Below, piece after piece: positions 1 through 64,000 of a stretch of DNA of 64,000 bases. The notes beneath the pieces are model-generated. The model was given only the letters and a program-made list of their open reading frames with translations, was not told the origin of the DNA and searched no databases. The stretch is from assembly GCA_964482735.1 (NCBI GenBank), contig CAYZYV010000001.1, positions 80,172 through 144,171 of the forward strand. Direction: 5' to 3'. Position 1 is the stretch's first letter. Every line of letters starts with the position of its first letter. The position numbers and the translations under genes are program-made. The stretch comes from an uncultured Candidatus Saccharibacteria bacterium. GTDB lineage: Bacteria > Patescibacteriota > Minisyncoccia > Phycocordibacterales > UBA9973.

Positions 1-132
1 CTATGTAAATCTCGAAAACCAGAGAAGTAAAAATATCCAACCAAAGCATCTACCTTATCGCAATTAGGTAAAATGCTCTTTAAGTTTGACGAAAGCGTAT
101 TATCACCGGTGTTTGTTATTGATGACGACATA

Positions 133-339
133 TTATTTTAAAAGTTCGTTAGTTGAAACACCTAACGCCTTGGCTAAGCTAGTAATGGTTGAAAGAGTTG
201 GATTATTTTTTCCATTCTCGATATTACTCACAAAAGATCGATCAACACTCAACATGCGAGCGAGTTCTATTTGGCTAATATCTTTTTTGATCCTAAGTTT
301 TTTGAGATTTTCTCCCAACTTTTTGGCATCATCTTTCAT
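133..339 (-). CDS. XRE-family helix-turn-helix transcriptional regulator (68 aa)
   Basis: Translation has the canonical HTH_3 pattern LKKLRIKKDISQIELARMLSVDRSFVSNIENGK. TATAAT lies 6 nt upstream of the ATG on the minus strand. Confidence 0.7.
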   Translation of the reverse strand: MKDDAKKLGENLKKLRIKKDISQIELARMLSVDRSFVSNIENGKNNPTLSTITSLAKALGVSTNELLK

Positions 340-385
340 ACAAAGATTATAGCATAGTTTGTTGTAATATAAAACAACAAAAACA

Positions 386-420
386 CCTCTCGAATTTGAG
401 AGGTGTTTTTGTTTGTAAAC
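386..420. terminator. Bidirectional rho-independent terminator, downstream of tRNA-Gln
   Basis: Perfect hairpin aaaacacctctc-gaattt-gagaggtgtttt flanked by A/T runs on both strands. Confidence 0.5.
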
Positions 421-445
421 TAGCTATCTTTGAGCTAGCTCAAGT

Positions 446-519
446 TGGCTGCGAGACTAGGACTCGAACCTAGATTAGCGGAGCCAGAGACCGCTGTCCT
501 ACCATTAGACGATCTCGCA
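446..519 (-). tRNA. tRNA-Gln (anticodon CUG), CCA encoded
   Basis: The reverse complement folds as a cloverleaf with U1:A72 and G73, the Gln identity set. D arm is GTCT/GGAC, anticodon loop is CTCTGGC with G37, T arm is CTAGG-TTCGAGT-CCTAG, and the 3' end is GCCA. Confidence 0.6.
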
Positions 520-565
520 ATAAAAGATCACAACAAAATATTACCACAAAACCTTAAAAAAACAA

Positions 566-1327
566 TTGTATTACTGGCTATTTTGGGGTAAAATACAAAA
601 CATGAATGAAGATAAAAAATATGGATATAAAGAAATAACAGCGGAAGATATTAGAAACGGAGGAATAACCCTTAACGCTATTGACGGAGAGGAGAAAAAG
701 CTATGCATGATTGAAGACGAATTTCGAACAGGAATGGATATCGTAAAAGACCTCCCGCCTTCTGTCACTTTTTACGGATCAGCAAGATTAAAAGAAGATC
801 ATCCTGAATACATCAGAGCATATAAATTAGCTTATCGTTTAGCAAAAGAACTTGGTTTTATCGTTATCACAGGTGGTGGTCCAGGAATTATGGAGGCTGC
901 AAACAAGGGTGCAAAAGATGCAGGAGTAGAATCAATTGGTTTAGCAATAAGACTACCTCACGAGCAACACACTAACCCTTATGTAACAAAAGAAGCTACT
1001 TTTAATTTCTTTTTCGCTAGACAAGTTTGTATGTCTTATACCACAGAAGCTTGTATCTTTTGCGCAGGAGGTTTTGGAACATTAAATGAACTTTTTGAAG
1101 TTTTAACTATTCTTCAAACAAAGAAAGTTGGAAAGTTCCCTGTAATCTTATACGGAGTAGAATTTTGGACACCTCTTAAACAAATCATAAAAGACTTTTT
1201 GGAAGATAAATATGAATTAGTTGGTGAAAATGACGATCAGATATTTGTTATAACCGACGACGAAGATGAGGTTTTAAATATCGTAAAGAAAACAGGTACA
1301 AGAGACGGAAGCGACGCCCTTTACTAA
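566..1327 (+). CDS. LOG-family protein (cytokinin riboside 5'-monophosphate phosphoribohydrolase / TIGR00730-like)
   Basis: GGGPGIMEAANKGA and the PGGFGTLNELFE motif are typical of the LOG / lysine-decarboxylase-like family. True start may be the internal MNEDKK at 602. Confidence 0.75.
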   Translation: MYYWLFWGKIQNMNEDKKYGYKEITAEDIRNGGITLNAIDGEEKKLCMIEDEFRTGMDIVKDLPPSVTFYGSARLKEDHPEYIRAYKLAYRLAKELGFIVITGGGPGIMEAANKGAKDAGVESIGLAIRLPHEQHTNPYVTKEATFNFFFARQVCMSYTTEACIFCAGGFGTLNELFEVLTILQTKKVGKFPVILYGVEFWTPLKQIIKDFLEDKYELVGENDDQIFVITDDEDEVLNIVKKTGTRDGSDALY

Positions 1328-1355
1328 AGAATAAAATCATAAATCCCACAAGTAA

Positions 1356-3041
1356 TTACTTGTGGGATTTATGATTTTTTATACAAGCGTTTACAAAAGC
1401 ATTAAATAAAGGATGTGGCTCCAGAGGCCTTGCATTAAATTCTGGATGGAACTGAGTCCCTAGGAAAAATGGATGTTTATTTTTTGGTAATTCAGCTATC
1501 TCGCACAAAAGTCCATCTGGAGATTTGCCTGAAAAAACCATTCCTGCTTTTTCTAGTTTGTCTACATAAGCATTGTTAACTTCATAACGATGTCTGTGTC
1601 TTTCAGAAATTTCTTTTTTACCATAAGCTTTTTTGGCCACACTGCCATCTTTTAGAATTGCTTTATAAGCACCAAGTCTCATACTTCCACCCATTAATCT
1701 TTGTTTTATTTTTTCCTTTTGATCTTCCATCTCATCAACTATCAAATTTTTTGAATTTGGATTTATTTCCTTTGTGTTAGCATCCTTTAATCCGAGAACA
1801 TTTCTAGCATACTCTATCACCATTAGTTGCATTCCATAGCAAAGACCAAAATATGGTATCTTGTTCTTTCTAGCATATTCTATTGTCTTGATTATTCCTT
1901 CTATTCCACGAGAACCAAAACCTCCTGGAACTATTATTCCATCATATTGTTTTAGTTCCTTTAATTTTCTAGCGTCTTTTTCATATTCTGTTGATGATAT
2001 CCATGTTAAAGTTGGTTTTCGTCCATAGAAATATGAAGAATATTTGACTGCCTCTATAACACTCAAATACGAATCTGAAAAAGTAAAATCTCCCGTATTA
2101 AAATACTTACCAACGACGGCTATCTTTAATTCTTTTTTTAAATCATACGTGGATTTTGCAAATTTCTGCCAAGGAGTAACACCTCTGTTTTTACGATAAG
2201 GCAGACCTATAGTTTCGCTAATGATTTTACCTAAATTTTCTTTTTCATAATTGCGTGGAATGTTATAAATACTATCAACATCGGGAGATGAAATCACTCT
2301 GTCCTTAGAAATGTTACAGAACATTGAAATTTTCTCTTTTCGAGGGTCGTCTAGAGGCACTCGGCTTCTCGCTAGTATTATATCTGGTTGTATTCCCGAA
2401 GAATTAAGGGTACGGACGGCATATTGTGTTGGTTTTGTTTTCATCTCCCCAACCTTTGAAGGTATAGGTAAAAATGAAACCATCACAAAGAAGACATCTT
2501 TTGGATTTTTGATTTTCATCATTCTAGCAGCTTCCAAGAAAAGCATGTTTTGGTATTCTCCCACAGTTCCACCTATCTCTATCATTACGACGTTTGCGTT
2601 AGCTTTGTCTCTCGCTTCTTCAATACGACGAATAACTTCTAGCGGTATGTGAGGAACCACCTCTACACATTTTCCACCGTATTCCAGATTCCTTTCTCTT
2701 TTTATAACATTCTCATAAACCCTCCCCGTCGTCATGTAATTAATGTTTGGTAAGGTGGTGTTTAAAAATCTTTCATAATTACCCATATCTTGATCACACT
2801 CATATCCATCATCCAATACAAAAACTTCCCCGTGTTCTGTCGGATTCATCGTTCCCGCGTCTATATTTATATACGGATCTATTTTTATGGAAGTTACTCT
2901 GTGACCTTGATCAAGTAGTATTCTCCCTATAGAAGAAGAAGCCACCCCTTTACCTACACCTGAAATTACTCCACCGACGACAAAGATATACTTACAGTTA
3001 CTTTTCTTGTGTATATTTTTTGTCGATAGTGTGGTCTTCAT
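1356..3041 (-). CDS. pyrG: CTP synthase
   Basis: 561 aa. N-terminal synthetase P-loop GGVISGVGKG. C-terminal glutamine amidotransferase with GLCYGMQL and the HPEF motif. Confidence 0.9.
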   Translation of the reverse strand: MKTTLSTKNIHKKSNCKYIFVVGGVISGVGKGVASSSIGRILLDQGHRVTSIKIDPYINIDAGTMNPTEHGEVFVLDDGYECDQDMGNYERFLNTTLPNINYMTTGRVYENVIKRERNLEYGGKCVEVVPHIPLEVIRRIEEARDKANANVVMIEIGGTVGEYQNMLFLEAARMMKIKNPKDVFFVMVSFLPIPSKVGEMKTKPTQYAVRTLNSSGIQPDIILARSRVPLDDPRKEKISMFCNISKDRVISSPDVDSIYNIPRNYEKENLGKIISETIGLPYRKNRGVTPWQKFAKSTYDLKKELKIAVVGKYFNTGDFTFSDSYLSVIEAVKYSSYFYGRKPTLTWISSTEYEKDARKLKELKQYDGIIVPGGFGSRGIEGIIKTIEYARKNKIPYFGLCYGMQLMVIEYARNVLGLKDANTKEINPNSKNLIVDEMEDQKEKIKQRLMGGSMRLGAYKAILKDGSVAKKAYGKKEISERHRHRYEVNNAYVDKLEKAGMVFSGKSPDGLLCEIAELPKNKHPFFLGTQFHPEFNARPLEPHPLFNAFVNACIKNHKSHK

Positions 3042-3042
3042 G

Positions 3043-3993
3043 TTATCTCTTTAAGTATTTATGGACAGCAAAGAAACTAGATATTCCTCCTATGATAGTT
3101 CCAGAGCCGAGCATTATAATAAATAATTGTAAGAAGTTAGATTTATAGTAAGAAAATAGATTTATTCCTATAAATTCTGTCATTTGATTACCAAGCCATA
3201 TCGAAACAGGAATAAAGATTATCATCGTTGCCAATGAAGCGATAACTCCCACGATGATTCCAGACACGATAAATGGTCCGCGAATATAGTCACCTCCTGC
3301 ACCAACCAATTTCATAACACCTATTTCTTCTCGTGATATATAGATAATTAATTTAACAGTACTAAATGTTATCACCAAAGAAATAATGACTAGAATCAAA
3401 GATACAGCAAAGCCTAATTGCTTGGCTCCATTGATTATCGAAGTCAATCTATCTATAACCATTTTATTCTGACTATAATCTATTTTATCTATAATCATCA
3501 ATTCTCCTCGCGAGATTGTATTTTCACTTTCAAAATACTTAGAAATGCTTTCATATTGAGACGGATCTTTTGCTCTGACATTCAAAGATGCTCCTAGTGG
3601 ATTTTCACCTAATTCTTCGAGGGCTTGTAATGTTAAATAATCGTTAGCATGTTTCTCTTTAAAGTCCATTAATGCTTGGTCTTCAGAAACGTACTCAATA
3701 TCTTTAACTTCTGGTAATTTTTCGAGAGATTCTTTGATATTTAGGATAGATGTTTCAGAAGCATTAGGAACAAAATAAACAGTTACGTCTACCTTATCTT
3801 TTATTTCATTAAGGGAAGCATTAAGAGCTGCTTGTATAAAGACAAGAGAAGTAATAACAAACAAGGTGATTGTCATTATCAGAACGCTAGCAACAGAAGT
3901 AAAACCACTTCTTTTAAAGTTACGACATCCAGATATTACAACTCTTTTAAATTTAATAAAATTCATATTTTTATTATAGCATGTACTTGCCAT
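3043..3993 (-). CDS. ftsX: Cell-division ABC transporter permease FtsX
   Basis: N-terminal TM, periplasmic domain and three C-terminal TM helices. Overlaps the upstream ftsE by 20 nt. Confidence 0.75.
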   Translation of the reverse strand: MASTCYNKNMNFIKFKRVVISGCRNFKRSGFTSVASVLIMTITLFVITSLVFIQAALNASLNEIKDKVDVTVYFVPNASETSILNIKESLEKLPEVKDIEYVSEDQALMDFKEKHANDYLTLQALEELGENPLGASLNVRAKDPSQYESISKYFESENTISRGELMIIDKIDYSQNKMVIDRLTSIINGAKQLGFAVSLILVIISLVITFSTVKLIIYISREEIGVMKLVGAGGDYIRGPFIVSGIIVGVIASLATMIIFIPVSIWLGNQMTEFIGINLFSYYKSNFLQLFIIMLGSGTIIGGISSFFAVHKYLKR

Positions 3994-4699
3994 CTTTATC
4001 GTCTCTTACTATGCGACCATTTTCTAGTGTAATAACTCTCTTTTTAACTTGGTCTATGACTGTCCTATTGTGAGTTGTTAAAATGACAGTTGTCCCCAAT
4101 TCGTTAATTTTCTTTAATAAATTAACAACATCGTTTGTGTTTATTGGATCAAGATTCCCAGTTGGTTCGTCAGCAATAATTATATCTGGTTGAGTAATTA
4201 TTGCACGGGCTATAGCAAGTCTCTGTTTCTCACCACCAGACAACTGATGAGGGAAATTATTTTCTTTTCCATTTAAGCCTACCAATTCTAAGACTCTAGG
4301 GACATCTTCTTTTATCTCATCCTCATCTTTATCTACAGCCTCCATAGCAAAAGCAATGTTCTCATAGACGGTTTTGTTGGGTAAAAGACGAAAATCCTGA
4401 AAAACTGTTCCGATTTTTCTTCTTAATTTAGTTAATTCTTTACTTGTTAGCTTAGTAATATCTGTTGAGTCAAAAAAGATAGAGCCTTTGGAAGGATCTT
4501 CTTCTGCCAAAATCAATTTAGTTAATGTTGTCTTTCCTGCTCCCGAATGTCCAACGATAGAAACAAACTCCCCTTGAGAGATTGTAATATTAATGTCCTC
4601 AAGACAAACATTGTCCGAATATTTTTTTGTTACATTATTAAAATAAATCATTGTCTTTGTTATGATATCACAAATCCTTTTCCGCTTCAATAAAATCAT
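3974..4699 (-). CDS. ftsE: Cell-division ABC transporter ATP-binding protein FtsE
   Basis: Walker A GHSGAGKTTL, signature LSGGEKQRLAIARA, Walker B IIIADEPTGNLD. Likely true start is the internal MIYFNNV near 4651. Confidence 0.85.
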   Translation of the reverse strand: MILLKRKRICDIITKTMIYFNNVTKKYSDNVCLEDINITISQGEFVSIVGHSGAGKTTLTKLILAEEDPSKGSIFFDSTDITKLTSKELTKLRRKIGTVFQDFRLLPNKTVYENIAFAMEAVDKDEDEIKEDVPRVLELVGLNGKENNFPHQLSGGEKQRLAIARAIITQPDIIIADEPTGNLDPINTNDVVNLLKKINELGTTVILTTHNRTVIDQVKKRVITLENGRIVRDDKDGKYML

Positions 4700-5555
4700 C
4701 TAATTCACCATCTTGTAAAACAGCATCCACCTTACTAGTTTCCATTAGGGTGCGATGGTCTTTGATCATTTTATAAGGATGGAGGACGTAAGACCTGATT
4801 TGGCTTCCCCACTCTATTTCTGTTGTTTTTGATATAGAAAAACCTTCTTTTTCTCTCTTTTTATCGTCTTCCTGTTTTTTATAAATTTTGCCCTTCAACA
4901 TCTCCATGGCCTTTTCTTTGTTTTGTTCTTGGGAACGTTCGCTTGTTACGTGGACAGAGATATTTGTGGGTATGTGAACTATCCGGACCGCTGTCTCTCT
5001 TTTGTTCACATTCTGTCCTCCAGGACCCCCAGCTTTCGAAAGTTCTATTCTGATGTCGTCTGGAGATATTTCTATTTCTTTATCATTCTTCTCAAACTCT
5101 GGTACAACTTCTACAAGCGAAAATGATGTGTGGCGAAGAGATTTGGCATTAAATGGTGAGATACGAACAAGACGATGAACTCCAGATTCGTTCTTTAATG
5201 TTCCATAAGCATTTTTACCTATTATTTCTAATGAAACATTTCGATATCCACCTAAGTCGTTTTTATTTTCGTGAATTATGCTATATGAAAAATTTTTTCT
5301 ATCAAGAAATTTCATATACATTCGCAAAAGCATGGCCGAGAAATCTTCTGCATCATCTCCTCCTGCTCCAGACAGGATAGATAAAATACAATTGCCCCTA
5401 TCATATTTGCCGACACCTTGAAGTTGATCTTTTAGTTCATTCATCCTCTTAATGACATTCTGAGCATTAACCTTATCATCCCAAAAGTTAACTTGAAGCA
5501 TTTGATCTTCAAGATTTTTTAATTCTTCTTCTATTTTTATCTTATCACTATCCAT
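4668..5555 (-). CDS. prfB: Peptide chain release factor 2; short N-terminus, no programmed frameshift
   Basis: GGQ motif GGQNVNKRETAVRIVHIPT. SPF tripeptide (RISPFNAK) marks RF2 rather than RF1. The listed ORF's first 20 codons are the antisense of tRNA-Thr, so the real start is taken as MDSDKIKIEE at 5555. Confidence 0.8.
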   Translation of the reverse strand: MDSDKIKIEEELKNLEDQMLQVNFWDDKVNAQNVIKRMNELKDQLQGVGKYDRGNCILSILSGAGGDDAEDFSAMLLRMYMKFLDRKNFSYSIIHENKNDLGGYRNVSLEIIGKNAYGTLKNESGVHRLVRISPFNAKSLRHTSFSLVEVVPEFEKNDKEIEISPDDIRIELSKAGGPGGQNVNKRETAVRIVHIPTNISVHVTSERSQEQNKEKAMEMLKGKIYKKQEDDKKREKEGFSISKTTEIEWGSQIRSYVLHPYKMIKDHRTLMETSKVDAVLQDGELDDFIEAEKDL

Positions 5556-5630
5556 GGAGCCGAAGGTCAGGATTGAACTGACGACCTGCGGTTTACGATA
5601 CCGCCGCTCTACCAACTGAGCTACTTCGGC
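5555..5630 (-). tRNA. tRNA-Thr (anticodon CGU), CCA encoded
   Basis: Cloverleaf GCCGAAG / TAGCTCAGTTGGTAGAGC / GCGGT-ATCGTAA-ACCGC / GTCAG-TTCAATC-CTGAC / CTTCGGC-T-CCA. Its last A is the A of the prfB ATG. Confidence 0.8.
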
Positions 5631-5659
5631 TTAGTGATTTTTTTAAAAAATCTAAATTG

Positions 5660-5718
5660 AGCCCACGATCGGAATTGAACCGATGACCTCGCCCTTACCA
5701 TGGGTGTGCTCTACCAAC
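5660..5718 (-). pseudogene. tRNA-Thr(GGU)-like 3' two-thirds lacking a 5' acceptor/D arm (pseudo-tRNA)
   Basis: Nearly identical to 5782-5854 from the D-stem 3' strand through the acceptor 3' strand. That stretch is GGTAGAGCACACCCATGGTAAGGGCGAGGTCATCGGTTCAATTCCGATCGTGGGCT. The 5' part is replaced by the 40-bp repeat at 5719-5758. Confidence 0.5.
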
Positions 5719-5758
5719 TCCTGCCCGCAATGCTTAAAGCATAGCTTTTGCAGGCGGG
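5719..5758. repeat. 40-bp GC-rich repeat CCTGCCCGCAATGCYTAAAGCATAGCTTTTGCAGGCGGG (copy 1 of 3)
   Basis: Same sequence at 63161-63199, with a variant at 63123-63160. It contains the crossed complementary blocks CCTGC/GCAGG and CCGC/GCGG. Confidence 0.6.
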
Positions 5759-5781
5759 GAGCTACAAAACTTCATCCGCTG

Positions 5782-5854
5782 AGCCGTTGATCGGGATTGA
5801 ACCGATGACCTCGCCCTTACCATGGGCGTGCTCTACCAACTGAGCTACAACGGC
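5782..5854 (-). tRNA. tRNA-Thr (anticodon GGU)
   Basis: GCCGTTG / TAGCTCAGTTGGTAGAGC / CGCCC-ATGGTAA-GGGCG / ATCGG-TTCAATC-CCGAT / CAACGGC-T. CCA is not encoded. Confidence 0.8.
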
Positions 5855-5944
5855 TTATGGTTTTATTATATTACTATTTTTTTGTCTTTTTTACAATTAT
5901 CCTTGCATTTTTTTGGATTTTGGGTTATTATGCTTTTTATACAT

Positions 5945-6009
5945 CGCGGGATAGAGAAAAGGTATCTCGCAAAGGAATAATAGCTCGAATGACCTAAGGT
6001 TATGAGCCT
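5945..6009 (+). repeat. Partial direct copy of the initiator-tRNA 5' end plus an inverted copy of its anticodon arm
   Basis: 5945-5969 is CGCGGGATAGAGAAAAGGTATCTCG and matches tRNA positions 1-25 at 6059 with one change. 5993-6009 is CCTAAGGTTATGAGCCT, the reverse complement of the anticodon arm at 6083-6099. Confidence 0.55.
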
Positions 6010-6058
6010 GTTCCTTAAAAGGTTAGTTTTTGCATTTAAGTTTAAAGTTTGTACATAT

Positions 6059-6129
6059 CGCGGGATAGAGAAATGGTATCTCGTAAGGCTCATAACCTTA
6101 AGATCTTGGTTCAATTCCAAGTCCCGCAA
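6059..6129 (+). tRNA. tRNA-Met (CAU), initiator-like with a C1:A72 mismatch
   Basis: CGCGGGA / TA / GAGA-AATGGTA-TCTC / G / TAAGG-CTCATAA-CCTTA / AGAT / CTTGG-TTCAATT-CCAAG / TCCCGCA / A. Unpaired C1-A72 resembles bacterial tRNA-fMet, but the anticodon stem has only two G-C pairs. Confidence 0.65.
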
Positions 6130-6212
6130 CATTTATTTATAACCTATTTTAATAGAGGGTTTTTAAGGTTGAAAATATATTAAAATATGCTATATTTATA
6201 TCGCACAGATAG

Positions 6213-6290
6213 ATGTTGGTGTAGCTGTTTTGGTTAGGTTATATGTGAAATATGTCGGTGTAGCTGTTTTGGTTAGGTTATATGTGAAAT
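6213..6290 (+). repeat. 2 x 39-bp tandem repeat, a degenerate copy of the tRNA-Met 5' end and leader
   Basis: Unit ATGTYGGTGTAGCTGTTTTGGTTAGGTTATATGTGAAAT occurs twice. The third unit runs into the real tRNA, ATGTCGGTGTAGCTCAGCTGGTTAGAGC. The D loop CAGC is replaced by GTTT in the decoy copies. Confidence 0.7.
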
Positions 6291-6292
6291 AT

Positions 6293-6366
6293 GTCGGTGT
6301 AGCTCAGCTGGTTAGAGCGTGGGACTCATAAGCCCAAGGTCGGAGGTCCGAGCCCTCCCACCGACA
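6293..6366 (+). tRNA. tRNA-Met (CAU), elongator-type
   Basis: GTCGGTG / TAGCTCAGCTGGTTAGAGC / TGGGA-CTCATAA-GCCCA / GGAGG-TCCGAGC-CCTCC / CACCGAC-A. Resembles Bacillus elongator tRNA-Met. A lysidine-type tRNA-Ile2 is less likely given the tRNA-Ile(UAU) at 36116. Confidence 0.7.
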
Positions 6367-6367
6367 C

Positions 6368-6586
6368 ATGAAAATAAAGAAAATACAAAAAATTAGTTTA
6401 ATATCATTTCTGTCTTGCATGATTCTATGTACCTGTTTGGCTATATTTATGATTTGGAACGAACCAAAGGATTTTGGCGTAATTAATCAATTAACTCTTA
6501 CCTTCTTTATTATTGGGTTAGCTTCTTTTTTAACATGGATTACTGTTATAATATTAGAAATTAAAAGGGGTATTGAAAAAAAATAA
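6368..6586 (+). CDS. Hypothetical small membrane protein (72 aa, two predicted TM helices)
   Basis: ORF starts 2 nt after the tRNA-Met 3' end. Only hydrophobic helices, no recognisable motif. Confidence 0.3.
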   Translation: MKIKKIQKISLISFLSCMILCTCLAIFMIWNEPKDFGVINQLTLTFFIIGLASFLTWITVIILEIKRGIEKK

Positions 6587-6651
6587 GTTTTAGGTTAAGA
6601 TAATACTTGCAGAAAAGAAAAACATGCTTTGTTAAAAAACAAATAACACAT

Positions 6652-6725
6652 GCAGCCGTAGCTCAACTGGTTAGAGCACCCGCCTGTCACGCGGGAGGTT
6701 GAGGGTTCAAGTCCCTTCGACTGCG
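6652..6725 (+). tRNA. tRNA-Asp (anticodon GUC)
   Basis: GCAGCCG / TAGCTCAACTGGTTAGAGC / CCCGC-CTGTCAC-GCGGG / GAGGG-TTCAAGT-CCCTT / CGACTGC-G. Anticodon arm identical to E. coli tRNA-Asp. Confidence 0.85.
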
Positions 6726-6735
6726 CAAATAAAAA

Positions 6736-6765
6736 AAGAAGCCTAAATGGCTTCTTTTTTTCAGT
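6736..6765 (+). terminator. Rho-independent terminator after tRNA-Asp
   Basis: GAAGCC-TAAAT-GGCTTC followed by TTTTTTT. Confidence 0.55.
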
Positions 6766-7060
6766 CGAAGGGACTTGAAAGACGGAGCACGACGGTGCGA
6801 GGCGGGGTCGCGAGATTTTTCAGCAGAAAAATACTTGTGACCAAGTCCCTCGTTTTGTATTTTATTTATATATACTGGGTGATTTTGTTTTTTGCATAAG
6901 AAGGGACTTGAACCGGGGGCTTGCGAAGCCCGCGACAGCGGAAAGCCCGAGTGGAGGTCAATGAAGTGAGATATTTTATGAGTGATAACGAAATAAAATA
7001 TCCACGAGAGTGACCAAGTCCCCCATTTTGCCTGCGTAGGGACTTGAACAGCGGAGTCAT
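6766..7060. repeat. Non-coding block of tRNA-derived fragments and mini-elements (GGGACTTGAA motif five times, both orientations)
   Basis: Inverted copy of the tRNA-Asp 3' end (CAGTCGAAGGGACTTGAA) at 6762-6780. TIR-like GGGACTTGAA / TTCAAGTCCC pairs bracket cores at 6770-6848 and 6899-7020. Confidence 0.55.
6941..7012. repeat. ~62-bp hairpin element, copy A; copy B at 39911-39985
   Basis: GAGTGGRGGTC...GTGAGATATTTTATGAGTGRTAACGAAATAAAATATCCACGAGAGTGACC, about 90% identical between the two loci. Contains a perfect stem GATATTTTAT / ATAAAATATC. Confidence 0.6.
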
Positions 7061-7171
7061 ATTTTTCTAACAAGAAAAATAGACGAGTTAGTGACTAGAC
7101 AAAAATTTTTGACAAAAGTGTTTTTTGAGAATAAGCTATAATTAAAATAAACCTTTTAAAAACTTAATAAC

Positions 7172-8539
7172 ATGGAAACAGAGAAGCCTAAAATTTTTGT
7201 ACTAGACACGAATGTTCTACTACATGATTCTTTATCTATCTTTTCTTTTAAGGAGCATAATGTTTATATCCCCATAGAAGCAATCGAGGAACTCGATAGG
7301 GTTAAAAAGGGAAATGATACATTAAACTACAACTCAAGAGACTCCGCCAGAAACCTTGACGAAAAATTCCCACCAGAAAAACTTTTCGACGGTGGAGCTT
7401 CGTTGGGAGAAGGCCTTGGGTTAATCAGAATTATAATGAGTTTTCCATACAATCCAGAGGTTGAAAAATACTTTTCTCCTCTAGAAGTTAAGAATGGTTA
7501 TTTACAAAAAAATGTAGATCACCATATCATTAATACCGCCTACTGTTTATCTAAAGAAGAAAAAGGTAGCGAGATTATTCTTGTTTCAAAAGACGTAAAT
7601 GTACGATTAAAAGCAAAATCTCTCGGTTTAAGAGCCGAAGATTACAAAGCCGATAAGGTAGTAGATGTTAACTCTTTATACAGAGGGGCTAGAAAAATAA
7701 TAGTTCCTAAGGAAAAAATAGATCAGCTATACAAACTGAAATATTTTGAATTTTCAGGGAAAGAAAGATTGGACCCTAATGAATGTTTAATACTAACAAC
7801 GCACGGGGTAATGGGGGTGAATCAGACAGCACTTGGAATTCACGAGGATGGAATTATAAAATTGGTAACAAAAGATGGAGTTTCTGCTTTTGGAATAAGG
7901 CCTAAAAATTCAGAGCAAGCATTTGCCTTGTCATTCTTATTGAATCCAGCAATAACCCTAGTAACAATTATAGGCAAGGCTGGAACGGGAAAAACAATCC
8001 TTTCTATCGCTGCCGCTCTTGATCAGGCAATGGAAAGAGACGGGGAAGAATTATACGAGGAGGTATTATTCACAAGGCAAACAATATCACTTTGTGATAA
8101 CGACATCGGTTTTCTTCCCGGAACAGCAAAAGAAAAAGTTAACCCGTATATGCAAGGACTTTATGATAATCTTGGAGTCATAAAAAGCGACACAAAAAAT
8201 ACCAACAAGGTACAAAGATTGCAAGATGAAGGAAAAATAATAATTGAACCACTTTCTCTGATAAGAGGAAGGAGTTTAGCAAAAAAATTTTTCATCATAG
8301 ATGAGGCACAAAATCTTACACCTGGTGAAATAAAAGCAATAATCACTAGGGCCGGAGAAGGAACAAAAATAGTCCTTATTGGGGATATTTCTCAAACTGA
8401 CACTCCCCTATTAGATGAAAGATCCAACGGCCTTAGTGTTCTAATAGAAAAAATGCGTGGACAAGATTTTTATGCTCATGCCGTCTTAAAAAAGGGCGAG
8501 CGAAGCCATATGTCCGAAGTCGCGGGAAATCTTCTCTAG
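7172..8539 (+). CDS. PhoH-like ATPase with N-terminal PIN domain (PhoH2/YlaK type)
   Basis: N-terminal PIN-like acidic residues (VLDTNVLL). C-terminal PhoH P-loop GKAGTGKT and Walker B IIDEAQNL. Confidence 0.8.
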   Translation: METEKPKIFVLDTNVLLHDSLSIFSFKEHNVYIPIEAIEELDRVKKGNDTLNYNSRDSARNLDEKFPPEKLFDGGASLGEGLGLIRIIMSFPYNPEVEKYFSPLEVKNGYLQKNVDHHIINTAYCLSKEEKGSEIILVSKDVNVRLKAKSLGLRAEDYKADKVVDVNSLYRGARKIIVPKEKIDQLYKLKYFEFSGKERLDPNECLILTTHGVMGVNQTALGIHEDGIIKLVTKDGVSAFGIRPKNSEQAFALSFLLNPAITLVTIIGKAGTGKTILSIAAALDQAMERDGEELYEEVLFTRQTISLCDNDIGFLPGTAKEKVNPYMQGLYDNLGVIKSDTKNTNKVQRLQDEGKIIIEPLSLIRGRSLAKKFFIIDEAQNLTPGEIKAIITRAGEGTKIVLIGDISQTDTPLLDERSNGLSVLIEKMRGQDFYAHAVLKKGERSHMSEVAGNLL

Positions 8540-8588
8540 TTTTTAAAAACATAAAAAGGGCTGACATCTGTCAGCCTCTTTTTTTATT

Positions 8589-9200
8589 TTATATTACCTC
8601 CAATTCTTCAAAAAAGTTTTCGTACATCTTTATAGCCCTCCTTGCTTCATTTTGATTGAAAGCAAAATCAGAGCCTTCGTGAGCTATTTGATTTCTAATC
8701 AAATGAGCCTTCCATGCGTCATCAACATATTGCACCCCTCCACCTTGTGCATCTTTTAATAATTCACTTAAACTTTCTCCTACAAAATTCTTATCGCGCA
8801 AAAATTCTTCCATCATAGTATCTGCTTCTATTACAGCAACTCTCCAATCTGAAGGATTTAAACTTTCTACCAAACTTAAAACATAGTGCCATCTAGGGTC
8901 TGCACTTTTTTCCTTTTGTTTTTTCTTGTACAACGCATCAGCAATAGCTTGATCTATTCGTTCTCTTTCATCCTGTCTTAATTCTCTGGTCCTAATTAAC
9001 GTATATGTAATAATTGCAATACAAAAAACAGATAACAATCCAGATATTAAACCTATTAAATCCCAAGTTTCTCCGTCTAGAACATAAGACAATATCAGGT
9101 TTAACCATTCCCTGACCTGGCTGAAAATATACTCTATGTTTAGATAGTGTGGTGTAAAAAGAGGCTTCTCTACTACTTGGTTTATTATTTCATTTTGCAT
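8589..9200 (-). CDS. Hypothetical membrane-anchored protein (203 aa)
   Basis: ORF with one TM segment. No motif recognised. Terminator hairpin GGGCTGACATCTGTCAGCC at 8550-8585 separates it from phoH. Confidence 0.35.
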   Translation of the reverse strand: MQNEIINQVVEKPLFTPHYLNIEYIFSQVREWLNLILSYVLDGETWDLIGLISGLLSVFCIAIITYTLIRTRELRQDERERIDQAIADALYKKKQKEKSADPRWHYVLSLVESLNPSDWRVAVIEADTMMEEFLRDKNFVGESLSELLKDAQGGGVQYVDDAWKAHLIRNQIAHEGSDFAFNQNEARRAIKMYENFFEELEVI

Positions 9201-9208
9201 AAAAATTA

Positions 9209-10630
9209 TTAATCACTAATTTCTTTTTCAAAATCCTTACCTATTGTAAACAAAACATCTTCTCTCAAAAATGGTGCTGTAATTTGAAGACTAAATGGAA
9301 GACCTGAATTATTTTTCCCTGCAGGAATAGCTATTGCAGGAAGGTCGGCAAGGTTAGCTGGTGCAGAGAAGATGTCGCTAAGATACATTGAGACTGGATC
9401 ATTCAATTTTTCTCCCAGTTTAAATGGAAGGAAAGGAACAGCTGGAGTTACAAGAGCATCAACTTCTTCAAAAGCTTGATACAAAGAATCTTTAATCATT
9501 TTTCTTACAAACAACGCTTTGTTGTAGTAAGCATCATGATACCCATGAGAAAGCACATACGTTCCCAAAAGAATTCTACGTCGAGCTTCTTTGCCAAAAC
9601 CTTGCCCACGGCTTTTTGTATAAGTTTCAAAAAGATTATCAGCCTTGGCTGAAAGACCATAACGAATACCATCATATCTAGCCAAGTTGCTTGAGACTTC
9701 CGCTGGCATAATTATATAATAAACGGCCAAAGAATATTTTAGAATGGGTAGATCAATATCAATAATTTCATACCCCGCTTTCTTTAGCTTCTCACAGTTC
9801 TGATTAAAATTATCTAGAACTTCCTTGTCCAAACCTTCTCCTGTTAAAAATTCTCTAGGTACTCCAATCCTTTTTTTAAGTGTTTTGTTTTTTATTTCTC
9901 TCTTTTCATCTTTAATTGAAGTGCTATCTTTTTTGTCATATTTAGATATGGCATTAAAAATAATTTCAACATCTTTGACAGTTCTACCCATTGGCCCCAC
10001 TTGATCAAGAGAACTCCCCATAGCTATTATTCCAGACCTCGAAACTGCTCCATATGTTGGTTTTAGCCCTACAAGCCCCGTAAATGCCGCTGGTTGCCTT
10101 ACAGAACCACAGGTCTCCGTTCCTAGGGCGATAAGAGCCATATCACCAGCAACCGCTGATGCTGAGCCCCCTGATGAACCACCTGGAACACAGGACTCAT
10201 CTAATGGATTTCTGGTTACTCCGAAAGCACTAGTTTCTGTTGAAGAACCCATAGCAAATTCATCCATATTTGTTCTTCCTAGTATTATGACACCTTGTTC
10301 TTTTAGTTTTTCTATCACAAAAGAATCATATGTTGCAACATAATTTTCTAGAATTTTAGAAGCAGCCGATGCTTTATGACCTTCACAAAGAATGTTGTCT
10401 TTGATTGCCATAGGAATACCAGTTAGCAAAGTGTCCTTCCCTTCTTTGAACATGTCTTCTGCTATTTTAATTGACGCCTCTAAATCATTAAAAATTTCAA
10501 GATAAGCATTTATAGTAGAATTTTTCGTTTTAATATTATCTAAATAAAAATCAACTAAATCTCGAACAGTAATTTCTTTATTCTTTAATAATTCGTGAGC
10601 TTTTTCAATTGTAAGATTTTTTAGATCCAT
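9209..10630 (-). CDS. gatA: Glutamyl-tRNA(Gln) amidotransferase subunit A
   Basis: Amidase signature GGSSGGSASAVA with the Ser-cisSer-Lys context. Start trimmed to MDLKNLTIEKAHELL, because the upstream 43 codons of the listed ORF cross a tandem repeat. Confidence 0.85.
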   Translation of the reverse strand: MDLKNLTIEKAHELLKNKEITVRDLVDFYLDNIKTKNSTINAYLEIFNDLEASIKIAEDMFKEGKDTLLTGIPMAIKDNILCEGHKASAASKILENYVATYDSFVIEKLKEQGVIILGRTNMDEFAMGSSTETSAFGVTRNPLDESCVPGGSSGGSASAVAGDMALIALGTETCGSVRQPAAFTGLVGLKPTYGAVSRSGIIAMGSSLDQVGPMGRTVKDVEIIFNAISKYDKKDSTSIKDEKREIKNKTLKKRIGVPREFLTGEGLDKEVLDNFNQNCEKLKKAGYEIIDIDLPILKYSLAVYYIIMPAEVSSNLARYDGIRYGLSAKADNLFETYTKSRGQGFGKEARRRILLGTYVLSHGYHDAYYNKALFVRKMIKDSLYQAFEEVDALVTPAVPFLPFKLGEKLNDPVSMYLSDIFSAPANLADLPAIAIPAGKNNSGLPFSLQITAPFLREDVLFTIGKDFEKEISD

Positions 10631-10680
10631 CTTTTTGTATTTTGTTTTATCTATTATTTTTCTTTTTAAAGATTTAACGC

Positions 10681-10792
10681 TCCTTCTCCATTCCTTATTC
10701 GTGTCATTCGTTCCCGTTCGTGGATTTGCGTCGTGTTTGCCTCCTTCTATTCGTGTCATTCGTTCTCATTCGTGTATTTGTGTCGTGTTTGC
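10681..10792. repeat. 2 x ~52-bp tandem repeat in the gatC-gatA spacer
   Basis: CTCCTTCTATTCGTGTCATTCGTTCYCRTTCGTGKATTTGYGTCGTGTTTGC appears twice, and each unit contains TTCGTG sub-repeats. Confidence 0.55.
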
Positions 10793-10795
10793 ATT

Positions 10796-11086
10796 TTACA
10801 TTATCTTTTTAACTTTTATAAACCCATCTTCTGTTTCTGGTGCATTCGAAAGAATTTTATCAGTATTTTCTTTTGAGTTATTGGTGACCACATCTTCTCT
10901 CATAACATTTCTCGTAAAATAATCATCTTTATTTTTTACCTCATCTGTCATTTCTCCAGAAACCTCCTGAACTTGTCCTACATAGGCCAAAATAGACTGG
11001 AAGTCTTTTGCAATACCTTCCATTTCTTCTTCGCTCATATCTATACGTGCCAAATCGGCAAGTTTTTTGATTTCTTTACTATCCAT
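10796..11086 (-). CDS. gatC: Asp/Glu-tRNA amidotransferase subunit C
   Basis: 96 aa. MDSKEIKKLADLARIDMSEEEMEGIAKDFQSILAYV matches the GatC N-terminal pattern. Sits directly upstream of gatA. Confidence 0.7.
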   Translation of the reverse strand: MDSKEIKKLADLARIDMSEEEMEGIAKDFQSILAYVGQVQEVSGEMTDEVKNKDDYFTRNVMREDVVTNNSKENTDKILSNAPETEDGFIKVKKIM

Positions 11087-11123
11087 ATATTAAAGAATAG
11101 CATATTTTAAGGTGATTTAAAAC

Positions 11124-13310
11124 TTAACCTTGTATCATTTTTAAAAACTCTTGTTCGGAGATTGTTTTTATTTTTAGTTTCTCTGCTTCTTTTATTTTAC
11201 TTCCTGGGTTCTCTCCTGCTAAAACATACGAAGTGTTAGAAGAAACTGTTCCGGAAACCTTTCCGCCATTTTCTATTATTTTCTTCTTCGCCTCCTCTCT
11301 TGATAAAGTAGGCAATGTTCCAGTCAATACAAAAGTTTTTCCTGTAAAAACTCCTACTTTTTTCTTCTCAGTAATTATTTCTACTCCATTTTCTTTTAAT
11401 TTTTCTATGAAATGTAGGTTGTTTTTGTCTTTGAAAAATTCATATATACTTTTTGAAACTACAGGACCAATGTTTTCTATGCTATTTATTTCTTCTTCTT
11501 TAGCTTCTATTAAATTATCTAAAGTATGAAAGTACTCCGCCAAATCTATAGCTGTTTGTTCCCCTACATGAATAATTCCAAGGGCATAAATAAATCGCCA
11601 AAATGGAACCTTTTTATGTTCTTCGATTGAATTTATTATATTTTCTGCTGATTTATCACCGAATCTTTCTAGACCAGCAAGATCACTTTTTTCGAGGGTA
11701 AATAAATCAGTCGCATCACTGATAAGTCCCTCTTCTTTTAATCTATCCAAAATCTTAGGCCCTATTTCATAAATTTCAAAAACATTCACAAAGTGTTGCA
11801 AACCTCGCCTGTTTCGAGCTGGACAATTTTTATTTGTACAATAAAAAGCTACAGAATTTTTAGCTGGTGAAAAGTTGTTCGGAGAAAAGACTAGCGAGTC
11901 TCGACGGAGCGAGCTTGCTTGAAAGCAAACTGCTTTGCTTTCAAGGTGCTCACGAAGTGATGTGCCGATGTCTTTAGACAGGCACAAACGGGCATTTTTC
12001 GAGTGAATTATATCCGTGCTTTTCGAGGAATTACTTAAACCAGCAATCCTATCCACTCTTCCCCCACATACTGGACAAGAACTTGGCATCTCAAAATTCT
12101 TTTCTTTGCCAGAGCGTAAATCTTTCAAGACTTCAACAACTGCTGGTATAACATCACCGGCCTTTTCAATAATGACAGTGTCTCCTATTTTAACGTCCAA
12201 TCTTTTAATCTGATCGTAATTGTGCAAAGTAGCTTTAGAGACAGTTGATCCAGCTACCAAAGTTGGTTCAAAATGTGCCACAGGTGTTAGAACCCCAGTT
12301 CTACCAACATTAACTGAAATACTCTTAAGTACGGTTGCTGCTTGTTCAGCTTTGTATTTATAGGCAACTTTGAATCTTGGAGCCTTACCTACGATACCGA
12401 GAGTTTCTTGAGTTTTTAAATCTTCTATCGAAATAACTATGCCATCTGTTCCAAAAGGTAAACTTTCTCTAACCTTCTCAACTTCGTTTATAAAATCAAA
12501 AGCCTCGTTTAATACTCCAACTTTTTTAACATATTTATGAGTCAAAAATCCCCACTCTTTAAAGTATTTTTGCTTTTCAGATTGTGTTTGAATTCCTATA
12601 TTAGAATTAACTATTTCCCAAGGATAAAAGCTAAGTTTTCTTTCTTTAACTAGATTTGGATCAAGCTGTCTAAGACTTCCTGCCGCAGCGTTTCTAGTGT
12701 TAGCAAAAGGAGATTTACCGAGCTTCGCTTGTTCTTCGTTTAATTCTTCTAAAACTTTTTTAAGCATTATAACCTCCCCTCTTATCTCTACTTTATCAGG
12801 ATAATTTCCTTTTAGTTTTAAGGGGATAGCTTCTATCATTTTTAAATTTTCAGTCACATCTTCCCCAATCAATCCATCTCCCCTCGTAGCTCCTCGGACA
12901 AAAACTCCGTTTTTATAAGTTAAAATAGCAGTTAAACCATCTAGCTTTAATTCACAAAAATAATCTGTCTTTTTATTTGTAAGTTTATAAATTCTTTCTT
13001 GCCAATCTTCTACTTCTTCAAAAGAAAAAACATCATTTAGGCTTGTTGCCCTTGATTCATGTTTAACTTTACGAAAAGATTCGAGAGGTTTACCTCCCAC
13101 TCTTTCAAGAGTTGATTTTTCTTCTTTTACATCAGGATATTTTTTCTCTAGCCCCCTTAGTTCCCTAACCAGAGAATCATAAACTTCATCTGAAACAGAC
13201 GGACTATCTTGTTCATGATATTCTTTCTGATATCGAGAGATAAGTTCTCTTAAAAATTTTATCCTCTTTAAATCCTGAGAATAATCTTGTGGTAATTTAA
13301 TCTTTGGCAT
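11124..13310 (-). CDS. ligA: NAD-dependent DNA ligase
   Basis: Adenylation motif ELKLDG, OB domain, Zn finger CPVCG...CTNKNC, HhH and C-terminal BRCT. The Zn finger carries an insertion of about 60 aa; see the repeat at 11878-12032. Confidence 0.9.
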   Translation of the reverse strand: MPKIKLPQDYSQDLKRIKFLRELISRYQKEYHEQDSPSVSDEVYDSLVRELRGLEKKYPDVKEEKSTLERVGGKPLESFRKVKHESRATSLNDVFSFEEVEDWQERIYKLTNKKTDYFCELKLDGLTAILTYKNGVFVRGATRGDGLIGEDVTENLKMIEAIPLKLKGNYPDKVEIRGEVIMLKKVLEELNEEQAKLGKSPFANTRNAAAGSLRQLDPNLVKERKLSFYPWEIVNSNIGIQTQSEKQKYFKEWGFLTHKYVKKVGVLNEAFDFINEVEKVRESLPFGTDGIVISIEDLKTQETLGIVGKAPRFKVAYKYKAEQAATVLKSISVNVGRTGVLTPVAHFEPTLVAGSTVSKATLHNYDQIKRLDVKIGDTVIIEKAGDVIPAVVEVLKDLRSGKEKNFEMPSSCPVCGGRVDRIAGLSNSSKSTDIIHSKNARLCLSKDIGTSLREHLESKAVCFQASSLRRDSLVFSPNNFSPAKNSVAFYCTNKNCPARNRRGLQHFVNVFEIYEIGPKILDRLKEEGLISDATDLFTLEKSDLAGLERFGDKSAENIINSIEEHKKVPFWRFIYALGIIHVGEQTAIDLAEYFHTLDNLIEAKEEEINSIENIGPVVSKSIYEFFKDKNNLHFIEKLKENGVEIITEKKKVGVFTGKTFVLTGTLPTLSREEAKKKIIENGGKVSGTVSSNTSYVLAGENPGSKIKEAEKLKIKTISEQEFLKMIQG
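11878..12032. repeat. GC-rich palindromic mini-element inserted in-frame inside the ligA Zn-finger region
   Basis: Local GC far above the surrounding gene. Perfect 12-bp hairpin CTTGAAAGCAAA-CTGC-TTTGCTTTCAAG. Shares GAGCGAGC, AAACTGCTTTGCT and ATATCCGTGCT with the recG and tmRNA-region elements. Confidence 0.5.
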
Positions 13311-13313
13311 ATT

Positions 13314-13781
13314 TTATTCGTAGACTATTTTAATTTGTCTTTCTACTGTTCTTATATTGTTTTTATTACAGATATTATAACCGTTCGCTATAATAGTAGT
13401 GGAAGGATCATTTTTGGTAGTTTGGATTCGATAACAGGGGTCCTGACTTTCCCCAATATTTCCAGAAGGCTCGATGTCATAACTTCCATCGATATTAGGA
13501 TCTACTGTCATATCAAAACCACCACAATTCCATGAATAACTTTCAAGATTTAGAAAATCTGGAATAGTGTCTTTTATTTCCATATCAAATAACAGCGCAC
13601 AGTCCGAAGCTGTATCTGCCATATAAAATGCAGTTTGAGAATCTCTAGACAAAGAAGAGAGAACTATTTGTTTATAAATTGCATTAGTAATACCAGCCGC
13701 AATAACAGAAATAGCGCTTACTATTATCACAGTAAACAAAATAGCATAACCTTTTTGATTTTGATTAAATGTTTTAAACAT
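13314..13781 (-). CDS. Pilus-associated protein with hydrophobic N-terminus (PilX-like minor pilin candidate)
   Basis: 155 aa with an N-terminal hydrophobic helix and no strict GFTLxE. First gene of the pseudopilin run. Confidence 0.4.
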   Translation of the reverse strand: MFKTFNQNQKGYAILFTVIIVSAISVIAAGITNAIYKQIVLSSLSRDSQTAFYMADTASDCALLFDMEIKDTIPDFLNLESYSWNCGGFDMTVDPNIDGSYDIEPSGNIGESQDPCYRIQTTKNDPSTTIIANGYNICNKNNIRTVERQIKIVYE

Positions 13782-13784
13782 AAG

Positions 13785-14402
13785 TTATTGCCATTTTGAT
13801 AAGGTAGTGGTTAACACTCTCGACTTATTTAAATTACCATTTTTCCAAGATACTTTTGCCGTTACTACCAACTGATCATCCCCCTCACTGACAACGGTTA
13901 ATGTTCTTTTAAAATTTGTTCTAGTCTTTCCAGATATTCCACTTGGATGATTGTTAGTCAAATAGAAAGAGTTACTTGTTGCCGTTTCATCTAGGTATAA
14001 ATATCGACAATCATCACTTGAACAAGTAAAGATATTTGAACCACTAGGCACGTTGACATCTATTGTACATCCCACAGAAGTATTGTTGCATTCGACATTA
14101 GTGTATTTAGTATAAAAATTAGTCCAAGCTGTGTTTATGTCATTTTCTACATTTAAAAAGACGCTGGTGTCCCTATCGTTTCTAACAAAATCAATGGCCT
14201 CTTGTAATAAATAATTTGCAGTAATCTCATCTCTTGCATATTTAGTTGCGAACAAACTATCAGATACCACAGTCATCAAACCAACAACTACAAAAGTCAA
14301 AATAAAAATAGCCGTCAACGCTTCTACCAAAGTAAAGCCACCATTTTTATTTTTAATGTCTTTAATTACCGTTATGTTGTTTTTTATTCTATTTATTATC
14401 AT
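13785..14402 (-). CDS. Prepilin-type minor pilin (pseudopilin)
   Basis: N-terminal class III signal GGFTLVEALTAIFILTFVVV (G-F-T-L-x-E). Confidence 0.6.
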   Translation of the reverse strand: MIINRIKNNITVIKDIKNKNGGFTLVEALTAIFILTFVVVGLMTVVSDSLFATKYARDEITANYLLQEAIDFVRNDRDTSVFLNVENDINTAWTNFYTKYTNVECNNTSVGCTIDVNVPSGSNIFTCSSDDCRYLYLDETATSNSFYLTNNHPSGISGKTRTNFKRTLTVVSEGDDQLVVTAKVSWKNGNLNKSRVLTTTLSKWQ

Positions 14403-14409
14403 AAAATCA

Positions 14410-15006
14410 TTAAAAATTCCTTTGTGATGCCATTGTTTGAATCATAAAAGAAGCTGGTTTGCCTTTAACATCAATCGTCCCTTTTAATAAAATATAAACA
14501 TTAGCTTGAGTTGAGTCATATGGGTTAGATCCTTTTACAAAAAACGTTAATTTATTGATATTAATATCAGAGGAGACAATCTCTATACAATCACTATCTA
14601 ATGTTCCAATACATCTCTGAATAGTATAGCTATCCACCTCTGTATCTCTTTTATGTAATTTATAGCTGACCCTTTCTTCCGAAAGACTGCCGTCATTTAA
14701 TTGTGGGACAAAAGAAAATAAATTCGCCCCCAAAGGACAATCTTGGGTATCAGTTATAAGATCAGGAACTGCGTCACCACAGTAATAATTCACACCCATT
14801 CTTATAGATCTAGTCATACTCTCCATTGCAAAATTAACATTATCCATTGAAAAACGAAGTCCTCGAGAATCCTTAGACGCCCCCATTAAAGCTATGAGTG
14901 ACCCGATAGAAGAAATGACAATTACAACAAAGACGGTTGTTGCCACCATAAGCTCTACTAGAGTGAATCCACCTTCGTTTTTAATTTTATTTTTTATATT
15001 AAACAT
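14410..15006 (-). CDS. Prepilin-type minor pilin (pseudopilin)
   Basis: N-terminal GGFTLVELMVATTVFVVIV. Confidence 0.6.
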   Translation of the reverse strand: MFNIKNKIKNEGGFTLVELMVATTVFVVIVISSIGSLIALMGASKDSRGLRFSMDNVNFAMESMTRSIRMGVNYYCGDAVPDLITDTQDCPLGANLFSFVPQLNDGSLSEERVSYKLHKRDTEVDSYTIQRCIGTLDSDCIEIVSSDININKLTFFVKGSNPYDSTQANVYILLKGTIDVKGKPASFMIQTMASQRNF

Positions 15007-15007
15007 A

Positions 15008-15694
15008 TTATTCTGATACGCTTATTTGCCCACTATTTGAGATCCGAATAGTTCTGATAGTCTCAACCCCTCCTGCAGTATTTTTAACATCTATTTTTAC
15101 ATAAACTACGTCTTCCATACCTATAGAGCAATAACCACTTAATGGATTTTCTTTGTAACAAAAAAACGGCTCTGGGTTAGGTCTATAAAAAACAATATCT
15201 AAGGCATCATCTCCGACCAAAGTACCTATCTCAGAATCACTGGCTCCATATATTTTTATACTTGATATTTCATCTGAACTTAATATCTTTAAAATTTCTA
15301 TACATTCATCTCCGTCGATTGGATCACCACATCCATTATAAGCTCCGTAATCATATCCATAGTTTTTATCACCCATTTCAGCAAACACCACAAACGATTT
15401 ATTGGAACTTTTATATTCATCTCCTGAAACTAGAGGGTTTATACTGAATCTAACTCCATAACCTCCAAGAAAAACATCATTTACCCCCCTAACCCCAATT
15501 GCGTAGCTTTGAGCCTTTCTGATAGAAAGTGCTATGTCATCAACTAAATTTTGAGTCGACATTGATGAATTAAATTGCCCATAGTTAAAAACAGTAACAG
15601 TACTAATCACCACAAAGATACTTATAACCACCATCATTTCTAAGAGGGTTGCACCTTTTGTGTATTTATTTTTGTTACCAAATTTAAACATCAA
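15008..15694 (-). CDS. Prepilin-type minor pilin candidate
   Basis: N-terminal KGATLLEMMVVISIFVVIS, a degenerate GxTLxE prepilin motif. Confidence 0.5.
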   Translation of the reverse strand: MMFKFGNKNKYTKGATLLEMMVVISIFVVISTVTVFNYGQFNSSMSTQNLVDDIALSIRKAQSYAIGVRGVNDVFLGGYGVRFSINPLVSGDEYKSSNKSFVVFAEMGDKNYGYDYGAYNGCGDPIDGDECIEILKILSSDEISSIKIYGASDSEIGTLVGDDALDIVFYRPNPEPFFCYKENPLSGYCSIGMEDVVYVKIDVKNTAGGVETIRTIRISNSGQISVSE

Positions 15695-15697
15695 AAA

Positions 15698-16513
15698 TTA
15701 AAAGGTAAAAATGTTAATTAAGGTATTAAAATTAAATCCAAAAAGAAAAGTGATTAGAATTCCAAGAATAAGAAATGGGGCAAAAGGAATTTCTGTTTTA
15801 AACCCAACTTTCTTTTTATTAAATATCATCATAGCTAGGCCTACAATAGCCCCTATCCAAAATGCAAGAATAACTGCAAATACCCCACCAGATAATCCAA
15901 GCATCCAACCTATCCCTATCATTAATTTTACATCCCCAAACCCCATCAATCTTCCTTTAGAAAATAGCCAGATTAAAACAAATGGTAATGCAATAATTGG
16001 ACCTGCAAAAATGTCTAGGAGTGCTGCCCAAGAAAAGATATTTCCAAATAGTAATAGATTTGAAATTGTTACCAAGAAAGATAGAAAGATAAACGGAAAT
16101 ACTGTTTTATTTGGGATAATTTTATGTCTCAAGTCATACACAAACATAACTATCAACAATGAAAATAGAATTAAATAGATAGAGGCATACCCGACATATA
16201 ACCAATAAGAAAAGAATAGGAATGGAATAAACTTAACAGAAACTGATAAGAATATTAATCCTGTTAGTATTTCAACTATTGGATATTGAGGAGAAATACG
16301 ACTTTTACATTTTCTGCACCTGCAACCTTGAATAAAATAAGATATCACAGGAATAAGTTCGAACCATCTCAATTTATGCCCACAAGTCATACACATAGAA
16401 CTGTCATTAACAATTTTTCGCCCCGAGTTAAGACGATAAATGACTACGTTAAGAAAACTCCCTATAATCGTTCCTAAAATAAATATAAAAATTAAAATAA
16501 GTATTGGTGTCAT
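15698..16513 (-). CDS. pilD: Prepilin peptidase (A24 family)
   Basis: Polytopic membrane protein with a cytoplasmic Zn tetracysteine (CMTCGH...CRCRKC). Conserved Asp-containing MGFGDVKLM motif. Confidence 0.85.
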   Translation of the reverse strand: MTPILILIFIFILGTIIGSFLNVVIYRLNSGRKIVNDSSMCMTCGHKLRWFELIPVISYFIQGCRCRKCKSRISPQYPIVEILTGLIFLSVSVKFIPFLFFSYWLYVGYASIYLILFSLLIVMFVYDLRHKIIPNKTVFPFIFLSFLVTISNLLLFGNIFSWAALLDIFAGPIIALPFVLIWLFSKGRLMGFGDVKLMIGIGWMLGLSGGVFAVILAFWIGAIVGLAMMIFNKKKVGFKTEIPFAPFLILGILITFLFGFNFNTLINIFTF

Positions 16514-16590
16514 ATGCTTTTATTATACCACCTTGTCCCCTAAAAACAAAAACAACCCGAGCAGGGTTGTTTTTAAGACACGTCTTAAAG

Positions 16591-17049
16591 CTAGCAGGTT
16601 GCATCTCCAGAAGCCAAAGTATTTCCTGTTGTTTGTTTTGAAGCCCCCGTTGAATCTACACACCAAGAATTAGAGCTGCTTGTTTTTAAAGGCATAGAAA
16701 CTGCCCACGCAGCACCACCTGTGGTAACTGAGCATACCCCAGTAGATGAACCACTCGCTGATTCTGCTGAAGCAAAAGCACTCCTAATAGTTGCATCTGT
16801 GAACACCCCCGTTCCAGCTGTATCACAAGTCCCATCTGCACTATAATACAATGCAGAACCATAGTTATTGTTTGTATCGTAATACATTTCTGCTTGAGCT
16901 CTCATGTTCGATAAGTTATTTTTAATCGCAGCATCTGCTCCTTTGTTTCTAGCACTATTTAATGATGCTAAAACAACAGATGACAAGATACCAATGATCG
17001 CAATAACAACCAACAATTCGATCAATGTAAAACCTTTGTTTTTGTTCAT
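16591..17049 (-). CDS. Type IV major pilin, paralog 1
   Basis: MNKNKGFTLIELLVVIAIIGILSSVVLASLNSARNKGADAAIKNNL: prepilin leader and N-methyl-Phe motif. Terminator AACAACCCTGCTCGGGTTGTT at 16546-16580. Confidence 0.8.
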   Translation of the reverse strand: MNKNKGFTLIELLVVIAIIGILSSVVLASLNSARNKGADAAIKNNLSNMRAQAEMYYDTNNNYGSALYYSADGTCDTAGTGVFTDATIRSAFASAESASGSSTGVCSVTTGGAAWAVSMPLKTSSSNSWCVDSTGASKQTTGNTLASGDATC

Positions 17050-17168
17050 ATTTATATAAAAATTGAATTCAATTTAACGACCATAGTAATATGTTATATT
17101 ATATCATTCTTTGTATATAAAAAGCAAAATACCCAAGCTTTTAACTTGAGTATTTTTATTCCTAACTA

Positions 17169-17624
17169 TTATGCACCGCAGTCTCCATCCGAATTTGAAT
17201 CTGTACCGGAAACTGAAGCCCCAGTCGAATCAACACACCAGCTACCTCCTGCTTTTAATGCAGCAGATGCGGACCAGGAACTAGCTTTTGCTCCACTCGT
17301 TCCACCCATTACACAAGTAGGAGCAGAGTTTGCAGACGTAATGGAAGCTATCATTGATGTTATGGTAGGGTCCAAGAAGACGCTTGTTGCTGCCGTACAA
17401 CCAGAGGCAGGAAGTGTAGCAACTGTCGCGCTGCTATATCCAGAATTTGTATCATAATACATTTCTGCTTGTGGTCTCATATTTGCCAAGTTGTTTTTAA
17501 TCGCAGCATCTGCTCCTTTATTTCTAGCACTGTTTAATGATGCCAAAACAACTGAGGACAAGATACCAATGATCGCAATAACAACCAACAATTCGATCAA
17601 TGTAAAACCTTTGTTTTTGTTCAT
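17169..17624 (-). CDS. Type IV major pilin, paralog 2
   Basis: N-terminal 48 aa identical to paralog 1, C-terminus divergent. Upstream 80-bp promoter block repeated. Confidence 0.8.
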   Translation of the reverse strand: MNKNKGFTLIELLVVIAIIGILSSVVLASLNSARNKGADAAIKNNLANMRPQAEMYYDTNSGYSSATVATLPASGCTAATSVFLDPTITSMIASITSANSAPTCVMGGTSGAKASSWSASAALKAGGSWCVDSTGASVSGTDSNSDGDCGA

Positions 17625-17742
17625 ATTTATATAAAAATTGAATTCAATTTAACGACCATAGTAATATGTTATATTATATCATTCTTTGTATATAAAAAGC
17701 AAAACCCTCAAGTTTAAATTGAGGGTTTTATATATTTTGCTT

Positions 17743-18192
17743 TTAGCAATCGTAATCGTTGGCTCCTAGGTATCCTGTTATCTGTTTTGAAGCCCCTGTA
17801 GAATCTACGCACCATGAATTGGCAGAGCTTGTCTTTAAAGGAGAAGAGGCTGCCCAACTACCAGCTTGAGAATGACATATTACAGTAGTAGATGTTCCGG
17901 CGGTAGCTGGAGCTGTAACCACAGAAGTTGCTCCAGCGGCACTTTTTGCTGATTCCAACATAGCAGCCACAGGGCTGGTTGTTGTAGTACACAACGTCGC
18001 ATAACTATTGCTATTGTCGTCATAGTGCATCTCAGCTTGTGCTCTGATGTTCGATAAGTTGTTTTTAATCGCAGCATCTGCTCCTTTATTTCTAGCACTG
18101 TTTAATGATGCCAAAACAACTGAGGACAAGATACCAATGATTGCAATAACAACCAACAATTCGATCAATGTAAAACCTTTATTTTTGTTCAT
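17743..18192 (-). CDS. Type IV major pilin, paralog 3
   Basis: Same N-terminus, C-terminus divergent with a Cys pair. Terminator AAACCCTCAA-GTTTAAAT-TGAGGGTTT at 17705-17735. Confidence 0.8.
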   Translation of the reverse strand: MNKNKGFTLIELLVVIAIIGILSSVVLASLNSARNKGADAAIKNNLSNIRAQAEMHYDDNSNSYATLCTTTTSPVAAMLESAKSAAGATSVVTAPATAGTSTTVICHSQAGSWAASSPLKTSSANSWCVDSTGASKQITGYLGANDYDC

Positions 18193-18305
18193 ATTTTATA
18201 AAATTGAATTCAATTTAACGACCATAGTAATACGCTAATTATATCATTTTTTGTATATAAAAAGCAAAACCTCCAGTTTAGACTGGAGGTTTTGCTTTTT
18301 AATTA

Positions 18306-19517
18306 TTAGTTGATTCCACCTGCGATATTGTAAATTGGAAGCAAAATAGAAGACAAAAGCACACCAACTCCAAGCCCAAGAATAACAATCATAATCGGCT
18401 CAATCAAGCTAACTAAAGTGTCGACAGCTTCATTAACTTCTCGGCTATAGAATTTACCTAACGTCTTAAGAATATTTCCCAAAGAACCGGTTTCCTCCCC
18501 CACCTTGATCATTCCTGACATTATGGATGGTATTTCCTGGTGTTTACTGAAAGCTAAAGATAGAGAACTACCACTTTTTACAGAGTCCGCAATATCTCTA
18601 AGCAGTCTTTCGTAAACAAGATTACCTACCACAACACTTGTAAGTTCTATTGCCCTAACGATTGGAATACTAGCGGAAAGCATAGTATCCATATTGTCTG
18701 ATATTCTTGATAAATATAATTTATTATAAATATTTTTAACAACAGGCAATGTAATTTTTAATTTATCAAAATAAAGTCTACCAGATGGTGTTTTAGAATA
18801 TCTAATAACATACACCACGAGAACTATAACTATAACTAGCAAGAAAATACCATAATCCACAAACAAATTACTGACAGCGATAATCAATTTAGTAGAAAGA
18901 GGAATTTCTGTTCCAGATTCGGCAATAATAGCAGCGAGTTTAGGCACGATAAATGTAAACATCAAAACCATCACGATCACGAATATTCCGACAACGAAAG
19001 AAGGATAGATTAAAGCATTTTTTGTCTTGGAAGTAAGTTGATATTGTCTATCCAAATAGTCAGCTAAATATGCAAAAACCTGAGTTAATTTACCTGACTC
19101 CTCCCCTGACTTAACCATATTAACGTAAAAGTCAGAAAAAGCTTCTTTATGTTTTGACAATGCAACAGAAATATAAACTCCAGATTTAATATCTTCAGCG
19201 ACTTCATTAAGAATAGAAGCCAACTTTTTATTGGTGGTATTTTCGGCAATAAGATTAAAAGCTTTAAGGGCAGACACTTGTGATTCAAACAAAGTAGACA
19301 TCTGACGAGACATCATCACGATATCTTTCATGGGGATACTTTTCTTTTCAAAAATAGAAAGATTAAAAAGGCCTTTTTTCTTTGTTGTTTCAGTTAACGA
19401 AGAAACAATATAACCTCTTTTTTGAACAGCGGCAATCGCCAAATCCTTATTGATGGCCTCTACAGAACCAACCTTGCGTTCTCCTTCTGCTGTAATAGCT
19501 TCGTAATTAAATAACAT
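18306..19517 (-). CDS. pilC: Type IV pilus assembly platform protein (GspF/PilC family)
   Basis: 403 aa, two GspF repeats and three TM segments. Terminator hairpin at 18262-18300. Confidence 0.85.
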   Translation of the reverse strand: MLFNYEAITAEGERKVGSVEAINKDLAIAAVQKRGYIVSSLTETTKKKGLFNLSIFEKKSIPMKDIVMMSRQMSTLFESQVSALKAFNLIAENTTNKKLASILNEVAEDIKSGVYISVALSKHKEAFSDFYVNMVKSGEESGKLTQVFAYLADYLDRQYQLTSKTKNALIYPSFVVGIFVIVMVLMFTFIVPKLAAIIAESGTEIPLSTKLIIAVSNLFVDYGIFLLVIVIVLVVYVIRYSKTPSGRLYFDKLKITLPVVKNIYNKLYLSRISDNMDTMLSASIPIVRAIELTSVVVGNLVYERLLRDIADSVKSGSSLSLAFSKHQEIPSIMSGMIKVGEETGSLGNILKTLGKFYSREVNEAVDTLVSLIEPIMIVILGLGVGVLLSSILLPIYNIAGGIN

Positions 19518-19527
19518 AAAAATTTAA

Positions 19528-20589
19528 CTAAAACAATTGTTCTAGAGCTTTAGGATTAATAGAATGATCATACGCACTTTCAAGACTAATTTCTCTTCTT
19601 TGGACCAAATCTATTAAACATCTATTCATGTCGACCATGCCCTCTCTCGAGGAAGTTTCTAGTACTGTGTCTATTTCGTGTGTTCTCTTTTCTCTTATTA
19701 AGTTTGCGATTGCTTTGTTATTTATCAAAAGTTCATAGGCAGGAACTCTTCCCCCTGAAACTCTTGGTATCAATCTCTGAGAGAAAATTCCGAGCAAGCT
19801 GGATGCTAACTGCAATCTAATTTGATCTTGTTGGTCTGATGGGAACGAGTCAATAATACGATCTATTGTTTGAGAAGCATTATTAGTATGAAGAGTAGAT
19901 AAGACCAAGTGTCCTGTCTCAGCTGCTGTCACAGCTGCTGCAATAGTTTCTGGATCCCTCATTTCTCCTATCAAAAGAACATTGGCATCCTCACGAAAAG
20001 CAGACTTAAGAGCACTCAAGAAAGTTTCAGTATCTGTTCCTACTTCTCTTTGACTAATTATTGATTTATCTGGTTTATAAATAAATTCAATAGGTTCTTC
20101 AATCGTTACTATGTGTCTAGATGATTCACTATTAATAAAATTTATCATTGTAGACAATGTAGTTGATTTACCTTGACCAACCGGACCAACCACCAAGAAG
20201 AATCCTTGTTTCTTCCTAGAAAAATCTTTAAGTATTTCGGGCAAGCTTAATTCTTCAAAAGTTTTTGGCTTTGGAATTAGACGAAGAGCCACTGAGGGAG
20301 TTCCTCTTTGGTAAAAAGCATTTCCTCTTAGCTGAGTTTGTCCTTCATTTAAATTGCTAGAGAAATCTATAACTTTATTTTTTCTAAAAATAGCAATCCT
20401 CTCTTGATCCAAAAGTACTTCAAGTATTCCAAAAACGTCCGCTTCTGTTGTCTCTTTGAAATTTACAAGAAAGATAAGTTCTCCATCTATTCGAATAGAT
20501 GGTTTAATACCAGTTCCTATGTGTAAATCGGAACCGTTTTGATTAATTAAATTTTCCAATAAATCATTAAATAGCTGCTTGTAGTCCAT
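19528..20589 (-). CDS. pilT: Twitching-motility / pilus retraction ATPase
   Basis: 353 aa. Walker A GPVGQGKSTT, Asp box, Walker B and His box typical of PilT-type secretion ATPases. Confidence 0.8.
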   Translation of the reverse strand: MDYKQLFNDLLENLINQNGSDLHIGTGIKPSIRIDGELIFLVNFKETTEADVFGILEVLLDQERIAIFRKNKVIDFSSNLNEGQTQLRGNAFYQRGTPSVALRLIPKPKTFEELSLPEILKDFSRKKQGFFLVVGPVGQGKSTTLSTMINFINSESSRHIVTIEEPIEFIYKPDKSIISQREVGTDTETFLSALKSAFREDANVLLIGEMRDPETIAAAVTAAETGHLVLSTLHTNNASQTIDRIIDSFPSDQQDQIRLQLASSLLGIFSQRLIPRVSGGRVPAYELLINNKAIANLIREKRTHEIDTVLETSSREGMVDMNRCLIDLVQRREISLESAYDHSINPKALEQLF

Positions 20590-20623
20590 ATGAAGTAATT
20601 ATACTATATCGAAAGTTATTTTG

Positions 20624-22411
20624 CTAGAAATTATAAACTTCTTGCAATGGAATTTCTCCTTTTATGCTTTTTATGATTGCATCTTCCTTAATAGTTAACA
20701 TCCCTTTCTTTCTGGCAATTTTATAAATTTCTTGTTCTTGTGGAGTTTTTAAAATAATCCCTTGCATTTCTTTATCTACCATAAAACCTTCGAAAAGAGC
20801 AATACGTCCAGATAGTCCAGTAGGGTTGTCTTGGCTTGGTTGCGCTTCGTAAATAGTATTGCTGTTAATATTGAGTTTGCTCTTATATTCCTCTGGTAAA
20901 TCTTCAAATTGCTTATCAATAGCATGTCTCACTGACTCGTCTATAGGAATTTCATGTTTACAACTAGGATGAATTCTCCTTGCTAGTCTTTGAGCCATAC
21001 AAAGAATCAAAGTTGGTGCTATCAAATAAGGGTCAATTCCCATATCGATAAGACGAGGTATCGCTCCGACAGCACTATTCGTGTGAAGAGTAGAGAAAAC
21101 CAAGTGACCTGTAAGAGCGGCTTGAATAGCTAGTTCTGCTGTTTCCCTGTCTCGGATCTCTCCAACAAGAATGATGTTTGGGTCTTGACGAAGAATGGAT
21201 CTCAATCCTGTAGCAAAAGTATATCCAATTTCAGGCATGATTTGAGACTGGTTAACTCCATCAATCTTGTATTCAACCGGATCTTCTAGCGAAACGATAT
21301 TTTTATCTTCTTTATCTATCTCACTAAGCATCGAATAAAGAGAAGATGTCTTACCTGAACCAGTTGGTCCTGTCATTAATATGAGACCATAAGGTTTCTT
21401 TAGCGCAGTTCTAATCATTTTGATATTCTCTTCTGAAAGTCCAAGTCCTTCGAGTGTAAAGATACCCTTCTCTGCATCCAAGATACGAATAGCTATTTTT
21501 TCTCCGTAATAAGCTGGCATTGTAGAAACACGGAAGTCAATCTTTCTTTCATCTATTCTTGCGGAAAAACCCCCATCTTGTGGTTTCCTTTTTTCATCTA
21601 GTCTCAATTTTGACAAGATTTTGACACGAGCAATCACTCCATTATAAACAGATATTGGAAGAACAAGAGAGGTGTGGAGAACACCATCTATTCTAAATCT
21701 AACCTTAACTTTATCGCCAGAATTTTCTATGTGAATATCGGATGCTAAACTTTCTACGGCACTTCTTAGAATAACTGCTACGATTTTTATAATCGGAGCA
21801 TCTTCAACAATTTTTTCTTCTTCCCCCGGTTTTAGAGTGTCCGATGTCTTAGAGTTTTCTATTACAACACCCTGATCAATCGCATTCGCAATTTCAGAGT
21901 CAAGCTCATTTAAGGCCTGATCAACCTCAATATCTTTATTTCCTTCGTAAGCATAAACCAAATTACGATAGGAAGAATTTTTGATTAAGTAAAGTTTAAA
22001 GGGCTTATTTAATTTAGCCGTAATAAACGTAAGGGCATCAACAGCTCTAACATTTTCGGGATTAACGATACCAACTTCTAGATAAGTATCAGTTAAACTA
22101 ATAGGAACAAACTTGTATGTTTTTGCTGCATCTACTGGAATAAGCTTTAGAGTTGCAGCTGGAACTTTTTTAACATCTATATCTTTTATTGGTATACCAA
22201 AAATAGCCTTTCTTGCTTCAAGGATTTGGTCTTCATCGACTTTAAGCTCAGTCAAAGCATCATCTAAATCACCATTATATTTCTCATCTGCGAGTTTTAA
22301 AGCCTTTGATTCAAGGGCATCATCTATTACCCCTCTTTTTTTTAACTCTTCTATAAATAACATACTAATTTGTTGCAAAAGACACTGTGTCTCCACAGTA
22401 AGAGATTCCAT
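20624..22411 (-). CDS. pilB: Type IV pilus assembly ATPase (GspE/PilB family)
   Basis: 595 aa. N-terminal GspII-like domain, Walker A GPTGSGKT and a tetracysteine-like region. Confidence 0.85.
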   Translation of the reverse strand: MESLTVETQCLLQQISMLFIEELKKRGVIDDALESKALKLADEKYNGDLDDALTELKVDEDQILEARKAIFGIPIKDIDVKKVPAATLKLIPVDAAKTYKFVPISLTDTYLEVGIVNPENVRAVDALTFITAKLNKPFKLYLIKNSSYRNLVYAYEGNKDIEVDQALNELDSEIANAIDQGVVIENSKTSDTLKPGEEEKIVEDAPIIKIVAVILRSAVESLASDIHIENSGDKVKVRFRIDGVLHTSLVLPISVYNGVIARVKILSKLRLDEKRKPQDGGFSARIDERKIDFRVSTMPAYYGEKIAIRILDAEKGIFTLEGLGLSEENIKMIRTALKKPYGLILMTGPTGSGKTSSLYSMLSEIDKEDKNIVSLEDPVEYKIDGVNQSQIMPEIGYTFATGLRSILRQDPNIILVGEIRDRETAELAIQAALTGHLVFSTLHTNSAVGAIPRLIDMGIDPYLIAPTLILCMAQRLARRIHPSCKHEIPIDESVRHAIDKQFEDLPEEYKSKLNINSNTIYEAQPSQDNPTGLSGRIALFEGFMVDKEMQGIILKTPQEQEIYKIARKKGMLTIKEDAIIKSIKGEIPLQEVYNF

Positions 22412-23039
22412 TTATTTTTGCACAGGCTTTGTAAAAATATACTGTCTTTGATTTTAATTCTGAAATACTTTTTAGAAATGTTCCTACCATTGATTGTTGC
22501 TTAACAACACTAGTTGAGCTTCCTAAAGCTTCTGTTTCTCCATATTCAAAATAAGTTTCTGTTACCCCCTCTGTAGTAGCAAGAGATCCATTCAAAACAG
22601 CCGTTTTGTCGGTAATTTGAGTAGCTTGGCTTGTAGAAACAAACTCTGTGATAACACTTTTAGCTACAGCAGACTCATCTATAGGAGCAAATGGGTTTTG
22701 GCGTCCTGGTGTTGCTGTACCGATAGACACAGAATTGCTTTTTAGTTTTTTGAAGAGATTGTTGCTGAAAAAATTGATATCTATTTTTATATTTTTTAAA
22801 GAAGCCAAAGTCGACAGGAAGGAAATGTCTGAGCTTATTTTACTATTTAAGGATGAACCTTGATCAGCTGTCTTTGTATCTTCTGCGGCTGTAGCACTAG
22901 ATGATAAATTACCTTGAGCAACCTTTACCACCTCTCCTGTTCTTAATTCATTGGCAAAATACAAATAACCAACACCCAAAACCACAATAGAGAATGCTGT
23001 TAGAAAAAATTTACTTTTATTTGAGCGTTTCTTTTTCAT
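22365..23039 (-). CDS. Hypothetical secreted/membrane protein within the T4P locus
   Basis: N-terminal TM. No motif recognised. Its 3' end overlaps the pilB start by 47 nt. Confidence 0.35.
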   Translation of the reverse strand: MKKKRSNKSKFFLTAFSIVVLGVGYLYFANELRTGEVVKVAQGNLSSSATAAEDTKTADQGSSLNSKISSDISFLSTLASLKNIKIDINFFSNNLFKKLKSNSVSIGTATPGRQNPFAPIDESAVAKSVITEFVSTSQATQITDKTAVLNGSLATTEGVTETYFEYGETEALGSSTSVVKQQSMVGTFLKSISELKSKTVYFYKACAKINGISYCGDTVSFATN

Positions 23040-23040
23040 A

Positions 23041-23679
23041 TTATTTTAGCCAGTAGGTTTCTACTTTTAATGAATATTTATAAATACTTGGATCTATGAT
23101 TGTCTTCTTTTTTTGATCAACTAAAGGATCTTGAGATCCTGAATCTGGTACATTGAAAGAAATTGATTTAACGTCTACTATTCTTAGATTGTTTTCTAGG
23201 TCTTGTAAAAAGTCTAAGAAAACTCCATATTTACCTTCAATTGTAAATGAAATTGGGAAGATTCCATAAGGCAAGTAACTTGATGGGTCATTTTCTGCCA
23301 CTGCCTTTCCTCCAGCACCAGAAGAACTTCCACCTTCTGTAGAATTAGCCTTTATTCCTACCGAAGAATCAAATCTAATATCACTAATCGGCATACCGTG
23401 CATATTTGCAATTTTCTCTATTTCTAATATCAATTCGATATTATTTATAGTGCTAGGAAGTAAGTGATTTAACTTTTCTCTGTCTTTTTCATTGATTTGC
23501 TTATATGAGTCAACAAGTTCGTCTCTTGTCTTTTGTAAATCTGTCGAATTGTTAAGCGCTGAGTTATAGGTAGTTACGTTAGTTCTTAGTTCTTTAACAT
23601 CACCATAAAGCGGATCTATCAAAAAGAAAAATACCAATACGGAAGCTGTTAAGAATAAAATTGAAGAAATTAATTTCAT
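23041..23679 (-). CDS. PilO-like pilus biogenesis protein
   Basis: N-terminal TM followed by a coiled-coil (DVKELRTNVTTYNSALNNSTDLQKTRDEL). Sits between a pilN-like gene and pilB. Confidence 0.5.
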   Translation of the reverse strand: MKLISSILFLTASVLVFFFLIDPLYGDVKELRTNVTTYNSALNNSTDLQKTRDELVDSYKQINEKDREKLNHLLPSTINNIELILEIEKIANMHGMPISDIRFDSSVGIKANSTEGGSSSGAGGKAVAENDPSSYLPYGIFPISFTIEGKYGVFLDFLQDLENNLRIVDVKSISFNVPDSGSQDPLVDQKKKTIIDPSIYKYSLKVETYWLK

Positions 23680-23682
23680 ATA

Positions 23683-24366
23683 CTATATTGTTGGTTCTTC
23701 TGAATCATTGCTTGGTAATTTCGACTCAATTTCAACATTCTTATTTTGATCAGATACTTCTTCAGATGTTGATTTGACTGATGGAATCATTAAATTCTTT
23801 TCGTATGACAAAAGCTCAGGTTCTATCTCAAAAGATAGATTGAAAGATATGTAGTTATTCTTATCTCTCGTCAAATCAGAAAATAGCACATTCTTAAATG
23901 ATCGTCCTTTTGTAGTATTAAAAGCATCAGATTGTTGAGCAATCGAGCGATAGTCTTTGGCTATACCTTTTATGCTAACAGCATGTGCATTAGTCCCAGA
24001 TTGATATTCAAAAGTCCTGTATTGAACAGATGGGATGGTTATTTCTGACAACCTACTAAATAACGGGGTCAAAACTATATGCCCTGCTAGAATTTTAGTT
24101 GCCGCCTCTGATCTCTTGTTAAACAATTCGAGCTCTTCTAGGGTATCTTTTTCAAAAGTATCTCTCGTCTTAGAAAGAGATGATGAAAGACTGCTTTCTT
24201 GCTTGATTAAATAAGTTTTATATAAATAAATACCACCAGAAGCCAATAGGGTAACAATAAACAAAAATAAAGCTATCATAGTAAATAAGCTTCTTGGCTC
24301 TTTAGAGGCACCTGTTGAGGATATTTCTTTTTTAGGTATGAAAGATGTTTGAAATGAATTGTCCAT
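23683..24366 (-). CDS. PilN-like fimbrial assembly protein
   Basis: Short cytoplasmic N-terminus, one TM (LFTMIALFLFIVTLLASGGIYLY) and a periplasmic domain. Directly downstream of pilM. Confidence 0.5.
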   Translation of the reverse strand: MDNSFQTSFIPKKEISSTGASKEPRSLFTMIALFLFIVTLLASGGIYLYKTYLIKQESSLSSSLSKTRDTFEKDTLEELELFNKRSEAATKILAGHIVLTPLFSRLSEITIPSVQYRTFEYQSGTNAHAVSIKGIAKDYRSIAQQSDAFNTTKGRSFKNVLFSDLTRDKNNYISFNLSFEIEPELLSYEKNLMIPSVKSTSEEVSDQNKNVEIESKLPSNDSEEPTI

Positions 24367-24372
24367 ATTTTA

Positions 24373-25506
24373 TTAAGATAATTGATGAAGTGCTAAACCT
24401 AAGGCTACCGAAAATTCAGGTCCACTAGTTTGCAATACGGGCTGTATAAAAGCAGGAGTTTCTGTCTTGGAAAAAGGATCTGCATAAACAACATCAGAAC
24501 GGAAATTTTCTCTTGATGCCTCAAGAAAACCTTTTAGCATAGAACCTCCTCCAGTTAAAAATATTTTACTGACATCTCTATTATACTTCTTTTGATAATT
24601 AAAAACAATACTATTTATATCTGTGTATATGTATTGAATGGACATTTTAACAATTTTTTCTATCCTAGGATCCATAGAGGCATCTAACCCCACACTTCTC
24701 TTCAATCTTTCTGCTTCATCAAAAGTTAGATTGAGGGATTGAGAGATATTTCTAGTAATATCTTGTGAACCTCTGTTTACCACGTGAAAAACTCGAAGAA
24801 TCCCATTTTCAATTATGGAAACTTTAACTTTAGATGCACCAAAGTCTATGATCATAACAGGGGCTAGTTCGTGTCCTAGTATAGACCTTATATTACTAAA
24901 TATCTCCATTTCAAGTGATTCACAAACAAGAGATGTTTTTTTAACAATATCTTTGTATTGGGCTATCGTGTCGTTATGAATAGCCACAACCAAAACATCT
25001 ATTTTATCTTTCATCCTATTCTCCTCTTTTGTTTCTTCAAACGAACCTCCATCATCTGGAATTACAAACCAATCAAGGGTAACTTCTGATATCGGAACGG
25101 GAATATATTTTCTAGCTTCTATTGGAATTATTTTAGCCATCTCCCCTTCAGCGATTTTGTTGGGTAAAGATAGCGTAAAAATTAAACTCGAAAGTGACGG
25201 AATTGAAACGACAGCATTGTTGATAGTAACATTTGATTCTTTCATTAAATCAGTAATTGCTTTCGCCACATCTTCAGATTTTAGATTAGTCACACTTCCA
25301 ACTTCAGTTTTATTATAGGGACCAAGGGCTAAAACTCCGTATGTTTCTAGTACGGGTTTACCTCCTTTCTTTTTGAGCTGGACAATTTTCACGTAAGAAG
25401 AACCTATGTCAACTCCGATAGCTTGTTTTTTTGAGCTATCATCTCTAAAAGATTTAATCAGTCCAGACAAACCTTCTTTAATAATTTTCTTAAATGACTC
25501 ATCCAT
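24373..25506 (-). CDS. pilM: Type IV pilus assembly protein PilM (actin-like ATPase)
   Basis: GVDIGSSYVKIVQL phosphate-1 motif, FtsA/PilM fold length. Confidence 0.8.
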   Translation of the reverse strand: MDESFKKIIKEGLSGLIKSFRDDSSKKQAIGVDIGSSYVKIVQLKKKGGKPVLETYGVLALGPYNKTEVGSVTNLKSEDVAKAITDLMKESNVTINNAVVSIPSLSSLIFTLSLPNKIAEGEMAKIIPIEARKYIPVPISEVTLDWFVIPDDGGSFEETKEENRMKDKIDVLVVAIHNDTIAQYKDIVKKTSLVCESLEMEIFSNIRSILGHELAPVMIIDFGASKVKVSIIENGILRVFHVVNRGSQDITRNISQSLNLTFDEAERLKRSVGLDASMDPRIEKIVKMSIQYIYTDINSIVFNYQKKYNRDVSKIFLTGGGSMLKGFLEASRENFRSDVVYADPFSKTETPAFIQPVLQTSGPEFSVALGLALHQLS

Positions 25507-25562
25507 AAATTGTAATTTTCATTAACCTTTTCATTATAACACAATTGTAATAAAATAAATAC

Positions 25563-26231
25563 ATGAGAACACTCATAATAATGGGAAAAATTGGTAATTT
25601 TATTCTAGACATATTTTTTCCTGTCCACTGCCAAGGTTGTGGTCTAAAAGATAGCGTTTTGTGTGATGAATGCTTACTCAAAATAAAACTTAATGGCAGA
25701 GAAACTGAAAAAAATATCATTTCTGTTTTTGATTATCGGGACCAGTTAATAAAAAATATTATTTGGAATCTCAAGTATCACAAACAAAAAAGTTTAGGAA
25801 AAAAGTTAGGACAAATATTGTTTGATTTTTCTAAAGATCAAATTTCAGAAATGAAATTTTTAACGGCTGGAAAACCTATTATAGTTATTCCGGTTCCTTG
25901 TTCAAGAAAAAGATTGATGGAACGTGGTTATAACCATACTGAAATTTTGGCAAAATGGTTTTGTAATGAAGATAAAAATAGTCTTGAGTTCATAAAAAAT
26001 GCCGTCTTTAAAAAACTTGAAACTAAACACCAAGCAAAAATAACAAACAAGAGAGAACGCCTACAAAACATAAAAGACACTTTTGGAATTAACCCAAACA
26101 TTTCTTTAAAAGGAAGGAGTATTATAGTAATCGACGATGTGACAACTACAGGGGGCACTTTCTTAGAGATTTTAAAAATACTCAGGAAAGCTGGGGCTAA
26201 AACTGTGCTTGGGGTTGCCCTTGCCCATTAG
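25563..26231 (+). CDS. comF: ComF-family phosphoribosyltransferase (competence protein F)
   Basis: N-terminal Zn-finger cysteines (CQGCG...CDEC) and C-terminal PRTase motif IIVIDDVTTTGGT. Confidence 0.75.
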   Translation: MRTLIIMGKIGNFILDIFFPVHCQGCGLKDSVLCDECLLKIKLNGRETEKNIISVFDYRDQLIKNIIWNLKYHKQKSLGKKLGQILFDFSKDQISEMKFLTAGKPIIVIPVPCSRKRLMERGYNHTEILAKWFCNEDKNSLEFIKNAVFKKLETKHQAKITNKRERLQNIKDTFGINPNISLKGRSIIVIDDVTTTGGTFLEILKILRKAGAKTVLGVALAH

Positions 26232-26389
26232 TTGGTGCTTTTTCTACTTTGACTGCATTATATTTGTCTACTGTTTTGTAATAAACATATTCTTCTAGCT
26301 GTTTTGAGAAAAAATAGAAAATAATTATGTTAGCTATCACCCCGAGTAAAATAAAAGTTCCGTAACTTTTTAGAGAAATTTTCATCATC

Positions 26390-27340
26390 TTACAAAGTAT
26401 CCAATGCTTCTTCTACTAGATCCATAACCTCATCTGCTAGATCCATTGCTTCTTCATAGTCTTCATCATTGTAAGCTGTTCTAGCATCTTTGTATGTATC
26501 ATTTGCCTCGTCAATCAAATCGTTAGCATCATCTACATCTTCATCATCATCCTCTGCTTCGTTGATTTCATCTTTTGCATCACTTATCGCAGTCTTAGCT
26601 TCATCAATTGCTTCTTTTGCATCAGACTTGTCTCCTCCACCTAGGTTATCATAAACATCTTCTCCCGTGCTGTAAGCATCGTCTGCTAGGTCTAGGGCTT
26701 TGGTATAATTATTCTTGAAAAAATAATTTACAGCATCAAACAAGTCACTTTTTGCTTCCTTAATGTCTGCTTCTTCATTTTTTGTACTTCCGCTTGCGTC
26801 TTCTATCGCATCTTCTGCATCGTTAATCATTTCTATTGCACTTTTTATTTTGTCAGCGGCCTTTTTCTGATCTCCTGAATAACTGGTAGTGCTTTTTGCA
26901 TTTGCTAATTCTTGTTTAAGAGTTGATATTTGGCTATTTAAATCTGCAATTGTGGATGCTTGACTGGCAAGAGTTGTATCATTAGTAGTCGTAGGTGTTG
27001 TAACCGTACTTGAAGTAGAAGAAACCAATGAATTATATTTTGTTTTTGATTTTGCACCAAAATAACCTTCTGCTGGATAAACTCCGTTAGTTATTTGCCA
27101 AATCATAACAGCTTCTTTAGTTTTTGTACCATAAAAATTAGTCTCTTTACCTTTTGAACCATTTCCTGAGACGGCTATTTCAAAACCATTATCGTTTAAA
27201 TACTTTTGAAGACAACGAACATCTTCCCCCTTGTCATTCTCCTTGAGGTCACGAGTAAAGTTACAATTAGCAGCTTCAGCCTTAAAACCAACAACAGCTA
27301 TTGCTAAAATAAATAAAAATTTCAAAAATTTTTTAAACAT
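26390..27340 (-). CDS. Secreted protein with peptidoglycan-binding (PG_binding_1) domain and acidic coiled-coil tail
   Basis: Signal peptide. DVRCLQKYLNDNGFEI...YGTKTKEAVMIWQ is the PG_binding_1 pattern. C-terminal D/E-rich repeats. Confidence 0.5.
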   Translation of the reverse strand: MFKKFLKFLFILAIAVVGFKAEAANCNFTRDLKENDKGEDVRCLQKYLNDNGFEIAVSGNGSKGKETNFYGTKTKEAVMIWQITNGVYPAEGYFGAKSKTKYNSLVSSTSSTVTTPTTTNDTTLASQASTIADLNSQISTLKQELANAKSTTSYSGDQKKAADKIKSAIEMINDAEDAIEDASGSTKNEEADIKEAKSDLFDAVNYFFKNNYTKALDLADDAYSTGEDVYDNLGGGDKSDAKEAIDEAKTAISDAKDEINEAEDDDEDVDDANDLIDEANDTYKDARTAYNDEDYEEAMDLADEVMDLVEEALDTL

Positions 27341-27467
27341 ATAAAATAAAAGATTAAATAAGGTTAATAAAGGACATTTATATTATCTCACAAAGACCAT
27401 TTTTGAGCAATTTAATGCCTTGTGATTAAAATAAACAACCTAGTAATCCATACTAAGTTCATTATTT

Positions 27468-27490
27468 TGTTGCGGAGACGCAGGGATTCG
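27468..27490 (-). repeat. 23-bp exact direct repeat of the tRNA-Ser 3' end (att-like remnant)
   Basis: GTTGCGGAGACGCAGGGATTCG is identical to 27666-27688. Shuffled fragments of the T arm also occur at 27588-27612. Confidence 0.6.
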
Positions 27491-27635
27491 GTCACGAGTT
27501 ACTAAATTTTTTATTTCGCTTTGCTCATAAAAAATAAAGTACTCTCGACCCCGACTCGGCAGTTTGAAAAGTTTTTCAAACTTTTCTCTGCCTGCGTCTT
27601 TCGAATCCCGCCCCGCACACATACGCCAAAAATCG

Positions 27636-27664
27636 ATACCTATGTAAACGGTATCGATTTTGGT
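27636..27664. terminator. Hairpin terminator downstream of tRNA-Ser
   Basis: AAATCGATACC-TATGTAAAC-GGTATCGATTT, an 11-bp stem with A/T runs on both sides. Confidence 0.45.
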
Positions 27665-27669
27665 CGTTG

Positions 27670-27756
27670 CGGAGACGCAGGGATTCGAACCCTGGAGCCT
27701 TTTTACGGGCTACCTCGTTAGCAGTGAGGCGCTTTCGACCACTCAGCCACGTCTCC
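27670..27756 (-). tRNA. tRNA-Ser (anticodon GCU)
   Basis: GGAGACG / TGGCTGAGTGGTCGAAAGCG / anticodon loop CTGCTAA / long variable arm GGTAGCCCGTAAAAAGGCTCC / AGGGTTCGAATCCCT / CGTCTCC-G. Confidence 0.85.
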
Positions 27757-27915
27757 AAAATTTTTCACTTTTACCGTTAAGACTTTCTACACATTATCAC
27801 AAAATTAATTATTTCTCAACGGGATAAATAAAAAACCTCCCATGACTTTTGTCGAGGAGGTTTTAAAAAAATATAACCCTATTTGGAATTCTTCTTTGCC
27901 ACTTTTTTAGGTGGC

Positions 27916-28038
27916 TTACTTTTTGGTTTTGGAGGCCACGGATTCTTTTGTCCGCTTTGTCACCCTTTTTGGTGACTTGCTTTTTGGAGACCGGGGGTTC
28001 TTTTGCCCGCCAGCGCTTCCAGTATTTGCTCCTGCCAT
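27916..28038 (-). CDS. Candidate 40-codon Lys/Ser/Pro-rich small ORF lying on a 2 x ~60-bp tandem repeat (uncertain: peptide or structured RNA)
   Basis: Hand translation gives MAGANTGSAGGQKNPRSPKSKSPKRVTKRTKESVASKTKK. Starts 12 nt after the radical-SAM stop on the same strand. The underlying DNA forms two repeat units, each with a 6-bp hairpin (GCCAC-TTTTTTA-GGTGGC and GTCAC-CCTTTTT-GGTGAC). Confidence 0.25.
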   Translation of the reverse strand: MAGANTGSAGGQKNPRSPKSKSPKRVTKRTKESVASKTKK

Positions 28039-28049
28039 TTTGTTATTTT

Positions 28050-29192
28050 TTAAAAATTAAACAAATTTGAGAAGAAAAGATATTCTCTTTTTAATTCTTC
28101 TTTACCATAAAGGCTAAACCATTTTTGAGCCCCGAGAGAGTACAATTCTCTAAAATTAGAATTAGCTTCTAATTCAGAGACGTTATGGCTTTCGTTTCCG
28201 AATAATTCTTCCAGTGTGTATTGCATACAATACGGCAACCTGTATGTCGCATCCGCGTCGATAAGAAAAGTCTCTGCTATACACATACTTATAGGAACAT
28301 ATTCGATTCTAATACCATCAATAAGGAAGCTGACACAACTAGAATCAACTAAGACCGTATCTTTTTTGATTTTATTATTTCTCGTAGTTAACATGAACTT
28401 TTTTAAATCTTCTAGTTTATAAAATCTTAGAAAGATTTTACCTTCTCCGGCAAAGGAGTAAATTTTCTTGTATTGATTCCAAAAGGCACTATAATCATCC
28501 AAGACAAAATCGGAATCCTTTGTAACAACTTCAGACGCAGGAGTTACATGTATTTCGTCAACAAGATTATTAGCCAACAAATAATTAGCTGTTTTCTCAA
28601 AATCACAAAAGTTAATTTTTGTGAGAGTAAACAAGCTAGTTACTTTTTTAGCGTAAGACCTCGCCTCTCTTAGCCCAACGACAGCCTCTTCAAAAGACTT
28701 GTTCGAATTTCTCTGAATGTTATGAACTTTTTCCATTCCATCTAAAGAGATGTCAATCCAATCAAATAAGAGACTGCTTTCTTTTAAAATCTTTCCTTGT
28801 TTAATATAAGAGCCATTATCCAATAATCCGATACAGATGTCTGGTCTTGTCTCTTTTATTTTTTTCATTACGGGAATATGCCATCCTTGTAAGATTCTCC
28901 CCTCGTGAACAACAAAAGAATTTTTTGGAAGCTGAGATACAATGTTTAAAATTTTTTGTTCTAAACAATTATTCTCAGATATAACACGAGAAGACTTTTC
29001 TCTTTGAAAAAAACAATGTTTGCAGTTAAGATTACAAGTCCTTTCCATTATCAGAGAACAGATTTTTGGATATTCTCTTTCTAGAGATTTTTCAAGGCCC
29101 CAAATGTTCTTGTGGAAAATATGACTTGAGGTCATTATTTGAAACCATTTATCTATTGTTCCCATATATCTAATTTTTAAATTTTTAAACAA
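28050..29192 (-). CDS. Radical SAM domain protein
   Basis: CNLNCKHC = CxxxCxxC cluster near the N-terminus. 380 aa. C-terminal region has scattered Cys but no canonical SPASM spacing. Confidence 0.7.
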   Translation of the reverse strand: MFKNLKIRYMGTIDKWFQIMTSSHIFHKNIWGLEKSLEREYPKICSLIMERTCNLNCKHCFFQREKSSRVISENNCLEQKILNIVSQLPKNSFVVHEGRILQGWHIPVMKKIKETRPDICIGLLDNGSYIKQGKILKESSLLFDWIDISLDGMEKVHNIQRNSNKSFEEAVVGLREARSYAKKVTSLFTLTKINFCDFEKTANYLLANNLVDEIHVTPASEVVTKDSDFVLDDYSAFWNQYKKIYSFAGEGKIFLRFYKLEDLKKFMLTTRNNKIKKDTVLVDSSCVSFLIDGIRIEYVPISMCIAETFLIDADATYRLPYCMQYTLEELFGNESHNVSELEANSNFRELYSLGAQKWFSLYGKEELKREYLFFSNLFNF

Positions 29193-29382
29193 CTTTTGAT
29201 TAAATTATAAATAAATATACTAATTGGTCAAATAAAGTCAGATAAAATAACAGATAAACGTTAATTTAATCATTGGTTTACAACGTGTTTTGTTAATATA
29301 CTATAGTGTTGTCAGTTTAGTTGACATTTTTAATTAATAGAATACAATATAATTATTAATCTTTTAGGAAAAATAAGAAAAA

Positions 29383-30120
29383 ATGAGCACAATTATTAAC
29401 ACCTTAATGGATCTTGGCCTTACAAACAAAGAAGCCAGTCTTTATTATGCCCTACTAAGGAAAGGAAGGTCTACTGTCCTAGAATTAGCCAAGGAATCTG
29501 GTCTTAAAAGGCCAACGGTTTATTTAACTTTGGATTCATTGAGAAATAAAGGTTTAATTTTAAAAATACCATACGCCAAGAAATCAGTTTATATAGCAAA
29601 GGAGCCGGACGAGTTTTTCAGAGATACTTACAACAAGATAAAGAGAGCTGGTGACAATCTGTCTCAAATAAAAGCCCTTTCTAAAAAGGAAGATAAGGTT
29701 TTTGTTAGATATTACGAAGGAGAGGGAGAGGTCAAAGAATCACTTTTCTACAGAATAGAAGAATTAAAAGGAACCGAAGACGTTGGTTTTTTTGCTAAAG
29801 CTGAAGAGATTAGTCCTTTTTTAATAAAATCATCACACCAATGGAGAGAAGAAAGTAAACACAGAAATATAAAAGTGAAAGGAATTGCTCCTTTTCACCC
29901 TACATTAGAAGAATTTAGAAAAACAGATAAAAATCTAGATCAAGTTTTTAAATCTATACCGATTAGTCTGTACTCTTCTAACTGTTCCATAGATGCCACT
30001 GATTTATTTGTAAGGATTGTTTTATTTAACGAAAATCAATCAGTTATTATAGAAAATAAAGAAATTGTAAAAACAATAAAACAAATTTTTAATATCTGTT
30101 GGGAAAGTATTAAAAATTAA
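29383..30120 (+). CDS. TrmB-family transcriptional regulator (sugar-specific HTH)
   Basis: N-terminal LGLTNKEASLYYALLRKGRSTVLELAKESGLKRPTVYLTLDSL, the TrmB wHTH pattern. Divergent from the radical-SAM gene. Confidence 0.55.
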   Translation: MSTIINTLMDLGLTNKEASLYYALLRKGRSTVLELAKESGLKRPTVYLTLDSLRNKGLILKIPYAKKSVYIAKEPDEFFRDTYNKIKRAGDNLSQIKALSKKEDKVFVRYYEGEGEVKESLFYRIEELKGTEDVGFFAKAEEISPFLIKSSHQWREESKHRNIKVKGIAPFHPTLEEFRKTDKNLDQVFKSIPISLYSSNCSIDATDLFVRIVLFNENQSVIIENKEIVKTIKQIFNICWESIKN

Positions 30121-30156
30121 TTATTTCTCAACGAGGTTTTTTGATATAATAATTCC

Positions 30157-30873
30157 ATGAGAATATCAGTTTTAATCATTGCGCATAATGAGGAAGAAAT
30201 AATTAAAAAATGTCTTTACTCTGCTATAAACCAAACCGTTAAACCAGATGAGATTATTTTAGTTGCCCATAATTGTACAGATAGGACGATTGAAATTGCT
30301 CAGGAGTTTAAAACAATAAAGATAATTCGATTTGATGGACCTCGAGGCACTGCTTACCCTAGAATAGAAGGATTGTCTCACGTATCGAATGAAAATGACA
30401 TAATTCTATGTATAGATGGTGATTGTGTAGCTAAAGAAAACTGGGTTGAAGAAATGTCGCACACTTTGAATCTCAACAACAACATTTTGGTTGGAAGTTA
30501 TATCAAATTTAAGGGCGATTTATTTTTATCAATTTCTAATATATTTAATAAAATAAAATGTAAAACTTCTGGAGAAAAAGCAGTTCGCTGGCTATGGGGA
30601 GGAAGTTTCGCCTTTTGGAATAAAGATAAGGATTTAGTAAAAAATATATTTGAAAAAACAATAGAATTATCAAGGGATTTACAACTTAGTAGAAATCCTG
30701 AAGACTTCTTACTTGCAAAGTTTTTAAAGAAAAAAGGAAACATAGAAATCACAAATAAAACTTTTGTGGTAGCTATGGCTAAAGAAAAATCTATTTTTGA
30801 ATCTTTCAAAAGGAATAGAGAGAATAACAAAAATGCTGAAAGGATAGAAAAATACTTTTTAACCTTAAAATAA
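30157..30873 (+). CDS. Family 2 glycosyltransferase
   Basis: VLIIAHNEEEII...DGDC: GT-A fold with DxD-like motif. Confidence 0.7.
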   Translation: MRISVLIIAHNEEEIIKKCLYSAINQTVKPDEIILVAHNCTDRTIEIAQEFKTIKIIRFDGPRGTAYPRIEGLSHVSNENDIILCIDGDCVAKENWVEEMSHTLNLNNNILVGSYIKFKGDLFLSISNIFNKIKCKTSGEKAVRWLWGGSFAFWNKDKDLVKNIFEKTIELSRDLQLSRNPEDFLLAKFLKKKGNIEITNKTFVVAMAKEKSIFESFKRNRENNKNAERIEKYFLTLK

Positions 30874-30945
30874 AGGTTATTTTGCTTGACAAAATCACAA
30901 AAACGTGTATACTCTATATGAAAACCTTAAAAAACATTTACAGCT

Positions 30946-31287
30946 ATGACAAAAACACAAGAAAGGTACTCGGATGAGGACCTTAATTTCTTCCGCGGGA
31001 TTATTCTCGAAAAGCTTTCTGCAGCAAAAGCTGAGTACAAAATCCTTACAGGAGCTGCGTATGATGATGACCCCAAAGATCTTGGGGAACGATCAAAGGA
31101 TGATGAGTCGAAAGACTTAAATTCCATCCTAGCGAAAAGGCAGAAAAAGTTCATTGAGGGACTGGAAGGTGCCCTCATAAGAATCGAGCAGAAAACTTAC
31201 GGGATTTGCCGTAAAACCGGCAAACTAATCCCAAAAGAGAGGCTTATCCTTGTTCCTCATGCTACACTGTGTGCCGAGGAAAAATAA
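30946..31287 (+). CDS. DksA/TraR-family protein
   Basis: Coiled-coil N-terminus with the DDDPKD acidic tip motif and a C-terminal C-x-C finger remnant (GICRKTG...HATLC). Confidence 0.55.
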   Translation: MTKTQERYSDEDLNFFRGIILEKLSAAKAEYKILTGAAYDDDPKDLGERSKDDESKDLNSILAKRQKKFIEGLEGALIRIEQKTYGICRKTGKLIPKERLILVPHATLCAEEK

Positions 31288-31352
31288 TTTATCTCAAAAA
31301 GACGTAAAGCGCCCAAGCAATATAGCAAGGGCGCTTTTTTTATTTTTAATAT

Positions 31353-32567
31353 TTATTTTTCTTTAGATAATCGTAATGTTTCTTTGGCGATTTCTTCCAT
31401 TTCATCTGTTTTGACAATCAAAACCTTGGCCTTGGAATCTTTTTTACTTATTTCTACTTCTACTCCTTCAGACTTATCGTTTATTTCATTATCTATTTCT
31501 ATTCCCAAAAATTCCATATCTTTACATATTCGGTCTCTCATAATAAAAGATCTTTCCCCTACTGTCCCAGCTAAGATTAGAAGATCCAAGCCTCCCAGGA
31601 TAGCAGACATCTTACCAATCTGTTGTTTTACTCGATTAACATAAACACGTAGTGCCAAAGCAGAATCTTCGTGTCCGTCTTTTTCGTATTGTAACAATTC
31701 TCGGATATCAGAGCTTTTACCTGAAAGTCCAAGTAGTCCACATTCATTATTTAAATACTTTTCCATTTTTCTAGGACCCTTCTTTAATTTTTCAGACAAG
31801 TAAAGAATAGCTCCTGCATCTATATCTCCAACTCTCGTTGCCATGACAAGACCAGGTAAAGGTGTGAACCCCATTGAAGTATCTATACTCTGACCATTTT
31901 TAACAGCCGTTACACTTCCCCCTCCGCCCAAGTGACAAACAACAATTTTTTCTGGAAGATTACCTAGTGTTTTCTCTGCTTTAGAGACAACAGACTGAAC
32001 CGAGATTCCATGATATCCGAACATTTTCAATCCAAGTTTTCGGCTATCATTTATTGGAATTGCATAAAGCCTACCGTGATCAGGAATAGTTGAGTGAAAT
32101 GCACTATCAGAAACTCCATAGATTGGGAATTTTTCACCAAAGGATTTTCTTATTGTTTTTATTTCTTCAAGAGCTGGTCCTAGGTGAAGTGGAACTTTTT
32201 TTAAAGCCACTTTTGCAAGTTTCATGTATTCTTTATCTATAAGACGGTTGGTCAAGAAGTAATCTCCTGGGGCAACAATTCTTATCCCCACACTATCAAT
32301 GTCTGACTTTTTTTCTATAATTTTATTTTTTACCAACGAATCTATAATAAAATTTATAGCCTCAACATAATTCTTTTTTGTTATTTCTGTTTTTTCTTTT
32401 TTATCATCAAAAAATTCAGTTACAATCGGACTGCCATTTTCCATTTCGAAGTGAGCAGTATATACTCTCTCTTCATCTTTATAAAATGCATACTTTTTTG
32501 ATGCACTTCCTGTATTTACAATCAAATATTTCTTTTGCATAAGTTTTTTCAATGTAATAGTTTGCAA
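31353..32567 (-). CDS. ackA: Acetate kinase
   Basis: 404 aa. VLIVNTGSASKKYAFY, VCHLGGGGSVTAV and GTVGERS motifs of the acetate/propionate kinase family. Confidence 0.85.
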   Translation of the reverse strand: MQTITLKKLMQKKYLIVNTGSASKKYAFYKDEERVYTAHFEMENGSPIVTEFFDDKKEKTEITKKNYVEAINFIIDSLVKNKIIEKKSDIDSVGIRIVAPGDYFLTNRLIDKEYMKLAKVALKKVPLHLGPALEEIKTIRKSFGEKFPIYGVSDSAFHSTIPDHGRLYAIPINDSRKLGLKMFGYHGISVQSVVSKAEKTLGNLPEKIVVCHLGGGGSVTAVKNGQSIDTSMGFTPLPGLVMATRVGDIDAGAILYLSEKLKKGPRKMEKYLNNECGLLGLSGKSSDIRELLQYEKDGHEDSALALRVYVNRVKQQIGKMSAILGGLDLLILAGTVGERSFIMRDRICKDMEFLGIEIDNEINDKSEGVEVEISKKDSKAKVLIVKTDEMEEIAKETLRLSKEK

Positions 32568-32833
32568 TAAAAATAATTTGATTTTCGCTGTCGCGTAGTT
32601 TCCCTTATCGTCTGTTCGCTTAAAAGCTCACATCGACGATTTCTTTCAGAACCAGACAAATCGTAAAGTAGTTTACGATTTGTCCCACTCTGGGGTAAAG
32701 CGCAAGAAAATTAAATTATTTTTATGAAAAACTATCCATTATATTTATTTTTTAAAATTAATAACCAATAGAGTATAGCACTTTTTATCTCTTTGTGCTC
32801 ATCAATTGTTAAAAATTTTGGTATAATGAACAT

Positions 32834-32965
32834 ATGAAAATAGAACTATCAAAAGCACAAACCATAATACTTCTTATGATTTTTATTGCTATTGGTGGAA
32901 TAGTTCTATATAGCGATACCAACCCAAACAATTTTTCACCCCTAGACCATGTATTTAAACGATAA
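32834..32965 (+). CDS. Possible 43-aa membrane peptide, leaderless-like
   Basis: MKIELSKAQTIILLMIFIAIGGIVLYSDTNPNNFSPLDHVFKR. A TATAAT sits 6 nt upstream. Overlaps the recG start by 17 nt. Confidence 0.25.
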   Translation: MKIELSKAQTIILLMIFIAIGGIVLYSDTNPNNFSPLDHVFKR

Positions 32966-35219
32966 AATAGAATCTCATTTTCGAATAGATATTAACCAAA
33001 AGAAAGCTCTAATAAAGCTAGGGCTTAATACTATTTCTGATTTGTTATTTTACTTTCCTTTTCGGTACTCAAACATAAGTGAATTCAGAAATATCAATAC
33101 TTTAGAAGATGGAGAATTGGTGACCATCATCGGCAAGGTTTCTAATCTTAAGACCAAGAAAGGGTTTAAGAGCAAAATCCCTATGGGACAAGCAACAATT
33201 ACTGATATGACAGGAAAAATAAACATTATCTGGTTCCACCAGCCATATTTAGCAAAAATGATAAAAGATGGAGCAACTGTTAAGGTAACAGGTAAGGTCT
33301 CAAATAGCAAAACTTACGGATTAACTTTAACTAATCCAGAAATTAGTAAAGAGGATATTTTGCCAATAGATATTAGTGATTCTTTGTTTAATAACCAGGA
33401 AAACATTTCTCAATTTGGCTTCCCTATATACGGAGAAACAAGAGGCATAACTTCTAAGTGGATTTATCATGCTATTAATAAAATCCTTAAGCAAGACTTT
33501 ATAAAGGGAATTTCAGACTATTTACCAAAAGAGATTTTAGATAAATACAAATTACCAACCCTTCACACTGCTCTTGTCTGGATACACACCCCACAAAAAA
33601 AAGAACATGCTGAAATTGCAAGAAAAAGATTCGCTTTCGAAGAAGTTTTCTTTATCCAATTGTCTCGATTACAAGAAAGAAAAAGGTACGAGGAGCTATT
33701 TTCTTATAAATTAAAAATAGACAATGACGATATCAAGGACTTCACTTCTCGTTTTCCATTCTCTCCCACCCTCGCACAAAAAGAAACCATTAAAACAATT
33801 TTGGATGATTTAAAGAAAGATAAACCAATGTCTCGTCTTATCGAAGGTGATGTTGGAAGCGGAAAAACTTTTGTCGCTGCGACAATTGCATATTCGGTTA
33901 TCAAGAATAGACCAGCTGGCCAAGATTTTGGAAATATTCAAGTCGCCTATATGGCTCCGACAGAAGTCTTAGCTACTCAACTCTTCGAAAATTTTATAAA
34001 ATATTTTGATCATACTGGAATATCCATAGGTCTAATTACTTCTTCAGGATGTCGTAAGTTTCCTAGCAAAAGTGCTGCTTGGGAAAATGGGAAACAAATT
34101 CACACTTGGACAACTATTTCTAAAAACCAGTTATTAAAATGGGTTAAAAATGGAGAAATACCTATTGTTATCGGAACACACTCTCTGATTTCTAAATCAG
34201 TTGATTTTGAAGATTTAGGTTTAGTTGTTATTGATGAGCAACATCGCTTTGGAACAAACCAAAGAATGAAACTAGCTAAAAAAGAAGGCCACTCCCCTCA
34301 CTACCTTTCCATGACTGCCACCCCTATTCCTCGAACTCTCGCTTTGACTATCTACGGAGATCTTGATTTATCTATCATAGACGAAATGCCAGCCGGAAGA
34401 AAAAAAGTTATCACTGAAATAGTTCCTGAAAATAAAAGGGAGTTGGCCTACGACAAAATTCGTGAAGAATTAAAAGCTGGCCGTCAACTTTATGTTATTT
34501 GCCCAAAAATCGAAAATGGAGATGGTGGCGAGATCGAGATTATTGATTCCGAGAGACCAGCGAGTGCGACGGCACGAGCTCGAGGAATTTTTCAGCAGAA
34601 AAATATCCGTGCTCTCGGAATCAATAATCTCGATCTCAAAAGCGTATCTTCCGAAGCAAAAAGATTAAAGAAAGAAGTTTTCCCTGAATACGAAATTGCA
34701 ATTATGCACAGTAAAATGAGTAAACAAAAAAAAGAACAGGTCATGAAAGACTTCGAAGATCATAAGATTGATATACTCGTCTCAACTTCTGTAATTGAAG
34801 TTGGAGTTAATGTTCCAAATGCCACAGTTATCGTTATCGAAGGAGCAGAAAGATTTGGGCTCGCTCAACTCCACCAGCTTCGTGGAAGAGTTATTAGATC
34901 AACTTATCAATCGTATTGTTACCTGTTTGCTAATGCAAAAGCGGATAAGACAATCGACAGATTGAAAGCACTTACCAAAGCTGCTAATGGTTTTGAACTT
35001 GCCGAATTAGATTTACAACTTCGAGGAGCAGGACTTCTTTCTGGAGACAAACAATGGGGTGTAAGTGACCTAGCTATGGAGGCTATGAAAAATATAAAAA
35101 TGGTAGAAGCTGCCCGTAGTGAAGCAAAAGAAATCATAGAAAAAGACGTTGAACTGAGAAATCACCAAACCCTTGCAAACACATTAAAAAACAAGCATCT
35201 AAACTTGCATTTTGAATAA
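32949..35219 (+). CDS. recG: ATP-dependent DNA helicase RecG
   Basis: 756 aa. Wedge domain, helicase motifs DVGSGKT, DEQHRFG, SATPIPRT and HQLRGRVIRS. Carries a 36-aa in-frame insertion encoded by the element at 34530-34637. Confidence 0.9.
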   Translation: MYLNDKIESHFRIDINQKKALIKLGLNTISDLLFYFPFRYSNISEFRNINTLEDGELVTIIGKVSNLKTKKGFKSKIPMGQATITDMTGKINIIWFHQPYLAKMIKDGATVKVTGKVSNSKTYGLTLTNPEISKEDILPIDISDSLFNNQENISQFGFPIYGETRGITSKWIYHAINKILKQDFIKGISDYLPKEILDKYKLPTLHTALVWIHTPQKKEHAEIARKRFAFEEVFFIQLSRLQERKRYEELFSYKLKIDNDDIKDFTSRFPFSPTLAQKETIKTILDDLKKDKPMSRLIEGDVGSGKTFVAATIAYSVIKNRPAGQDFGNIQVAYMAPTEVLATQLFENFIKYFDHTGISIGLITSSGCRKFPSKSAAWENGKQIHTWTTISKNQLLKWVKNGEIPIVIGTHSLISKSVDFEDLGLVVIDEQHRFGTNQRMKLAKKEGHSPHYLSMTATPIPRTLALTIYGDLDLSIIDEMPAGRKKVITEIVPENKRELAYDKIREELKAGRQLYVICPKIENGDGGEIEIIDSERPASATARARGIFQQKNIRALGINNLDLKSVSSEAKRLKKEVFPEYEIAIMHSKMSKQKKEQVMKDFEDHKIDILVSTSVIEVGVNVPNATVIVIEGAERFGLAQLHQLRGRVIRSTYQSYCYLFANAKADKTIDRLKALTKAANGFELAELDLQLRGAGLLSGDKQWGVSDLAMEAMKNIKMVEAARSEAKEIIEKDVELRNHQTLANTLKNKHLNLHFE
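34530..34637. mobile_element. MITE-like palindromic element (108 bp, perfect 26-bp TIR) inserted in-frame in recG
   Basis: Left arm GAGATCGAGATTATTGATTCCGAGAG (34530-34555) is the exact reverse complement of the right arm (34612-34637). The 56-bp GC-rich core contains CGACGGCACGAGCTCGAGG and the hairpin ATTTTTC-AGCA-GAAAAAT, also present at 6812-6830. Confidence 0.65.
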
Positions 35220-35221
35220 AA

Positions 35222-35252
35222 AAAGGGAGAACAACTCGTGCTCCCCCTCGCA
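35222..35252 (+). terminator. Terminator after recG
   Basis: GGGAGAACAACTCGTGCTCCCC hairpin. Confidence 0.45.
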
Positions 35253-35450
35253 TACCATCAGATTATTCTGGTGATATTTTTTATCTTTCATAAAATCTTT
35301 TCTATTCTTATTCAGAATAAAACCCGCTTTCGTTTGTAACTACTAACGACAATTTATTTCAGATAGAGCTTGATCCTTTAATTGAAGAAGATTGCTCGAT
35401 TCTATCTCCGGATAAAATCAAAGTACCACAGCACAAACAAAAAATCAACC

Positions 35451-35485
35451 ATTATCACTTTGAAACGGCCGTCAGATATGATAAT
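35451..35485. promoter_or_regulatory. Palindromic site ATTATCA-N19-TGATAAT containing the AACGGCCGTCAGAT core, upstream of the wHTH gene
   Basis: Inverted arms around the CGGCCG palindrome. A near-copy lies downstream of the gene at 36011-36049. Confidence 0.5.
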
Positions 35486-35494
35486 ATATAAAGT

Positions 35495-35992
35495 ATGAAA
35501 AATGATATTAGTTTAAATGTTGAAGATAAATTACAAAGTATTGGTGATTTATTAATAGCAATGCTTTGTAGCGCTAGAAATTCAAAACGTTTTCGTTCTA
35601 TAATTAGAGAAAGAGAGTTTATGAGATACAACAAGGAAAGTGTTCGCGTTTCCCTAACTAGACTAAGCAAGAAAGGATATGTAAGAAATTTAAACGGTGA
35701 GTGGAAAATAACCGATAAAGGAAAAAAATACTCACAATTTAATAACAAAAATGAATACATGTCTTCACCTTTTGAGAAAAGAGCAGAATGTAATACTATT
35801 TTATCTTTTGATATTTCAGAAAACTCAAGAAAAATAAGAAACTGGCTTAGAAACCAACTAAAAATTTTTGGGTATAAAATGCTACAGCAAAGTCTTTGGA
35901 TTGGACCAGGACCATTACCTCAAGAATTTCTAAAAAAACTTAAAGAATTAAAAATTCGTGAAAATATAAAAATATTCACAGTTAGTAAATAA
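35495..35992 (+). CDS. Winged-helix DNA-binding protein with C-terminal Cas2/VapD-like motif (paralog A)
   Basis: wHTH pattern VSLTRLSKKGYVRNLNGEWKITDKG. C-terminal ILSFDISENSRKIRNWLRNQLKIFGYKMLQQSLWIGPGPLP resembles Cas2 beta1-alpha1-beta2 (YDI...R..L..L..G.R.Q.SVF). Paralog at 50916-51395. Confidence 0.5.
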   Translation: MKNDISLNVEDKLQSIGDLLIAMLCSARNSKRFRSIIREREFMRYNKESVRVSLTRLSKKGYVRNLNGEWKITDKGKKYSQFNNKNEYMSSPFEKRAECNTILSFDISENSRKIRNWLRNQLKIFGYKMLQQSLWIGPGPLPQEFLKKLKELKIRENIKIFTVSK

Positions 35993-36010
35993 AAAATAAT
36001 TTTTACATTC

Positions 36011-36049
36011 TTATTATCATTATTAACGGCCGTCAGATGATGATAATAA
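36011..36049. repeat. Second copy of the AACGGCCGTCAGAT palindromic site (TTATTATCAT-N16-ATGATAATAA)
   Basis: Perfect 10-bp inverted arms. Direct repeat of the site at 35451-35485. Confidence 0.5.
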
Positions 36050-36115
36050 ATAAAAAATAAATCTATCTTTGGAAGATATATAAATAAACTTTTTAACCTA
36101 TTAAAATTACTTTTG

Positions 36116-36189
36116 TCCGTCCTCTAGGATTCGAACCTAGGACCCCAGAGGTATAAGCTCTGTGCTCTAACCAGCTGAGCTAAGGACGG
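36116..36189 (-). tRNA. tRNA-Ile (anticodon UAU)
   Basis: CCGTCCT / TAGCTCAGCTGGTTAGAGC / CAGAG-CTTATAC-CTCTG / CTAGG-TTCGAAT-CCTAG / AGGACGG-A. Anticodon TAT read directly from the loop. Confidence 0.75.
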
Positions 36190-36240
36190 AAGTCTGGTTT
36201 ATTATTTAAAACTAAACTATTACAACCATACACTTCCCGC

Positions 36241-36273
36241 CTAACCAAAACAGCTAAGGACGGAAGTCTGGTT
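36241..36273 (-). repeat. Degenerate duplicate of the tRNA-Ile 5' end plus 5' flank (decoy copy with a GTTTT D loop)
   Basis: CTAACCAAAACAGCTAAGGACGGAAGTCTGGTT at 36241-36273 versus CTAACCAGCTGAGCTAAGGACGGAAGTCTGGTT at 36169-36201. Same CAGC to GTTT substitution as in the tRNA-Met decoys. Confidence 0.6.
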
Positions 36274-36386
36274 AAAGACATATTAACCAAAAAAACAGTT
36301 ATTTGCAAATTTTACCGAACACAATTAAAGAAACAAGGCCTTGAACAGTTAATTATAAAAACCTTACTTTCGTAAGGTTTTTATAA

Positions 36387-38273
36387 TTAATCTTCTTTTT
36401 TCTTTGGGATTATTCCGTTGGCAATTAGAATATCGTTATATTCTTTTTGTTCTAGGGTCTCTACTTCAATAAGCTTCTTGGCTATCACATCTAGAACATT
36501 TCTCTTTTCTGTGATTACCGTTCTAGCCTTAGCGAAAGCGTCTTTCATTATCTTTGAAACTTCTTCATCAATAACAGCGCTAACCTTCTCTGAATATTCT
36601 TTATCATCTACGCCTTGTCCAAAGATCGTTCTTCCACCATCGCTTTCGAGAGCTATTGGACCAATATCATCACTCATCCCCCATCTTGTAACCATAGCTC
36701 TGGCTAAACTAGTTGAGACCTGAAGATCGTTTGATGGGCCTGTAGTAATATCACCAAAGACTTCTTGCTCTGCAACATAGCCTCCGAGAGACATAGCGAT
36801 ATCATCAAGGAATTCTCTCTTGCTTTGCAATTTCTTTTCTTCCAACGGAAGCTTTAGTGTGTAACCACCAGCATGCCCACGAGAAACAATAGAAATTTTA
36901 TGAACAGGGTCTGCATCAGGAAGACATGAAGCAACAAGTGCATGCCCTGCTTCATGATAAGCAACAATTTCTTTCTCTTTGCCAGTTAACAAGTGACTCT
37001 TTCTCTCTGGACCCATCATGACTTTTTCAATAGAACGAATAAGATCATATTGAGAAACCTTTTTCCTGTCTTCCCTTGCTGCAAGAATTGCCCCTTCGTT
37101 CATAATTGAATATAGGTCTGCTCCAGAAAATCCTGGTGTACGTTCAGCAATCACTTTGAGATCAACATCCTCAGCAAACGGCTTCTTTCTGGCGTGAATA
37201 TTTAAAATTTCTTCTCTATCTTCTCTGTCAGGTAAATCAAGCAAGACTCTTCTATCAAAACGTCCTGGGCGAAGAAGAGCAGGATCAAGAACGTCAGAAC
37301 GGTTTGTTGCCGCCATAACAATCACCTTTTCGTTAGGTTCGAAACCATCCATTTCTACGAGTATCTGGTTTAAAGTTTGTTCCCTTTCATCATTTCCTCC
37401 TCCTACACCAGTTCCTCTCACTCGTCCAACAGCATCTATTTCATCTATAAAAATTATTGATGGAGCAGCTCTTTTGGCCATTTTAAATAAATCTCGAACA
37501 CGTGATGCTCCAACCCCAACGAACATTTCAACGAATTCTGAGCCAGACAAATGGAAGAATGGGACTGAGGCTTCACCGGCAACCGCACGAGCTAAGAGTG
37601 TTTTACCTGTACCAGGAGCACCTGTAAGAATTACCCCCTTTGGTATACGAGCCCCAATGTCCAAAAATTTCTTTGGATTTTTCAAAAAGTCTACAATTTC
37701 TTTTAATTCTTCTTTTGCTTCCTTAACACCAGCAACATCCTTAAATGTGACTTTATTATTTTTATCATTTGGATCAGTAATACGAGCTTTTGATTGCCCA
37801 AAAGAGAATGCTTGCATACCCTGTCCTTTCGCTTGTCTTGTTAAGGTCCAAACAAAAAATGCTATCAAAAGAACTGGTAGGGCAAAAGGTAATATTGCCA
37901 ATAAGACATAACCAAAGCTTGACTGATTTTTAATTTCTATAGGAGTTGCAGAAATTGTTTCTCCTGTGATTCCATAGTTAGATAAAGTTTCAGATAAAGA
38001 ACTTTCAGTTTCTTTTTTTGCTTTACCTTTTGTTCCATCTTTAAAATTAATATTAATGTTTTCTCCAGAGATAACAATTTTTTCAACAGAACCGTCACTA
38101 ACACTTTTAGCAACATCTGAAATTGTTAAATTTTTAACTTCTTCTTTTTTCTCTGAAATTAATGTATAAGCCAAAGTAATACTAAAAAATATCAAAATCG
38201 CTATCGTAATTTGATTCATTAGCCCAGGAACCTTTGGTTTTAATTGTTTTTTATTATCTTTACTTGTATTCAT
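36387..38273 (-). CDS. ftsH: ATP-dependent zinc metalloprotease FtsH
   Basis: Two TM segments. AAA Walker [12 protein letters not shown], and the Zn site HEAGHAL. Confidence 0.9.
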
Positions 38274-38358
38274 AAGTAGTATGATTATACCCCAAAAACT
38301 AAATAGTTAAAACAATTCCACCCCTAAGAAAAGTATCTTAGGGGTGTATGTTTAGACG

Positions 38359-38739
38359 TTATTTCTTCTGACGGAAATGTTTTGCAAGGCCTTTCCCTTT
38401 GTTTGCTTTTGCCAAAGGATTAGGCCATGGATTCCAATCTGAATAGAAATAAGTAGGTGGTTTTCTTTTCTCGTCAAAGAGAATGAAATCTTTTTGATGA
38501 AAAAAATTCTTCTTTTCTTTCGGACGAATCGGAGGTTCTGCGTCTTTATGGCTTGTAAGCACACAAAGTTTTAAGTCTTCAAGAAACAAAGGTCTGTACT
38601 CCAAAGAACTCGTGTGGAACCTCTCGTTTCTTTTTTCTAGGTAGGCTTTATGGGCCTCCATAATTTCTCCTATACTAATAGGAGAAACTGTGTCTATTTC
38701 TATCGAAACGACACAAATAAGAACAACTATTAAACTCAC
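38359..38739 (-). CDS. Hypothetical protein (126 aa)
   Basis: ORF only, no motif recognised. An alternative overlapping ORF at 38352-38564 is less likely. Confidence 0.3.
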   Translation of the reverse strand: MSLIVVLICVVSIEIDTVSPISIGEIMEAHKAYLEKRNERFHTSSLEYRPLFLEDLKLCVLTSHKDAEPPIRPKEKKNFFHQKDFILFDEKRKPPTYFYSDWNPWPNPLAKANKGKGLAKHFRQKK

Positions 38740-38855
38740 GGTCTAAGCTTTAATTATTTACCCCCATATATACCACAAAAGAAGTTAAATTCAAAACATC
38801 TAAAAGTCTCTAGGAGTCTATTTGAAAATAATCTATTTGCTGATAACATATAAGT

Positions 38856-39299
38856 ATGGCGATATTTTTGGACAACAGAAAAGCTCACTTCAACTACTCT
38901 ATAGAGGATACTTTTGAGGCAGGGATAGAATTGCTTGGTTTTGAAGTGAAATCAATTAAAAAAGGTCAGGGTAATCTAAACTCGGCTTTTTGTATCGTAA
39001 GAGGTGGAGAGGCTTATATAATAGGACTCCACGTTCCACCATATCAGCCAAACAATACTGACACAACTTATGACCCAGACAGAACCAGAAAGCTCTTGCT
39101 ATCAAAAAAAGAAATTAAGAAACTAGCCGACAAGGATGACATTAAAGGTTTGACTCTAGTCCCCCTTTCAATGTATAGTAAGGGTCCATACATCAAAGTC
39201 TCTGTAGCGGTTGCTCGTGGTAAAAAAGTTTTTGATAAAAGGGAAACAATTAAAAACCGTGACTTGGACAGAGAAATGGCTAGAGAGTATAAAAGATAG
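38856..39299 (+). CDS. smpB: SsrA-binding protein
   Basis: 147 aa. NRKAHFNYSIEDTFEAGIELLGFEVKSIK and the C-terminal basic tail match SmpB. tmRNA follows 16 nt downstream. Confidence 0.9.
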   Translation: MAIFLDNRKAHFNYSIEDTFEAGIELLGFEVKSIKKGQGNLNSAFCIVRGGEAYIIGLHVPPYQPNNTDTTYDPDRTRKLLLSKKEIKKLADKDDIKGLTLVPLSMYSKGPYIKVSVAVARGKKVFDKRETIKNRDLDREMAREYKR

Positions 39300-39315
39300 T
39301 TCGTTGAAAAATTTT

Positions 39316-39704
39316 GGGGATGATCGGCTTCGACAAGTGGAATCATCTTATATATGCATGTAAAGTACTCAGGAATCTTTTGAAACTTCCTGAAAAAGAC
39401 TAAGTGCAAACAAAGTCGCAAAGGTTGCATCACCCTATGCTTCGGCATTCGGTAATCCAGCTTTCGCTTTCGCCTAAACGGCCAGAGCGATGTCTGCTCT
39501 TTTGACACCCGATATAAAGAGTAGGCATCATTCATCGGGTTAAGGTTTTGCAGGTGCTTGTCGCAAAATCTGACAAGTTAAAGCTCGATATTTATCTTTT
39601 TTGTGTGTTCTCTAGGATAAATATTTAAAACCAATGAACACAATAAACATGTAGATTTATTTAGGAGTTTCATTTGCACGCGGGTTCGATTCCCGCCATC
39701 TCCA
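39316..39704 (+). ncRNA. ssrA: tmRNA (ssrA)
   Basis: 5' end GGGGATGATCGGCTTCGAC and 3' end GCGGGTTCGATTCCCGCCATCTCCA form a tRNA-Ala-like acceptor/T arm with the G3:U70 wobble. Resume codon GCA at 39406 opens the tag ORF ANKVAKVASPYASAFGNPAFAFA, with stop TAA at 39475-39477. Confidence 0.8.
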
Positions 39705-39711
39705 CACGTTG

Positions 39712-39748
39712 AAAAAAGAGTCCGTCGCAAGACGGCCTTTTTTCTTGT
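39712..39748 (+). terminator. Terminator after tmRNA
   Basis: CCGTC-GCAA-GACGG followed by CCTTTTTTC. Confidence 0.5.
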
Positions 39749-39751
39749 GTG

Positions 39752-40068
39752 GAGATGAGCGAGCAAACTGCTTTGCTCGCGTGCGGGAATCGAAAGGCTT
39801 TTCCGTACGAACGAAGTGAGGTGGAAAAGCACCCGCGACCGTAGGGCGAGATTCCCGTTTCAATGATGGCGGGAATCGAACCGAGCTCCGACAAAGTCCG
39901 CGAAGCGGCCGGAGCGAGTGGGGGTCGAGCGAGTGAGATATTTTATGAGTGGTAACGAAATAAAATATCCACGAGAGTGACCGATGAACCTATTCTGCTT
40001 TGCTCGCGTGCGGGAATCGAAAGGCTTTTCCGTACGAACGAAGTGAGGTGGAAAAGCACCCGCGACCG
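39752..40068. repeat. Repeat-dense non-coding block downstream of tmRNA
   Basis: Holds inverted copies of the tmRNA 3' end (39752-39762, 39873-39893) and a 9-bp hairpin GCGAGCAAA-CTGC-TTTGCTCGC. It also holds a 73-bp exact direct repeat at 39772-39842 and 39998-40068, plus hairpin element copy B (39911-39985). Confidence 0.65.
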
Positions 40069-40155
40069 TTTAATATTACATAATGGCTGGGATAGAGCTG
40101 GGGAGCTCAAATTGTGTCTATAGGGAGAGAATTAATTATTTAATTCTCTCTTTTT

Positions 40156-41919
40156 TTATTTCACCAATTTCTCTAATTTTTTAATATCTTCCTCAATTGC
40201 TTTAATTCCATTTTCAAAAAACTTAGGATTTCTTATGTTTATACCTATATCTCCAAAAATATCTTCAGGACTTTTACTACCTCCAGCTTTTAGAAATTGT
40301 TCTATTTTGTCTTTAAAATTTTTATCTTTCTTGTATTCATAATACAAAGCATTACTTATAAGACAACCATAAGCATACGAATAGACATAAAAGAATGTCC
40401 GGATATGCCTCCACGATACAAAGAAGTAACCATCTTCGTCAGTAAGATCAAACAAAGGGCCCAGATAATTTTTCATATGCTTATTCATTATTTTGGCGAT
40501 ATCTTCTTTTGTGCAATAACCATCTTTTCTAATCGTTTCGTGCAATTCTTTCTCAAAATTAAAACAAGCTATTTGTCTAAAGATCGTAGCAATACCATCA
40601 TTTATCCTATTGTGTAGGGCAACTATTTTTTCCTTATCAGAAAGTTTTTCATATATTTCTTCAAAAACAAAATTTTCAAACAAAGTACTGGCAGTTTCTG
40701 CGACAGATATTGTGTAATCAGCATAAATAGCAGGTTGTGTATGGGCCATCTCTGTATGGATGGCATGCCCCATTTCATGTCCTATAGTTAAAACAGAATT
40801 ATAGTTGTCTGCATGATTTAGCAAGACAAAAGTTGGCAAACCATACCCTCCCCAACAGTAAGCTCCTCCCCTTTTCCCTTTTTTAGGATAAACATCTATT
40901 TGCCCATTCTTTAAATAATTGGTAAAAATTTCCAAGTATTTTTCATCAATTTTTTTATATGTATCTGAAAGTAGTTTAACTGTTTCTTCAAAGGAAAAGT
41001 TTTTATTAATTGTTCCGACAGAAGCAGACCTGTCGGCATAGGTTAATCTTTTTTCTTTTAACAACTTAGCTTTTATTTTGTAAAAACGGTGAGCCACTTT
41101 AAAATTATCAGTTACTACCTTTACTAAATTCTCAACGACAGCCTCATCGTTCTCATAACTTTTAACAGTGGCCTGATAAGGCGTTTTAAATCCCCTTAAT
41201 TCATCAGATATTTTCTTCGTGGTATAAACAGCATTAATTTCTGCTTCGCTAAAGTCAGACGCTTCCATTAGTTTTTTATTAATCAAACTATTTAAAGACC
41301 TCCTATCCTTTGTTTTAAGATTAGACAGTATTCCAGAAGCTTTGCTTATAGGAATTAATTCATTTTTAAATTTTATTTCCTGTTTGCTTAAAACCTTGTC
41401 CACACCTTCTGTCCACATTGAAGTCGAAGGGGTGCTTAATAAATTAATCATCTTTTCTTCTGCTTCAGAAAGTGAATACCTTGACTCTTCAAAAACTTTT
41501 TTTAAGAAGTAGTGATATTTGCTAAGAGATTTATCTTTTAAAAACATTCTTTGATCTTTAATATCTATTTTACCCAAAGCCAAAACAAAAAATAAAGTTC
41601 TGTTGCTTATTTTATTTAACCTTTCTTGATATAAATTAATTTTTGCACTTAAAATTTTGTTATCTGAATCAATATCTTTTCTTAAATGAAAATAAAAATA
41701 AGGTTTAGCAAAACGAGGTGTAGTGTTTAATTTTTCATAATCCTTACAAGCCTGTAGTAGACTATTTGGATTAGTAGTATAACTAAAATTATTACGATAT
41801 TTTTTTTCAAAAGATATCGCCTCTTTCTCAAAATCATTAAAATCCTTTTCTATCTGTGGATCATTGTCGTTTTTATAAAAAAGCTTAAAATTCCAGTTTG
41901 TCTTGATATTATTCTTCAT
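40156..41919 (-). CDS. pepF: Oligoendopeptidase F (M3 family)
   Basis: 587 aa. HEMGHAIH zinc motif and the downstream Glu in the M3B arrangement. Confidence 0.85.
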   Translation of the reverse strand: MKNNIKTNWNFKLFYKNDNDPQIEKDFNDFEKEAISFEKKYRNNFSYTTNPNSLLQACKDYEKLNTTPRFAKPYFYFHLRKDIDSDNKILSAKINLYQERLNKISNRTLFFVLALGKIDIKDQRMFLKDKSLSKYHYFLKKVFEESRYSLSEAEEKMINLLSTPSTSMWTEGVDKVLSKQEIKFKNELIPISKASGILSNLKTKDRRSLNSLINKKLMEASDFSEAEINAVYTTKKISDELRGFKTPYQATVKSYENDEAVVENLVKVVTDNFKVAHRFYKIKAKLLKEKRLTYADRSASVGTINKNFSFEETVKLLSDTYKKIDEKYLEIFTNYLKNGQIDVYPKKGKRGGAYCWGGYGLPTFVLLNHADNYNSVLTIGHEMGHAIHTEMAHTQPAIYADYTISVAETASTLFENFVFEEIYEKLSDKEKIVALHNRINDGIATIFRQIACFNFEKELHETIRKDGYCTKEDIAKIMNKHMKNYLGPLFDLTDEDGYFFVSWRHIRTFFYVYSYAYGCLISNALYYEYKKDKNFKDKIEQFLKAGGSKSPEDIFGDIGINIRNPKFFENGIKAIEEDIKKLEKLVK

Positions 41920-41952
41920 AAATATAATAATATCATATTTTTCTTTCTTTGT

Positions 41953-42480
41953 TTGACTTCGTTGTTTTTGAGAGATAATATGATATTAAACAGTTTAAAT
42001 AGAAAGATTATGGAGATAAACCTTGACGACATAAGGACTTTTAAGGGGCCTTATGAGGAAATTCCAGACATTGATCCTATAGGACTACAAGTATACAACT
42101 TGATATTCTTGGGAGAGATGAATCTGGTAGAAAAAATATCTTATACTTTATATGTCAGATGTACAAAGGAAGCAGAGGAAATTTACAAAAGTTTATCTGG
42201 GGGTCAAGAGATGGACGAGGTGGCAAATCTAGACGAAAAGTTGTTCGAAATTTTCACTCGTGGAAATAAGAAAGAAAAACGTGAAACTGATAGGATTGCA
42301 ACTGCCTTAGAAAAAGCAGACTCGTGGTATTCATTTTTTTCGTCCCAGGTAAGACAAAGATTTTTCTTACCACCACACAGAGGACTTTTCTATTTGCCAG
42401 GGTACTTAATTTTATCTTTCTCTTCTACTAGAGAACAAGGGATTGATATTTTTTCTAATCGTAAAGAGTTTTTGGTTTAA
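41953..42480 (+). CDS. Hypothetical protein (175 aa)
   Basis: ORF followed by terminator AAACCGCC-N10-GGCGGTTTTTTT at 42481-42515. No motif recognised. Confidence 0.35.
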   Translation: MTSLFLRDNMILNSLNRKIMEINLDDIRTFKGPYEEIPDIDPIGLQVYNLIFLGEMNLVEKISYTLYVRCTKEAEEIYKSLSGGQEMDEVANLDEKLFEIFTRGNKKEKRETDRIATALEKADSWYSFFSSQVRQRFFLPPHRGLFYLPGYLILSFSSTREQGIDIFSNRKEFLV

Positions 42481-42585
42481 GAAACCGCCTACAATTCTCG
42501 GCGGTTTTTTTATTTTTAAATTGTTTGACACTCCACATTAACTGGTTTAAGATATAAGCAAAACCAAATTAAAAACAATATAATC

Positions 42586-42912
42586 ATGGACGAAAAAGAC
42601 GAAGAAGATATATCTAAGAATTGCTTAGGTATCTTCAAGAAAGTAGGATTTGTCTTTTCTACCCCAGAAGGAGTTATTCCTGATTTAGGGGAAATAAAGG
42701 ATGGGCGCATAGTGATCCGTGGAAGGATAGAGGTTTCAGCAAAAGATAACAACAATTTTGTTCTTTCTTTTGTCAAAAAAAACCAAAACAAGGAAATCCG
42801 AGATCTAGACAGGAGCCCTGATCTAGAGTTATACGAGGACTGCGGACTCTTTGGATATCACTACGCAATAGTAGTTCCTAGAAACCAAATTACCCTGGCC
42901 AGAATGGCCTAG
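42586..42912 (+). CDS. Hypothetical protein (108 aa)
   Basis: ORF followed by a bidirectional terminator at 42920-42965. Confidence 0.35.
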   Translation: MDEKDEEDISKNCLGIFKKVGFVFSTPEGVIPDLGEIKDGRIVIRGRIEVSAKDNNNFVLSFVKKNQNKEIRDLDRSPDLELYEDCGLFGYHYAIVVPRNQITLARMA

Positions 42913-42979
42913 AGCTGTATATAAAAAGACCTGTTTTGCTTAAGGCAAGACAGGTCATTTTTATTTCGAACCCAGTATA

Positions 42980-43243
42980 TTACATTTGTGGTTCTGTTGG
43001 TGTTTGAGCTGGGGTTACTGGAGCTTCTTTGGTTTCTACTTTTTTATCACACTTTTTGCATGAAAAAAGAGAGAAAATGCTATAGATTGCAGATATTCCA
43101 ACTAGAATATATATTATCCTAGAAACAAGTGCACCCTGCCCTCCGAAGATAGAACCAACATCAACTCCAAATAATCCTACTAGAAGCCAGTTAAGACCTC
43201 CGATTATTAGAAGCACAAAAGTTATTAAGCCTAAATCTTTCAT
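42980..43243 (-). CDS. DUF378-family small membrane protein
   Basis: GGLNWLLVGLFGVDVGSIFGG matches the DUF378 GLNWGLVG signature. Two TM helices. Confidence 0.6.
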   Translation of the reverse strand: MKDLGLITFVLLIIGGLNWLLVGLFGVDVGSIFGGQGALVSRIIYILVGISAIYSIFSLFSCKKCDKKVETKEAPVTPAQTPTEPQM

Positions 43244-43422
43244 TTTTTTAAAAATAATAGTTATTATAATAAATATCGACTCATTTTTACTAATACATAT
43301 ATTATACCAAACAATCTATTTTATTAACAATCAAGCCCCTAAAACCCATTTGCTATATTCCATCAAATATGCTAGTATTTGGCTTAGGTAGGTAATCTAT
43401 TTATTTCTATCGGAATTATAAA

Positions 43423-43932
43423 TTGAGAGAACGAATCAACAATCAAATAAGAGCAAGTGAGGTCAGAGTGATCTCAAATGAAGGAGTCAATCTAGGCGTT
43501 TTTAGTATTAAAGAAGCTCTAGAAAAAGCTGTTTCTGCTGGTTTTGATTTGATTGAAGTCTCTCCCAACACTAATCCCCCAATAGTAAAAATAGCAGATT
43601 ACGGTAAGTACAAATACGAACAAAAAAAGAAACTGCAGAAATCTAAAGCTGGCGCTAAAACAACCGAAACCAAGTCAATTCAAATAAAGATTGGTACAGG
43701 TGATAATGATTTAGCTCTCAAGGCCAGAAAGGCTTCTCTTTGGCTTAAAGAAGGACATCGTATAAAAGTAGAACTATTTGTTTCCGGTCGTTCTAAATTT
43801 ATGCAAGAATCATTCTTAAAAGAGAGATTGGACAGAGTACTTCACTTAATTACCGAAAACTTTAAAATAGCAGAGGATTATAAAAGGGGTCCAAAAGGTC
43901 CAACAATTACAATAGAAAAAGATAATAAATAA
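43423..43932 (+). CDS. infC: Translation initiation factor IF-3
   Basis: INNQIRASEVRVISNEGVNLGVFSIKEALEKAVSAGFDLIEVSP... matches IF3 N- and C-domains. The true start may be a non-ATG codon upstream. Confidence 0.85.
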   Translation: MRERINNQIRASEVRVISNEGVNLGVFSIKEALEKAVSAGFDLIEVSPNTNPPIVKIADYGKYKYEQKKKLQKSKAGAKTTETKSIQIKIGTGDNDLALKARKASLWLKEGHRIKVELFVSGRSKFMQESFLKERLDRVLHLITENFKIAEDYKRGPKGPTITIEKDNK

Positions 43933-43937
43933 GTTTT

Positions 43938-44129
43938 ATGTCTATCAAAACAAACAAATCACTAACCAAGAGACTAAAGGTTACCAAAAACGGTAAGGTT
44001 TTATCTAGGGCTCCTGGGTTTAACCATTTTAATGCTAAGCAATCAAGAAAAAAACAACTTAACGGTCGCAAATCTGTAGAAAAGAAGTTTTCTAACAAAA
44101 TCAAGAGAACTTATTTACCAAACGCTTAA
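43938..44129 (+). CDS. rpmI: 50S ribosomal protein L35
   Basis: 63 aa, KTNKSLTKRLKVTKNGKVLSRAPG. infC-rpmI-rplT synteny. Confidence 0.85.
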   Translation: MSIKTNKSLTKRLKVTKNGKVLSRAPGFNHFNAKQSRKKQLNGRKSVEKKFSNKIKRTYLPNA

Positions 44130-44149
44130 TAATAAATTAATAAAATACC

Positions 44150-44491
44150 ATGACAAGAGTTAAAGTAGGAGTAATAAAAAACAAGCGAAGAAAGAACATC
44201 TTATCACAAGCAAAAGGATTTCGTTTTGGTCGTAGCAAGAAAGTTATTCAAGCTAAAGATGCATTGTTGCACGCTGGTAGCCACGCCTTTGCACACCGAA
44301 AAGATAAAAAAGCTGATGCAAGAAGACTTTGGACAACTAGAATCAACGCTGCTCTAAGACCCCTAAACATATCTTACAGTAAATTCATTGACGGTCTTAA
44401 GAAAAAGAACAGTATCATTGACCGAAAAATACTTTCTGACCTAGCAAAAAACAATCCCGAAACTTTCGAAAGAATAGTAAAGAGTATTTAA
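44150..44491 (+). CDS. rplT: 50S ribosomal protein L20
   Basis: MTRVKVGVIKNKRRKNILSQAKGFRFGRSK...RRLWTTRINAA matches L20. Confidence 0.9.
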   Translation: MTRVKVGVIKNKRRKNILSQAKGFRFGRSKKVIQAKDALLHAGSHAFAHRKDKKADARRLWTTRINAALRPLNISYSKFIDGLKKKNSIIDRKILSDLAKNNPETFERIVKSI

Positions 44492-44541
44492 AAAAAATAA
44501 AAACCCTTCAACACAAATCGAAGGGTTTTTATTTTTTTAAA

Positions 44542-45963
44542 TTAACATTCAAGATAGACAGTCTCCCCTGCAACAGGGGCTCTAGCCTTTACACCAAGAG
44601 AATCATTAATCCTCTGTGCAAGAAACATGGCTGATTTCGGTTCTCCCATCACTGCATAAACCTTTTCTAGGGTTTTAGAATTTTCTTCTACAAAAGATAA
44701 CAGTCTATCAGAATCTTTATGTCCAGAATATCCATCTATAAAAACAACTCCAGCCTTTACCTTCACTTCCGCTCCCATTATGCGTATCTTTTTAGCTCCA
44801 TCTTGGATAGTTCTTCCAAGAGTCCCCATTGTTTGATAACCAGTAAGCAAGAGGGTGTTTTTCCGATCTGGAAGATAGTTTCTTTCGTGATGCAAAATTC
44901 TTCCACCGTTAGACATTCCACTACCAGCTATCACTATCTTAGGTGGAGGTACTTCTAAAATCCCCTTTGACTCTTCAGTTTCTGGTGTTTTTCTTAAACC
45001 TGGAAAATCAAAAAGTTGATCACCTGAAGCAATTAATTTTTTGGCAGTTTCATTGAAATAGTCTCCGTACTTTAAGTAGATATTAGTTAACTTAATAGAA
45101 AGCGGTGAATCCAAATAAATAGGCATTTGAGGGACTATTTTATTCTCGACTAGAGAGTTTATTTCATATAACAGTTCTTGTGTTCGTTCCAAAGAAAAAG
45201 TTGGGATAATTAATGTTCCACCTTTTTTATAATTATCTTTGATAATTTTTTCAAGTTTGTGTTTTCTTTCTGTTCTTTCTTCGTGATTTCGATCACCATA
45301 AACAGATTCCATAATTAGATAGTTAACATCTTTCAAAACTTCTGTATCTGGCAAAAGAGGAGATGGAGAATTCCCAAGGTCTCCTGTAAAAACTATTTTT
45401 TTATCATTATAAACAAGCTCTAGCATACCTGATCCTAGTATGTGCCCAGCATCTCTAAAAACAAATTTAAAACCATGGTCAACATTAATCTCTTGTCCAT
45501 ATTTAACTGTCTCCCAAAGTTCAAAAGCCCTGTCTACATTCTTGTGAGTAAATATATCTTCAATAATAGGATCCTCATCTCTCAATAGTAACTGAGCGGT
45601 ATCGGACAACATTTCTCTTGTAATAAATTTAGTAGGTTCTACAGAGATTATTTTACCCTTAAAACCTTCATGAATAAGCTTGGGAATACGTCCAATATGA
45701 TCAACATGGCTGTGGGTTACAAATAAAATATCAATCTCACTGGCATCGTATGGAAATTTTGTCCAGTTTAATTCATCAATAAATTTTTCCCCCTGAATTA
45801 ATCCACAATCAATCAAAAATTTCTTACCATTCCCTTCTAAAAGAAAATTAGCCCCAGTAACTGTTCCCGCTCCAGAGCAAAACGTTAGCTTTAGATTTTT
45901 ATCTTTTTCCATTCCTCTATTATACACAATCGTGTTAAAAAAATGAAATAAAAAATCCCCCAC
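44542..45963 (-). CDS. Beta-CASP family metallo-beta-lactamase-fold ribonuclease (RNase J-like)
   Basis: HSHVDHIGRIP (HxHxDH) motif, then beta-CASP motifs and C-terminal H. Confidence 0.7.
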   Translation of the reverse strand: MGDFLFHFFNTIVYNRGMEKDKNLKLTFCSGAGTVTGANFLLEGNGKKFLIDCGLIQGEKFIDELNWTKFPYDASEIDILFVTHSHVDHIGRIPKLIHEGFKGKIISVEPTKFITREMLSDTAQLLLRDEDPIIEDIFTHKNVDRAFELWETVKYGQEINVDHGFKFVFRDAGHILGSGMLELVYNDKKIVFTGDLGNSPSPLLPDTEVLKDVNYLIMESVYGDRNHEERTERKHKLEKIIKDNYKKGGTLIIPTFSLERTQELLYEINSLVENKIVPQMPIYLDSPLSIKLTNIYLKYGDYFNETAKKLIASGDQLFDFPGLRKTPETEESKGILEVPPPKIVIAGSGMSNGGRILHHERNYLPDRKNTLLLTGYQTMGTLGRTIQDGAKKIRIMGAEVKVKAGVVFIDGYSGHKDSDRLLSFVEENSKTLEKVYAVMGEPKSAMFLAQRINDSLGVKARAPVAGETVYLEC

Positions 45964-46257
45964 AAGATAATGTTTTTGAGCAAAAATCTTATGGGGAATT
46001 CCTTATTAGGACTATCAAATAATGTATTACCCTAGCTCTTACGCTAGGTGGGAATAGGAGTGATACGAATTTGTTAACATTAATACGTCACAGCATCGCA
46101 TAACCACCGGACATCCCATTTTAAATTGTTCTAGGTAATACACCTTGAATAATCCTATCTAAAGTATACTCCAAGCCTAGTTATCTGCAAGACTATTTTA
46201 TCAAAACATCACGTTTTTGATACAAATTCAAATAAAATTTTGAACGAAGATTATAAG

Positions 46258-46788
46258 CTAAAGGCTTTTGGAATCAGTATTTTTTCTTTGAGTAAATTTC
46301 TCATAAACCGTCTCATAAGAATACAATTCTGGTTCTGAAAACCAGTAATCAATCTCCTTTTCTGCGTCTTCTTGACTACCTGAAGCATGAATAATGTTGC
46401 ATATTCCAACTTTTTCACTATCTGCATAATCAAAACTAATGTGTGCATAATCTCCTCTGATAGTTCCAGGCAAAGAAGCCTTTGGCTCTGTGACCCCTAC
46501 CATCTTTCTAACCATAGCGACAGCCTCTATTCCTTCTATAACGAAAGCAATAACAGGACCTTCACACATCATTCTAACTGTCATATCAAAAGCTTCTTGA
46601 CCTCTTCTCGTTATCATCTTGCCTATTTCTTCATAATGATGATAATAATGCTTCTGACTAGGTTGCAACATTTTAGCTCCAACAATTTTAAAACCAGCTC
46701 TTTCGAAACGAGTTAAAATTTCTCCAACGATACCTCTCTGGACTGAATCTGGTTTAAACACAATCAAAGTTCTCTCTATTTTTGCCAT
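46258..46788 (-). CDS. ndk: Nucleoside diphosphate kinase
   Basis: ERTLIVFKPDSVQRGIVGEILTRFERAGFKIV and NIIHASGSQEDAEKEIDYWF, with the active-site His in NIIHAS. Start trimmed to MAKIERT. Confidence 0.85.
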   Translation of the reverse strand: MAKIERTLIVFKPDSVQRGIVGEILTRFERAGFKIVGAKMLQPSQKHYYHHYEEIGKMITRRGQEAFDMTVRMMCEGPVIAFVIEGIEAVAMVRKMVGVTEPKASLPGTIRGDYAHISFDYADSEKVGICNIIHASGSQEDAEKEIDYWFSEPELYSYETVYEKFTQRKNTDSKSL

Positions 46789-46857
46789 ATAAAAAATATA
46801 TTCATGATTAACTAAGTAATAAGTAAAAAATAGCACAAAAACCCCAAAAAACAAAAT

Positions 46858-49602
46858 TTAATTTCTGTATTTGTCGAGTATTTCATCCTCCACTTCTTCT
46901 CTTGGCCTTCCATATTTTAGATAGGATAATTCTTTAATTTTTTCTACTATATCCGGATTACCACTTTCAAGAAGTGTGTAGTGAGATCTCATACTAAATG
47001 GTCTTACGGGAACACCGTTAATTAGCATGCTCACATATGAACAGAAATTATCGAGTTTCATAATATCAGATGAAGTAAAATTTGGACTTAGTCGAGACTC
47101 TAGTACTTTTGCATCCTCCTGACTTATTCTATATACGATCATAGAACCGACGTTACCAAAAACAGCGTTCTTAATAGATTCTTCTAATTGTGCTACGTAT
47201 TGGTGAGCTACTGTTAGAGAAAGATGATATTTACGAGCTTCAGAAAGTATTGAGGCAATAGAATCAGTTGTTACGTTTTGGAATTCATCTATGTATAAAT
47301 AAAAATCATTCATTTTTTGACCATACATATCTACACGAGACATCGCTGCCATTTGAATTTTACCAACAAGCAATAACCCAATTAAGTTTGCGTTTATTTC
47401 TCCTAGTCGCCCCTTAGCCAAGTTGATTAACAATATCTTTTTATTGTCCATTATTTCTCTAAAATTAAATACAGACTTTTCTTGCAAAACCACAGGCCTC
47501 ATAATATCGTTCGATATAAAATTATCAAATTTTGAAGTAATATACGGAATAAAGTTGGCAATAGATTGATCTCCTGTTGTTTTCTCAGCATTAGTCCAAA
47601 ATTCTCTAATTATTGGATTTCGACATTTAGCTAGGAGTGAATCTCTGTATTCCTTATTACCCAAAACTCGAGTAATATCGAGAAGAGTAGCATGATTTTC
47701 TGGGTCATCCATCGCTAAGAAGGCGCTATTTTTGAAGTATTGTTCAAACATCGGGCCTCCCGTTGTCTTCATATCAAATAATTTATTAAATATACCCATT
47801 AGTTCATTGACCACAAAAGTTTTCTGTTCTGGATATTTAGGATCATATTCAAGCATGTTTAATCCCATAGGTCTCGCTGTATATGAAGGATCGAAATAGA
47901 TAACATCATCTATTCTTTCTTTTGGAATATGACTTAAGATATCTTGGACATCACTTCCATGTGGGTCGATAAAACAACAACCGTTACCGTTTTTGATATC
48001 CTGAATTATCATGTTCTTCAATATCGTTGTCTTACCTGTACCAGTTTGACCTATCACATAAAGGTGTCTTAGCCTATCCTCTGGGGTTATGAAGATTTTA
48101 GTATCCTTACCTCTGTATGAGTTTATTCCAAGCAACAAACCATCTTCCCCCATTTCAAGAGGAGCAGGGCCGTCACCAGCTTTTGATTGTTTTAATTGAG
48201 GGGACTTAATTCCATAAGGAAAGTGGAAGATTGTTGAAAGCTCTTTTAGGTTTAGTGGCATTGAATCATCTTCTGAATAACTTCGATAAGAATACAACCT
48301 GATTAGATTTGCTAAAGAAGATCCTTTGGTTCTTTCAAATTTAAAACCATTTTTATTGGCTTCGCTAAATTGATTAAACGAAGACTCTAGCTCAGACATT
48401 AGCTGATTTGCCCGATCTTCATTTTCAGCTGAAACAACAACCCTGATATTAACCCCCATTACCATACCTTTTGTTTTTTCTTCTATCGATTCGAGGGCTT
48501 TTTCGTCTATTTTTTTATCTTCTTTTTTATCCTTTTCTTCTGTTGAACTAGAAAATAAACCTTTCACAAAAGAACCCATTTCTTTTCTTAAGGTATACCC
48601 AAATGAAGCAGTTGCATCTTTTACAGAAACACCTTTTTTGACTTCTTCTTTGATGCTATTAAACCTCTTTATCGTAGAATCATCTTTCGGACAAATTAAA
48701 AATTGAATTGAGGCTCCCTCACCTTTTCTTTTTAATTTTGAGAAAATATTTAAGATTATATTTAAAGGATCATATTCTAAGAAGTCGTAAGTTTTTATAG
48801 GAAAGACTTCGTAGGATGAGAGCTTGGCTTTAGAAGCTTCAATATGACCATTCTCTGTAAAGATGTTATAGTCATCTGGAACTTCTATAATTTTCGCATC
48901 TAAATGAACCCCTAAAAGTTGTTTTTCAAAAAGATCTGCTTTCTTGGAAGGAACTGCAACATAAATAACAAAATTCTCTGAATTTTCAGGCTGTGCTATT
49001 TCTATCGTAAAATGCCTTTCTTCCTTGTTGTCTCTGTCATCACCGACAGATTGCATCCCAGCATAAAATTGTTCCATGGCCCCCAATAACTCTTTTAAGG
49101 ACTTTTTATTACCTTCCTTATCTTCCATTTCTGGTAATGAGACTTCAAACAATTTCATGTCTAGAGTTTTAAATAGCGGAGTCCCTTCTTTCAAACCGGG
49201 TATATTACTTGTTGTAGCTAGATACTGAACTAGGAAACGATGAAAATCGTCATCCAAATGAGGGTTATTTAACTTCATCACCAAGGCTAAGGTATTAGAG
49301 ATACCCTTCTCAGTTAAAATTCCAAAAAGTTCTTCTATTTTTTTATCATGTTCTTCTGGGTGGAGTTTGAGAACCAATTTTTCTAGCTCTAGTTCTTTAA
49401 TAACAACTTTTTTTTCTAGCACTTCTTTCGGTTCATATTTTTTATATTCGGAAACGACTTGTTCTGCCAAAGATTCTTTATTGGTTTTTTCTCCAGCCTC
49501 TCTCAATACTTTTTCTCTCTCTGCAATGTGTGCTCGCAAAAAAGCAAGCTCTTCTTCCGGGCTTTTAAATTTCGGCGCATTGTTTAAATTTAATCCTTCC
49601 AT
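46858..49602 (-). CDS. Large AAA-like ATPase of the VirB4/TraG/HerA (DUF87-type) class with a ~450-aa unique N-terminal region
   Basis: C-terminal half has Walker A VIGQTGTGKTT, Walker B LYIDEFQNV and a conserved VAHQ. Spacing and context resemble type IV secretion / conjugation ATPases. The N-terminal half has no recognisable motif. Confidence 0.55.
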   Translation of the reverse strand: MEGLNLNNAPKFKSPEEELAFLRAHIAEREKVLREAGEKTNKESLAEQVVSEYKKYEPKEVLEKKVVIKELELEKLVLKLHPEEHDKKIEELFGILTEKGISNTLALVMKLNNPHLDDDFHRFLVQYLATTSNIPGLKEGTPLFKTLDMKLFEVSLPEMEDKEGNKKSLKELLGAMEQFYAGMQSVGDDRDNKEERHFTIEIAQPENSENFVIYVAVPSKKADLFEKQLLGVHLDAKIIEVPDDYNIFTENGHIEASKAKLSSYEVFPIKTYDFLEYDPLNIILNIFSKLKRKGEGASIQFLICPKDDSTIKRFNSIKEEVKKGVSVKDATASFGYTLRKEMGSFVKGLFSSSTEEKDKKEDKKIDEKALESIEEKTKGMVMGVNIRVVVSAENEDRANQLMSELESSFNQFSEANKNGFKFERTKGSSLANLIRLYSYRSYSEDDSMPLNLKELSTIFHFPYGIKSPQLKQSKAGDGPAPLEMGEDGLLLGINSYRGKDTKIFITPEDRLRHLYVIGQTGTGKTTILKNMIIQDIKNGNGCCFIDPHGSDVQDILSHIPKERIDDVIYFDPSYTARPMGLNMLEYDPKYPEQKTFVVNELMGIFNKLFDMKTTGGPMFEQYFKNSAFLAMDDPENHATLLDITRVLGNKEYRDSLLAKCRNPIIREFWTNAEKTTGDQSIANFIPYITSKFDNFISNDIMRPVVLQEKSVFNFREIMDNKKILLINLAKGRLGEINANLIGLLLVGKIQMAAMSRVDMYGQKMNDFYLYIDEFQNVTTDSIASILSEARKYHLSLTVAHQYVAQLEESIKNAVFGNVGSMIVYRISQEDAKVLESRLSPNFTSSDIMKLDNFCSYVSMLINGVPVRPFSMRSHYTLLESGNPDIVEKIKELSYLKYGRPREEVEDEILDKYRN

Positions 49603-49889
49603 CCTGTAGTGAATTTTTTAATTAAATAATAATTATATTATTTGTATTATACCATTATTACTAATTTAAAAATACCTCTTTGAAACGCTCCTCTGGGAGT
49701 CGTTTCTAAGAGGATGTAATAAATGAATAAATGTAAAATTCTAGGCTTACCCCTATACCTATATTTTTATTATTCTGTTTACAGAATATAATCACATAAC
49801 TCCAACTTATTTTAAACATATAGTTTTATATCTTATTCCAACATGTTTTTAAAAACTATAAAAATATAGGTGTGTGGGCGAGGACACCA

Positions 49890-50696
49890 CTAACGAACAC
49901 ACCTAACATAGTTCCCGATACCCTGACTGCGGTCGCTCAAGCCACCACTGACCATGCTCTGGTAGTAAGCGAGCGAGAGAGGCGAAGACGGGACGGGGGT
50001 AGAAGACCAATAGTAGCTCGCAACGAAACCTATTGGTGCCCATGGATCGGCATCTCCATCAGAAGAAGCTTTTGAATTCCATGCATGAGATAAAGTTCTT
50101 GCTTGTTCAATAGAGGGAAGTTTGCCTCCATTTTTAGCACAGGCATCTGCTGCAACATATACACCGCTTGTACTATCTTTCCATGCCATAGTTCGATCTG
50201 TAGTTCTGTTTGTTCCATCTATTTCTACTCCATGAGTATCCCATTTAACTACTCCATTTTCATCTACAGACCATGCTTTTAGTTCACCTGCGTCATATAT
50301 GAGTGCAGTGGCTCCGAAACGTTGATAGATATCGGAAGTGGAATTACTATAACTAAAACATTTAACAATGATTCCTTGGTCAATAAGAGGTTGAACAATT
50401 TTAGCTAAATTACCACTGGTAGAATCTCCAAAGCCTCCATCTTCCTTTAAACCTGTACATGTTAAATTTGCATATCCAACGTTAGACCCTTCAAAGCTAC
50501 CTTTTGTTAACTGATTTAACGCCGCTTGATTATATAGCTGTTTTAAAGTTGATTTAATAGTAGCAATCTTTCCTTTTTCTCTTGCAGAATTTAGCGAGGC
50601 GATAACTACAGCAGAAAGAATTCCGATAATAGCGATGACCACTAGTAACTCAATCAACGTAAATGCTTTGTTGGATTTTAGAGATTCTTTTTTCAC
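49890..50696 (-). CDS. Type IV pilin-like N-terminus fused to a DUF1566 (Lcl C-terminal-like) domain
   Basis: N-terminal KAFTLIELLVVIAIIGILSAVVIASLNSAREKGK prepilin motif. C-terminal WSSTP...YVRCVR is the DUF1566 ending. The 3'-terminal 150 bp are strikingly GC-rich. Confidence 0.6.
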   Translation of the reverse strand: MKKESLKSNKAFTLIELLVVIAIIGILSAVVIASLNSAREKGKIATIKSTLKQLYNQAALNQLTKGSFEGSNVGYANLTCTGLKEDGGFGDSTSGNLAKIVQPLIDQGIIVKCFSYSNSTSDIYQRFGATALIYDAGELKAWSVDENGVVKWDTHGVEIDGTNRTTDRTMAWKDSTSGVYVAADACAKNGGKLPSIEQARTLSHAWNSKASSDGDADPWAPIGFVASYYWSSTPVPSSPLSLAYYQSMVSGGLSDRSQGIGNYVRCVR

Positions 50697-50874
50697 TTTT
50701 TTATTATACCACAGTAGCTCTAAAACTAAACACTTTTCCCCTAGGTCGGACCTAGGGGAATACCACAGTTTTGTCTAGAAATCTCCTTTGGTGTTCCTCA
50801 AAGGAGATTCTCATCCAAAACTGTTTGGTTACCCACTTAAACCTATAAGCTTAAAGACAACTCTTGGCTTTACC

Positions 50875-50910
50875 TCTCTACACTTTTACACAGGTGTGTG
50901 AAAGTGTAGA
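50875..50910. promoter_or_regulatory. 36-bp near-palindrome CTCTACACTTTTACACAGGTGTGTGAAAGTGTAGAG, between the wHTH gene and the pilin-DUF1566 gene
   Basis: Near-perfect dyad. A related copy (CACTTTTACACACCTGTGTGAAAATGTGAG) lies upstream of the wHTH gene at 51447-51476. Confidence 0.5.
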
Positions 50911-50915
50911 GAAGC

Positions 50916-51395
50916 TTAATAATTATTACTCGTTTTGAATATTTTAATGCAATCTTTAATCTTTATTTTTTTTAATCTACACAAGAATTCTTCTGGCAAT
51001 GGTCCAGGGCCCAACCAAAGACTTTGTTGCATCATCTCATATCCAAATATTTTCAACTGGCTCCTTAACCAATCTCTTGTTTTTCTCTGTGGACCGGGAA
51101 TATCAAAAGATATAATTGTGTTTTTGCGACTGTTCTTATTAAAAGGAGATACTATATAAGAAAACAGGTCATTACGAAGAGATTTTTTTATACCCTTTTT
51201 TGTTAATATAATTAAGTCTTCTTTTTTCTTTATATACCCATTATTTTTTAATCGATAAATAGCCATCCTTGATGATTGATTTTTATATCTTTCTTTTTCT
51301 AATCTGTTCATTATTTCTCTGAATCTTTTGGCGTTTTTACCACTAGATAACATAGCAATGATAAAATCAGAAATACTATTGTTAATTATGGGCAT
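50916..51395 (-). CDS. Winged-helix DNA-binding protein with C-terminal Cas2/VapD-like motif (paralog B)
   Basis: Clear paralog of 35495-35992. Shared blocks are ISFDI..R..R.WLR.QLKIFGY.M.QQSLW.GPGPLP.EFL and IKIF. Confidence 0.5.
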   Translation of the reverse strand: MPIINNSISDFIIAMLSSGKNAKRFREIMNRLEKERYKNQSSRMAIYRLKNNGYIKKKEDLIILTKKGIKKSLRNDLFSYIVSPFNKNSRKNTIISFDIPGPQRKTRDWLRSQLKIFGYEMMQQSLWLGPGPLPEEFLCRLKKIKIKDCIKIFKTSNNY

Positions 51396-51446
51396 AATCT
51401 ATAATTTGAATAGTTGATAAATTATCAAACCTTTTTCTAGTATTAT

Positions 51447-51476
51447 ACACTTTTACACACCTGTGTGAAAATGTGA
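51447..51476. promoter_or_regulatory. Upstream copy of the ACTTTTACACA..TGTGTGAAA dyad (putative operator of paralog B)
   Basis: Direct repeat of the site at 50875-50910, centred about 60 bp upstream of the paralog B start. Confidence 0.45.
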
Positions 51477-51478
51477 GA

Positions 51479-52243
51479 TTATTTAGTTAAAATTTCTGGT
51501 TTGTTCTTTGTTATTAAAATAGAGTGTTCAAAGTGAGCAGAGTTTTTACCGTCCCGGGTTCTGATTGTCCAATCGTCATCATCTACCTCTATTTGATGCG
51601 TCCCGAGACAAAGCATTGGTTCGATAGCTATTATCATACCTGGCACAAGTTTAGCTCCCTGCCCTTTCTTACCATAATTTGGAACATAAGGATCTTCGTG
51701 AATTTCCTTACCCACACCATGACCAGCTAAATCTCGAACTATCCCATATTTATTGTTCACAAAAGATTCTATAGCATACCCTATATCCCCTATTGTATTT
51801 CCCCCCACAGCGGCTCTAATTCCAACTTCTAGAGCCTTCTTGGTATCCTCTATTAATTTTTTATTTGAATCAGAAATTCTCCCTACAGCTACGGTCATCG
51901 CGTGGTCGGTAAATAGTCCCTTGTATTTCAAACCAATATCTATTGAAACAATATCTCCTTCTTTTAAGATTTTATTTTTACTTGGGATTCCATGAACAAT
52001 TTCATCATTAACTGATACACAAGCAGATGCGGGGAATGGTGTTCTCATTCCTTGCGGTCGATAATTAAGAAAGGCTGGAATGCCACCATATTCTTTAATC
52101 AAATCATAAACATATTTATCAATTTCCAATGTCGAAATACCAGGCTTAACCATCTTTGCAGTTTTAGATAAAACTTTGGCTATTATTTTGCCTCCTTCTC
52201 TTATCTTTTTTATTTCCTCTTTATTTTTAATTATTATATTCAT
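51479..52243 (-). CDS. map: Methionine aminopeptidase type I
   Basis: 254 aa, pita-bread fold metal ligands (D..D..H..E..E). HGVGKEIHEDP motif. Confidence 0.9.
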   Translation of the reverse strand: MNIIIKNKEEIKKIREGGKIIAKVLSKTAKMVKPGISTLEIDKYVYDLIKEYGGIPAFLNYRPQGMRTPFPASACVSVNDEIVHGIPSKNKILKEGDIVSIDIGLKYKGLFTDHAMTVAVGRISDSNKKLIEDTKKALEVGIRAAVGGNTIGDIGYAIESFVNNKYGIVRDLAGHGVGKEIHEDPYVPNYGKKGQGAKLVPGMIIAIEPMLCLGTHQIEVDDDDWTIRTRDGKNSAHFEHSILITKNKPEILTK

Positions 52244-52361
52244 GCTTAATTTTAGTGAAACTTATTTATTTGTATTTTTAACCTATCTTGATAACACAAC
52301 TTCTCGCCCTGTAGTAAGCTTTGCTTCACTACGGAGTTATTATATTCATTCTATCTTTGAT

Positions 52362-53048
52362 CTATTTTATTATTGTTCCTTTAAAAGTTTTACCTTCTAG
52401 ACAATTTCCCAGGTTCTCCAAGTCTCGTCCATTTAAAATTACAACTTCTTGTTCATTATTTTTTGCTTCACAAGAAGCTATAGGATCAAAAGGTCTATTT
52501 GATCCTGGGATCCAATTGTTATCAGGGAAAAGCAAAAGAAAATCTAACCATGATATGTTCTCAATTGGTTTTGCATTAGGATTTTTATTAGGATCACTAT
52601 CATAGACAAAATCTATATTTGTTAGATTAATAACTCTTTTTGCTCCAAGGCTTTTTGCAGCATGGACGGCAGCCAGGTCACTACTATTGCCAGGTTTCCA
52701 CCCACCTCCGACCAACACAGGCTTTTTTGTCTCAGGTATAGAATCAGGGTCTAGTATAACCTTTTCATAAGCTAAATCCCCTAAACAAATTTTTACAAAT
52801 TCTGCATTAGCCCTAGTTATAGAGATACCAAGCCAGTCAATCTCAGTATTATTAGGACTAATTATTTCTTTTAAGGCATCACCATAAGTTCTTGCTAGCT
52901 TTCCTCCCCCTGTAATCAGCATAAAAGTATACCCTTTCTCTACATACTCCTTAATAAAAGAAACAAAAGTTTTAACAAAATTTGTGTCTATACCATCTGG
53001 CACAATCAATGATCCACCAAGAGACATTACAATTTTTTTGTTTTCCAT
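52362..53048 (-). CDS. pyrH: UMP kinase, archaeal-type (amino-acid-kinase family)
   Basis: VMSLGGSLIVPDGID...FMLITGGGKLARTY...GISITRANA closely parallels archaeal-type PyrH (GGSVL..VVGGGKLAR..GIQITRANA). Confidence 0.65.
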   Translation of the reverse strand: MENKKIVMSLGGSLIVPDGIDTNFVKTFVSFIKEYVEKGYTFMLITGGGKLARTYGDALKEIISPNNTEIDWLGISITRANAEFVKICLGDLAYEKVILDPDSIPETKKPVLVGGGWKPGNSSDLAAVHAAKSLGAKRVINLTNIDFVYDSDPNKNPNAKPIENISWLDFLLLFPDNNWIPGSNRPFDPIASCEAKNNEQEVVILNGRDLENLGNCLEGKTFKGTIIK

Positions 53049-53053
53049 AGTAT

Positions 53054-53653
53054 TTATTTTAAACCTAAAGCTACTAATATATTCTTATGAATATCTTCGA
53101 CTGTACCCTCTCCATCTATTTCAATATAATTAAAATAATCGTCGCTTTTAGCTTTTTCTATCATTGGAAAAACGAATTTATCATATTCATCTAGTCTGTT
53201 TTCTATCGCTTCATTATGATCATCTCCTCTACCTCGAAGAAGCATTCTATCTTTAACGCTCTGCCTAGAAACTTCAAGATTAATAAAAATAGGTTTTTCT
53301 CTTCCTAGGTATTCAAGTAATTCTTTTAGTAGTTCAAGCTGATGAGAGTTTCTTGGATATCCATCAAAAAACATTACTGACTCCTTATCTACGTTTTTAA
53401 TTACATTTGATACAAAAAGAGCATCGGTCAAAAAATCTGGTTGGAATTTACCCTGTCGAACGCTCAAGTCTTTCGCAACTTCTTGAATATAACCATCTTC
53501 ACCAAAAAAGCTTCTGAAAATATCGCCCATAACGATAGATTTTATTAATAAACCTTTCTCTTCAATAATAAATTGTTTTAATAAGTCTATTTGAGTTCCT
53601 TTGCCTGATCCTGAGCGACCGACAAAAATTATTGTTTTTGTATCACTGTTCAT
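53054..53653 (-). CDS. adk: Adenylate kinase (short form, no Zn lid)
   Basis: P-loop GRSGSGKGTQ. Usual secY-adk-map neighbourhood. Start trimmed to MNSDTKTIIF. Confidence 0.75.
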   Translation of the reverse strand: MNSDTKTIIFVGRSGSGKGTQIDLLKQFIIEEKGLLIKSIVMGDIFRSFFGEDGYIQEVAKDLSVRQGKFQPDFLTDALFVSNVIKNVDKESVMFFDGYPRNSHQLELLKELLEYLGREKPIFINLEVSRQSVKDRMLLRGRGDDHNEAIENRLDEYDKFVFPMIEKAKSDDYFNYIEIDGEGTVEDIHKNILVALGLK

Positions 53654-53713
53654 ATTTATGATTATATCATAAAAAACAAAAAGACCCCGACTCAAAGCCG
53701 GGGTCTTTTTGTT

Positions 53714-54988
53714 TTAATATTCTCTCATTGAAAGCTGAGCATCCGTTTTCTTTATAAGGTCTAGAACAACAGAAACTGCAATCAAAAGTGAGGTTCCTCC
53801 AATAGCGAATGAGTCGATACCAGTAGCTGATTTAATAACTAGAGGTAACACCGCTATGACTCCTAGGAACACCGCACCTATCATTGTCACTCTTCCTAAA
53901 ATCTTTGAAATATATTCTACGGTTGATGGTCCTGGTCTAATTCCTGGAACAAAGGCACCATTCTTCTGTAAATTAGTTGCTACTTGTTGTGGGTCAAATG
54001 TTACAGCGGTATAGAAGTAAGTAAACAAGAAGACAAATATGAAGTAACACAAAGAATATATCCACGTACTATTAACAAACCATAGTAATCCTTTTGAGAT
54101 TGCCAAGAGAGTTCCATTAGCCGAAGTCGCTAAGAAGTTTCCAATCATTTGTGGGAACATCAGTATCGACAAAGCGAAGATGATAGGAATAACACCAGCT
54201 TGGTTTACTCTTAGAGGAAGATAAGTCTGAGCTCCTCCTGAAGATGATCCATCTCCTCTTATCTGTCTAGCATAAGTTACAGGTATTGGTCTCTCTGCTT
54301 CTGAAACCATCACAACACCAGCTATGATTAACAAGCTTAATGCACCAAGCAAAAGGTACATTGGTATATCTGCGACGTTAAACGTAAAGAAGAACTGAGA
54401 AACACCTTTTGGAATACGAGAAACTATTCCGGCAAAGATTATCAAAGAAACTCCATTTCCAATTCCAAATTCAGTAACGAGTTCACCTATCCACATGATA
54501 AGCATAGAACCAGCAACAATAACTGAAAGGTTCGCAATCATTTGGAATAGTGATAGCTGACCGATGATTCCTTGTTTTTGTAAAAGAATTACAAGTGCTA
54601 ATCCTTGAACAAGTGCAAGCGGAACTGTAATGTTTCTACTTAATTGTGTAAACTTTCGACGACCAATTTCTCCGTCTTCTTGGTACATCGCCTTTAGACG
54701 AGGAGACATCATAGTCAAAAGTTGCATGATAATCGATGATGTAATGTATGGACTAACTCCCAACATTATTATTGATAAGTTAGAAAGTCCTCCTCCTGAA
54801 AAGATGTTTAGAACACCTACAAACTGGTTATTCGTTAAGAAAGCTTGAAGTTTAGTCGTGTCTACACCTGGAATCGGAATAGCTGATAGAAGTCTAAACA
54901 CCACAAGAGCTCCGAGAACAAATAAGATTCTGTTTCTCAAAACCTTGTCACTAAACATCATTTTAATTTTTATCCAGATGTTTTCCAT
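53714..54988 (-). CDS. secY: Preprotein translocase subunit SecY
   Basis: 424 aa, 10 TM segments, conserved LGVSPYITSSIIMQLL plug/TM2 region. Confidence 0.9.
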   Translation of the reverse strand: MENIWIKIKMMFSDKVLRNRILFVLGALVVFRLLSAIPIPGVDTTKLQAFLTNNQFVGVLNIFSGGGLSNLSIIMLGVSPYITSSIIMQLLTMMSPRLKAMYQEDGEIGRRKFTQLSRNITVPLALVQGLALVILLQKQGIIGQLSLFQMIANLSVIVAGSMLIMWIGELVTEFGIGNGVSLIIFAGIVSRIPKGVSQFFFTFNVADIPMYLLLGALSLLIIAGVVMVSEAERPIPVTYARQIRGDGSSSGGAQTYLPLRVNQAGVIPIIFALSILMFPQMIGNFLATSANGTLLAISKGLLWFVNSTWIYSLCYFIFVFLFTYFYTAVTFDPQQVATNLQKNGAFVPGIRPGPSTVEYISKILGRVTMIGAVFLGVIAVLPLVIKSATGIDSFAIGGTSLLIAVSVVLDLIKKTDAQLSMREY

Positions 54989-54989
54989 G

Positions 54990-55418
54990 TTATTTTATTT
55001 CGCCTCCGAGTTTTTCAATTTGTTCTTTAGCTTTTTCGGAAACAAGACAACCTACGATAGTAATTTTCTTGGTTAGTTCTCCCTTCGCTAAAATTTTAAC
55101 TGAAGGTAAAACACCTCCGACTTTTCGAATTAAGTTCTTTTCAAACATTAATTCTTTTGTAACAGTTGATCCGTTTTCAAAAATTTCCAAGGCACCTAGA
55201 TTTACAGGGGCATTCTTTTTTTCAAAAGTTTTGGTTCTGTAACCTCTCATTTTTGGAAGTTTCTTTATAATATCTCTAAGTTCTGGACGTCTCTTATTAC
55301 CAGCTCGGGCTGTTTGCCCCTTTCCTCCTCTTCCAGAAGTTTTTCCTCTAGTACCTCCTCGGCCAACTTGTCTAGCTTTTTTATTAGGATTTTCCCTTTT
55401 TAAATTATGTAATTGCAT
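54990..55418 (-). CDS. rplO: 50S ribosomal protein L15
   Basis: KRENPNKKARQVGRGGTRGKTSGRGGKGQ matches L15. Start trimmed to the internal MQLHNLKR. No L30 gene between S5 and L15. Confidence 0.85.
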   Translation of the reverse strand: MQLHNLKRENPNKKARQVGRGGTRGKTSGRGGKGQTARAGNKRRPELRDIIKKLPKMRGYRTKTFEKKNAPVNLGALEIFENGSTVTKELMFEKNLIRKVGGVLPSVKILAKGELTKKITIVGCLVSEKAKEQIEKLGGEIK

Positions 55419-55422
55419 AAAA

Positions 55423-56043
55423 TTATTCTGATTTAGAATCCGAAACGGTAGCAGGTTCTTCTGGAGAAACAAAAGAAGCTGTTTTTACTATTGGATTCTT
55501 GTCCTTAAGTTGATAAAGAACCTCGTAAGTCACTCTGGCGTTGTTTAGTTTATTCTTACTACCAGAATGGATTTTACCAGTTACGTTTTTAATTCCAGCA
55601 AGCAAAAGCATATCACGAACAGTACTTCCAGCTACTAATCCTTTGTCATGATTTGGACGAAGAACAAGTTTAGAGCTAGCATATTTTCCACTTACTTCGT
55701 AAGGTAGAGACATGTCTTTTGTTATCTTTATCTTGAACATATTTTTCTTTGCTTGTCTTAGAGCTTTAGCTATTGCTGCAGCTGTATCTCCTCCTTTACC
55801 TGTACCTAAGCCAATCGAGCCTTTTTTATCTCCAATAGCTAGAGCTACTGCAAAAGTCATTCTGCGTCCTCCTGCTACAACACGAGTAACTCGACGGATA
55901 GAAACCATTTTTTGATCAAATTCTGGTTTTGGTCTTTCAAATGATGGTCTTGATCGTCTTTGATTGTCTTGTCCATCTTTTTTAACAAAAGATCTTCTTG
56001 GACCATTGGTTCTTGTATTTTGTTTTGGTTTTGATGTTTCCAT
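55423..56043 (-). CDS. rpsE: 30S ribosomal protein S5
   Basis: VTRVVAGGRRMTFAVALAIGDKKGSIGLGTGKG matches S5. Basic N-terminal extension. Confidence 0.9.
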   Translation of the reverse strand: METSKPKQNTRTNGPRRSFVKKDGQDNQRRSRPSFERPKPEFDQKMVSIRRVTRVVAGGRRMTFAVALAIGDKKGSIGLGTGKGGDTAAAIAKALRQAKKNMFKIKITKDMSLPYEVSGKYASSKLVLRPNHDKGLVAGSTVRDMLLLAGIKNVTGKIHSGSKNKLNNARVTYEVLYQLKDKNPIVKTASFVSPEEPATVSDSKSE

Positions 56044-56094
56044 AAAATTTTAATCAGTTATTTTTCAATTTAAGAAGATAACTGATGTTTATTG

Positions 56095-56439
56095 TTAGAA
56101 TTGAAGTCCAGCTTCTCGCGCAGCGTCAGCTAGAGATTTTACTCGACCAGTGTATTTGAAACCATTACGATCAAAAACGCAATTTTTAACACCTTTTCCA
56201 AGCGCCAACTTTGCTACTTCACTTCCAACTGTTTTTGCTCTTTCGGTTTTAGTACCCTTATCTAATTTTATATCTGAAGCAGAAACAAGGGTTACACTTT
56301 TTTCATCATTTATAATTTGAGCATAAATGTAATTATTTGAACGAAAAACAGAGAGTCTTGGCCTTTCTTCCGTTCCAAAAATTTTAGCACGAATTTTGCT
56401 CTTTAGTCTTATTCTTTTGTCTGTCTTTTTGATAGTCAT
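56095..56439 (-). CDS. rplR: 50S ribosomal protein L18
   Basis: [18 protein letters not shown]... matches L18. Confidence 0.9.
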
Positions 56440-56475
56440 AATTTTAATTTAAATTAATCTTATTGATGTTAGATT

Positions 56476-57012
56476 TTAGGAAGCTTTCTTACCTTGTTTT
56501 CGGCGAATAACTTCATTATCGTAACGGAAACCTTTACCTTTATAAGGTTCTGGTTTTTTGTTTGATCTAACAAGTGCGGCAAAAGAACCGACTAATTCTT
56601 TGTCTATTCCAGAAACAGTTATGTTGTTCTTCTCAGCTGTAACAGTAAGACCTTTTGGTATAGATATTTTAACTGGATGAGAAAAACCAAGTGCTAAGAC
56701 TAGATTATCTCCAGATACCTCTGATTTAAACCCTACCCCTTCAAGTATTAATTTCTTCGCATAACCTTCAGTTACTCCTAATATCATGTTTTTAACATGT
56801 GAGGCATAAGTTCCCCAAAGAGCATTCGTCTTTTTATCGTTTTCTTTTTTAGGAGTGAAAGTTATTTCATTACCATTAATGTTAATGGTAATTGCATCCT
56901 TAAGCTCTCTTGCAAGAGAACCTTTTGGACCTTTTACATTAAGAATGCCGGCAGAAAAATTGACTTCTACACCAGCGGGAATTGTTATGATTTGTTTTCC
57001 TATTCTACTCAT
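56476..57012 (-). CDS. rplF: 50S ribosomal protein L6
   Basis: MSRIGKQIITIPAGVEV matches L6. Confidence 0.9.
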   Translation of the reverse strand: MSRIGKQIITIPAGVEVNFSAGILNVKGPKGSLARELKDAITININGNEITFTPKKENDKKTNALWGTYASHVKNMILGVTEGYAKKLILEGVGFKSEVSGDNLVLALGFSHPVKISIPKGLTVTAEKNNITVSGIDKELVGSFAALVRSNKKPEPYKGKGFRYDNEVIRRKQGKKAS

Positions 57013-57037
57013 ATTTTTTAAAAAAATTATTGGTGTT

Positions 57038-57427
57038 CTACCACATCTTAAATAATACTTCTCCTCCGACCATTTCTTTTCTAGCTTCTTTGTCTGTCAA
57101 AATACCCTTAGGAGTAGAAAGAACTGTTATCCCTCGATAACCTCTTGTACCCTTTAAGTCTTTGATTCCTTTATAAACACGGCATGAAGACTTAGAAACC
57201 CTTTTTGTATCTTTTACTTTTGGTTCTCCATCTTCTTCGTAAGATAATTCCAATTCAATCACAGGGAAACCTTTTTTCATCTTTTTAGTTATATTCTTTA
57301 AATAACCTTCTCTGACTAGGCATTCTGCAATTGAATATTTTATATTTGAATGAGAAACAACCACAAGTTCGTGCCCTTTTAGGCTTGCGTTCTTGATCGT
57401 ATTTATCATGTTTGCAATTTGATCCAT
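57038..57427 (-). CDS. rpsH: 30S ribosomal protein S8
   Basis: DQIANMINTIKNA...ITVLSTPKGILTDKEARK matches S8. Confidence 0.9.
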   Translation of the reverse strand: MDQIANMINTIKNASLKGHELVVVSHSNIKYSIAECLVREGYLKNITKKMKKGFPVIELELSYEEDGEPKVKDTKRVSKSSCRVYKGIKDLKGTRGYRGITVLSTPKGILTDKEARKEMVGGEVLFKMW

Positions 57428-57546
57428 TCCGTTAGAAGTAAGTTCTAGTTCAGGACTTTAACCTACTGTATTTTAATTCTAAAATTGATAACTTAATTGT
57501 GATCCACTAATATTGTGACCGCAGTATTAGTAGCTTCCTTGTGTTT

Positions 57547-57732
57547 TTACCAAGAAGATTTTCTTACTCCTGGGAGCATACCTTCGTTAGCTAATTCTCT
57601 AAAACAAATTCTGCAAAGGCCAAAATCTCTCATGTAGCCATGAGCTCTTCCGCACTTAAAACAGCGATTCGTTTCTCGTGTGCTAAACTTAGACTTTTTC
57701 AAGTGTCTAGCTATAACTGATGTTTTTGCCAT
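57547..57732 (-). CDS. rpsZ: 30S ribosomal protein S14 type Z (zinc-binding)
   Basis: 61 aa with CFKCGR...CRICFR. Confidence 0.9.
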
Positions 57733-57965
57733 CCTAAATAAAAATTAAATATATTAATTAACTACCCTTCTGTTTAAAAGAGTAGATTACGACTTTAGTT
57801 AATAAAAATCACTCGCAGGTGATATCTCGTTTATTTTCTTACTTGTCTAAAAATCTTTATTTCTAGGCAAAAAAGGAGACAAACGGATCAAGACCTACTC
57901 AAAAATACTAGCAAATAAAGCCTTTTTTGTCAAACACAAGACCTAATTATTCAATAATAATAAAA

Positions 57966-57993
57966 CCCAAGGCATTACCCTCGGGTTTTATCT
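57966..57993 (-). terminator. Internal hairpin between rplE and rpsZ (attenuator/terminator-like)
   Basis: AAACCCAAGG-CATTAC-CCTCGGGTTTT with one mismatch, immediately after the rplE stop, inside an unusual 267-bp spacer. Confidence 0.4.
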
Positions 57994-57999
57994 TAGAAA

Positions 58000-58539
58000 T
58001 TATTTTTTGAATGGGATTCCAATCGTTGCAAAGAAATCAGTTGCTTCTTCTTTGTTTTTAGCTGTAGAAACCAAGGTGATAGCCATTCCAAAGACATCTC
58101 TCAACTCTTCGTCTCCTGTCTCAGGGAATATAGTGTGCTCTTTGATACTCATAGTTAGGTTACCGATATTATCAACAACTTTTTTGTCTATCCCTCTAAA
58201 GTCTTTTGTTCGAGGAATCGCTACGTTGATAAGTTTATCCAAGAATCCATACATGCGGGCTCCACGAAGGGTTACCATAACTCCAACAGGATCCCCTTGT
58301 CTTATCTTAAAGCTTGCTATAGATTTCTTGGCGCTTTTTACGGCTGGTTTTTGTCCTGTTATTTTTGCGATTCTATCTGTAACCAAGTCGTTATAGTCTT
58401 TGCTTCTCTTTAATCCCGAACCCGTACCACTGGAAACAACCACCTTTAACAATCGAGGTGCGGACATGACATTCTTGTAACCATACTTCTCTTTAAGAAT
58501 GCTGTATGATTTTTTTTCTTTTTGTTTTACTGTTTCCAT
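58000..58539 (-). CDS. rplE: 50S ribosomal protein L5
   Basis: Matches L5 in sequence and in operon position. Confidence 0.9.
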   Translation of the reverse strand: METVKQKEKKSYSILKEKYGYKNVMSAPRLLKVVVSSGTGSGLKRSKDYNDLVTDRIAKITGQKPAVKSAKKSIASFKIRQGDPVGVMVTLRGARMYGFLDKLINVAIPRTKDFRGIDKKVVDNIGNLTMSIKEHTIFPETGDEELRDVFGMAITLVSTAKNKEEATDFFATIGIPFKK

Positions 58540-58560
58540 CTTTATAATTTAAAATTATTA

Positions 58561-58779
58561 TTAATCTTTTTTTGCTACGTTTGATACATCAATTGGCATC
58601 GCAACTTCTAGTATTTGGCTAGGATCTCCTTTTTTCTTCGATTTGTGTGCTTTCTTTCGAAGATTTACTCCTTCTACTATAACTTTATTTAAACTAGGAA
58701 GTGCTCGAACAACTTTTCCTTTCTTCCCCTTACTTGCTCCAGCAATAACTATTACATTGTCTCCTTTTTTGATTTTCAT
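58561..58779 (-). CDS. rplX: 50S ribosomal protein L24
   Basis: MKIKKGDNVIVIAGASKGKKGKV (KOW motif). Confidence 0.9.
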   Translation of the reverse strand: MKIKKGDNVIVIAGASKGKKGKVVRALPSLNKVIVEGVNLRKKAHKSKKKGDPSQILEVAMPIDVSNVAKKD

Positions 58780-58793
58780 ATTATTAAAAGAAA

Positions 58794-59165
58794 TTAAACA
58801 ACTTCTTGAGCTAATGAAATAATTTTTTGGTATCCTCTTTCTGCAAGTTCTCTAGGAATAGGACCAAACACACGACCTCCTTTAGGATCCATTTTACCTT
58901 TATCCAAAACAACAGCGGCATTATCATCAAATCTTATGTATGAACCGTCTTTTCGGCGAAAAGCTTTAACTGTACGAACGATTACGGCCTGACAAACATC
59001 TTTTTTCTTAACTGCCTTTCTAGGTTCTGCTATTTTGATGGAAAGGACAACCTTATCTCCAATTTTGGCATAACGCTTCTTGGAAGAACCAACAATCTTG
59101 AAAACCTTCCCGATTTTACCTCCGGCGTTGTCAACGATATTTACTATTGTTCCGTCTTGAATCAT
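58794..59165 (-). CDS. rplN: 50S ribosomal protein L14
   Basis: MIQDGTIVNIVDNAGGK matches L14. Confidence 0.9.
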   Translation of the reverse strand: MIQDGTIVNIVDNAGGKIGKVFKIVGSSKKRYAKIGDKVVLSIKIAEPRKAVKKKDVCQAVIVRTVKAFRRKDGSYIRFDDNAAVVLDKGKMDPKGGRVFGPIPRELAERGYQKIISLAQEVV

Positions 59166-59169
59166 ATAA

Positions 59170-59415
59170 TTATCCTATTATTTTAAATTTTTTATCCTTA
59201 GAAATTGGTTTTGTTTCTTCAATTTCTACTAGATCTCCGACTTTTTTAGCATTCAATTCATCATGGGCTTTGTAATTCTTGGTTTTCTTTATTCTCTTAC
59301 CGTATTTTTTGTGTTCAACAAATCTTGTAACTTTAACAACCACGGTCTTGTCCATTTTATCTGAAACAACAACTCCCTTTATTACTTTTTTTGAATTTTT
59401 TATTTGTTTTTCCAT
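59170..59415 (-). CDS. rpsQ: 30S ribosomal protein S17
   Basis: [19 protein letters not shown]...HDE matches S17. Confidence 0.9.
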
Positions 59416-59421
59416 AAAATT

Positions 59422-59838
59422 TTATCGTGCTACTACACGAGTACTTACTGGCAACTTTGTTCCAGCCTTTCGAAGAGCTTCTTTTGCTGTTGCTTCTGGA
59501 ACTCCATCCACTTCAAAAATAATACGACCTGGTCTTATGTACAAACAATATCCTTCTGGATCTCCCTTACCTTTACCCATACCTACATTTGCAGCTTTTT
59601 GAGTAAATGGTCTATCGGGAAAAATTCTAATCCACATCCTTCCTATTTTACCAATAGTTCTTGATGTTACCTTTCTAGCTGATTCTATTTGGTTAGATCT
59701 GATTCTACCTCCTGTGACGGCTTTTAGTCCAAAAGAACCAAAAGAAACATCTACGCCTCTAGTATCTGCGGAAGCCTTGGACATATCCTTACGTCCTGTT
59801 TGCCATTTTCTATATTTTACTTTCTTTGGAATTAACAT
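59422..59838 (-). CDS. rplP: 50S ribosomal protein L16
   Basis: MLIPKKVKYRKWQTGR matches L16. Abuts S17 with no room for L29. Confidence 0.9.
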   Translation of the reverse strand: MLIPKKVKYRKWQTGRKDMSKASADTRGVDVSFGSFGLKAVTGGRIRSNQIESARKVTSRTIGKIGRMWIRIFPDRPFTQKAANVGMGKGKGDPEGYCLYIRPGRIIFEVDGVPEATAKEALRKAGTKLPVSTRVVAR

Positions 59839-59863
59839 AAGCTTTTTAGTATTATTCTATAAA

Positions 59864-60568
59864 TTATTGGCGGGCTTCTGAAAACGAACCTCGCTTGTTG
59901 TTTGCGACGTTATTGTTTTCTCGAAAAACTTCACCACGATAAATCCAGACCTTTATTCCTATATCTCCATAACTCATATGAGCTTTTTCTCTTGCAAAAT
60001 CAACATCAGCTCTGAAAGTTTGTAGGGGGATTGAACCTCTTTTGATTTGTTCACTCCTAGCAATTTCTGCCCCTGCTAATCTTCCTCCTAAATAAATACG
60101 AGCACCTTTTACTCCGCGAGTAGCTATAACTTTCTCTATCGCTTGCTTCATCACTCTTCTGTAAGGTAATCTCTTTTCTAGGCCTTCTGCAATAGAACAA
60201 GCAACAATAGCAGCATCTGCATCTGGGTTAACTACTTCTACTATATCCAATTTAAAATCTTCGGCAGTCTTAACTCCTTTCTTTATCAAAGCTTTCATCA
60301 TTTCAGCTTTTAGCTTGTTTACTCCGTCTCCACCTCTTCCAATAATCATTCCTGGTCTTGAGGTGTGAATTATAACCTTAGTTGCTTTTGCATTTCTTTC
60401 TATTTCAATTCTGGAAATATAAAAGCCTCTAAGTTTCTTAGTTAAAAACTCACGAATAATTACATCATTTTGCAATAAATTCTTGTATTTTTTATCAGCA
60501 AACCATCGTGATTTCCAATCACGTAGTGTTACCAATCTATGAGCGTATGGGTGAACTACTTTTGACAT
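59864..60568 (-). CDS. rpsC: 30S ribosomal protein S3
   Basis: KH domain and GxxG. IHPYAHRL, GRGG and RLAGAEIAR blocks. Confidence 0.9.
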   Translation of the reverse strand: MSKVVHPYAHRLVTLRDWKSRWFADKKYKNLLQNDVIIREFLTKKLRGFYISRIEIERNAKATKVIIHTSRPGMIIGRGGDGVNKLKAEMMKALIKKGVKTAEDFKLDIVEVVNPDADAAIVACSIAEGLEKRLPYRRVMKQAIEKVIATRGVKGARIYLGGRLAGAEIARSEQIKRGSIPLQTFRADVDFAREKAHMSYGDIGIKVWIYRGEVFRENNNVANNKRGSFSEARQ

Positions 60569-60584
60569 AATATTTCAGTACTAA

Positions 60585-61049
60585 TTATTCGTTAGCAACC
60601 TTCTTTTTACTAGTTTTTTTCGACTTTGTATCTTTTTTAACAACTTTTTTCTTAGGTTCTTTAACTTCTGCTTTTTCTGCCTTCTCTTCCTTTACCGCTT
60701 CAACTTTCTTTGATTTTTTTGCAGACTTTTTCTCAGATAAACTAATCTCTACGTGGCTTGTTCTCTTGTTGATACGAGAAGCACTACCTCTAGCGCGAGG
60801 CATAATCCTCTTTAGAACAACACCTTTGTTAACTACCATGTTTTCTACTACCAAATCCTCTTCGTTTACTCCAAGATTCTTGGCATTAGAAATAGCTGAA
60901 ACTAATAATTTCTTTATTGGTAATGATGCCCTTTTTGGTAAATTATCAAGAATAATAAGAGCTTCGGCAACCCTCTTGCCTTTTATGAGTCCCGCTACAA
61001 GGGCAACCTTGCGAGGAGACTGTCTATAATTTTTTAAAAATGCTTTCAT
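60585..61049 (-). CDS. rplV: 50S ribosomal protein L22 with Lys-rich C-terminal extension
   Basis: AFLKNYRQSPRKVALVAGLIKGKRVAEAL matches L22. C-terminal approximately 50 aa are K/E-rich. Confidence 0.85.
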   Translation of the reverse strand: MKAFLKNYRQSPRKVALVAGLIKGKRVAEALIILDNLPKRASLPIKKLLVSAISNAKNLGVNEEDLVVENMVVNKGVVLKRIMPRARGSASRINKRTSHVEISLSEKKSAKKSKKVEAVKEEKAEKAEVKEPKKKVVKKDTKSKKTSKKKVANE

Positions 61050-61061
61050 ACTTTATTAATT

Positions 61062-61406
61062 TTACTTTTTCTTTGTATCAGTTGTACTTTTGGCGGCCTT
61101 GGCTGCAGCTATTTCTGCTTCTTTCTTCTTTGCTTCTAATTCTTTCTGCATCTTACCTCCGTGTCTAATGAACTTTCTTGTTGGTGAAAATTCTCCAAGT
61201 CGATGCCCTACCATATCTTCATTAACCAAAACTTCTATGTGATTCTTTCCATTGTGGACTCCAAAAACAAATCCAACCATTTCAGGAGATATAACACAAG
61301 CTCTTGACCATGTCTTAATAACCCCAGTTTCCAAGGGTTTCTTTCCGGCAATCTTTTGCAAAAGCCTTTCGTCTACATATGGACCTTTTTTAAGTGATCT
61401 TGTCAT
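61062..61406 (-). CDS. rpsS: 30S ribosomal protein S19
   Basis: [16 protein letters not shown]...[11 protein letters not shown] matches S19. Lys/Ala-rich C-terminal tail. Confidence 0.9.
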
Positions 61407-61476
61407 AATTAAATTAATAAGCTCATACTGAGCTCGTGAAGTCTATCTTAGCAGAAATAAAAATAAAGTCAAATAT

Positions 61477-61875
61477 TTATAGCAAAGCAATGACCTTTGG
61501 ACCAAAGATAAGTAGACCAACTAGTCCAGCTAAGAAACAGGCTAATAGAACCGCCCCTGCAGAAATATCTTTAATATCTTTTGCCATAGGATGATACCCT
61601 GGGCTTGTTAAATCAGTATCTACTTCTATTGCTGTATTTATTGTTTCCGTAATAATTACAAGAAGGGTAACGATCGCAATCAACGACCATTCAGTAGTGT
61701 TTAATTTTAGAACAAACCCTAAATATATAGCTAAAATCGCAAAAAAAACTTCTGCCCAAGCGTTATGAGTAGTCTTTAACATAATCCACAACCCTCTCCA
61801 AGCGTTATCAGAACTTCTTAATCTTGAAATTATAGAAAATTTCTTTTTTTCTGAAATTTTTTGATTTGATTCCAT
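61477..61875 (-). CDS. dgkA: Diacylglycerol/undecaprenol kinase (DgkA family) inserted between rpsS and rplB
   Basis: Three TM helices. RLRSSDNAWRGL, ETINTAIE and HPMAKDIKDISAGAVL blocks follow the DgkA motif order (E..N.AIE...D......HP.AK..KD.AA.AV). Confidence 0.6.
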   Translation of the reverse strand: MESNQKISEKKKFSIISRLRSSDNAWRGLWIMLKTTHNAWAEVFFAILAIYLGFVLKLNTTEWSLIAIVTLLVIITETINTAIEVDTDLTSPGYHPMAKDIKDISAGAVLLACFLAGLVGLLIFGPKVIALL

Positions 61876-61932
61876 ACGCTTATTATATACTAGTAAAAAT
61901 AAAAATAAAAATATTTTATTAATTCATCAATG

Positions 61933-61966
61933 CATCAAAAAATCCCCGATTGGGGGTTTTTTGATG
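61933..61966. repeat. 34-bp palindromic hairpin CATCAAAAAATCCCCGATTGGGGGTTTTTTGATG (copy 1)
   Basis: Near-identical copy at 63066-63099. The two bracket ORF 61975-63039. Confidence 0.65.
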
Positions 61967-61974
61967 ATAGGTGA

Positions 61975-63039
61975 TTAGTAATTAATCTTATATGTTAAGA
62001 CAGGTTCATCTAAAGCAGGAATGCTTGTTTCTAAAACCGAAAACCCCATAGGAACTAAAACTGTTTTGGTTACAGACATATCTTTGCCTTTCTTATCTTT
62101 ATAATTAAAAGTATAAGTGACTGAATATTCCCTGTCTGAATCAGACTCTAAATCATAAACTGCATCAAAAAGATCATCTGAATCAGTCATACCCAAAACA
62201 CCCATAAAAGATAAATCTAATTTATGCACAACGGCTGGTTTAATTTCAGAAGCTTTCTTGTCTGTATTATCAAGATATTTAAAATCAATTTCAACCACTC
62301 CGTCATCGGCTGATACTGAATCAATCATTGTTTTACCAGCGTCAACAGAGATAGTTTCCGAATAAACATTTTCTCTTTGTTCTGCCCCTGGATAAACTCC
62401 TGTATTTTTATAAGCAATAGTATACTGGATGGTTGCTGGTATCTCCGTATCAGCAATTATCCACAAAGGTTGACCACTGGTTCCAGGTACTGACCAACCG
62501 TTGCTTGGTTTAGTGTATAATTTCACCCTTCCTGTTTTGTCACTATTAGAATCTATATATGTTACAGAACGAATCGTGCTTTGAGTTTTGTCTTCTTTGA
62601 CTGTATCTATCTCGTCTGTTTTTGTTTTATCTGTACTTTTGTCTTCATCTTGTGGAGAATTTTTTTTGGCTGTTATGGAAGGTTCTTCTGTGGGCACTGG
62701 CAATACATCTTTATCTTCAACACTCTCTATTGCATCTTCCTGAACTATTTTTGAGTTAAAATTCAACAATATTTTGATATCTTTTTTAAAACAGAATACA
62801 CATATTAATATAATTATAAAAATACCAGAGCAAATAATTATTTTCACAAAACTCTTTTTACTCTTTTGAGGCAGCCCTTGTTGCCCTTCTAAAAACATGA
62901 AGCCTTCATTGATATCATCATTCGTCCAGCCTGCAGACAAAAGTTTTTGAGTGATATCTTCTTTTAAAGAACCTAATTCTTTTTGTGTTTTAATAAAATT
63001 TATGAGATCTTGATTAATCATATACATGTATTGTAACAC
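61975..63039 (-). CDS. Hypothetical membrane-anchored protein (354 aa) inserted in the S10 ribosomal operon
   Basis: Single N-terminal TM (FVKIIICSGIFIIILICVFCF). Large extracytoplasmic domain rich in T/D/K. No recognisable motif. Confidence 0.4.
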   Translation of the reverse strand: MLQYMYMINQDLINFIKTQKELGSLKEDITQKLLSAGWTNDDINEGFMFLEGQQGLPQKSKKSFVKIIICSGIFIIILICVFCFKKDIKILLNFNSKIVQEDAIESVEDKDVLPVPTEEPSITAKKNSPQDEDKSTDKTKTDEIDTVKEDKTQSTIRSVTYIDSNSDKTGRVKLYTKPSNGWSVPGTSGQPLWIIADTEIPATIQYTIAYKNTGVYPGAEQRENVYSETISVDAGKTMIDSVSADDGVVEIDFKYLDNTDKKASEIKPAVVHKLDLSFMGVLGMTDSDDLFDAVYDLESDSDREYSVTYTFNYKDKKGKDMSVTKTVLVPMGFSVLETSIPALDEPVLTYKINY

Positions 63040-63065
63040 AATTTTTTATCTTCGGACATCAAAAA

Positions 63066-63099
63066 ATCCCCGATTGGGGATTTTTTGATGATAGAGATT
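63066..63099. repeat. 34-bp palindromic hairpin (copy 2)
   Basis: CATCAAAAAATCCCCGATTGGGGATTTTTTGATG. Confidence 0.65.
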
Positions 63100-63122
63100 T
63101 TTCAAATCTATTTTTTTCTTGC

Positions 63123-63199
63123 CCTGCCCGCAATGCTTTCGCATAGGCGATGCAAGCGGGCCTGCCCGCAATGCCTAAAGCATAGCTTTTGCAGGCGGG
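63123..63199. repeat. Two tandem units of the 40-bp CCTGCCCGCAATGC...GCRRGCGGG repeat (copies 2 and 3)
   Basis: 63123-63160 and 63161-63199. The second unit is nearly identical to 5719-5758. Confidence 0.6.
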
Positions 63200-63236
63200 C
63201 CACCTTTCAATAAGTATTTTCTTGTATGAATCTTTC

Positions 63237-63998
63237 TTATTTGCCTCCTTTTCTAGTTTTACCTACACGGCGGCGAGAAACAATCCACATGTTTGAATAC
63301 TTCTTTGGTGTTCTTGTCTTTTGACCCTTTCCGGTTGGTTTACCCCACAAGCTTTTAGCTCTTCGGATACCCCTACCTTGTCGTCCTTCACCTCCACCAT
63401 GTGGGTGGTCTACAGGGTTCATCGCTGTACCTCTGACTGTTGGACGAATTCCTTTCCATCTGGATCTCCCAGCTTTACCAAAATTCTGAAGTTTGTATTC
63501 TGCGTTTGAAACTTCTCCAATTGAAGCCCATGCATTCTCAGAAATTTTTCTGATTTCTGTTGAAGGCATTTTTACGTTCGCATAGCCTAAGTCATTTGCG
63601 ACAACTTGTCCATAAGCTCCGGCAGATCTAACTAACTTAGCTCCATTACCTGGCTTAATTTCAACGTTGTAAACGAATGTTCCTACTGGTATCAATTTCA
63701 ATGGCAATCTATTTCCTACAGTAACTGGAGCCTTTTCTGAAACAACAAACGTATCTCCAACCTTTACTGTCTTAGGAACAACTACATATCTCTTTTCTCC
63801 ATCTTTATAGACAGCTAAGCCTATAAATGCATTACGATTTGGATCATATTCAATTGAAGTAATTTTTGCAGGAATTTCATATTTATTGTATTTGAAATCA
63901 ACAATACGATATGATCTCTTGTGTCCACCACCTTTATGTCTAGTGGTAATTCTTCCTTGATTATTTCTTCCAACTGATCTCTTGAAACCCTTAGTCAA
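63237..63998 (-). CDS. rplB: 50S ribosomal protein L2 (N-terminus runs off the window)
   Basis: GRNNQGRITTRHKGGGHKRSYR, GTAMNPVDHPHGGGEG. The reading frame is still open at the window edge. Confidence 0.9.
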   Translation of the reverse strand: MTKGFKRSVGRNNQGRITTRHKGGGHKRSYRIVDFKYNKYEIPAKITSIEYDPNRNAFIGLAVYKDGEKRYVVVPKTVKVGDTFVVSEKAPVTVGNRLPLKLIPVGTFVYNVEIKPGNGAKLVRSAGAYGQVVANDLGYANVKMPSTEIRKISENAWASIGEVSNAEYKLQNFGKAGRSRWKGIRPTVRGTAMNPVDHPHGGGEGRQGRGIRRAKSLWGKPTGKGQKTRTPKKYSNMWIVSRRRVGKTRKGGK

Positions 63999-64000
63999 TG

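Follow-up and report, generated by a model that had tools for sequence, protein, structure and literature searches.

A 108-bp palindrome runs in frame through recG in the window analyzed here, a 64,000-nucleotide stretch of DNA to whose first letter all positions refer. Does this segment belong to the RecG protein, to a functional RNA or to a mobile repeat? We consider it probable that it is a member of a small, non-autonomous family of hairpin-forming repeats in AT-rich Paceibacteria/Parcubacteria (CPR), translated in recG and flanked by arms of local origin. It would thus be a selfish palindromic repeat of the RPE/REP kind, translated and tolerated, new for the phylum and unusual in having site-specific arms. 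In agreement with the preliminary description of this DNA, no report of elements of this kind from CPR bacteria was found in the literature that could be searched.

The host ORF aligns to Thermotoga maritima RecG (1gm5) with an E value of 9e-122, and its homologues carry the Pfam domains RecG_wedge/DEAD/Helicase_C, some of them being named RecG at source. The inverted repeat is exact, as first described: its arms are complementary at 26 of 26 positions and lie 56 nt apart, and the pair is the top entry among inverted repeats within 300 nt in the window. With up to three mismatches allowed, the recG arm has no second match in the window, and none of 100 shuffles produced one. The insert starts on a codon boundary [(34530-32949) mod 3 = 0], has no stop codon and reads EIEIIDSERPASATARARGIFQQKNIRALGINNLDL, and the frame stays open through the whole ORF. 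The RNA fold of the 108-nt segment has a free energy of -62 kcal/mol (z = -11 versus shuffles). The core had been called GC-rich, which holds only moderately: its GC content is 52%, compared with 42% in the arms and 35% in the remainder of recG. An identical insert-bearing recG was assembled independently from runs SRR10083294 and SRR10083292, reproducing the inverted repeat.

Comparison with the solved structure refines the size and position of the insertion. Residues 527 to 559 (33 aa, 99 nt) have no counterpart in T. maritima RecG, and the window recG exceeds that of L029, the shortest insert-free relative, by 96 nt. The outer 9 nt of the right arm (34629-34637, CTCGATCTC, encoding LDL) match ordinary recG in both comparisons: the L029 junction joins AGT to CTCGATCTAAAAAG, and the 1gm5 alignment picks up again at N560-LDLKS. 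The left arm is without counterpart in insert-free RecG genes. The insertion of about 36 aa proposed initially is thus a real insertion relative to orthologues and the solved RecG, but its length is 33 aa against 1gm5. Nor does it separate the two helicase lobes, as had been thought. In both the alignment and an AlphaFold2 model it lies within the second lobe, directly after the strand YVICPKI, which we take to be helicase motif IV. The model, which addresses whether the insert sits in a loop or in the core of the protein, gives residues 521 to 563 a pLDDT of 25 to 33 and no secondary structure, between a strand (513-517) and a helix (561-577). This predicts a disordered surface loop of about 33 residues on helicase lobe 2. 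The recG copy is presumably transcribed and translated along with the gene. An example of the peptide expected if the element is translated is ATARARGIFQQK.

Coordinates of the recG insert, its parts and the other family copies in the window (CM, covariance model)
Feature	Position	Strand	Basis
recG ORF, 756 aa, host gene	32949..35219	+	ORF list; homologue domains; alignment to RecG 1gm5
P1 left arm, 26 nt, encodes EIEIIDSER	34530..34555	+	100% complementary to 34612-34637; sequence GAGATCGAGATTATTGATTCCGAGAG
Conserved 56-nt core, three-way junction	34556..34611	+	CM matches 97.7 bits (R1), 88 bits (R2)
P2 hairpin, GCGAG-UGC-GACG-GCA-CGAGC	34560..34579	+	4-bp covarying apical stem, constant GACG loop
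P3 hairpin, A/U-rich stem, AGCA loop: GGAAUUUUUC AGCA GAAAAAUAUCC	34584..34608	+	Covariation
P1 right arm, 26 nt	34612..34637	+	Complementary to left arm
Second family copy, "unit A"	6762..6853	+	CM 52.9 and 50.9 bits (two models); match 6767-6851, E 1e-15
Third family copy, other hairpins nested at expected P3 place	11875..12030	+	CM 23.4 and 21.8 bits (two models), E ~1e-4
ligA ORF hosting third copy	11124..13310	-	Copy in frame, orientation opposite to gene

A covariance model seeded with five recG inserts and unit A finds three family copies in the window: in recG, after tRNA-Asp and in ligA. The second bears out the reported recurrence of the core beside tRNA-Asp; it lies 41 nt downstream of the tRNA gene, whose 3' part (6706-6723; inverted repeat I16) is matched in inverted orientation at 18 of 18 positions by the left arm of the copy, CAGTCGAAGGGACTTGAA. 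The third accounts for LigA residues 426 to 490, a stretch missing from E. coli LigA (2owo), where the corresponding position falls between residues 421 and 426, in the Cys4 zinc finger. Further copies occur in the relatives' loci L023, L004, L002 and L018. Across 85 metagenome and relatives' loci the model gives 81 matches at E <= 1e-3, and the core is common to more than 90 loci across many samples and organisms. This distribution suggests that the core is mobile. No transposase, integrase or reverse transcriptase was found linked to the element in the window and loci, which are partly annotated.

The conserved unit is the core of about 56 to 60 nt plus about 5 to 6 bp of the closing stem. 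The core folds as a three-way junction of P2 (GNNC-GACG-GNNC above a G.A tandem), P3 (A/U-rich with an AGCA loop) and a 3' CGUGC; below the apical stem of P2 the sequence is consistent with a tandem G.A/A.G motif. Covariation is extensive, with 96.2% of cells paired and double-sided changes in 25 of 25 pairs, a result equaled by none of 500 shuffles. The P2 pairs (alignment columns 32-35/95-98) are 99% paired, with GC, CG, UA and AU as alternatives, and P3 helices 5 and 6 are 97.5 to 98.7% paired, with double changes in all 10 pairs. Rfam 15 at gathering thresholds recovers only tRNAs and tmRNA over the window, and at E <= 10 it gives chance-level matches only (e.g., plant miRNA precursors) and no ribozyme family over the three element regions. 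Judged by eye, hammerhead, twister, bulge-helix-bulge, group I/II, retron, attC and bridge/omega RNA layouts do not fit. A viral origin was rejected as well: a core-pattern scan of IMG/VR gave 75 matches, all at chance level, and no covariance model match.

The arms behave differently from the core. Among 111 copy pairs with a mean core identity of 95.6%, the outer arms are 34 to 37% identical, a value that we consider close to what chance would give in AT-rich sequence; only about 5 to 6 bp beside the core (GARAG/CTYTC) are semi-conserved. Within each copy, the arms are nevertheless about 95% complementary over a median of 19 bp. Downstream of the tRNA-Asp and tmRNA genes, one arm is an 18/18 inverted copy of the 3' end of the gene. 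The long closing stem is therefore local and not carried by the element, and the 26-bp repeat is not the transposon-type terminal inverted repeat (TIR) that it was initially taken for. Indeed, no conserved terminal repeat common to the copies and no parent insertion sequence (IS) was found. Inspection by eye of the flanks of 87 copies revealed no copy-specific direct repeats indicative of target-site duplication. Many intergenic copies are flanked by GAGCGA ... GAGCG, but this motif is identical in every copy having it and so is not a duplication of varied targets.

Alignment of orthologues changes the picture of a lineage-specific insertion. Among the 120 closest RecG homologues, 59 are filled at the site and 61 are empty; the distribution is patchy and requires at least 26 state changes on a neighbor-joining tree. 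Insert-free recG DNA is found in L002, L004 to L006, L008 to L012, L014, L023, L025, L026, L028 and L029, and many independent metagenomes have an insert at the recG site. The window and L031 are 100% identical on either side of a divergent tract of about 900 bp, in which the insert, 53 to 55% identical, lies centrally. The insert is thus an old allele, present in about half of related RecG genes; an insert-free allele occurs beside it throughout the clade, and homologous recombination shuffles the two. Neither is it a conserved RecG segment without repeats elsewhere, since relatives are polymorphic and the core recurs in the genome. L029 was not accepted as an original, never-filled site: its flank is of the LDLKS type found in filled alleles, so that it may have arisen by deletion from one of them, and L029 alone does not show which arm is native. 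Outside recG, an all-against-all flank search for recent filled/empty pairs gave distant pairs only (PGM, L023 versus L007, about 76% identity), too diverged for their junctions to be read.

The recG site also records how the insert changes. In L109 a decayed, AT-rich remnant has lost the fold and is still in frame in an intact recG, which speaks for translation of the insert and against its removal. L110 carries an unrelated GC hairpin at the same site. Within RecG, a compensated frame shift converts IFQQKNIR to KFSAENFR while the hairpin is retained. The window recG core is 85 to 90% identical to PheT, UvrD, TsaD and intergenic cores of other organisms and 58 to 85% identical to cores at the orthologous recG site; orthologous RecG, UvrD and TsaD sites hold different core subfamilies in different lineages. 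Differing subfamilies at one site would need either site-specific re-insertion or allele exchange, of which only exchange is directly supported, and only for recG. Concerted evolution of cores within a genome was considered and rejected (similarity of 0.66 within contigs versus 0.70 between contigs, in a test biased by how the contigs were found).

Beyond recG, 32 of the 92 copies examined sit in open frames of at least 150 aa. Hosts identified by Pfam are RecG (two different sites), UvrD, TopA, TsaD, PheT, a PCRF/RF-1 release factor, a class-V aminotransferase, a GT4 glycosyltransferase, PGM/PMM and RsmE; LigA was identified via its alignment to 2owo. The family thus occupies at least 11 unrelated host protein families in addition to intergenic DNA. 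Independent in-gene sites are in the gene sense in seven cases and opposite in five. All three forward frames are in use (ATARARGIFQQKNIRA, ADGPS... and ARRRE...), as are several reverse frames. Every in-gene copy counted leaves the frame open, a count that is partly circular because an open frame is the criterion for the in-gene class, and the sites fall in regions that vary between orthologues, suggesting that the host proteins tolerate the copies. Intergenic copies show no orientation preference relative to neighboring genes (28 same, 37 opposite; P = 0.32), and a sense-strand RNA role in 3' untranslated regions was rejected for this reason. In intergenic copies 0.43 to 0.57 of forward frames are open against 0.22 expected, a depletion of stop codons from which no conclusion is drawn because intragenic sites have no matching orientation bias.

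Could the core instead be a functional structured RNA, that is, a cis-regulatory or protein-binding motif, a self-cleaving ribozyme or an intron-like element that is removed? The recG copy would then act at the RNA level and the protein would not really be altered. The very strong covariation of P2 and P3, the constant GACG and AGCA loops, the constant 3' CGUGC and a fold far more stable than that of shuffles all agree with this reading, as do two properties of the arms: mismatches on the modeled strand are G.U rather than C.A (82 versus 34, P ~1e-5), and complementarity is retained while orthologous inserts have diverged to about 55% identity. We nonetheless regard it as unlikely. Since in-gene copies occur in either orientation, the modeled strand is absent from the mRNA in several hosts, and the intergenic copies are equally unbiased. 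Open frames in all in-gene copies, partly circular as that count is, would not be needed if the element were removed, and the unfoldable L109 insert is still in frame. The perfect 26-bp stem has no bulge-helix-bulge geometry, Rfam 15 with all its ribozyme families has no match, and covariation could arise from template switching without selection (PMC8794818). Nor do the copies resemble introns: 5 of the 12 independent sites are antisense, all are in frame (also the criterion for counting them as in-gene) and so is L109. That the insert is an adaptive, lineage-specific RecG loop under protein-level selection, its palindromy incidental, is very improbable. It is kept in about half of related RecG proteins, always in frame and at one surface position, but the same DNA core is found in unrelated protein families and in intergenic DNA, where different frames and both strands yield unrelated peptides. 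Moreover, the compensated frame shift spares the hairpin rather than the peptide, the loop is predicted to be disordered, its presence is patchy beside a conserved insert-free allele, and L110 has an unrelated hairpin in its place.

Two further alternatives concern how the DNA came to be there. Perfect palindromes are a known product of chimeric assembly, and template switching makes perfect hairpins in one step (PMC8794818), so that the palindrome might be an artefact or a purely local mutation, with no mobile element involved. Recurrence of the core in many samples and organisms, the identical recG in two further independent assemblies and the insert at the recG site in many independent metagenomes argue against both versions, and we give this explanation almost no credence. 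Mobilization in trans of a conventional miniature element (MITE) or REP, for example by an IS200/IS605-type Y1 enzyme or a RAYT acting on single-stranded hairpins, with the arm variability secondary, seems improbable to us. Small size, two subterminal hairpins and the absence of both a target-site duplication and a conserved TIR are compatible with IS200/IS605-type single-strand transposition, and the element shows these features. Its folding is favored on one strand, and the GAGCGA ... GAGCG flanks could be a target or cleavage motif. GACG is also complementary to the CGTC tag carried by one REP superfamily, but that tag sits at one end of an 8- to 9-bp stem and not in a loop (PMC3733652). 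Further, no transposase adjoins any copy (the window being partly annotated), and the locus-specific arms of 15 to 30 bp are left unexplained. Orientation relative to GC skew is 45 versus 28 among non-independent copies (P = 0.06), which is not significant, and a replication-linked orientation like that of IS200/IS605 is not supported. Small GIY-YIG ORFs near some copies were rejected as partners because their linkage is inconsistent: by tblastn, one follows tmRNA in L029, none is in the window and the association varies elsewhere.

The selfish-repeat reading can be placed among known systems. RPEs and GTAG/CGTC-tagged REPs occur in frame in genes, notably those for replication and repair (PMC10969869; PMC3733652). 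Like RPEs (Ogata et al. 2000; reviewed in PMC10969869), the CPR family consists of small palindromic repeats in a reduced, AT-rich genome, with many in-frame insertions in unrelated housekeeping genes as well as in intergenic DNA, compatibility with protein fold and function, and no known transposase. The analogy with Rickettsia palindromic elements drawn at the outset is well founded in these respects, as the repeats are dispersed in many copies and the in-gene copies are stop-free, in frame and at places that appear tolerated. Unlike RPEs, which span about 100 to 150 bp and are conserved family-wide along the whole element and in the encoded peptide, the CPR family conserves only the core of about 60 nt, has site-specific arms and uses all frames. 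Its host phylum also differs (Paceibacteria rather than Alphaproteobacteria), and the likeness drawn here is one of description.

With REPs and REPINs the family shares short GC-rich stem-loops and a presence in replication and repair genes, here those for RecG, LigA, UvrD and TopA; CGTC REPs are also without a dedicated transposase, and head-to-head pairs of REPs form larger hairpins (PMC3733652). REPs, however, are single hairpins of 20 to 40 nt with a tetranucleotide tag at one end and a 3-nt tail, whereas the CPR element is a three-way junction with GACG in the P2 loop, and its large stem derives from local sequence and not, as in REPINs, from two repeat copies. It is neither a single tagged palindrome nor an inverted pair. 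Bacterial MITEs such as Correia, ERIC, BOX and RUP (PMC10969869) are likewise non-autonomous, about 100 bp long, able to form RNA hairpins and sometimes intragenic in frame. They are defined by conserved TIRs that correspond to those of a parent IS and, in most cases, by target-site duplications, and neither was found in the CPR element. Fungal mitochondrial GC clusters, double-hairpin elements and "byp" elements are mobile GC-rich hairpin modules that have entered compact, AT-rich genomes and also their coding regions. The CPR element resembles them in its double-hairpin architecture, but they are organellar and unrelated in sequence, byp elements are skipped by the ribosome, and long site-specific arms are not known from them.

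In-frame selfish DNA inside genes has so far been known mainly from Rickettsia and a few REP-rich bacteria. Its spread in Paceibacteria, minimal-genome members of the CPR, indicates that intragenic parasites can persist even where genomes are extremely reduced, and some of the unusual insertions seen in CPR proteins may be repeat derived rather than adaptive. Essential proteins are enlarged and diversified in this way, the additions being about 33 aa in RecG and, within the zinc finger, about 65 aa in LigA, and such inserts could mislead homology modeling and phylogeny. The core is in itself a well-supported structured RNA motif absent from Rfam. Together, the site-specific arms, the exact inverted copies of tRNA and tmRNA 3' ends and the insert-centered recombination tract offer a natural system for studying hairpin-seeded inverted duplication and recombination.

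How the arms arise can be addressed only tentatively. Intramolecular template switching at a stable hairpin during replication may produce the arms and maintain their perfect match, which here would amount to quasi-palindrome correction and extension, yielding an X - inverted X - X "inverted triplication". In a single step, template switching is able to generate a perfect stem or restore one (PMC8794818), and it would explain the double changes with few G.U intermediates. Template-switch mutations share with the CPR copies perfect reverse-complement arms drawn from neighboring sequence, but they are a mutational process and not an element, and they leave the arrival of the core at new loci unexplained. 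A more doubtful possibility is an undescribed mode of insertion, in which a hairpin core of about 60 nt enters together with an inverted duplication of 15 to 30 bp of adjoining target, so that each copy builds its own stem. The core might cap a broken end that is then opened off center, as in P-nucleotide formation, or replication template switching might also copy the core between loci without a transposase; selection on the folded single strand would keep the arms complementary. If this were true, a self-propagating structured element would be reshaping RecG, LigA, UvrD, TopA, TsaD, PheT and a release factor and creating recombination hot spots in CPR genomes.

Copies near tRNA genes illustrate the arrangement of the arms. 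Copies are not generally enriched there (6 of 92 lie within 400 nt of a tRNA gene versus about 4 expected), and only the unit A subtype (GGGGUCGCG...) is tRNA linked, lying 35 to 59 nt downstream in the same orientation. At tRNA-Asp a 7-nt asymmetry intervenes, so that the inverted copy does not simply continue the terminator palindrome outward, a point against arm formation by template switching. In L148 and L124 the order is tRNA 3' end, terminator, inverted copy, core and direct copy. Such direct-inverted-direct triplets recall small inverted triplications (PMC13334657). Elements that integrate at tRNA genes through tyrosine-recombinase att sites would be expected to carry an integrase and to be flanked by direct repeats of the tRNA 3' end, a comparison that concerns the tRNA-linked copies and not recG. 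At the tRNA-linked copy of L148, a 30-nt direct repeat (tRNA-Ser 3' end plus trailer) surrounds about 135 nt; this locus has an extra inverted copy as well and lacks an integrase.

The exact inverted repeat previously noted inside recG was borne out: its 26-nt arms (34530-34555 and 34612-34637) are 100% complementary and enclose a 56-nt core, and the pair is listed first among the window's inverted repeats within 300 nt. The arm sequence has no other match in the window with up to 3 mismatches allowed, and 100 shuffles gave 0 matches. Folded as RNA, the 108 nt reach -62 kcal/mol (z = -11). As also proposed, the segment starts on a codon boundary of a 756-aa open reading frame (32949..35219) and contains no in-frame stop. 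Homologues of this ORF have the RecG wedge, DEAD, and Helicase_C domains, some are named RecG of Candidatus Paceibacterota / Nomurabacteria (CPR Parcubacteria), and the ORF aligns to T. maritima RecG (1gm5) with an E value of 9e-122. The core has 52% GC, against 42% for the arms and 35% for the remainder of the gene. The inverted repeat is reproduced in an identical recG with insert assembled from two other public runs (L111 and L112), indicating that it is not an assembly artefact.

In the alignment to 1gm5, two blocks of the query, residues 13-526 and 560-737, meet at residue 593 of the solved protein. Residues 527-559 (33 aa) are therefore extra in this RecG; the segment is also missing from the DNA of 15 related loci, in agreement with the insertion put forward in the preliminary description. 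L029, the shortest relative, runs straight from ...GACAACAGT into CTCGATCTAAAAAG, so the outer 9 nt of the right arm in the window (CTCGATCTC, LDL) correspond to ordinary recG sequence. An AlphaFold2 model of RecG, using 82 homologues (mean pLDDT, 67.9), shows residues 521-563 at pLDDT 25-33 and without secondary structure, between strand 513-517 and helix 561-577. The strand (YVICP) is helicase motif IV. From this model the insert is predicted to form a disordered loop near the start of the second RecA-like lobe, outside the inter-lobe linker to which it had been assigned.

The core recurs beside tRNA-Asp, as first noticed: the P3 hairpin (ATTTTTCAGCAGAAAAATA) and the CGACGGnnCGAG motif are found again at 6790-6833, and the motif also occurs at 11902-11913. 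Trained on five recG inserts and the tRNA-Asp copy, a covariance model identified three copies in the window, as well as further copies outside recG in relatives' loci; a second model (81 sequences, filters off) returned the same three. The third copy lies in frame within ligA (ORF 11124..13310, minus strand), with other hairpins nested inside. When this LigA is aligned with the E. coli enzyme (2owo), its residues 426-490 are unmatched and fall between positions 421 and 426 of the latter, within the Cys4 zinc finger. A strict core pattern returned 120 stretches from metagenome contigs, and the covariance model confirmed 81 matches at E <= 1e-3, in 85 loci. A scan of viral contigs with a similar core pattern gave chance hits only, and Rfam 15 holds no family matching the element.

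The consensus fold is a three-way junction consisting of a closing stem (P1), P2, P3, and a constant 3' CGUGC. P2 is a covarying 4-bp stem (GUGC/GCAC, GCGC/GCGC, GGCC/GGCC, GCUC/GAGC) with a constant GACG loop, below which the sequence reads as a tandem G.A motif; P3 is an A/U-rich stem with an AGCA loop. Across 79 distinct sequences, 96.2% of cells are paired and all 25 of the 25 modelled pairs show both-sided changes, values reached by 0 of 500 shuffles, while shifted registers fall to 38-59% paired. P2 and P3 contain few single-sided (G.U) intermediates.

We examined 92 copies: 32 lie in open frames of at least 150 aa, and the others (about 60) are located between genes or in short open frames. 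The independent in-gene sites comprise 7 sense and 5 antisense to the gene. One core yields different peptides in the three forward frames (...ATARARGIFQQKNIRA..., ...ADGPS..., and ...ARRRE...), and others, including ...EHGYFSAEKFLVLAPSRSQ..., from the reverse strand; the conserved object is therefore the nucleic acid and not a peptide. Host genes prominently include those for DNA metabolism, a tendency also reported for intragenic REPs in other bacteria (PMC3733652). At the UvrD and TsaD sites, core subfamily differs between loci (L121 and L123 versus L142; L157 and L181 versus L140). Such differences by lineage at the RecG, UvrD, and TsaD sites may reflect either repeated hits or swapped resident cores.

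The arms had been described as a terminal inverted repeat of the element, a reading that did not hold: in 111 copy pairs, outer arms are 34-37% identical, which we take to be about chance for AT-rich sequence, versus a mean of 95.6% for the cores. Within a copy, P1 has a median of 19 bp (maximum, 30) and is about 95% complementary; between copies, only about 5-6 bp beside the core recur (GARAG/CTYTC). Downstream of tRNA-Asp and of the tmRNA gene, an inverted copy of each gene's own 3' part, matching at 18 of 18 nt, opens a unit. In L148, the tRNA-Ser 3' end and its 11-nt trailer precede a terminator; beyond it come an inverted copy that has diverged, then the core, and last a direct copy, 30 nt long, of the tRNA end with its trailer. 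The arrangement is similar in L124 (tRNA-Leu) and L004 (tRNA-Ile). Direct-inverted-direct patterns are products of replication template switching (PMC8794818; PMC13334657), and the arms may likewise be made and kept by template switching. No target-site duplications were seen at the copies' flanks. Arm mismatches on the modelled strand are G.U in 82 cases versus C.A in 34 (p about 1e-5; scoring neutral between mismatch kinds), which implies that one strand is favoured for folding; no tie to transcription or replication direction was established. Some copies stand between a 5' (G)GAGCGA and a 3' GAGCG. This recurrent flank is identical wherever present and could prolong the helix via a G.A tandem like the one at the P2 base; it may instead be a sign of nesting in another element, or a preferred target.

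The recG insert is patchily distributed. Of the 120 closest RecG proteins, 59 have inserts of several core subfamilies, 55 have a conserved insert-free linker (D-EEKIK-LDVKS), and 6 have very short linkers, some of which (P0027, P0061, P0068, and P0102) appear to have arisen from filled alleles by deletion. No insert occurs in the more distant RecG genes (54-69% identity), and on a neighbor-joining tree with the insert region masked, filled and empty states must have switched at least 26 times. Between the window and L031, the blocks 33309-34088 and 34989-35168 match at 100%, with a ~900-bp tract at 83-95% between these blocks and central inserts only 53-55% identical. The L031 insert is similar to the one in L007, a locus with flanks that match the window at only about 75%. 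These identities mark the tract as imported by recombination, with the insert at its centre. The window core is 85-90% identical to PheT, UvrD, TsaD, and intergenic cores of other organisms, versus 58-85% to recG cores at the orthologous site. L109 retains an AT-rich decayed remnant at the usual site, still in frame, and L110 (11588-11701) has an unrelated GC hairpin (CCTCCCCCTTAGCAGGGGGAGG) at the same position. Taken with the patchiness, the tract, and the core kinship, these two loci suggest that the site is old and permissive: alleles with and without the insert persist side by side and are exchanged there, and the element either decays or gives way to other sequence. On a larger scale, window positions 20122-39662 form a mosaic relative to L031 (JGI Ga0116247_10001122), with 99% identity over 20122-27758, a window-only ~2.9 kb (27852-30759), and then about 94%; related strains appear to recombine frequently.

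The evidence best supports a palindromic repeat of the RPE/REP kind that is selfish and non-autonomous, with translation into a loop that the protein tolerates. The main rival, a functional RNA or intron-like element, draws on the covariation and the G.U bias in arm mismatches, but is weakened by antisense copies inside genes, as well as by the L109 remnant and the frame being kept universally, in part a consequence of the in-gene definition. As a selfish repeat, the insert is likely translated and neutral and its core is likely mobile; no enzyme for this mobility was found.

The comparison with RPEs made in the preliminary description applies to behaviour, which the element has in common with them; in RPEs, however, conservation spans the whole element and the encoded peptide is characteristic of the family (PMC10969869), whereas here only the core is conserved, in several frames. 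A MITE was rejected for want of conserved terminal inverted repeats and target-site duplications, and a REP proper for want of a single tagged hairpin. The element does recall REPs: its GACG is complementary to the CGTC tag, and REPs with that tag likewise have no transposase (PMC3733652). What stands out is the conserved three-way-junction core, the arms from local sequence, and the occurrence in CPR bacteria; the preliminary description was aware of no account for this kind of genome, and our search of the literature on CPR, Parcubacteria, and Patescibacteria likewise found no such elements. Nor did we find literature on elements making inverted target duplications. We consider it rather unlikely that insertion by building arms is itself a new mode.

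Positions of element copies, host genes, and other repeats (window coordinates unless a relative's locus is named)
Feature	Position	Details
recG copy	34530-34637	covariance model, 97.7 bits
Copy after tRNA-Asp	6767-6851	covariance model, 52.9 bits
Third copy, in ligA	11875-11960	antisense to ligA; covariance model, 23.4 bits
Host RecG (Pfam)	L148:1847-1926 (second site)	common site; second site in L148, just before SMTATPIPR motif
Host UvrD/PcrA (Pfam)	L121:5413-5498, L123:12474-12559, L142:6106-6188	three loci, one site, just before DIAVLYR motif
Host TsaD (Pfam)	L157:2089-2168, L181:5816-5897, L140:668-750	three loci, one (orthologous) site
Hosts topoisomerase I, PheT, PCRF/RF-1 release factor, class-V aminotransferase (Pfam)		
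Hosts GT4 glycosyltransferase, phosphoglucomutase, RsmE (Pfam)		
Host LigA		added by 2owo alignment
Decayed remnant	L109:2977-3108	recG site
Bracketed copies (examples)	L151:1633-1713, L163:6803-6881, L143:2462-2542, L114:4185-4265	(G)GAGCGA / GAGCG
Units B and C	6898-7030, 7038-7100	after tRNA-Asp; GC-rich, structured, other cores
Three tmRNA units	39783-39860, 39865-39990, 40008-40075	after tmRNA gene; GC-rich, structured, other cores
Direct repeat, ~75 nt	39765-39840 and 40000-40075	
GIY-YIG ORF, 78 aa	L029:7674-7910	after tmRNA gene, where the window (39706-40155) has the three units
Partial tRNA-Thr(GGU) duplicate	5660-5775, minus strand	40-nt GC hairpin (CCCCGCCTGCAAAAGCTATGCTTTAAGCATTGCGGGCAGG) in D-loop
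Hairpin family of this duplicate	63122-63200	two tandem copies, just downstream of rplB-like ORF (63237-63998, minus strand)
tRNA-Met 5' half, duplicated	5940-6000	
41-nt tandem duplication	6215-6300	repeats first bases of tRNA-Met gene at 6293
tRNA cluster	5550-7100	many partial, direct and inverted tRNA fragments
GC-rich island, 138 nt	49894-50031	about 64% GC vs 34% in genome; overlaps only a dubious 99-aa ORF
Spacerless palindrome, 23+23 nt	1333-1378	100% complementary; between convergent ORFs
Spacerless palindrome, 19+19 nt	376-413	95% complementary

Each of units B and C and of the three tmRNA units opens with the T-arm of its upstream gene, copied in inverted orientation. A long core (..GAGATATTTTATGAGTGnTAACGAAATAAAATATCCACGAGAGTGACC) is common to unit B and the second tmRNA unit, and the arms of each match its own neighbouring gene. 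In L029, a remnant of a unit B-type 3' end (GACCGATGAACC) follows the GIY-YIG ORF; similar small ORFs are present in L007, L011, L116, L132, and L166 and absent from the window, and no consistent link between them and the elements was seen. No Rfam family matches the GC-rich island at gathering thresholds; it could be a structured RNA that is not annotated, or a further repeat. The tRNA-Thr(GGU) duplicate looks like a pseudogene, since ARAGORN calls no tRNA even without the hairpin. Its hairpin and those beside the rplB-like ORF are a second palindromic repeat family, unrelated to the element.

Follow-up and report, generated by a model that had tools for sequence, protein, structure and literature searches.

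PaaX is the phenylacetyl-CoA-responsive repressor of paa operons. The E. coli W protein (PDB 8A39; COG3327) is about 300 aa long and includes an N-terminal winged helix, a central Cas2-like domain and a C-terminal effector-binding domain (PaaX_C). Cas2 and VapD share a ferredoxin-like beta-alpha-beta-beta-alpha-beta fold; some relatives of such Cas2/VapD-like domains are endoribonucleases. E. coli PaaX has the operator TGATTC(N27)GAATCA and represses its own promoter Px by hindering RNA polymerase (PMC9493321). In the lac system, a LacI loop that joins O1 and O3 acts as a roadblock to transcription of lacI, and this leads to a truncated transcript and to SsrA tagging (PMC3711431).

The window (the whole stretch of DNA analysed, 64 kb) includes two genes, A and B, that an earlier note had described as paralogs, each placed between two dyad-symmetric sites. 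The reading frames and the coordinates of the sites (about 36 bp each) were confirmed for both genes. U, upstream site; D, downstream site. The features are given according to the gene to which they belong:

35495-35992, + strand: gene A, 165 aa; winged helix at about residues 15-85, Cas2-like PaaX_M domain at residues 99-163.
35451-35486, + strand: U_A, upstream site of A; arms ATTATCA/TGATAAT with a 21-nt spacing, around the core palindrome ACGGCCGT.
36012-36047, + strand: D_A, downstream site of A; arms and 14-nt core as in U_A, different spacers.
50916-51395, - strand: gene B, 159 aa; paralog of A, likewise made of a winged helix and a PaaX_M domain.
about 51442-51478, - strand: U_B, upstream site of B; CACATTTTCACACAGGTGTGTAAAAGTGTATAAT.
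about 50875-50912, - strand: D_B, downstream site of B; TCTCTACACTTTCACACACCTGTGTAAAAGTGTAGAGA, a near-perfect palindrome with 18-bp arms.

The two proteins share 52% identity across 135 aa (E 5e-47). Both match PF20803 ("PaaX central Cas2-like domain", PaaX_M) with 49.9 bits for A and 44.4 bits for B (cut-off 24); the motif found in this domain of A is SFDISE..R..RNWLRNQLKIFGYKMLQQSLWIGPGPLP. The match to TIGR01573 (cas2) is above the cut-off of 24.5 for A (25.7 bits) and below it for B (23.0 bits), and includes only about 35 residues (for A, model positions 4-39 of 96); PF09827 matches B with 22.8 bits, below 23.8. By sequence, PaaX_M is the nearer family (E 4e-13, versus 1e-4 with Cas2). 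PF07848, the PaaX-type N-terminal winged helix, is found below its cut-off (15 bits, E 0.03; cut-off 24.8), and the N-terminal secondary structure of the AF2 model (pLDDT 81) is helix-helix-beta-hairpin. The whole model matches PaaX (8a39) and Rv0674 (3kfw), E. coli PaaX ranking first (154 columns, Foldseek probability 0.98). Its C-terminal half matches Cas2 (3exc, 5zyf, 2ivy) and VapD (3ui3, 6zn8) with probabilities of 0.94-1.0; for the Cas2 structures 3exc, 5zyf, 2ivy and 8ia4, the probability is 0.97-1.0 and the target TM 0.45-0.61. The winged helix followed by a Cas2/VapD-like segment, which the earlier note had read from the letters, is thereby supported, by fold for the whole protein (PaaX first, then Cas2 and VapD) and also by profile for the Cas2-like part, which has an existing Pfam entry as the PaaX middle domain, PF20803.

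PaaX_C has no match in A or B, which stop with PaaX_M at residue 163-165, and the full-length PaaX model TIGR02277 gives 28.6 and 20.4 bits for a cut-off of 264.55. According to profiles and model, A and B (about 160 aa) are predicted to be short members of the PaaX superfamily, made of a winged helix and a Cas2-like dimerisation domain without the C-terminal effector-binding domain; hence, unlike PaaX, they would not sense phenylacetyl-CoA. No paa family is found among the matches listed (25 of 68 Pfam families) for the 52 window proteins and, unlike for PaaX, no paa genes are found nearby. The claim that these are not standard Cas2 proteins holds, with neither array nor cas1: no CRISPR array was detected in the 64 kb (TRF), and the PADLOC matches listed for the 52 window proteins (25 of 86 families) include, among cas genes, only generic Cas3-helicase-type matches (one member each) and weak matches of A and B to Cas2. 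Unlike Cas2 and VapD, the domain is fused to a winged helix, with no cas1, CRISPR array or VapX-like partner.

The family includes 1124 clusters (50% identity) at E<=1e-10. PF20803 is present in all of the best 120 homologs listed, and the length is 150-230 aa for nearly all of the best 150 of the 1124 clusters. The family is found, as far as sampled, only in Paceibacteria and other candidate-phyla-radiation genomes. The Cas2-like domain includes a basic motif in alpha1 and the Cas2 beta1 Asp (FDI), which is invariant; a Tyr at position 127 is not retained in the distant subfamily (24-37% identity to the nearest aligned member). A search of solved structures by sequence with the family profile gave nothing significant (best E 0.15). 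No paper was found that links PaaX with Cas2-like proteins or Cas2 with a winged helix and PaaX, or that deals with candidate-phyla-radiation regulators of this kind.

The sites generally consist of 7-bp outer inverted arms, with about 28 bp between their centres, and an 8-10-bp palindrome in the middle. They are specific to their paralog, as the earlier note had proposed: AACGGCCGTCAGAT is exact in U_A and D_A, with zero further occurrences in the 64 kb (expected 0.15), and the 24-nt pattern of the B sites matches only at U_B and D_B (expected 0.00). D_A starts 20 nt past the A stop codon, and 67 nt separate it from tRNA-Ile (36115-36189), which is convergent; D_B starts 4 nt past the B stop codon. 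The operator-like pattern TTATCA-N21/22-TGATAA overlaps promoter-like hexamers in the U copies: TTGAAA(35460)-16-TAATAT(35487) with a TG extension in U_A, the -10 ending 7 nt 5′ of the ATG, and TTCACA-16-TATAAT (11/12) in U_B. The centre of U_B is 65 nt 5′ of the ATG, which predicts for B an untranslated leader of about 40 nt, whereas transcription of A may be leaderless. This pattern and the PaaX operator TGATTC-N27-GAATCA are both widely spaced short inverted repeats; unlike PaaX, A and B have an extra central palindrome and a second site just past the stop.

Such pairs recur around other members of the family. Matched flank pairs are found at 76/104 loci from two subfamilies (about 75%), 42/60 of them in the distant subfamily, so that the conservation of the flanking repeats raised in the earlier note is borne out. 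For the 39 close loci, the median flank-sharing score is 18, versus 7 for 75 control genes, and a score >=14 is reached by 30/39 family genes versus 1/75 controls. Matches to the site HMM (38 loci and the window) lie almost exclusively at about -26 from the ATG and at +12 to +42 past the stop; the medians in the two subfamilies are -26 for U and +21 to +22.5 for D, and the D copy starts at a median of 3-4.5 nt past the stop codon of its own gene, whatever follows. The core and arm sequences vary among loci and agree between the two copies of one locus: in a 79% ortholog of B, the arms change from CTACAC to ATCACAC in both copies. Paralog pairs whose members have different or private sites occur in at least 2 of the sampled genomes (A and B, whose cores differ; L002 and L003, a paralog pair from one Nomurabacteria MAG), and the presence of several orthogonal paralogs per genome is another difference from PaaX. 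In an 89% ortholog of A (L039), U is identical and D is changed at about 8 spacer positions, the arms and the core being kept. Right arms of U read GATAAT, a better -10, where D retains the symmetric GATAAC. This independent drift of the U and D spacers around unchanged arms and core argues for selection for binding rather than for copying or homogenisation.

The sites could instead belong to another factor, or be generic intergenic repeats or terminators found by chance beside these genes. Palindromes are common at gene ends, and relatives that lack the module have hairpin terminators at the same junction (bidirectional terminators after recG). Against this, the site HMM gives no match elsewhere in the 64 kb and in about 230 kb more, two paralogs of one genome have different cores, the sites follow the gene through >10 genomic contexts and two subfamilies, and only one of the 75 control genes has flank pairs at threshold. 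The HMM scan and the control-gene test largely refute this reading, which is hardly tenable.

The preferred reading, to which a probability of about 0.6 is given, is that A and B are autorepressors with two operators, one occluding the promoter, the other auxiliary, more symmetric and placed at the gene's 3′ end. A dimer is predicted to bind its own composite palindrome of about 36 bp. As U overlaps the -35 and the extended -10, a dimer bound at U would occlude RNA polymerase and exert negative autoregulation; autorepression by occlusion of the own promoter is known for PaaX at Px (PMC9493321) and is predicted likewise for A and B. D, the putative purer and more symmetric operator a few bases past the stop codon, could loop out the gene (about 530-570 bp) and so keep the promoter site more fully occupied, could halt polymerases at the 3′ end of the gene, or both. 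As a roadblock, it may act on transcripts that come from convergent neighbours and on those of its own gene, which would then give truncated non-stop mRNA, an effect known from LacI at O3.

The earlier note had proposed autoregulated repressors with another operator that serves a neighbouring promoter. The first part fits, a sigma-70-like promoter being found in U of both genes. The second is not supported, since D stays at a median of 3-4.5 nt past its own stop whatever lies beyond; the next gene is convergent for A and in 33/39 close loci. A role of D as a leaderless promoter for the downstream gene was also rejected (gaps to the next start of 26-200 nt, diverse neighbours). An insulator of convergent junctions was rejected as a general rule because the neighbour is convergent in only 14/54 loci of the distant subfamily.

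An operator at the 3′ end of the gene that encodes the repressor is known for lacI (O3) and proposed for these modules (D). For lac, the neighbouring lacZ promoter owns the second operator, the lacI promoter having none, whereas both sites of A and B are private and one is in the own promoter; the LacI family is unrelated to A and B, and a roadblock is proposed for them by analogy. The window also includes a tmRNA and, next to it, a likely smpB: the 147-aa ORF at 38856-39299 resembles smpB by its position, and L039 has a Pfam-annotated SmpB at the same relative place. Private, co-diversifying specificity and flanking operators are shared with the operators of phage 186 CI, lambda CI and toxin-antitoxin systems, and the long-range cooperative binding of the two CI proteins resembles the model proposed here. 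Unlike them, the modules are single genes with no prophage or toxin-antitoxin context and with housekeeping neighbours (recG, ftsH, map).

Several points go against autorepression. A regulator that controls itself alone has no obvious purpose, and occlusion at U renders a 3′ roadblock on own transcripts partly redundant. The U-D distances (511-572 bp, centre to centre) have no obvious helical phasing by eye. The cores are mismatched at some loci (L002, L007) and the relative orientation of the sites is inverted at others (L025, L034). The co-variation of recognition helix and site class, suggestive by eye, is confounded by phylogeny.

The genomic contexts bear on whether the modules are mobile. 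A has recG, tRNA-Ile and ftsH as neighbours; B adjoins map, at the end of a secY-adk-map gene string, and a pilin-like gene. Upstream recG is found at 16/39 close loci, and map is conserved upstream of B. Among six unbiased recG loci, five lack the module entirely, with no solitary site. In one lineage (RecG 86% identical), the recG/tRNA-Ile position is likewise occupied, by a module that is 58% identical and whose site core differs. Extra near-identical copies, limited precisely to the site, flank inserted genes at L004 (TauE), L005 (HAD) and L036 (PIF1); an 83% relative, L011, has the PIF1 gene and lacks the second site copy.

These observations could mean that the palindromes are recombination or integration sites and that the site-gene-site unit and its neighbours are inserted, exchanged or lost, the protein being perhaps an accessory factor. 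Outer arms that are conserved across loci around a centre specific to each pair, a design known from lox/FRT or dif-type sites, would fit, as would the central dinucleotide of the B sites, CC in D_B and GG in U_B, a flip that is kept in the 79% ortholog. The centres are palindromic, unlike the asymmetric crossover regions of lox, FRT and dif, and the fixed promoter geometry at -26 is unexpected for an att site. No recombinase, integrase or cas1 was found among annotated neighbours (about 20 loci and partial scans of the window; at about 100 loci, most neighbours are merely clustered or unannotated). The synteny is conserved, the paralogs are old (52% identity), no near-identical copies of the module were found, and the U and D spacers drift independently while arms and core stay. 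No target-site or other flanking duplication was found; a tRNA-integration scar was rejected, as the tRNA-Ile region has no repeat of >=8 nt near the recG end. Extra site copies are scarce: four loci in about 340 kb, which are also the only further target sites, all adjoining the module, in the 64-kb window and these 340 kb of loci. A role in recombination or integration is unlikely. An IS200-like Y1 transposase, considered as a partner, is found only beside L041/L042, in a separate element with its own end hairpins.

Integron cassettes (attC) and dif/Xer systems also include genes bounded by palindromes, and share with the modules rare duplicated sites and presence or absence of the whole module. 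They differ from A and B, which have no linked integrase or Xer, one site type on both sides of the gene, promoter overlap at a fixed distance, a palindromic centre and conserved synteny. The features of insertion sequences and MITEs (near-identical copies, target-site duplications, variable insertion sites) are not those of A and B. Of the small mobile cassettes suggested in the earlier note, active elements are not favoured: the recG/map synteny, the 52% identity of the paralogs and the lack of an att repeat do not support a currently mobile cassette. A weaker form survives: of closely related genomes, some have the whole module and others have none of it. A bolder form seems highly unlikely: the site-gene-site units might be an unrecognised class of candidate-phyla-radiation accessory modules whose Cas2-like protein recognises the bounding, partly palindromic repeats of about 36 bp, with occasional insertion of new DNA at a repeat that is thereby precisely duplicated (as at L004, L005, L036), or a new single-gene addiction or insulator element. 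If true, a repeat-directed insertion or exchange activity would be reminiscent of, and possibly evolutionarily related to, the duplication of repeats in CRISPR adaptation.

D may also, or instead, be an RNA hairpin, judging from predicted folding. As RNA, D is more stable than U for A (-11.8 versus -6.7 kcal/mol) and for B (-26.9 versus -8.9 kcal/mol). Across 90 loci, which are phylogenetically non-independent, D folds better than U (55 versus 33 loci, p=0.018) and better on the sense than on the antisense strand (54 versus 31, p=0.025). Mismatches in D are more often of G.T type (34) than of A.C type (18), a sense-strand wobble bias found in D only. The L021 site pairs fully, by hand, only if three sense-strand G.U pairs are allowed, and its copies differ by one compensatory change from U-A to C-G. 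At L026 and L029, which lack D, an intrinsic-terminator-like hairpin occupies its position. D would then be a 3′ stem-loop of its own mRNA (terminator, stabiliser or processing site), perhaps recognised or cut by the Cas2/VapD-like domain, whose beta1 Asp is invariant. This reading is improbable. Pairing is impossible for the spacers of the large ACGGCCGT class, both of which are rich in T; 121/173 mismatches in D are of transversion type, and D retains the exact arms and core of the untranscribed promoter copy, which a hairpin would not need. The terminator scan gave no intrinsic terminator at D_A or D_B, neither of which is followed by a T-run, and Rfam found only tRNA at both loci, with nothing at the sites. 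The folding statistics are weak.

The module could also be selfish or addiction-like, a single gene encoding a Cas2/VapD-like toxin-type nuclease under very tight self-repression that diversifies like toxin-antitoxin loci or phage immunity regions. It is dispensable, its protein and its site diverge jointly and fast at a syntenic position, the sites seen are confined to the module itself, at least two genomes have a paralog pair whose members use different or private sites, and VapD toxins are among the structural neighbours of a domain with an invariant Asp. Such a module is quite improbable. Type II toxin-antitoxin systems (VapXD-like) are two-gene operons, whereas this module has one gene, with no partner antitoxin gene found and with unrelated housekeeping genes around it. 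A hidden antisense gene was rejected, the longest antisense ORFs (32-141 aa) not being conserved. The homologous PaaX domain is a dimerisation module, and the Tyr at position 127 is lost in the distant subfamily.

Candidate-phyla-radiation genomes are tiny and encode few regulators; to our knowledge, almost nothing is known of transcription control in these bacteria. A large family (1124 clusters) whose presumptive operator is found twice beside its gene gives testable protein-DNA specificity pairs and a naturally diversified recognition code, and orthogonal repressor-operator pairs are possible parts for synthetic biology. The conserved layout with a presumptive operator at both ends, of which the lacI O3 roadblock is the nearest precedent, could show how very small cells keep a DNA-binding protein in tight homeostasis. 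There may be more to these modules than autoregulation, as hinted by their private targets, by their dispensability and by the speed at which protein and site diversify together.

A Shine-Dalgarno-like motif is found in only 5 of the 56 window genes, so that its absence is uninformative as a sign of leaderless mRNA.

Genes A and B are two paralogous PaaX-like genes (52% identical); no third copy is found in the window. Each is placed between two copies of its own palindromic site of about 36 bp, U (upstream, promoter copy) and D (copy after the stop codon). The site-gene-site unit is called the module. Positions are those of the window.

32949-35219, plus strand, recG, 5' neighbour of A
35451-35486, site U_A, 5' flank of A
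35495-35992, plus strand, gene A, 165 aa
36012-36047, site D_A, 3' flank of A
36115-36189, minus strand, tRNA-Ile, convergent to A; ftsH is next beyond
49890-50696, pilin-like gene, 220-nt spacer from D_B
about 50875-50912, site D_B, 3' flank of B
50916-51395, minus strand, gene B, 159 aa
about 51442-51478, site U_B, 5' flank of B

B is found directly 3' of map, closing the secY-adk-map gene string, and is followed by the pilin-like gene. Nearly all window genes are on the minus strand; recG and A form a plus-strand island. The window (G+C, 34.6%) carries a housekeeping set typical of a Paceibacteria/Nomurabacteria-type candidate-phyla-radiation genome, and MAGs of this type are the source of all closest homologs. 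A sites: outer inverted arms TTATCA(C)...(G)TGATAA around the central palindrome ACGGCCGT. B sites: outer inverted arms CTACAC...GTGTAG around ACACA-GG/CC-TGTGT. In 64 kb, A's 14-nt core and B's 24-nt pattern are each found only twice, at the two sites of their own gene (chance expectation, 0.15 and 0.00, respectively). The central GG/CC provides the only asymmetric core positions of the B-type module (51446-51474 versus 50879-50907). It is flipped between U and D, a flip kept in the 79% ortholog (L046), unlike other ACACCTGT-class loci, whose U and D have the same orientation.

The site pairs described in the earlier note are kept around other family members (matched pairs in 76 of 104 loci), which confirms the observation and carries it over to the family as a whole. 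The close-relative sample includes 38 loci of GTDB species genomes and the window. The flank-sharing score compares the 80 nt on either side of a gene and takes their best ungapped match. Its median is 18 for family genes versus 7 for 75 control genes from the same loci; a score of at least 14 is reached by 30/39 family genes versus 1/75 controls. A site-derived HMM matches almost exclusively about -26 from the ATG and +12 to +42 past the stop codon. The layout is also found in 42 of 60 distinct loci of a distant subfamily (metagenome sample; 24-37% identity to the nearest aligned member). Median site centres are -26 (U) and +21 to +22.5 (D); D starts about 3-5 nt past the stop codon.

The Cas2-like motif pointed out in the same note is real and corresponds to the middle domain of PaaX, already catalogued. 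PF20803 (Pfam, 'PaaX protein central Cas2-like domain') matches A with 49.9 bits and B with 44.4 bits (cut-off, 24). By Pfam, the PaaX N-terminal winged helix and Cas2 are matched only weakly. NCBIfam matches are partial and far under the cut-off for the PaaX equivalog, and limited to 35 residues for cas2 (marginally over the cut-off for A). In the AlphaFold2 model (pLDDT 81), the N-terminal half is helix-helix-beta-hairpin and the C-terminal half beta-alpha-beta-beta-alpha-beta. The top Foldseek matches in the PDB are E. coli PaaX (8a39) and Rv0674 (3kfw), after which many Cas2 and VapD structures rank for the C-terminal half; the suspected Cas2-like fold is thus found in the prediction. A and B are truncated PaaX-like regulators, without the C-terminal effector domain present in PaaX. 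They belong to the known PaaX-like superfamily (PF20803), yet are recognised neither as PaaX proper nor as Cas2. The family includes 1124 clusters (50% identity, E<=1e-10); nearly all of the best 150 of these have lengths of 150-230 aa. The motif FDIPE..R..R.WLR.QL....F.M.Q.S.W.G.GPLP.EF is strongly conserved.

The site sequence varies by locus, but U and D of one locus still agree. Cores include ACGGCCGT, ACGATCGT, ACAGCTGT, ACAGGTGT/ACACCTGT, CCGGCCGG, CGCGATCGCG, GCTATCGC and two more that are non-palindromic; arms include TTATCA, TTAACA, TATACA, ATAGCA and CAAGCA. U and D are mostly direct repeats (about 30-37/38 identical in direct versus 20-26 in inverted orientation); a few loci have inverted ones (L025, L034). 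ACGGCCGT-class spacers are T-rich on both sides and unable to pair, and dyad mismatches are mainly transversion-type; in most family members, the element therefore is a site in double-stranded DNA and not a hairpin in RNA. A weak signal points to D acting, in addition, as a sense-strand RNA hairpin. Folding energy in the window is lower for D than for U; across loci, which are phylogenetically non-independent, the D sense strand folds better than the antisense in 54 versus 31 (p=0.025) and G.T-type exceed A.C-type mismatches (34 versus 18).

The U copy includes a sigma-70-like promoter. U_A: TTGAAA-16-TAATAT with TG extension, ending 7 nt 5' of the ATG, a position that implies a leaderless or nearly leaderless A mRNA. 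U_B: TTCACA-16-TATAAT (11/12 match), with a B 5' UTR of about 40 nt. In many loci the right arm is GATAAT in U (better -10) and the symmetric GATAAC in D; on average, D copies are slightly more symmetric. Such a pattern is expected if U is an operator/promoter compromise and the palindrome the optimal binding site. In the 89% ortholog of A (L039), U is identical to that of the window and D is changed at about 8 spacer positions with arms and core kept, which argues for selection on the arms and core of D and against passive homogenisation. Coordinate arm changes, shared by both copies, are seen in the 79% B ortholog.

Negative autoregulation is the best-supported reading of the role of the protein, as in the repressor reading of the earlier note. 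A dimer would bind the site with the winged helices placed on the outer arms, and probably with the Cas2-like dimer over the central palindrome. Site spacing and the proposed promoter occlusion parallel PaaX, whose half-sites are widely spaced (TGATTC-N27-GAATCA) and which occludes its own Px promoter (PMC9493321). The purer D, abutting the stop codon, would be an auxiliary operator that acts through a loop to U, by roadblocking, or in both ways. Given how roadblocked polymerases behave, a block starting 3-5 nt past the stop would place the RNA 3' end inside the last codons. The nearest documented precedent is lacI: LacI bridging O1 and O3 blocks lacI transcription at the 3' end of the gene, and the product of the truncated transcript is SsrA-tagged and degraded (PMC3711431). 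The window encodes tmRNA and, assigned by position, a likely smpB ORF. In L026 and L029, D is missing and a terminator-like hairpin is found in its place.

The other reading of the earlier note, small mobile cassettes, is opposed in the sense of an active element by synteny, by the old within-genome paralogs and by the lack of a recombinase among annotated neighbour genes and of a tRNA-derived repeat, which was looked for. recG is immediately upstream in 16/39 close loci and ftsH downstream in 7/39. In the A orthologs L039 and L043, ftsH and smpB stay downstream, and recG stays upstream in L039, the one of the two with an annotated upstream gene; B orthologs keep map. Six recG homologs were picked irrespective of the module. 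One (L131) has it; in the others (L132-L136), what directly follows recG is tRNA-Ile or a bidirectional intrinsic terminator, and no solitary site is found at any of these five junctions. This speaks for a dispensable module that behaves as one unit. L131 encodes a RecG of 86% identity and, with ACACCTGT-type sites, a protein 58% identical to A. DNA homology of L131 to the window ends at the recG stop codon and is seen again only in D, the tRNA and the conserved Cas2-like stretch of the coding sequence. Rapid co-diversification could explain this, and so could a swap of the regulator-site set at a constant position. An extra copy of the locus's own site is present in four loci (L004, 2101-2136; L005, 2215-2249; L036, 5235-5269; L035, 3575-3602). 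An inserted neighbour gene is bracketed by near-identical copies in L004 (TauE), L005 (HAD hydrolase) and L036 (PIF1-like helicase), the extra copy, on the far side, being limited precisely to about 36 bp. That of L005 looks decayed, with two mutations in its core; L011 (83% relative of L036) carries the PIF1 gene with no second copy. Beyond these four loci, neither the window nor about 340 kb of loci yields an off-module site.

The detectable targets of the regulator are only the two ends of its own gene (window and loci examined), and a regulator of this kind serves no evident purpose. At least two orthogonal paralogs are present in both genomes where this is visible, and protein and sites diversify jointly. 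Three rival readings would each address the own-only targets, the dispensability, the paralogs and the co-diversification: cassette exchange by site-specific means, a tightly self-controlled, toxin-like Cas2/VapD nuclease, and an insulator taking the place of a terminator at gene junctions. Beyond these four points, none has positive support. The PaaX-like superfamily and the PF20803 domain are known already; the conserved architecture with an own operator at both ends and private specificities appears undescribed in the literature searched.

Other features were observed. Past recG are two terminator-like hairpins, 35223-35249 (minus) and 35256-35273 (plus); the stronger, minus-oriented one would fit ftsH/tRNA-Ile read-through, antisense across A, ending there. 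The recG-to-U spacer is 275 nt in the window genome versus 45-66 nt in many relatives. The recG 3' junctions of L132-L136 have a canonical bidirectional terminator (A-run, GC-containing hairpin, T-run; e.g. L134, 5182-5232) or a tRNA-Ile starting 9 nt past the recG stop. The small palindrome TTGATAA-T-TTATCAA (51414-51428, minus), in the B 5' UTR, joins A-type outer-arm hexamers head to head; either chance in an AT-rich sequence or cross-regulation by paralog A could account for it. The spacer from D_B to the pilin-like gene contains two strong hairpins (50736-50760 and 50765-50824; TTCCCCTAGGTC/GACCTAGGGGAA and a 26-nt-arm inverted repeat), with no above-threshold Rfam match. An IS200/IS605-type Y1 transposase (148 aa; L041, 3390-3836; L042, 49-495), with its own GC-rich end hairpins, divergently adjoins a 73%-identical A-like module; no such gene was found in any other locus or in the window. 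The tRNA-Ile(tat) 5' end with about 10 nt of leader ('GCTAAGGACGGAAGTCTGGTT') recurs some 74 bp further upstream (36177-36201 and 36252-36274), with 2-3 copies in L131 (6150-6330). This repeat is independent of the module, since module-less L135 has one (5340-5440), and may have arisen when the tRNA promoter/leader region was duplicated in tandem. Shine-Dalgarno-like tetramers are rare ahead of genes (5/56 ORFs, positions -20 to -4). Two 39-nt tandem repeats are present: 6213-6304 (2.4 copies, 98% match), between two tRNA-Met genes, and 63123-63201 (2.1 copies), GC-rich and partly palindromic.

Follow-up and report, generated by a model that had tools for sequence, protein, structure and literature searches.

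Structured modules behind tRNA and tmRNA genes of CPR bacteria look like an undescribed kind of miniature integrative element

Three units behind the tmRNA gene

The tmRNA gene (ssrA) of the window, by which we mean the whole stretch of 64,000 nucleotides analysed here, lies directly 3' of smpB (38856-39299; SmpB Pfam match) and, according to ARAGORN, specifies the tag peptide ANKVAKVASPYASAFGNPAFAFA. Its Rfam score exceeds the RF00023 threshold of 47 bits, and the match is confined to the gene itself, with everything downstream outside it. The 360 bp past the tmRNA terminator hold three units of fixed layout (U1, U2 and U3), with smpB and pepF as neighbouring genes. Each unit follows the order of tRNA 3' end (segment A), terminator, inverted copy of A, structured core and direct copy of A (Table 1). 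Segment A, here the end of the tmRNA, is the stretch found duplicated and inverted downstream, and is the putative attachment site; the same 20 nt flank a NYN-gene cassette in a related locus (L003). G+C content in the post-tmRNA region is 50-57%, compared to ~33% for the genome, and the only ORFs in 39708-40120 are spurious antisense frames.

Table 1. Coordinates of the tmRNA gene, the downstream units and their sister arrays in the window
Feature	Position	Strand	Evidence
tmRNA gene (ssrA)	39316..39705	+	ARAGORN; Rfam RF00023, 139.6 bits
Segment A: tmRNA 3' end, T-loop C56 to end (CGATTCCCGCCATCTCCACAC)	39687..39707	+	sequence, repeats
T1: palindromic bidirectional intrinsic terminator	39708..39746	+	terminator scan; stem 39722-39735, T-run 39738-39744
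U1 inverted copy of tmRNA acceptor 3' strand (GTGTGGAGATG)	39747..39757	+	pair I2
U1 P0 hairpin (GCGAGCAAA-CTGC-TTTGCTCGC)	39759..39780	+	alignment A3
U1 X' (GCGGGAATCGAA): complement of tmRNA T-loop and T-stem 3' strand	39783..39794	+	I3, D2
U1 core, tmRNA-linked type	39795..39849	+	P2 and P3, alignment A3
U1 distal partial direct copy of A (GATTCCCG)	39850..39857	+	sequence
U2 inverted copy of tmRNA T-arm (GATGGCGGGAATCGAACC)	39865..39882	+	pair I1
U2, member of the widespread core family (type B)	39872..39990	+	covariance model R1, fold, covariation
U2 degenerate distal copy of A (CGATGAACC)	39982..39990	+	sequence
U3: exact 75-nt copy of 39768-39842	39995..40069	+	repeat D1, D7
tRNA-Asp array: terminator and three units	6727..7105	+	tRNA-Asp 6652-6726
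tRNA-Ser unit	27469..27668	-	tRNA-Ser 27669-27756 (-)

Segment A, the terminator T1 and the inverted A form a single long palindrome (pair I2; 20 nt at 80%), which wraps the terminator and includes GTGTGGAGATG. Farther downstream, GATGGCGGGAATCGAACC is an exact 18-nt complement of 39683-39700 (pair I1), and GCGGGAATCGAA is present three times, at 39783, 39869 and 40010. The inverted copies of the tmRNA 3' end listed by a first-pass annotation of this DNA are thus real. As a control for chance, we scored as a copy at least 9 nt of a gene's last 24 nt recurring just downstream. An inverted copy was found at 79 and a direct copy at 77 of 202 distinct tRNA/tmRNA loci, compared to 2 and 3 of 223, respectively, with shuffled tails. 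The repeats behind the tmRNA exist, far beyond chance. The idea that the inverted copy is better preserved than the distal direct copy found no statistical support (30 versus 34 loci). Several contigs end inside the tmRNA region (L001, L002, L006), where assemblers often break.

In U1, the acceptor complement is conserved, being seen as GTGGAGATG in many tmRNA loci. Between it and the T-stem complement lies the P0 hairpin, with 9 bp, 8 of them showing compensatory changes, and a conserved CUGC loop (alignment A3). X' supplies the 5' strand of a closing stem, P1, whose partner is TCCCGC. The core that follows consists of P2 (GGCTTTTCC...GGAAAAGC, 39796-39830) and P3 (CGACC-GTA-GGGCG, 39836-39848), and 20 of the 32 pairs in the alignment of 14 U1-type sequences show compensatory change; its nearest relatives are the second units of L157 and L124. 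Distal direct copies at the tmRNA units are degenerate and just 8-9 nt long, although L003 retains 12 nt (GATTCCCGCCAT) at the U1 position.

U2 scores 59.6 bits against covariance model R1 (E 2e-13), with a fold z of -2.97. It is made up of the closing stem P1, two GC-rich hairpins, a long AU hairpin with a UGAG/CGAAA loop and a GGUCG/UGACC base helix, and its core ends at GTGAC (39977-39981). The junction of GTGAC with CGATGAACC recurs in L111 and L133. A hammerhead-like reading of UGAG...CGAAA was rejected by eye, as the positions C3 and G5, which are essential in hammerheads, are absent. U3 is a truncated unit that lacks a distal copy of A and comprises the 3' half of P0, X' and the U1 core as far as CGACCGT. 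The direct repeat that it forms with U1 had been given as 73 bp; it is indeed exact, but 75 nt long (39768-39842 and 39995-40069).

A core family behind tRNA and tmRNA genes

Sister arrays lie behind two further genes of the window. All three tRNA-Asp units begin with GGGACTTGAA, the complement of the Asp T-arm, and the first two finish with GTGAC followed by CAAGTCCC; model R1 scores 41.7 bits at 6771-6848, 77.8 bits at 6904-7021 and only 10.7 bits at 7040-7090. The hairpin said to be common to the tRNA-Asp and tmRNA flanks is real, with 1 difference in 50 nt between 6966-7015 and 39933-39982 (0 matches in 100 shuffles), and similarity of the flanks reaches 95 nt at 81% (D3). The tRNA-Ser unit runs from terminator through inverted copy and canonical core (27484-27608) to an exact 22-nt distal copy of the tRNA-Ser 3' end (27469-27490), with 127.4 bits against R1 and a fold z of -6.06. 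All four significant R1 matches in the window are directly 3' of tRNA-Ser, tRNA-Asp or tmRNA. Elsewhere, this genome has further small hairpin insertions at 5720-5758 and 63161-63199.

The U2 core motif was found at 53 loci from species-representative genomes, all of them CPR/Patescibacteria MAGs. In this sample, which was chosen by core motif except for the tmRNA set, 41 of the 57 core-motif instances have a same-strand tRNA/tmRNA end no more than 700 nt upstream, and the distance from tRNA end to GTGAC is a stereotyped one, mostly 141-200 nt. The invariant GTGAC is followed by a direct copy of the tRNA end of at least 8 nt at 22 of these 41, and by an exact 19-22-nt copy from C56 onward at 12 of the 41. 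Model R1 has 82 members in 441 kb, 56 of them within 700 nt 3' of a same-strand tRNA/tmRNA gene (chance expectation, 6.7%). The neighbouring genes cover at least 15 tRNA identities plus tmRNA, and in every case the closing stem corresponds to the tRNA beside it. The first-pass suggestion of a cluster of non-autonomous elements comes near to what was found, but not in its T-arm-like termini: these differ with the neighbouring tRNA and have no fixed sequence. The join with the tRNA copy varies by unit type (C56, 60/61 or discriminator), and the left-end hairpin, that is, the terminator, varies freely in sequence among units.

Unit sizes range from 80 to 200 nt, the units of an array differ from one another, and duplication of the target reaches 20-40 nt. 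Often the distal copy runs on into the tRNA's own 3' flank and then a second terminator (L158, L148, L159, L022, L028), as expected of a displaced original gene end. Some arrays mix unit types, each bounded by tRNA-end copies (L012, L014, L027, L045, L036), and others hold gene cassettes too (L049, L052, L055, L018). One genome has cores at tRNA-Asp and tRNA-Leu that share 118 identical nucleotides (L031, L037), and units are kept at orthologous tRNAs across species (L016/L047; L022/L050/L061).

Cores have 4-5 helices and conserved loops; tandem G.A loops are predicted, and a domain of 107 nt can be present or absent (L047 versus L016). In the core alignment, 95.9% of cells are paired, compared to 80.9% in shuffles and ~45% in slid controls. 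Compensatory change is seen in 19 of 24 core pairs, and one pair is G:U 70 times, A:U 6 times and G:C never. Covariation together with this never-G:C pair points to a folded single strand, in the tRNA sense, that is under selection. These sequence comparisons thus support selection on the folded tRNA-sense strand, which may be either DNA or RNA. P1 is kept in every class, even where duplication is limited to CACAAA at the discriminator (P1 = UUUGUG/CACAAA); retention of the complement in all classes is more than a double-stranded att site would need. Folded strands showed no replication-strand bias in the window, where units lie on both strands and GC skew is uniform.

Such a fold could belong to structured ncRNA genes, tRNA-derived paralogues in which the core has replaced the tRNA/tmRNA body, expressed by read-through from the strong tRNA/tmRNA promoter and serving an RNA-level role for the host or for the element. 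Multi-helix covariation, conserved loops and the never-G:C wobble on the tRNA-sense strand fit this idea, as do the modular domain insertion (L016 versus L047), the compensatory changes between the close relatives L085 and L119, and the retention of units at orthologous tRNAs of several species. In the full-length case L025, the inverted copy, P0 and distal copy mimic acceptor stem, D-arm-position hairpin and T-stem; since an acceptor/T-stem minihelix is restored by A' (the inverted A) and A, RNase P and 3' enzymes could process such an RNA. However, an intrinsic terminator precedes every unit, the units have no sigma-70-like promoter, and Rfam 15 offers no counterpart: gathering thresholds in the window were reached by tmRNA and tRNAs only, and nothing meaningful appeared at E up to 10 in 39690-40160 and 27440-27680. 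Units that retain P1 have often lost the acceptor portion of their distal copy (L013, L034, L043), the UUUGUG/CACAAA class is without tRNA mimicry, and one third of related tmRNA loci lack units, with differences even among strains. An RNA gene would also leave unexplained why P1 has as its 3' strand the duplicated end of the adjacent gene, continuing into that gene's flank. We regard ncRNA genes as a rather unlikely explanation. A riboswitch or 5' UTR element was rejected on strand evidence: the gene that follows shares the strand of the units at tRNA-Ser and tRNA-Asp but runs opposite to them at tmRNA.

A conserved scaffold, a fixed junction and then ~20 locus-variable nucleotides also recall nucleic-acid-guided homing, with the core as an RNA or ssDNA scaffold for a nuclease or recombinase in trans and with X' and the tRNA-end copy as guides. 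Analogues would be the TnpB omega-RNA, a scaffold with a flank-derived guide, and the two-strand guides of IS110 bridge RNAs. X' covaries with its target over more than 15 tRNA types, the same core has different flanks within one genome (L031, L037), and no protein is linked in cis. Yet X' and X are taken up by pairing with each other, which leaves neither free to guide; genes for TnpB, IscB, IS110 or Tas were not seen in the vicinity of any unit; and the omega-RNA/HEARO-type families of Rfam show no similarity. IS200/IS605-type insertion, to our knowledge, yields no long target duplication. TIGR arrays have 36-nt units, with two alternating 8-12-nt repeats and 9-nt spacers, beside a Nop-domain gene (PMC12045711). 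We rejected a TIGR-Tas identity, as size and layout differ and the units here are 80-200 nt and non-identical. Guided homing seems improbable. Equally improbable is programmable targeting, in which two locus-specific arms on the scaffold core, made of RNA or of folded single-stranded DNA, would read the tRNA/tmRNA 3' end for a trans-acting recombinase or nuclease. If true, a few arm-base changes would retarget a cassette to another tRNA, making this a guide-directed integration platform that builds integron-like arrays behind tRNA genes.

At the other extreme, the units could be a functionless by-product of DNA metabolism, produced by template switching or fold-back at the palindromic terminator, with selfish hairpins then accumulating. 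Template switching is known to give triplications in which the middle copy is inverted; A, T (the terminator) and A' do make up long, almost perfect palindromes with the terminator loop at their centre (L025, window tmRNA); and there are the other small hairpin insertions of this genome. What this leaves unaccounted for is the conserved cores, their covariation, the GTGAC junction and the fixed orientation to the tRNA, as well as the fixed place of P0 in the inverted copy and its conserved loop. We give a by-product origin very little credence.

Turnover, islands and linked proteins

Unit content differs among close relatives. In strains with identical SmpB, an 880-bp NYN-gene cassette is inserted precisely within the T-loop of the tmRNA, between the two copies of a 20-nt duplication, and turnover is apparent both at tmRNA (window versus L003-L005) and at tRNA-Asp (window versus L069-L071). 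Loci L111 and L125 carry different units between flanks that are 92-95% identical, and units are absent from 24 of 67 related tmRNA loci. Large-serine-recombinase islands occupy the same genes in relatives (L042, L030, L086/L093/L100/L103/L138), and islands at these genes also carry phage genes. The first-pass view of tmRNA and tRNA 3' ends as insertion sites is therefore borne out, the NYN cassette and the serine-recombinase islands marking them as live sites in this lineage. It had also set islands in related genomes against conserved sequence suggestive of a functional RNA; comparison revealed conserved, structure-constrained sequence, yet with unit content that turns over among close relatives.

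The first alternative of that annotation was the remains of successive integration and excision. As ordinary scars, the units would be attL/attR leftovers or random fragments of larger, integrase-bearing islands or prophages. The serine-recombinase and phage-gene islands, the 20-nt duplication around the NYN cassette and the partial degeneracy of the window units (U2 distal copy, truncated U3) would agree with this. However, conserved structured families with covariation, conserved loops and a stereotyped size contradict it: the same 100-130-nt cores recur at the 53 representative-genome loci and in the 82 model matches, and coding remnants are absent. In L042 and L030 the island lies between the gene and an older, intact unit, a position which argues that the unit is not a piece of the island. 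Two core patterns had 0 matches among 2.9 million viral contigs, giving no sign of a phage attP origin. Conservation and covariation have largely refuted the scar reading, which we consider the least probable of all.

The absence of an integrase at hand, as first reported, holds: Pfam found no integrase or recombinase domain among 30 window ORFs, and no intI or tyrosine recombinase turned up among the tested window and neighbouring ORFs. No recombinase or transposase family recurs beside units; across 148 ORFs at 29 other loci, only housekeeping families recur. A motif screen near units for reverse transcriptase and serine recombinase gave three weak flags, none consistent. The units do have a retron-like topology of closing stem, short hairpin and long hairpin, but a retron ncRNA was rejected, there being no reverse transcriptase (the neighbours are smpB and pepF) and the closing stem being a copy of the tRNA. 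The predicted empty tRNA-Ser site had 0 matches in metagenomes, which is uninformative.

Proposed integrative cassettes and their likeness to known systems

The explanation we favour, though our confidence is evenly divided, is that the units are non-autonomous integrative cassettes with a hairpin that rebuilds the attachment site, comparable to integron attC or the CTX phage attP. We infer here a recombination mechanism, a single-stranded DNA form and an enzyme. Each cassette would consist of A, T, A' and core, ahead of a further copy of A. Starting at the T-loop, A would serve as the gene's replacement 3' end, and T as a terminator by which the gene again ends properly; A' would be the inverted A, and the core the conserved multi-helix fold. 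As the older, displaced A directly follows the core, A' and A would pair in the folded single strand as stem P1, so that the base of the core would mirror the attachment site in double-stranded form. The folded hairpin would then be the cassette's putative recombination site, and a recombinase supplied in trans would insert the cassette at the T-loop or 3' end of a tRNA/tmRNA gene and possibly excise it. Newcomers would enter beside the gene, with older cassettes pushed outward and decaying there. On this basis, there is perhaps an even chance that three small non-coding cassettes, arrayed in the tmRNA 3' end and in part decayed, make up the post-tmRNA stretch.

Several observations count against the cassette reading. 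Neither a recombinase for the units nor an excised circle or precisely empty site turned up in the analysis. The cores look more elaborate than any known DNA recombination site, and RNA-like. To join at such varied positions, either enzymes of different specificity or a mechanism tolerant of the site would be needed. The match of the inverted copy to each new tRNA falls outside what the reading explains, and persistence at orthologous tRNAs across species fits a host function as well.

Integrative elements at tRNA/tmRNA genes reportedly fall into sublocation classes (as described by Williams in 2002). They span kilobases and carry their own tyrosine or serine recombinase, whereas the units here are gene-less, 100-200 nt long and without a recombinase in cis, and add an inverted attachment site and a conserved structured core. 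In terms of a classical island, a direct repeat is present at both ends and an integrase is missing from inside. In Prochlorococcus, tycheposons insert at 3' tRNA ends, and partial tRNA copies separate successive insertions (bioRxiv 10.1101/2020.12.28.424599). The units resemble both groups in supplying a replacement 3' end, in the outward displacement of older insertions and in the accumulation of degenerate remnants.

Integron arrays grow at one platform from cassettes that can be very small, each with an imperfect hairpin whose folded single strand is what the enzyme recognises and whose outer stem has the insertion-site core sequence; that enzyme is encoded outside the cassettes. The units share the one-platform arrays, the terminal hairpin and the insertion-site sequence of the outer stem. 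Unlike attC, they lack the R''/R' pair (RYYYAAC/GTTRRRY) and have no GTTRRRY core; their stem follows the local tRNA (GGATTCG/CGAATCC, GGACTTG/CAAGTCC, TTTGTG/CACAAA), and their central part is conserved and branched rather than variable and simple. The platform is a tRNA/tmRNA gene and not an attI beside intI, and most cassettes hold only a terminator. As for CTX phage, one of the Xer-dependent integrating elements, a circular single strand with two inverted target copies, ~90 nt apart, is said to integrate (Val and colleagues, in 2005). The order X, rest, X', spacer, X is that of a CTX-type integration product, except that the target is a T-loop or tRNA end and not dif, the spacer is a structured core and the 'rest' is only a terminator.

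The units are also small, non-coding, hairpin-forming, multi-copy and GC-rich in an AT-rich genome, like MITEs, REP/BIME and IS200/IS605-derived palindromic elements, which are mobilised in trans, as we propose here. Those, however, have fixed termini, short or no target duplication and scattered intergenic positions. The units have tRNA-matched termini in place of constant terminal inverted repeats, 20-40-nt rather than short target duplications, and a place 3' of tRNA/tmRNA genes. Long duplications, a variable left hairpin, no Rfam match and no recurrence of such a Pfam family nearby likewise set them apart from IS200/IS605 elements and omega-RNA. With omega-RNA, bridge RNA and TIGR scaffolds they have in common a conserved structured scaffold that abuts locus-specific, target-identical sequence, but the two locus-specific arms of the units pair together, no such protein is nearby and Rfam similarity is lacking.

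Such units were not described in the literature searched, which covered CPR tRNA-linked elements, Patescibacteria integrons and folded attP at tRNA genes. They look like an undescribed kind of miniature integrative element, with related modules behind tRNA and tmRNA genes in many CPR bacteria of the Parcubacteria type. The mobile elements recognised in the tiny genomes of CPR/Patescibacteria are few, and little is understood of the way in which accessory genes are stored and exchanged there. In a widespread system of this kind, tRNA/tmRNA genes would be docking platforms for arrays of miniature cassettes, some empty and others with one or two small genes, each with a conserved folded module at its end that copies the docking site. 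Should the fold be a recombination site, it would be a third independent case of folded-single-strand recombination, after integrons and CTX-type phages, with the target set by a short, changeable stem. If it is an RNA, it would represent a new, abundant class of tRNA-linked structured RNAs. On either reading, sequence models are now at hand for annotating these regions.

Units behind tmRNA and two tRNA genes

At ~33% G+C, the window is GC-poor; its core genes (for ribosomal proteins, SecY, FtsH, SmpB and a set of type IV pilus proteins) are those of a CPR-like bacterium. Beyond the tmRNA terminator lie ~360 nt at 50–57% G+C, reaching the terminator of a convergent pepF-like gene. All of the repeats that the first-pass annotation had described in this flank were found again in the sequence. 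The direct repeat, given there as 73 bp, measures 75 nt, and the hairpin said to be common with the tRNA-Asp flank stands as a 50-nt stretch with one difference, inside 95 nt at 81% identity. No integrase was seen either: Pfam searches of 30 window ORFs found no recombinase.

One layout is common to the window's three unit-bearing genes, tmRNA, tRNA-Asp and tRNA-Ser. It runs from the gene 3′ end, starting at T-loop position 56 (A), through a palindromic terminator, an inverted copy of the end (A′), frequently interrupted by a small hairpin (P0), and a core ending in GTGAC, to a direct copy of A. Pairing of A′ with the distal A closes the structure (stem P1), giving every unit a branched-hairpin fold, with z-scores as low as −6.5. 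Unit termini vary by locus: GCGGGAATCGAA at tmRNA, GGGACTTGAA ... CAAGTCCC at tRNA-Asp, and GGGATTCGAA ... CGAATCCCTGCGTCTCCGCAAC at tRNA-Ser, whose direct copy matches exactly over 22 nt. Three units (U1–U3) make up the tmRNA array, which is partly degenerate.

Features of the window (positions in nt)
Feature	Position	Remarks
tRNA-Thr-like pseudogene	5658-5775 (-)	between two tRNA-Thr genes
Hairpin in pseudogene D-loop	5720-5758	39 nt; 97% copy at 63161-63199
Partial copies of tRNA 5′ ends	5934-5972, 6208-6285, 36241-36273	upstream of tRNA genes
tRNA-Asp	6652-6726	unit-bearing
45-nt tandem repeat (91%)	10696-10792	just outside 5′ end of amidase (GatA-like) gene
Three tandem paralogous genes	16591-18192	~150 aa each; 270-nt repeats at 94% and 68% identity
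tRNA-Ser	27669-27756	unit-bearing
Radical SAM, TrmB-like regulator and family 2 glycosyltransferase genes	28050-30873	5′ side of tRNA-Ser
tmRNA	39316-39705	immediately 3′ of smpB
Palindromic intrinsic terminator of tmRNA	39722-39735	stem
U1	39747-39857	tmRNA array
U2	39865-39990	tmRNA array; distal copy decayed
U3	39995-40069	exact copy of part of U1; truncated, without distal copy
pepF-like gene	40156-41919	convergent to tmRNA
Terminator-like hairpins CATCAAAAAATCCCCGATTGGGGGTTTTTTGATG	61933-61970, 63057-63094	97% identical, 1.1 kb apart; ribosomal protein region

Several other repeats occur in the window. The tRNA-Thr-like pseudogene, called by neither ARAGORN nor Rfam, is 92% identical over 62 nt to the neighbouring tRNA-Thr, and the hairpin that splits its D-loop (CCTGCCCGCAATGCTTAAAGCATAGCTTTTGCAGGCGGG) has a shorter look-alike within a tmRNA unit of a related locus, L125. 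Among the 5′-end copies are a 5′ part of tRNA-Met, a tandem pair of 39 nt each ahead of the second tRNA-Met, and the tRNA-Ile 5′ end together with its upstream flank; they differ in pattern from the 3′-end units. The tandem paralogues lie within a complete type IV pilus cluster at 13.3–25.5 kb (PilM, PilB/T-like ATPase, PilC, prepilin peptidase and several N-methyl-motif proteins).

Distribution of the units and selection on their fold

The first-pass annotation had read the tmRNA flank as remains of integration and excision or else as a cluster of non-autonomous elements, and had proposed a search of the rest of the genome for further copies. Using a pattern of 25 bases that represents part of the U2 core, we scanned 185,579 species, one genome each; 53 loci matched, all 53 from CPR/Patescibacteria MAGs. 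The idea of a private scar is not borne out, since the core recurs as a family in these MAGs. Where a name below phylum level is given, it is mostly Paceibacteria, Parcubacteria, Kaiser-, Lloyd-, Taylor- or Yonathbacteria, as it stands in the MAG records, several of which were called Saccharibacteria by a bulk pipeline.

For 41 of 57 core instances in this sample, which was chosen by a core-derived pattern (only the tmRNA set described below is unbiased as to units), a tRNA or tmRNA on the same strand ends no more than 700 nt upstream, mostly at 141–200 nt from GTGAC. The neighbouring tRNAs include those for Ser, Tyr, Leu, Arg, Gln, Glu, Gly, Thr, Asp, Lys, His, Val, Ala, Pro and Phe, and the units are specific to the local one: GTGAC is followed by an exact 19–22-nt copy of the neighbouring tRNA end in 12 of the 41. 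In a second unit class, the duplication is CACAAA alone, from the discriminator, and P1 is UUUGUG/CACAAA. A covariance model of the U2-type core (R1), built from 29 cores, has four significant members in the window, each directly 3′ of tRNA-Ser, tRNA-Asp or tmRNA, and 82 in 441 kb of related loci; for 56 of the 82, a tRNA or tmRNA on the same strand is found no more than 700 nt to the 5′ side (chance expectation, 6.7%). Downstream copies of the gene end are inverted at 79 and direct at 77 of 202 distinct tRNA/tmRNA loci, compared to 2 and 3 of 223 for shuffled ends.

Across the 82 R1 members, 95.9% of cells are paired, versus 80.9% in shuffles and ~45% with slid partners, figures inflated by the fitting of the alignment to the model, although ~25 members lay outside the pattern matches. 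Compensatory change is seen in 19 of 24 pairs, and an independent MAFFT alignment agrees with this picture of a paired core. With R1, U1 reaches only 13 bits, as it is of a second type, linked to tmRNA: P0 has a CUGC loop, P2 is CUUUUC...GAAAAG, and a 5-bp hairpin is capped by a (U)GUA(A) loop, often in company with a UACU-loop mini-hairpin. Compensatory substitutions are present in 20 of this type's 32 pairs (14 sequences, different metagenomes). These patterns of substitution show that the unit fold is under selection. At the base of the long hairpin stands a pair that is G:U in 70 of the R1 members, A:U in 6 and never G:C; together with orientation, this points to the tRNA-sense strand as the folding strand. 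This strand may be RNA or single-stranded DNA, the sequence being compatible with both.

Loci L047 (minus strand) and L016 (6600-6726) come from close relatives and differ by an optional domain of ~107 nt, which in one of them separates the GGG and UCG of the core; L054 and L017 are further examples. The domain begins UGAGAA and ends ACAGAAUCUGUAAGAU, and its GAAUC-UGUAA-GAUUC hairpin recurs as the terminal hairpin in other unit types.

The main rival reading takes the units for structured RNA genes derived from tRNA. In complexity and conserved loops they look more RNA-like than any known DNA site, and tandem G.A loops and the optional domain fit this idea as well. However, the terminator stands before the unit, no promoter was found at the units, one unit class lacks tRNA mimicry, and an RNA gene would have no reason for a P1 3′ strand that copies the neighbour's end and runs into its flank. 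We consider RNA genes unlikely, and a guide-directed variant quite improbable.

Turnover at tRNA and tmRNA genes

The unit sites are dynamic. Contigs with identical SmpB diverge downstream of tmRNA. In metagenomic contigs L003–L005, an 880-bp NYN-domain-gene cassette sits exactly in the tmRNA T-loop (L003 5143-6023), with CGATTCCCGCCATCTCCACA on one side and that sequence, short of one T, on the other (a 20-nt duplication); 3′ of it come the window's terminator and U1, with U2 and U3 missing apart from degenerate traces. The cassette, which varies between strains, contains the gene (188 aa; Pfam NYN, E 2.9e-13) and a strong sigma-70-like promoter sequence, TTGACT-17-TATAAT, but neither an inverted copy nor a core. 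Contigs L069–L071 share an identical PhoH-like gene but differ in the tRNA-Asp flank (L069 1-790), where the window's three-unit array is replaced by a different unit type (end CTCGCGGT|CCCTTCGACTGCGCA) together with an ORF of 171 aa lacking any Pfam match. Loci L111 and L125 carry different units in the same place, between flanks 92–95% identical, and in one genome tRNA-Asp and tRNA-Leu are each followed by a core, the two matching exactly over 118 nt while their outer flanks differ. Arrays may have one or two small genes between units (L049, L052, L055, L018).

Among the matches listed, at least 67 metagenomic loci share the last 30 nt of the window tmRNA; both copies are present at 22, the inverted only at 11, the direct only at 10 and neither at 24. 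Some copy-free loci have a plain terminator. Others have a large-serine-recombinase island beginning directly after ...CCAC; the comparison for islands suggested by the first-pass annotation does find them in some relatives. The recombinase-bearing islands of L042 and L030 sit next to the gene, with an older, intact unit on their far side, indicating that units are not pieces of such islands. That they are plain scars of larger islands is hardly credible, as this would leave the conserved, covarying cores unexplained; the same cores make non-functional by-products of palindrome-driven template switching very unlikely.

The large serine recombinase genes (L042 2269-3876; L030 69-1394; and just past tmRNA in L086, L093, L100, L103 and L138) read antisense into the tmRNA or tRNA-Ser 3′ end, their last codons overlapping the gene. 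The one in L030 is accompanied by terminase, ParB-methylase, XRE and ImmA-like genes. The tRNA/tmRNA genes that carry units are thus also used by CPR prophages or islands. A second variable spot adjoins tRNA-Ser on its 5′ side, where the radical SAM, TrmB-like regulator and glycosyltransferase genes are missing from metagenomic contigs L074–L078, elsewhere >99% identical across the locus. This organism's metagenomic contigs L001, L002 and L006 stop within or just past the tmRNA gene (window 39616-39706), which suggests assembly breaks at the array from strain heterogeneity or repeats.

A proposed folded-strand model for the units

In their behaviour the units recall the islands that build up at tRNA genes, among them the Prochlorococcus tycheposon arrays (bioRxiv 10.1101/2020.12.28.424599), and also integron cassette arrays. 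Unlike tRNA-gene islands they contain no integrase, and unlike integron sites they have no GTTRRRY core; they also lack fixed terminal repeats, a reverse transcriptase and autonomy. No Rfam family matches them, and no earlier description was found in the searchable literature. We place them among small non-autonomous integrative elements at tRNA/tmRNA genes, outside each of the families compared, and there is a modest chance that they are categorically new.

We give roughly even weight, for and against, to the proposal that the units are cassettes integrating via a folded single strand. Recombination would act on this strand, presumably DNA, and units might also excise. A single-stranded circle, with the gene end (X) and its inverted copy (X′) as hairpin stem, would exchange a strand within X into chromosomal X; the product would have the order X, rest, X′, core, X, as seen in the units. 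The folded attP of CTX phage and integron attC sites follow such logic. Folded-strand integration would explain why the attachment-site complement is kept beside the core in every class, why 6–8 nt or more persist at the start of the distal copy despite decay elsewhere, why a second terminator follows the distal copy (L158, L148, L159) and why array growth is directed away from the gene. The recombining enzyme would be supplied in trans; no recurrent recombinase was found among 148 ORFs around 29 unit-bearing loci. Neither an empty site nor a circle nor a transcript was seen, and the predicted empty tRNA-Ser site had no match in metagenomes. With a terminator within each unit, the tRNA or tmRNA gene would still be properly terminated after insertion.
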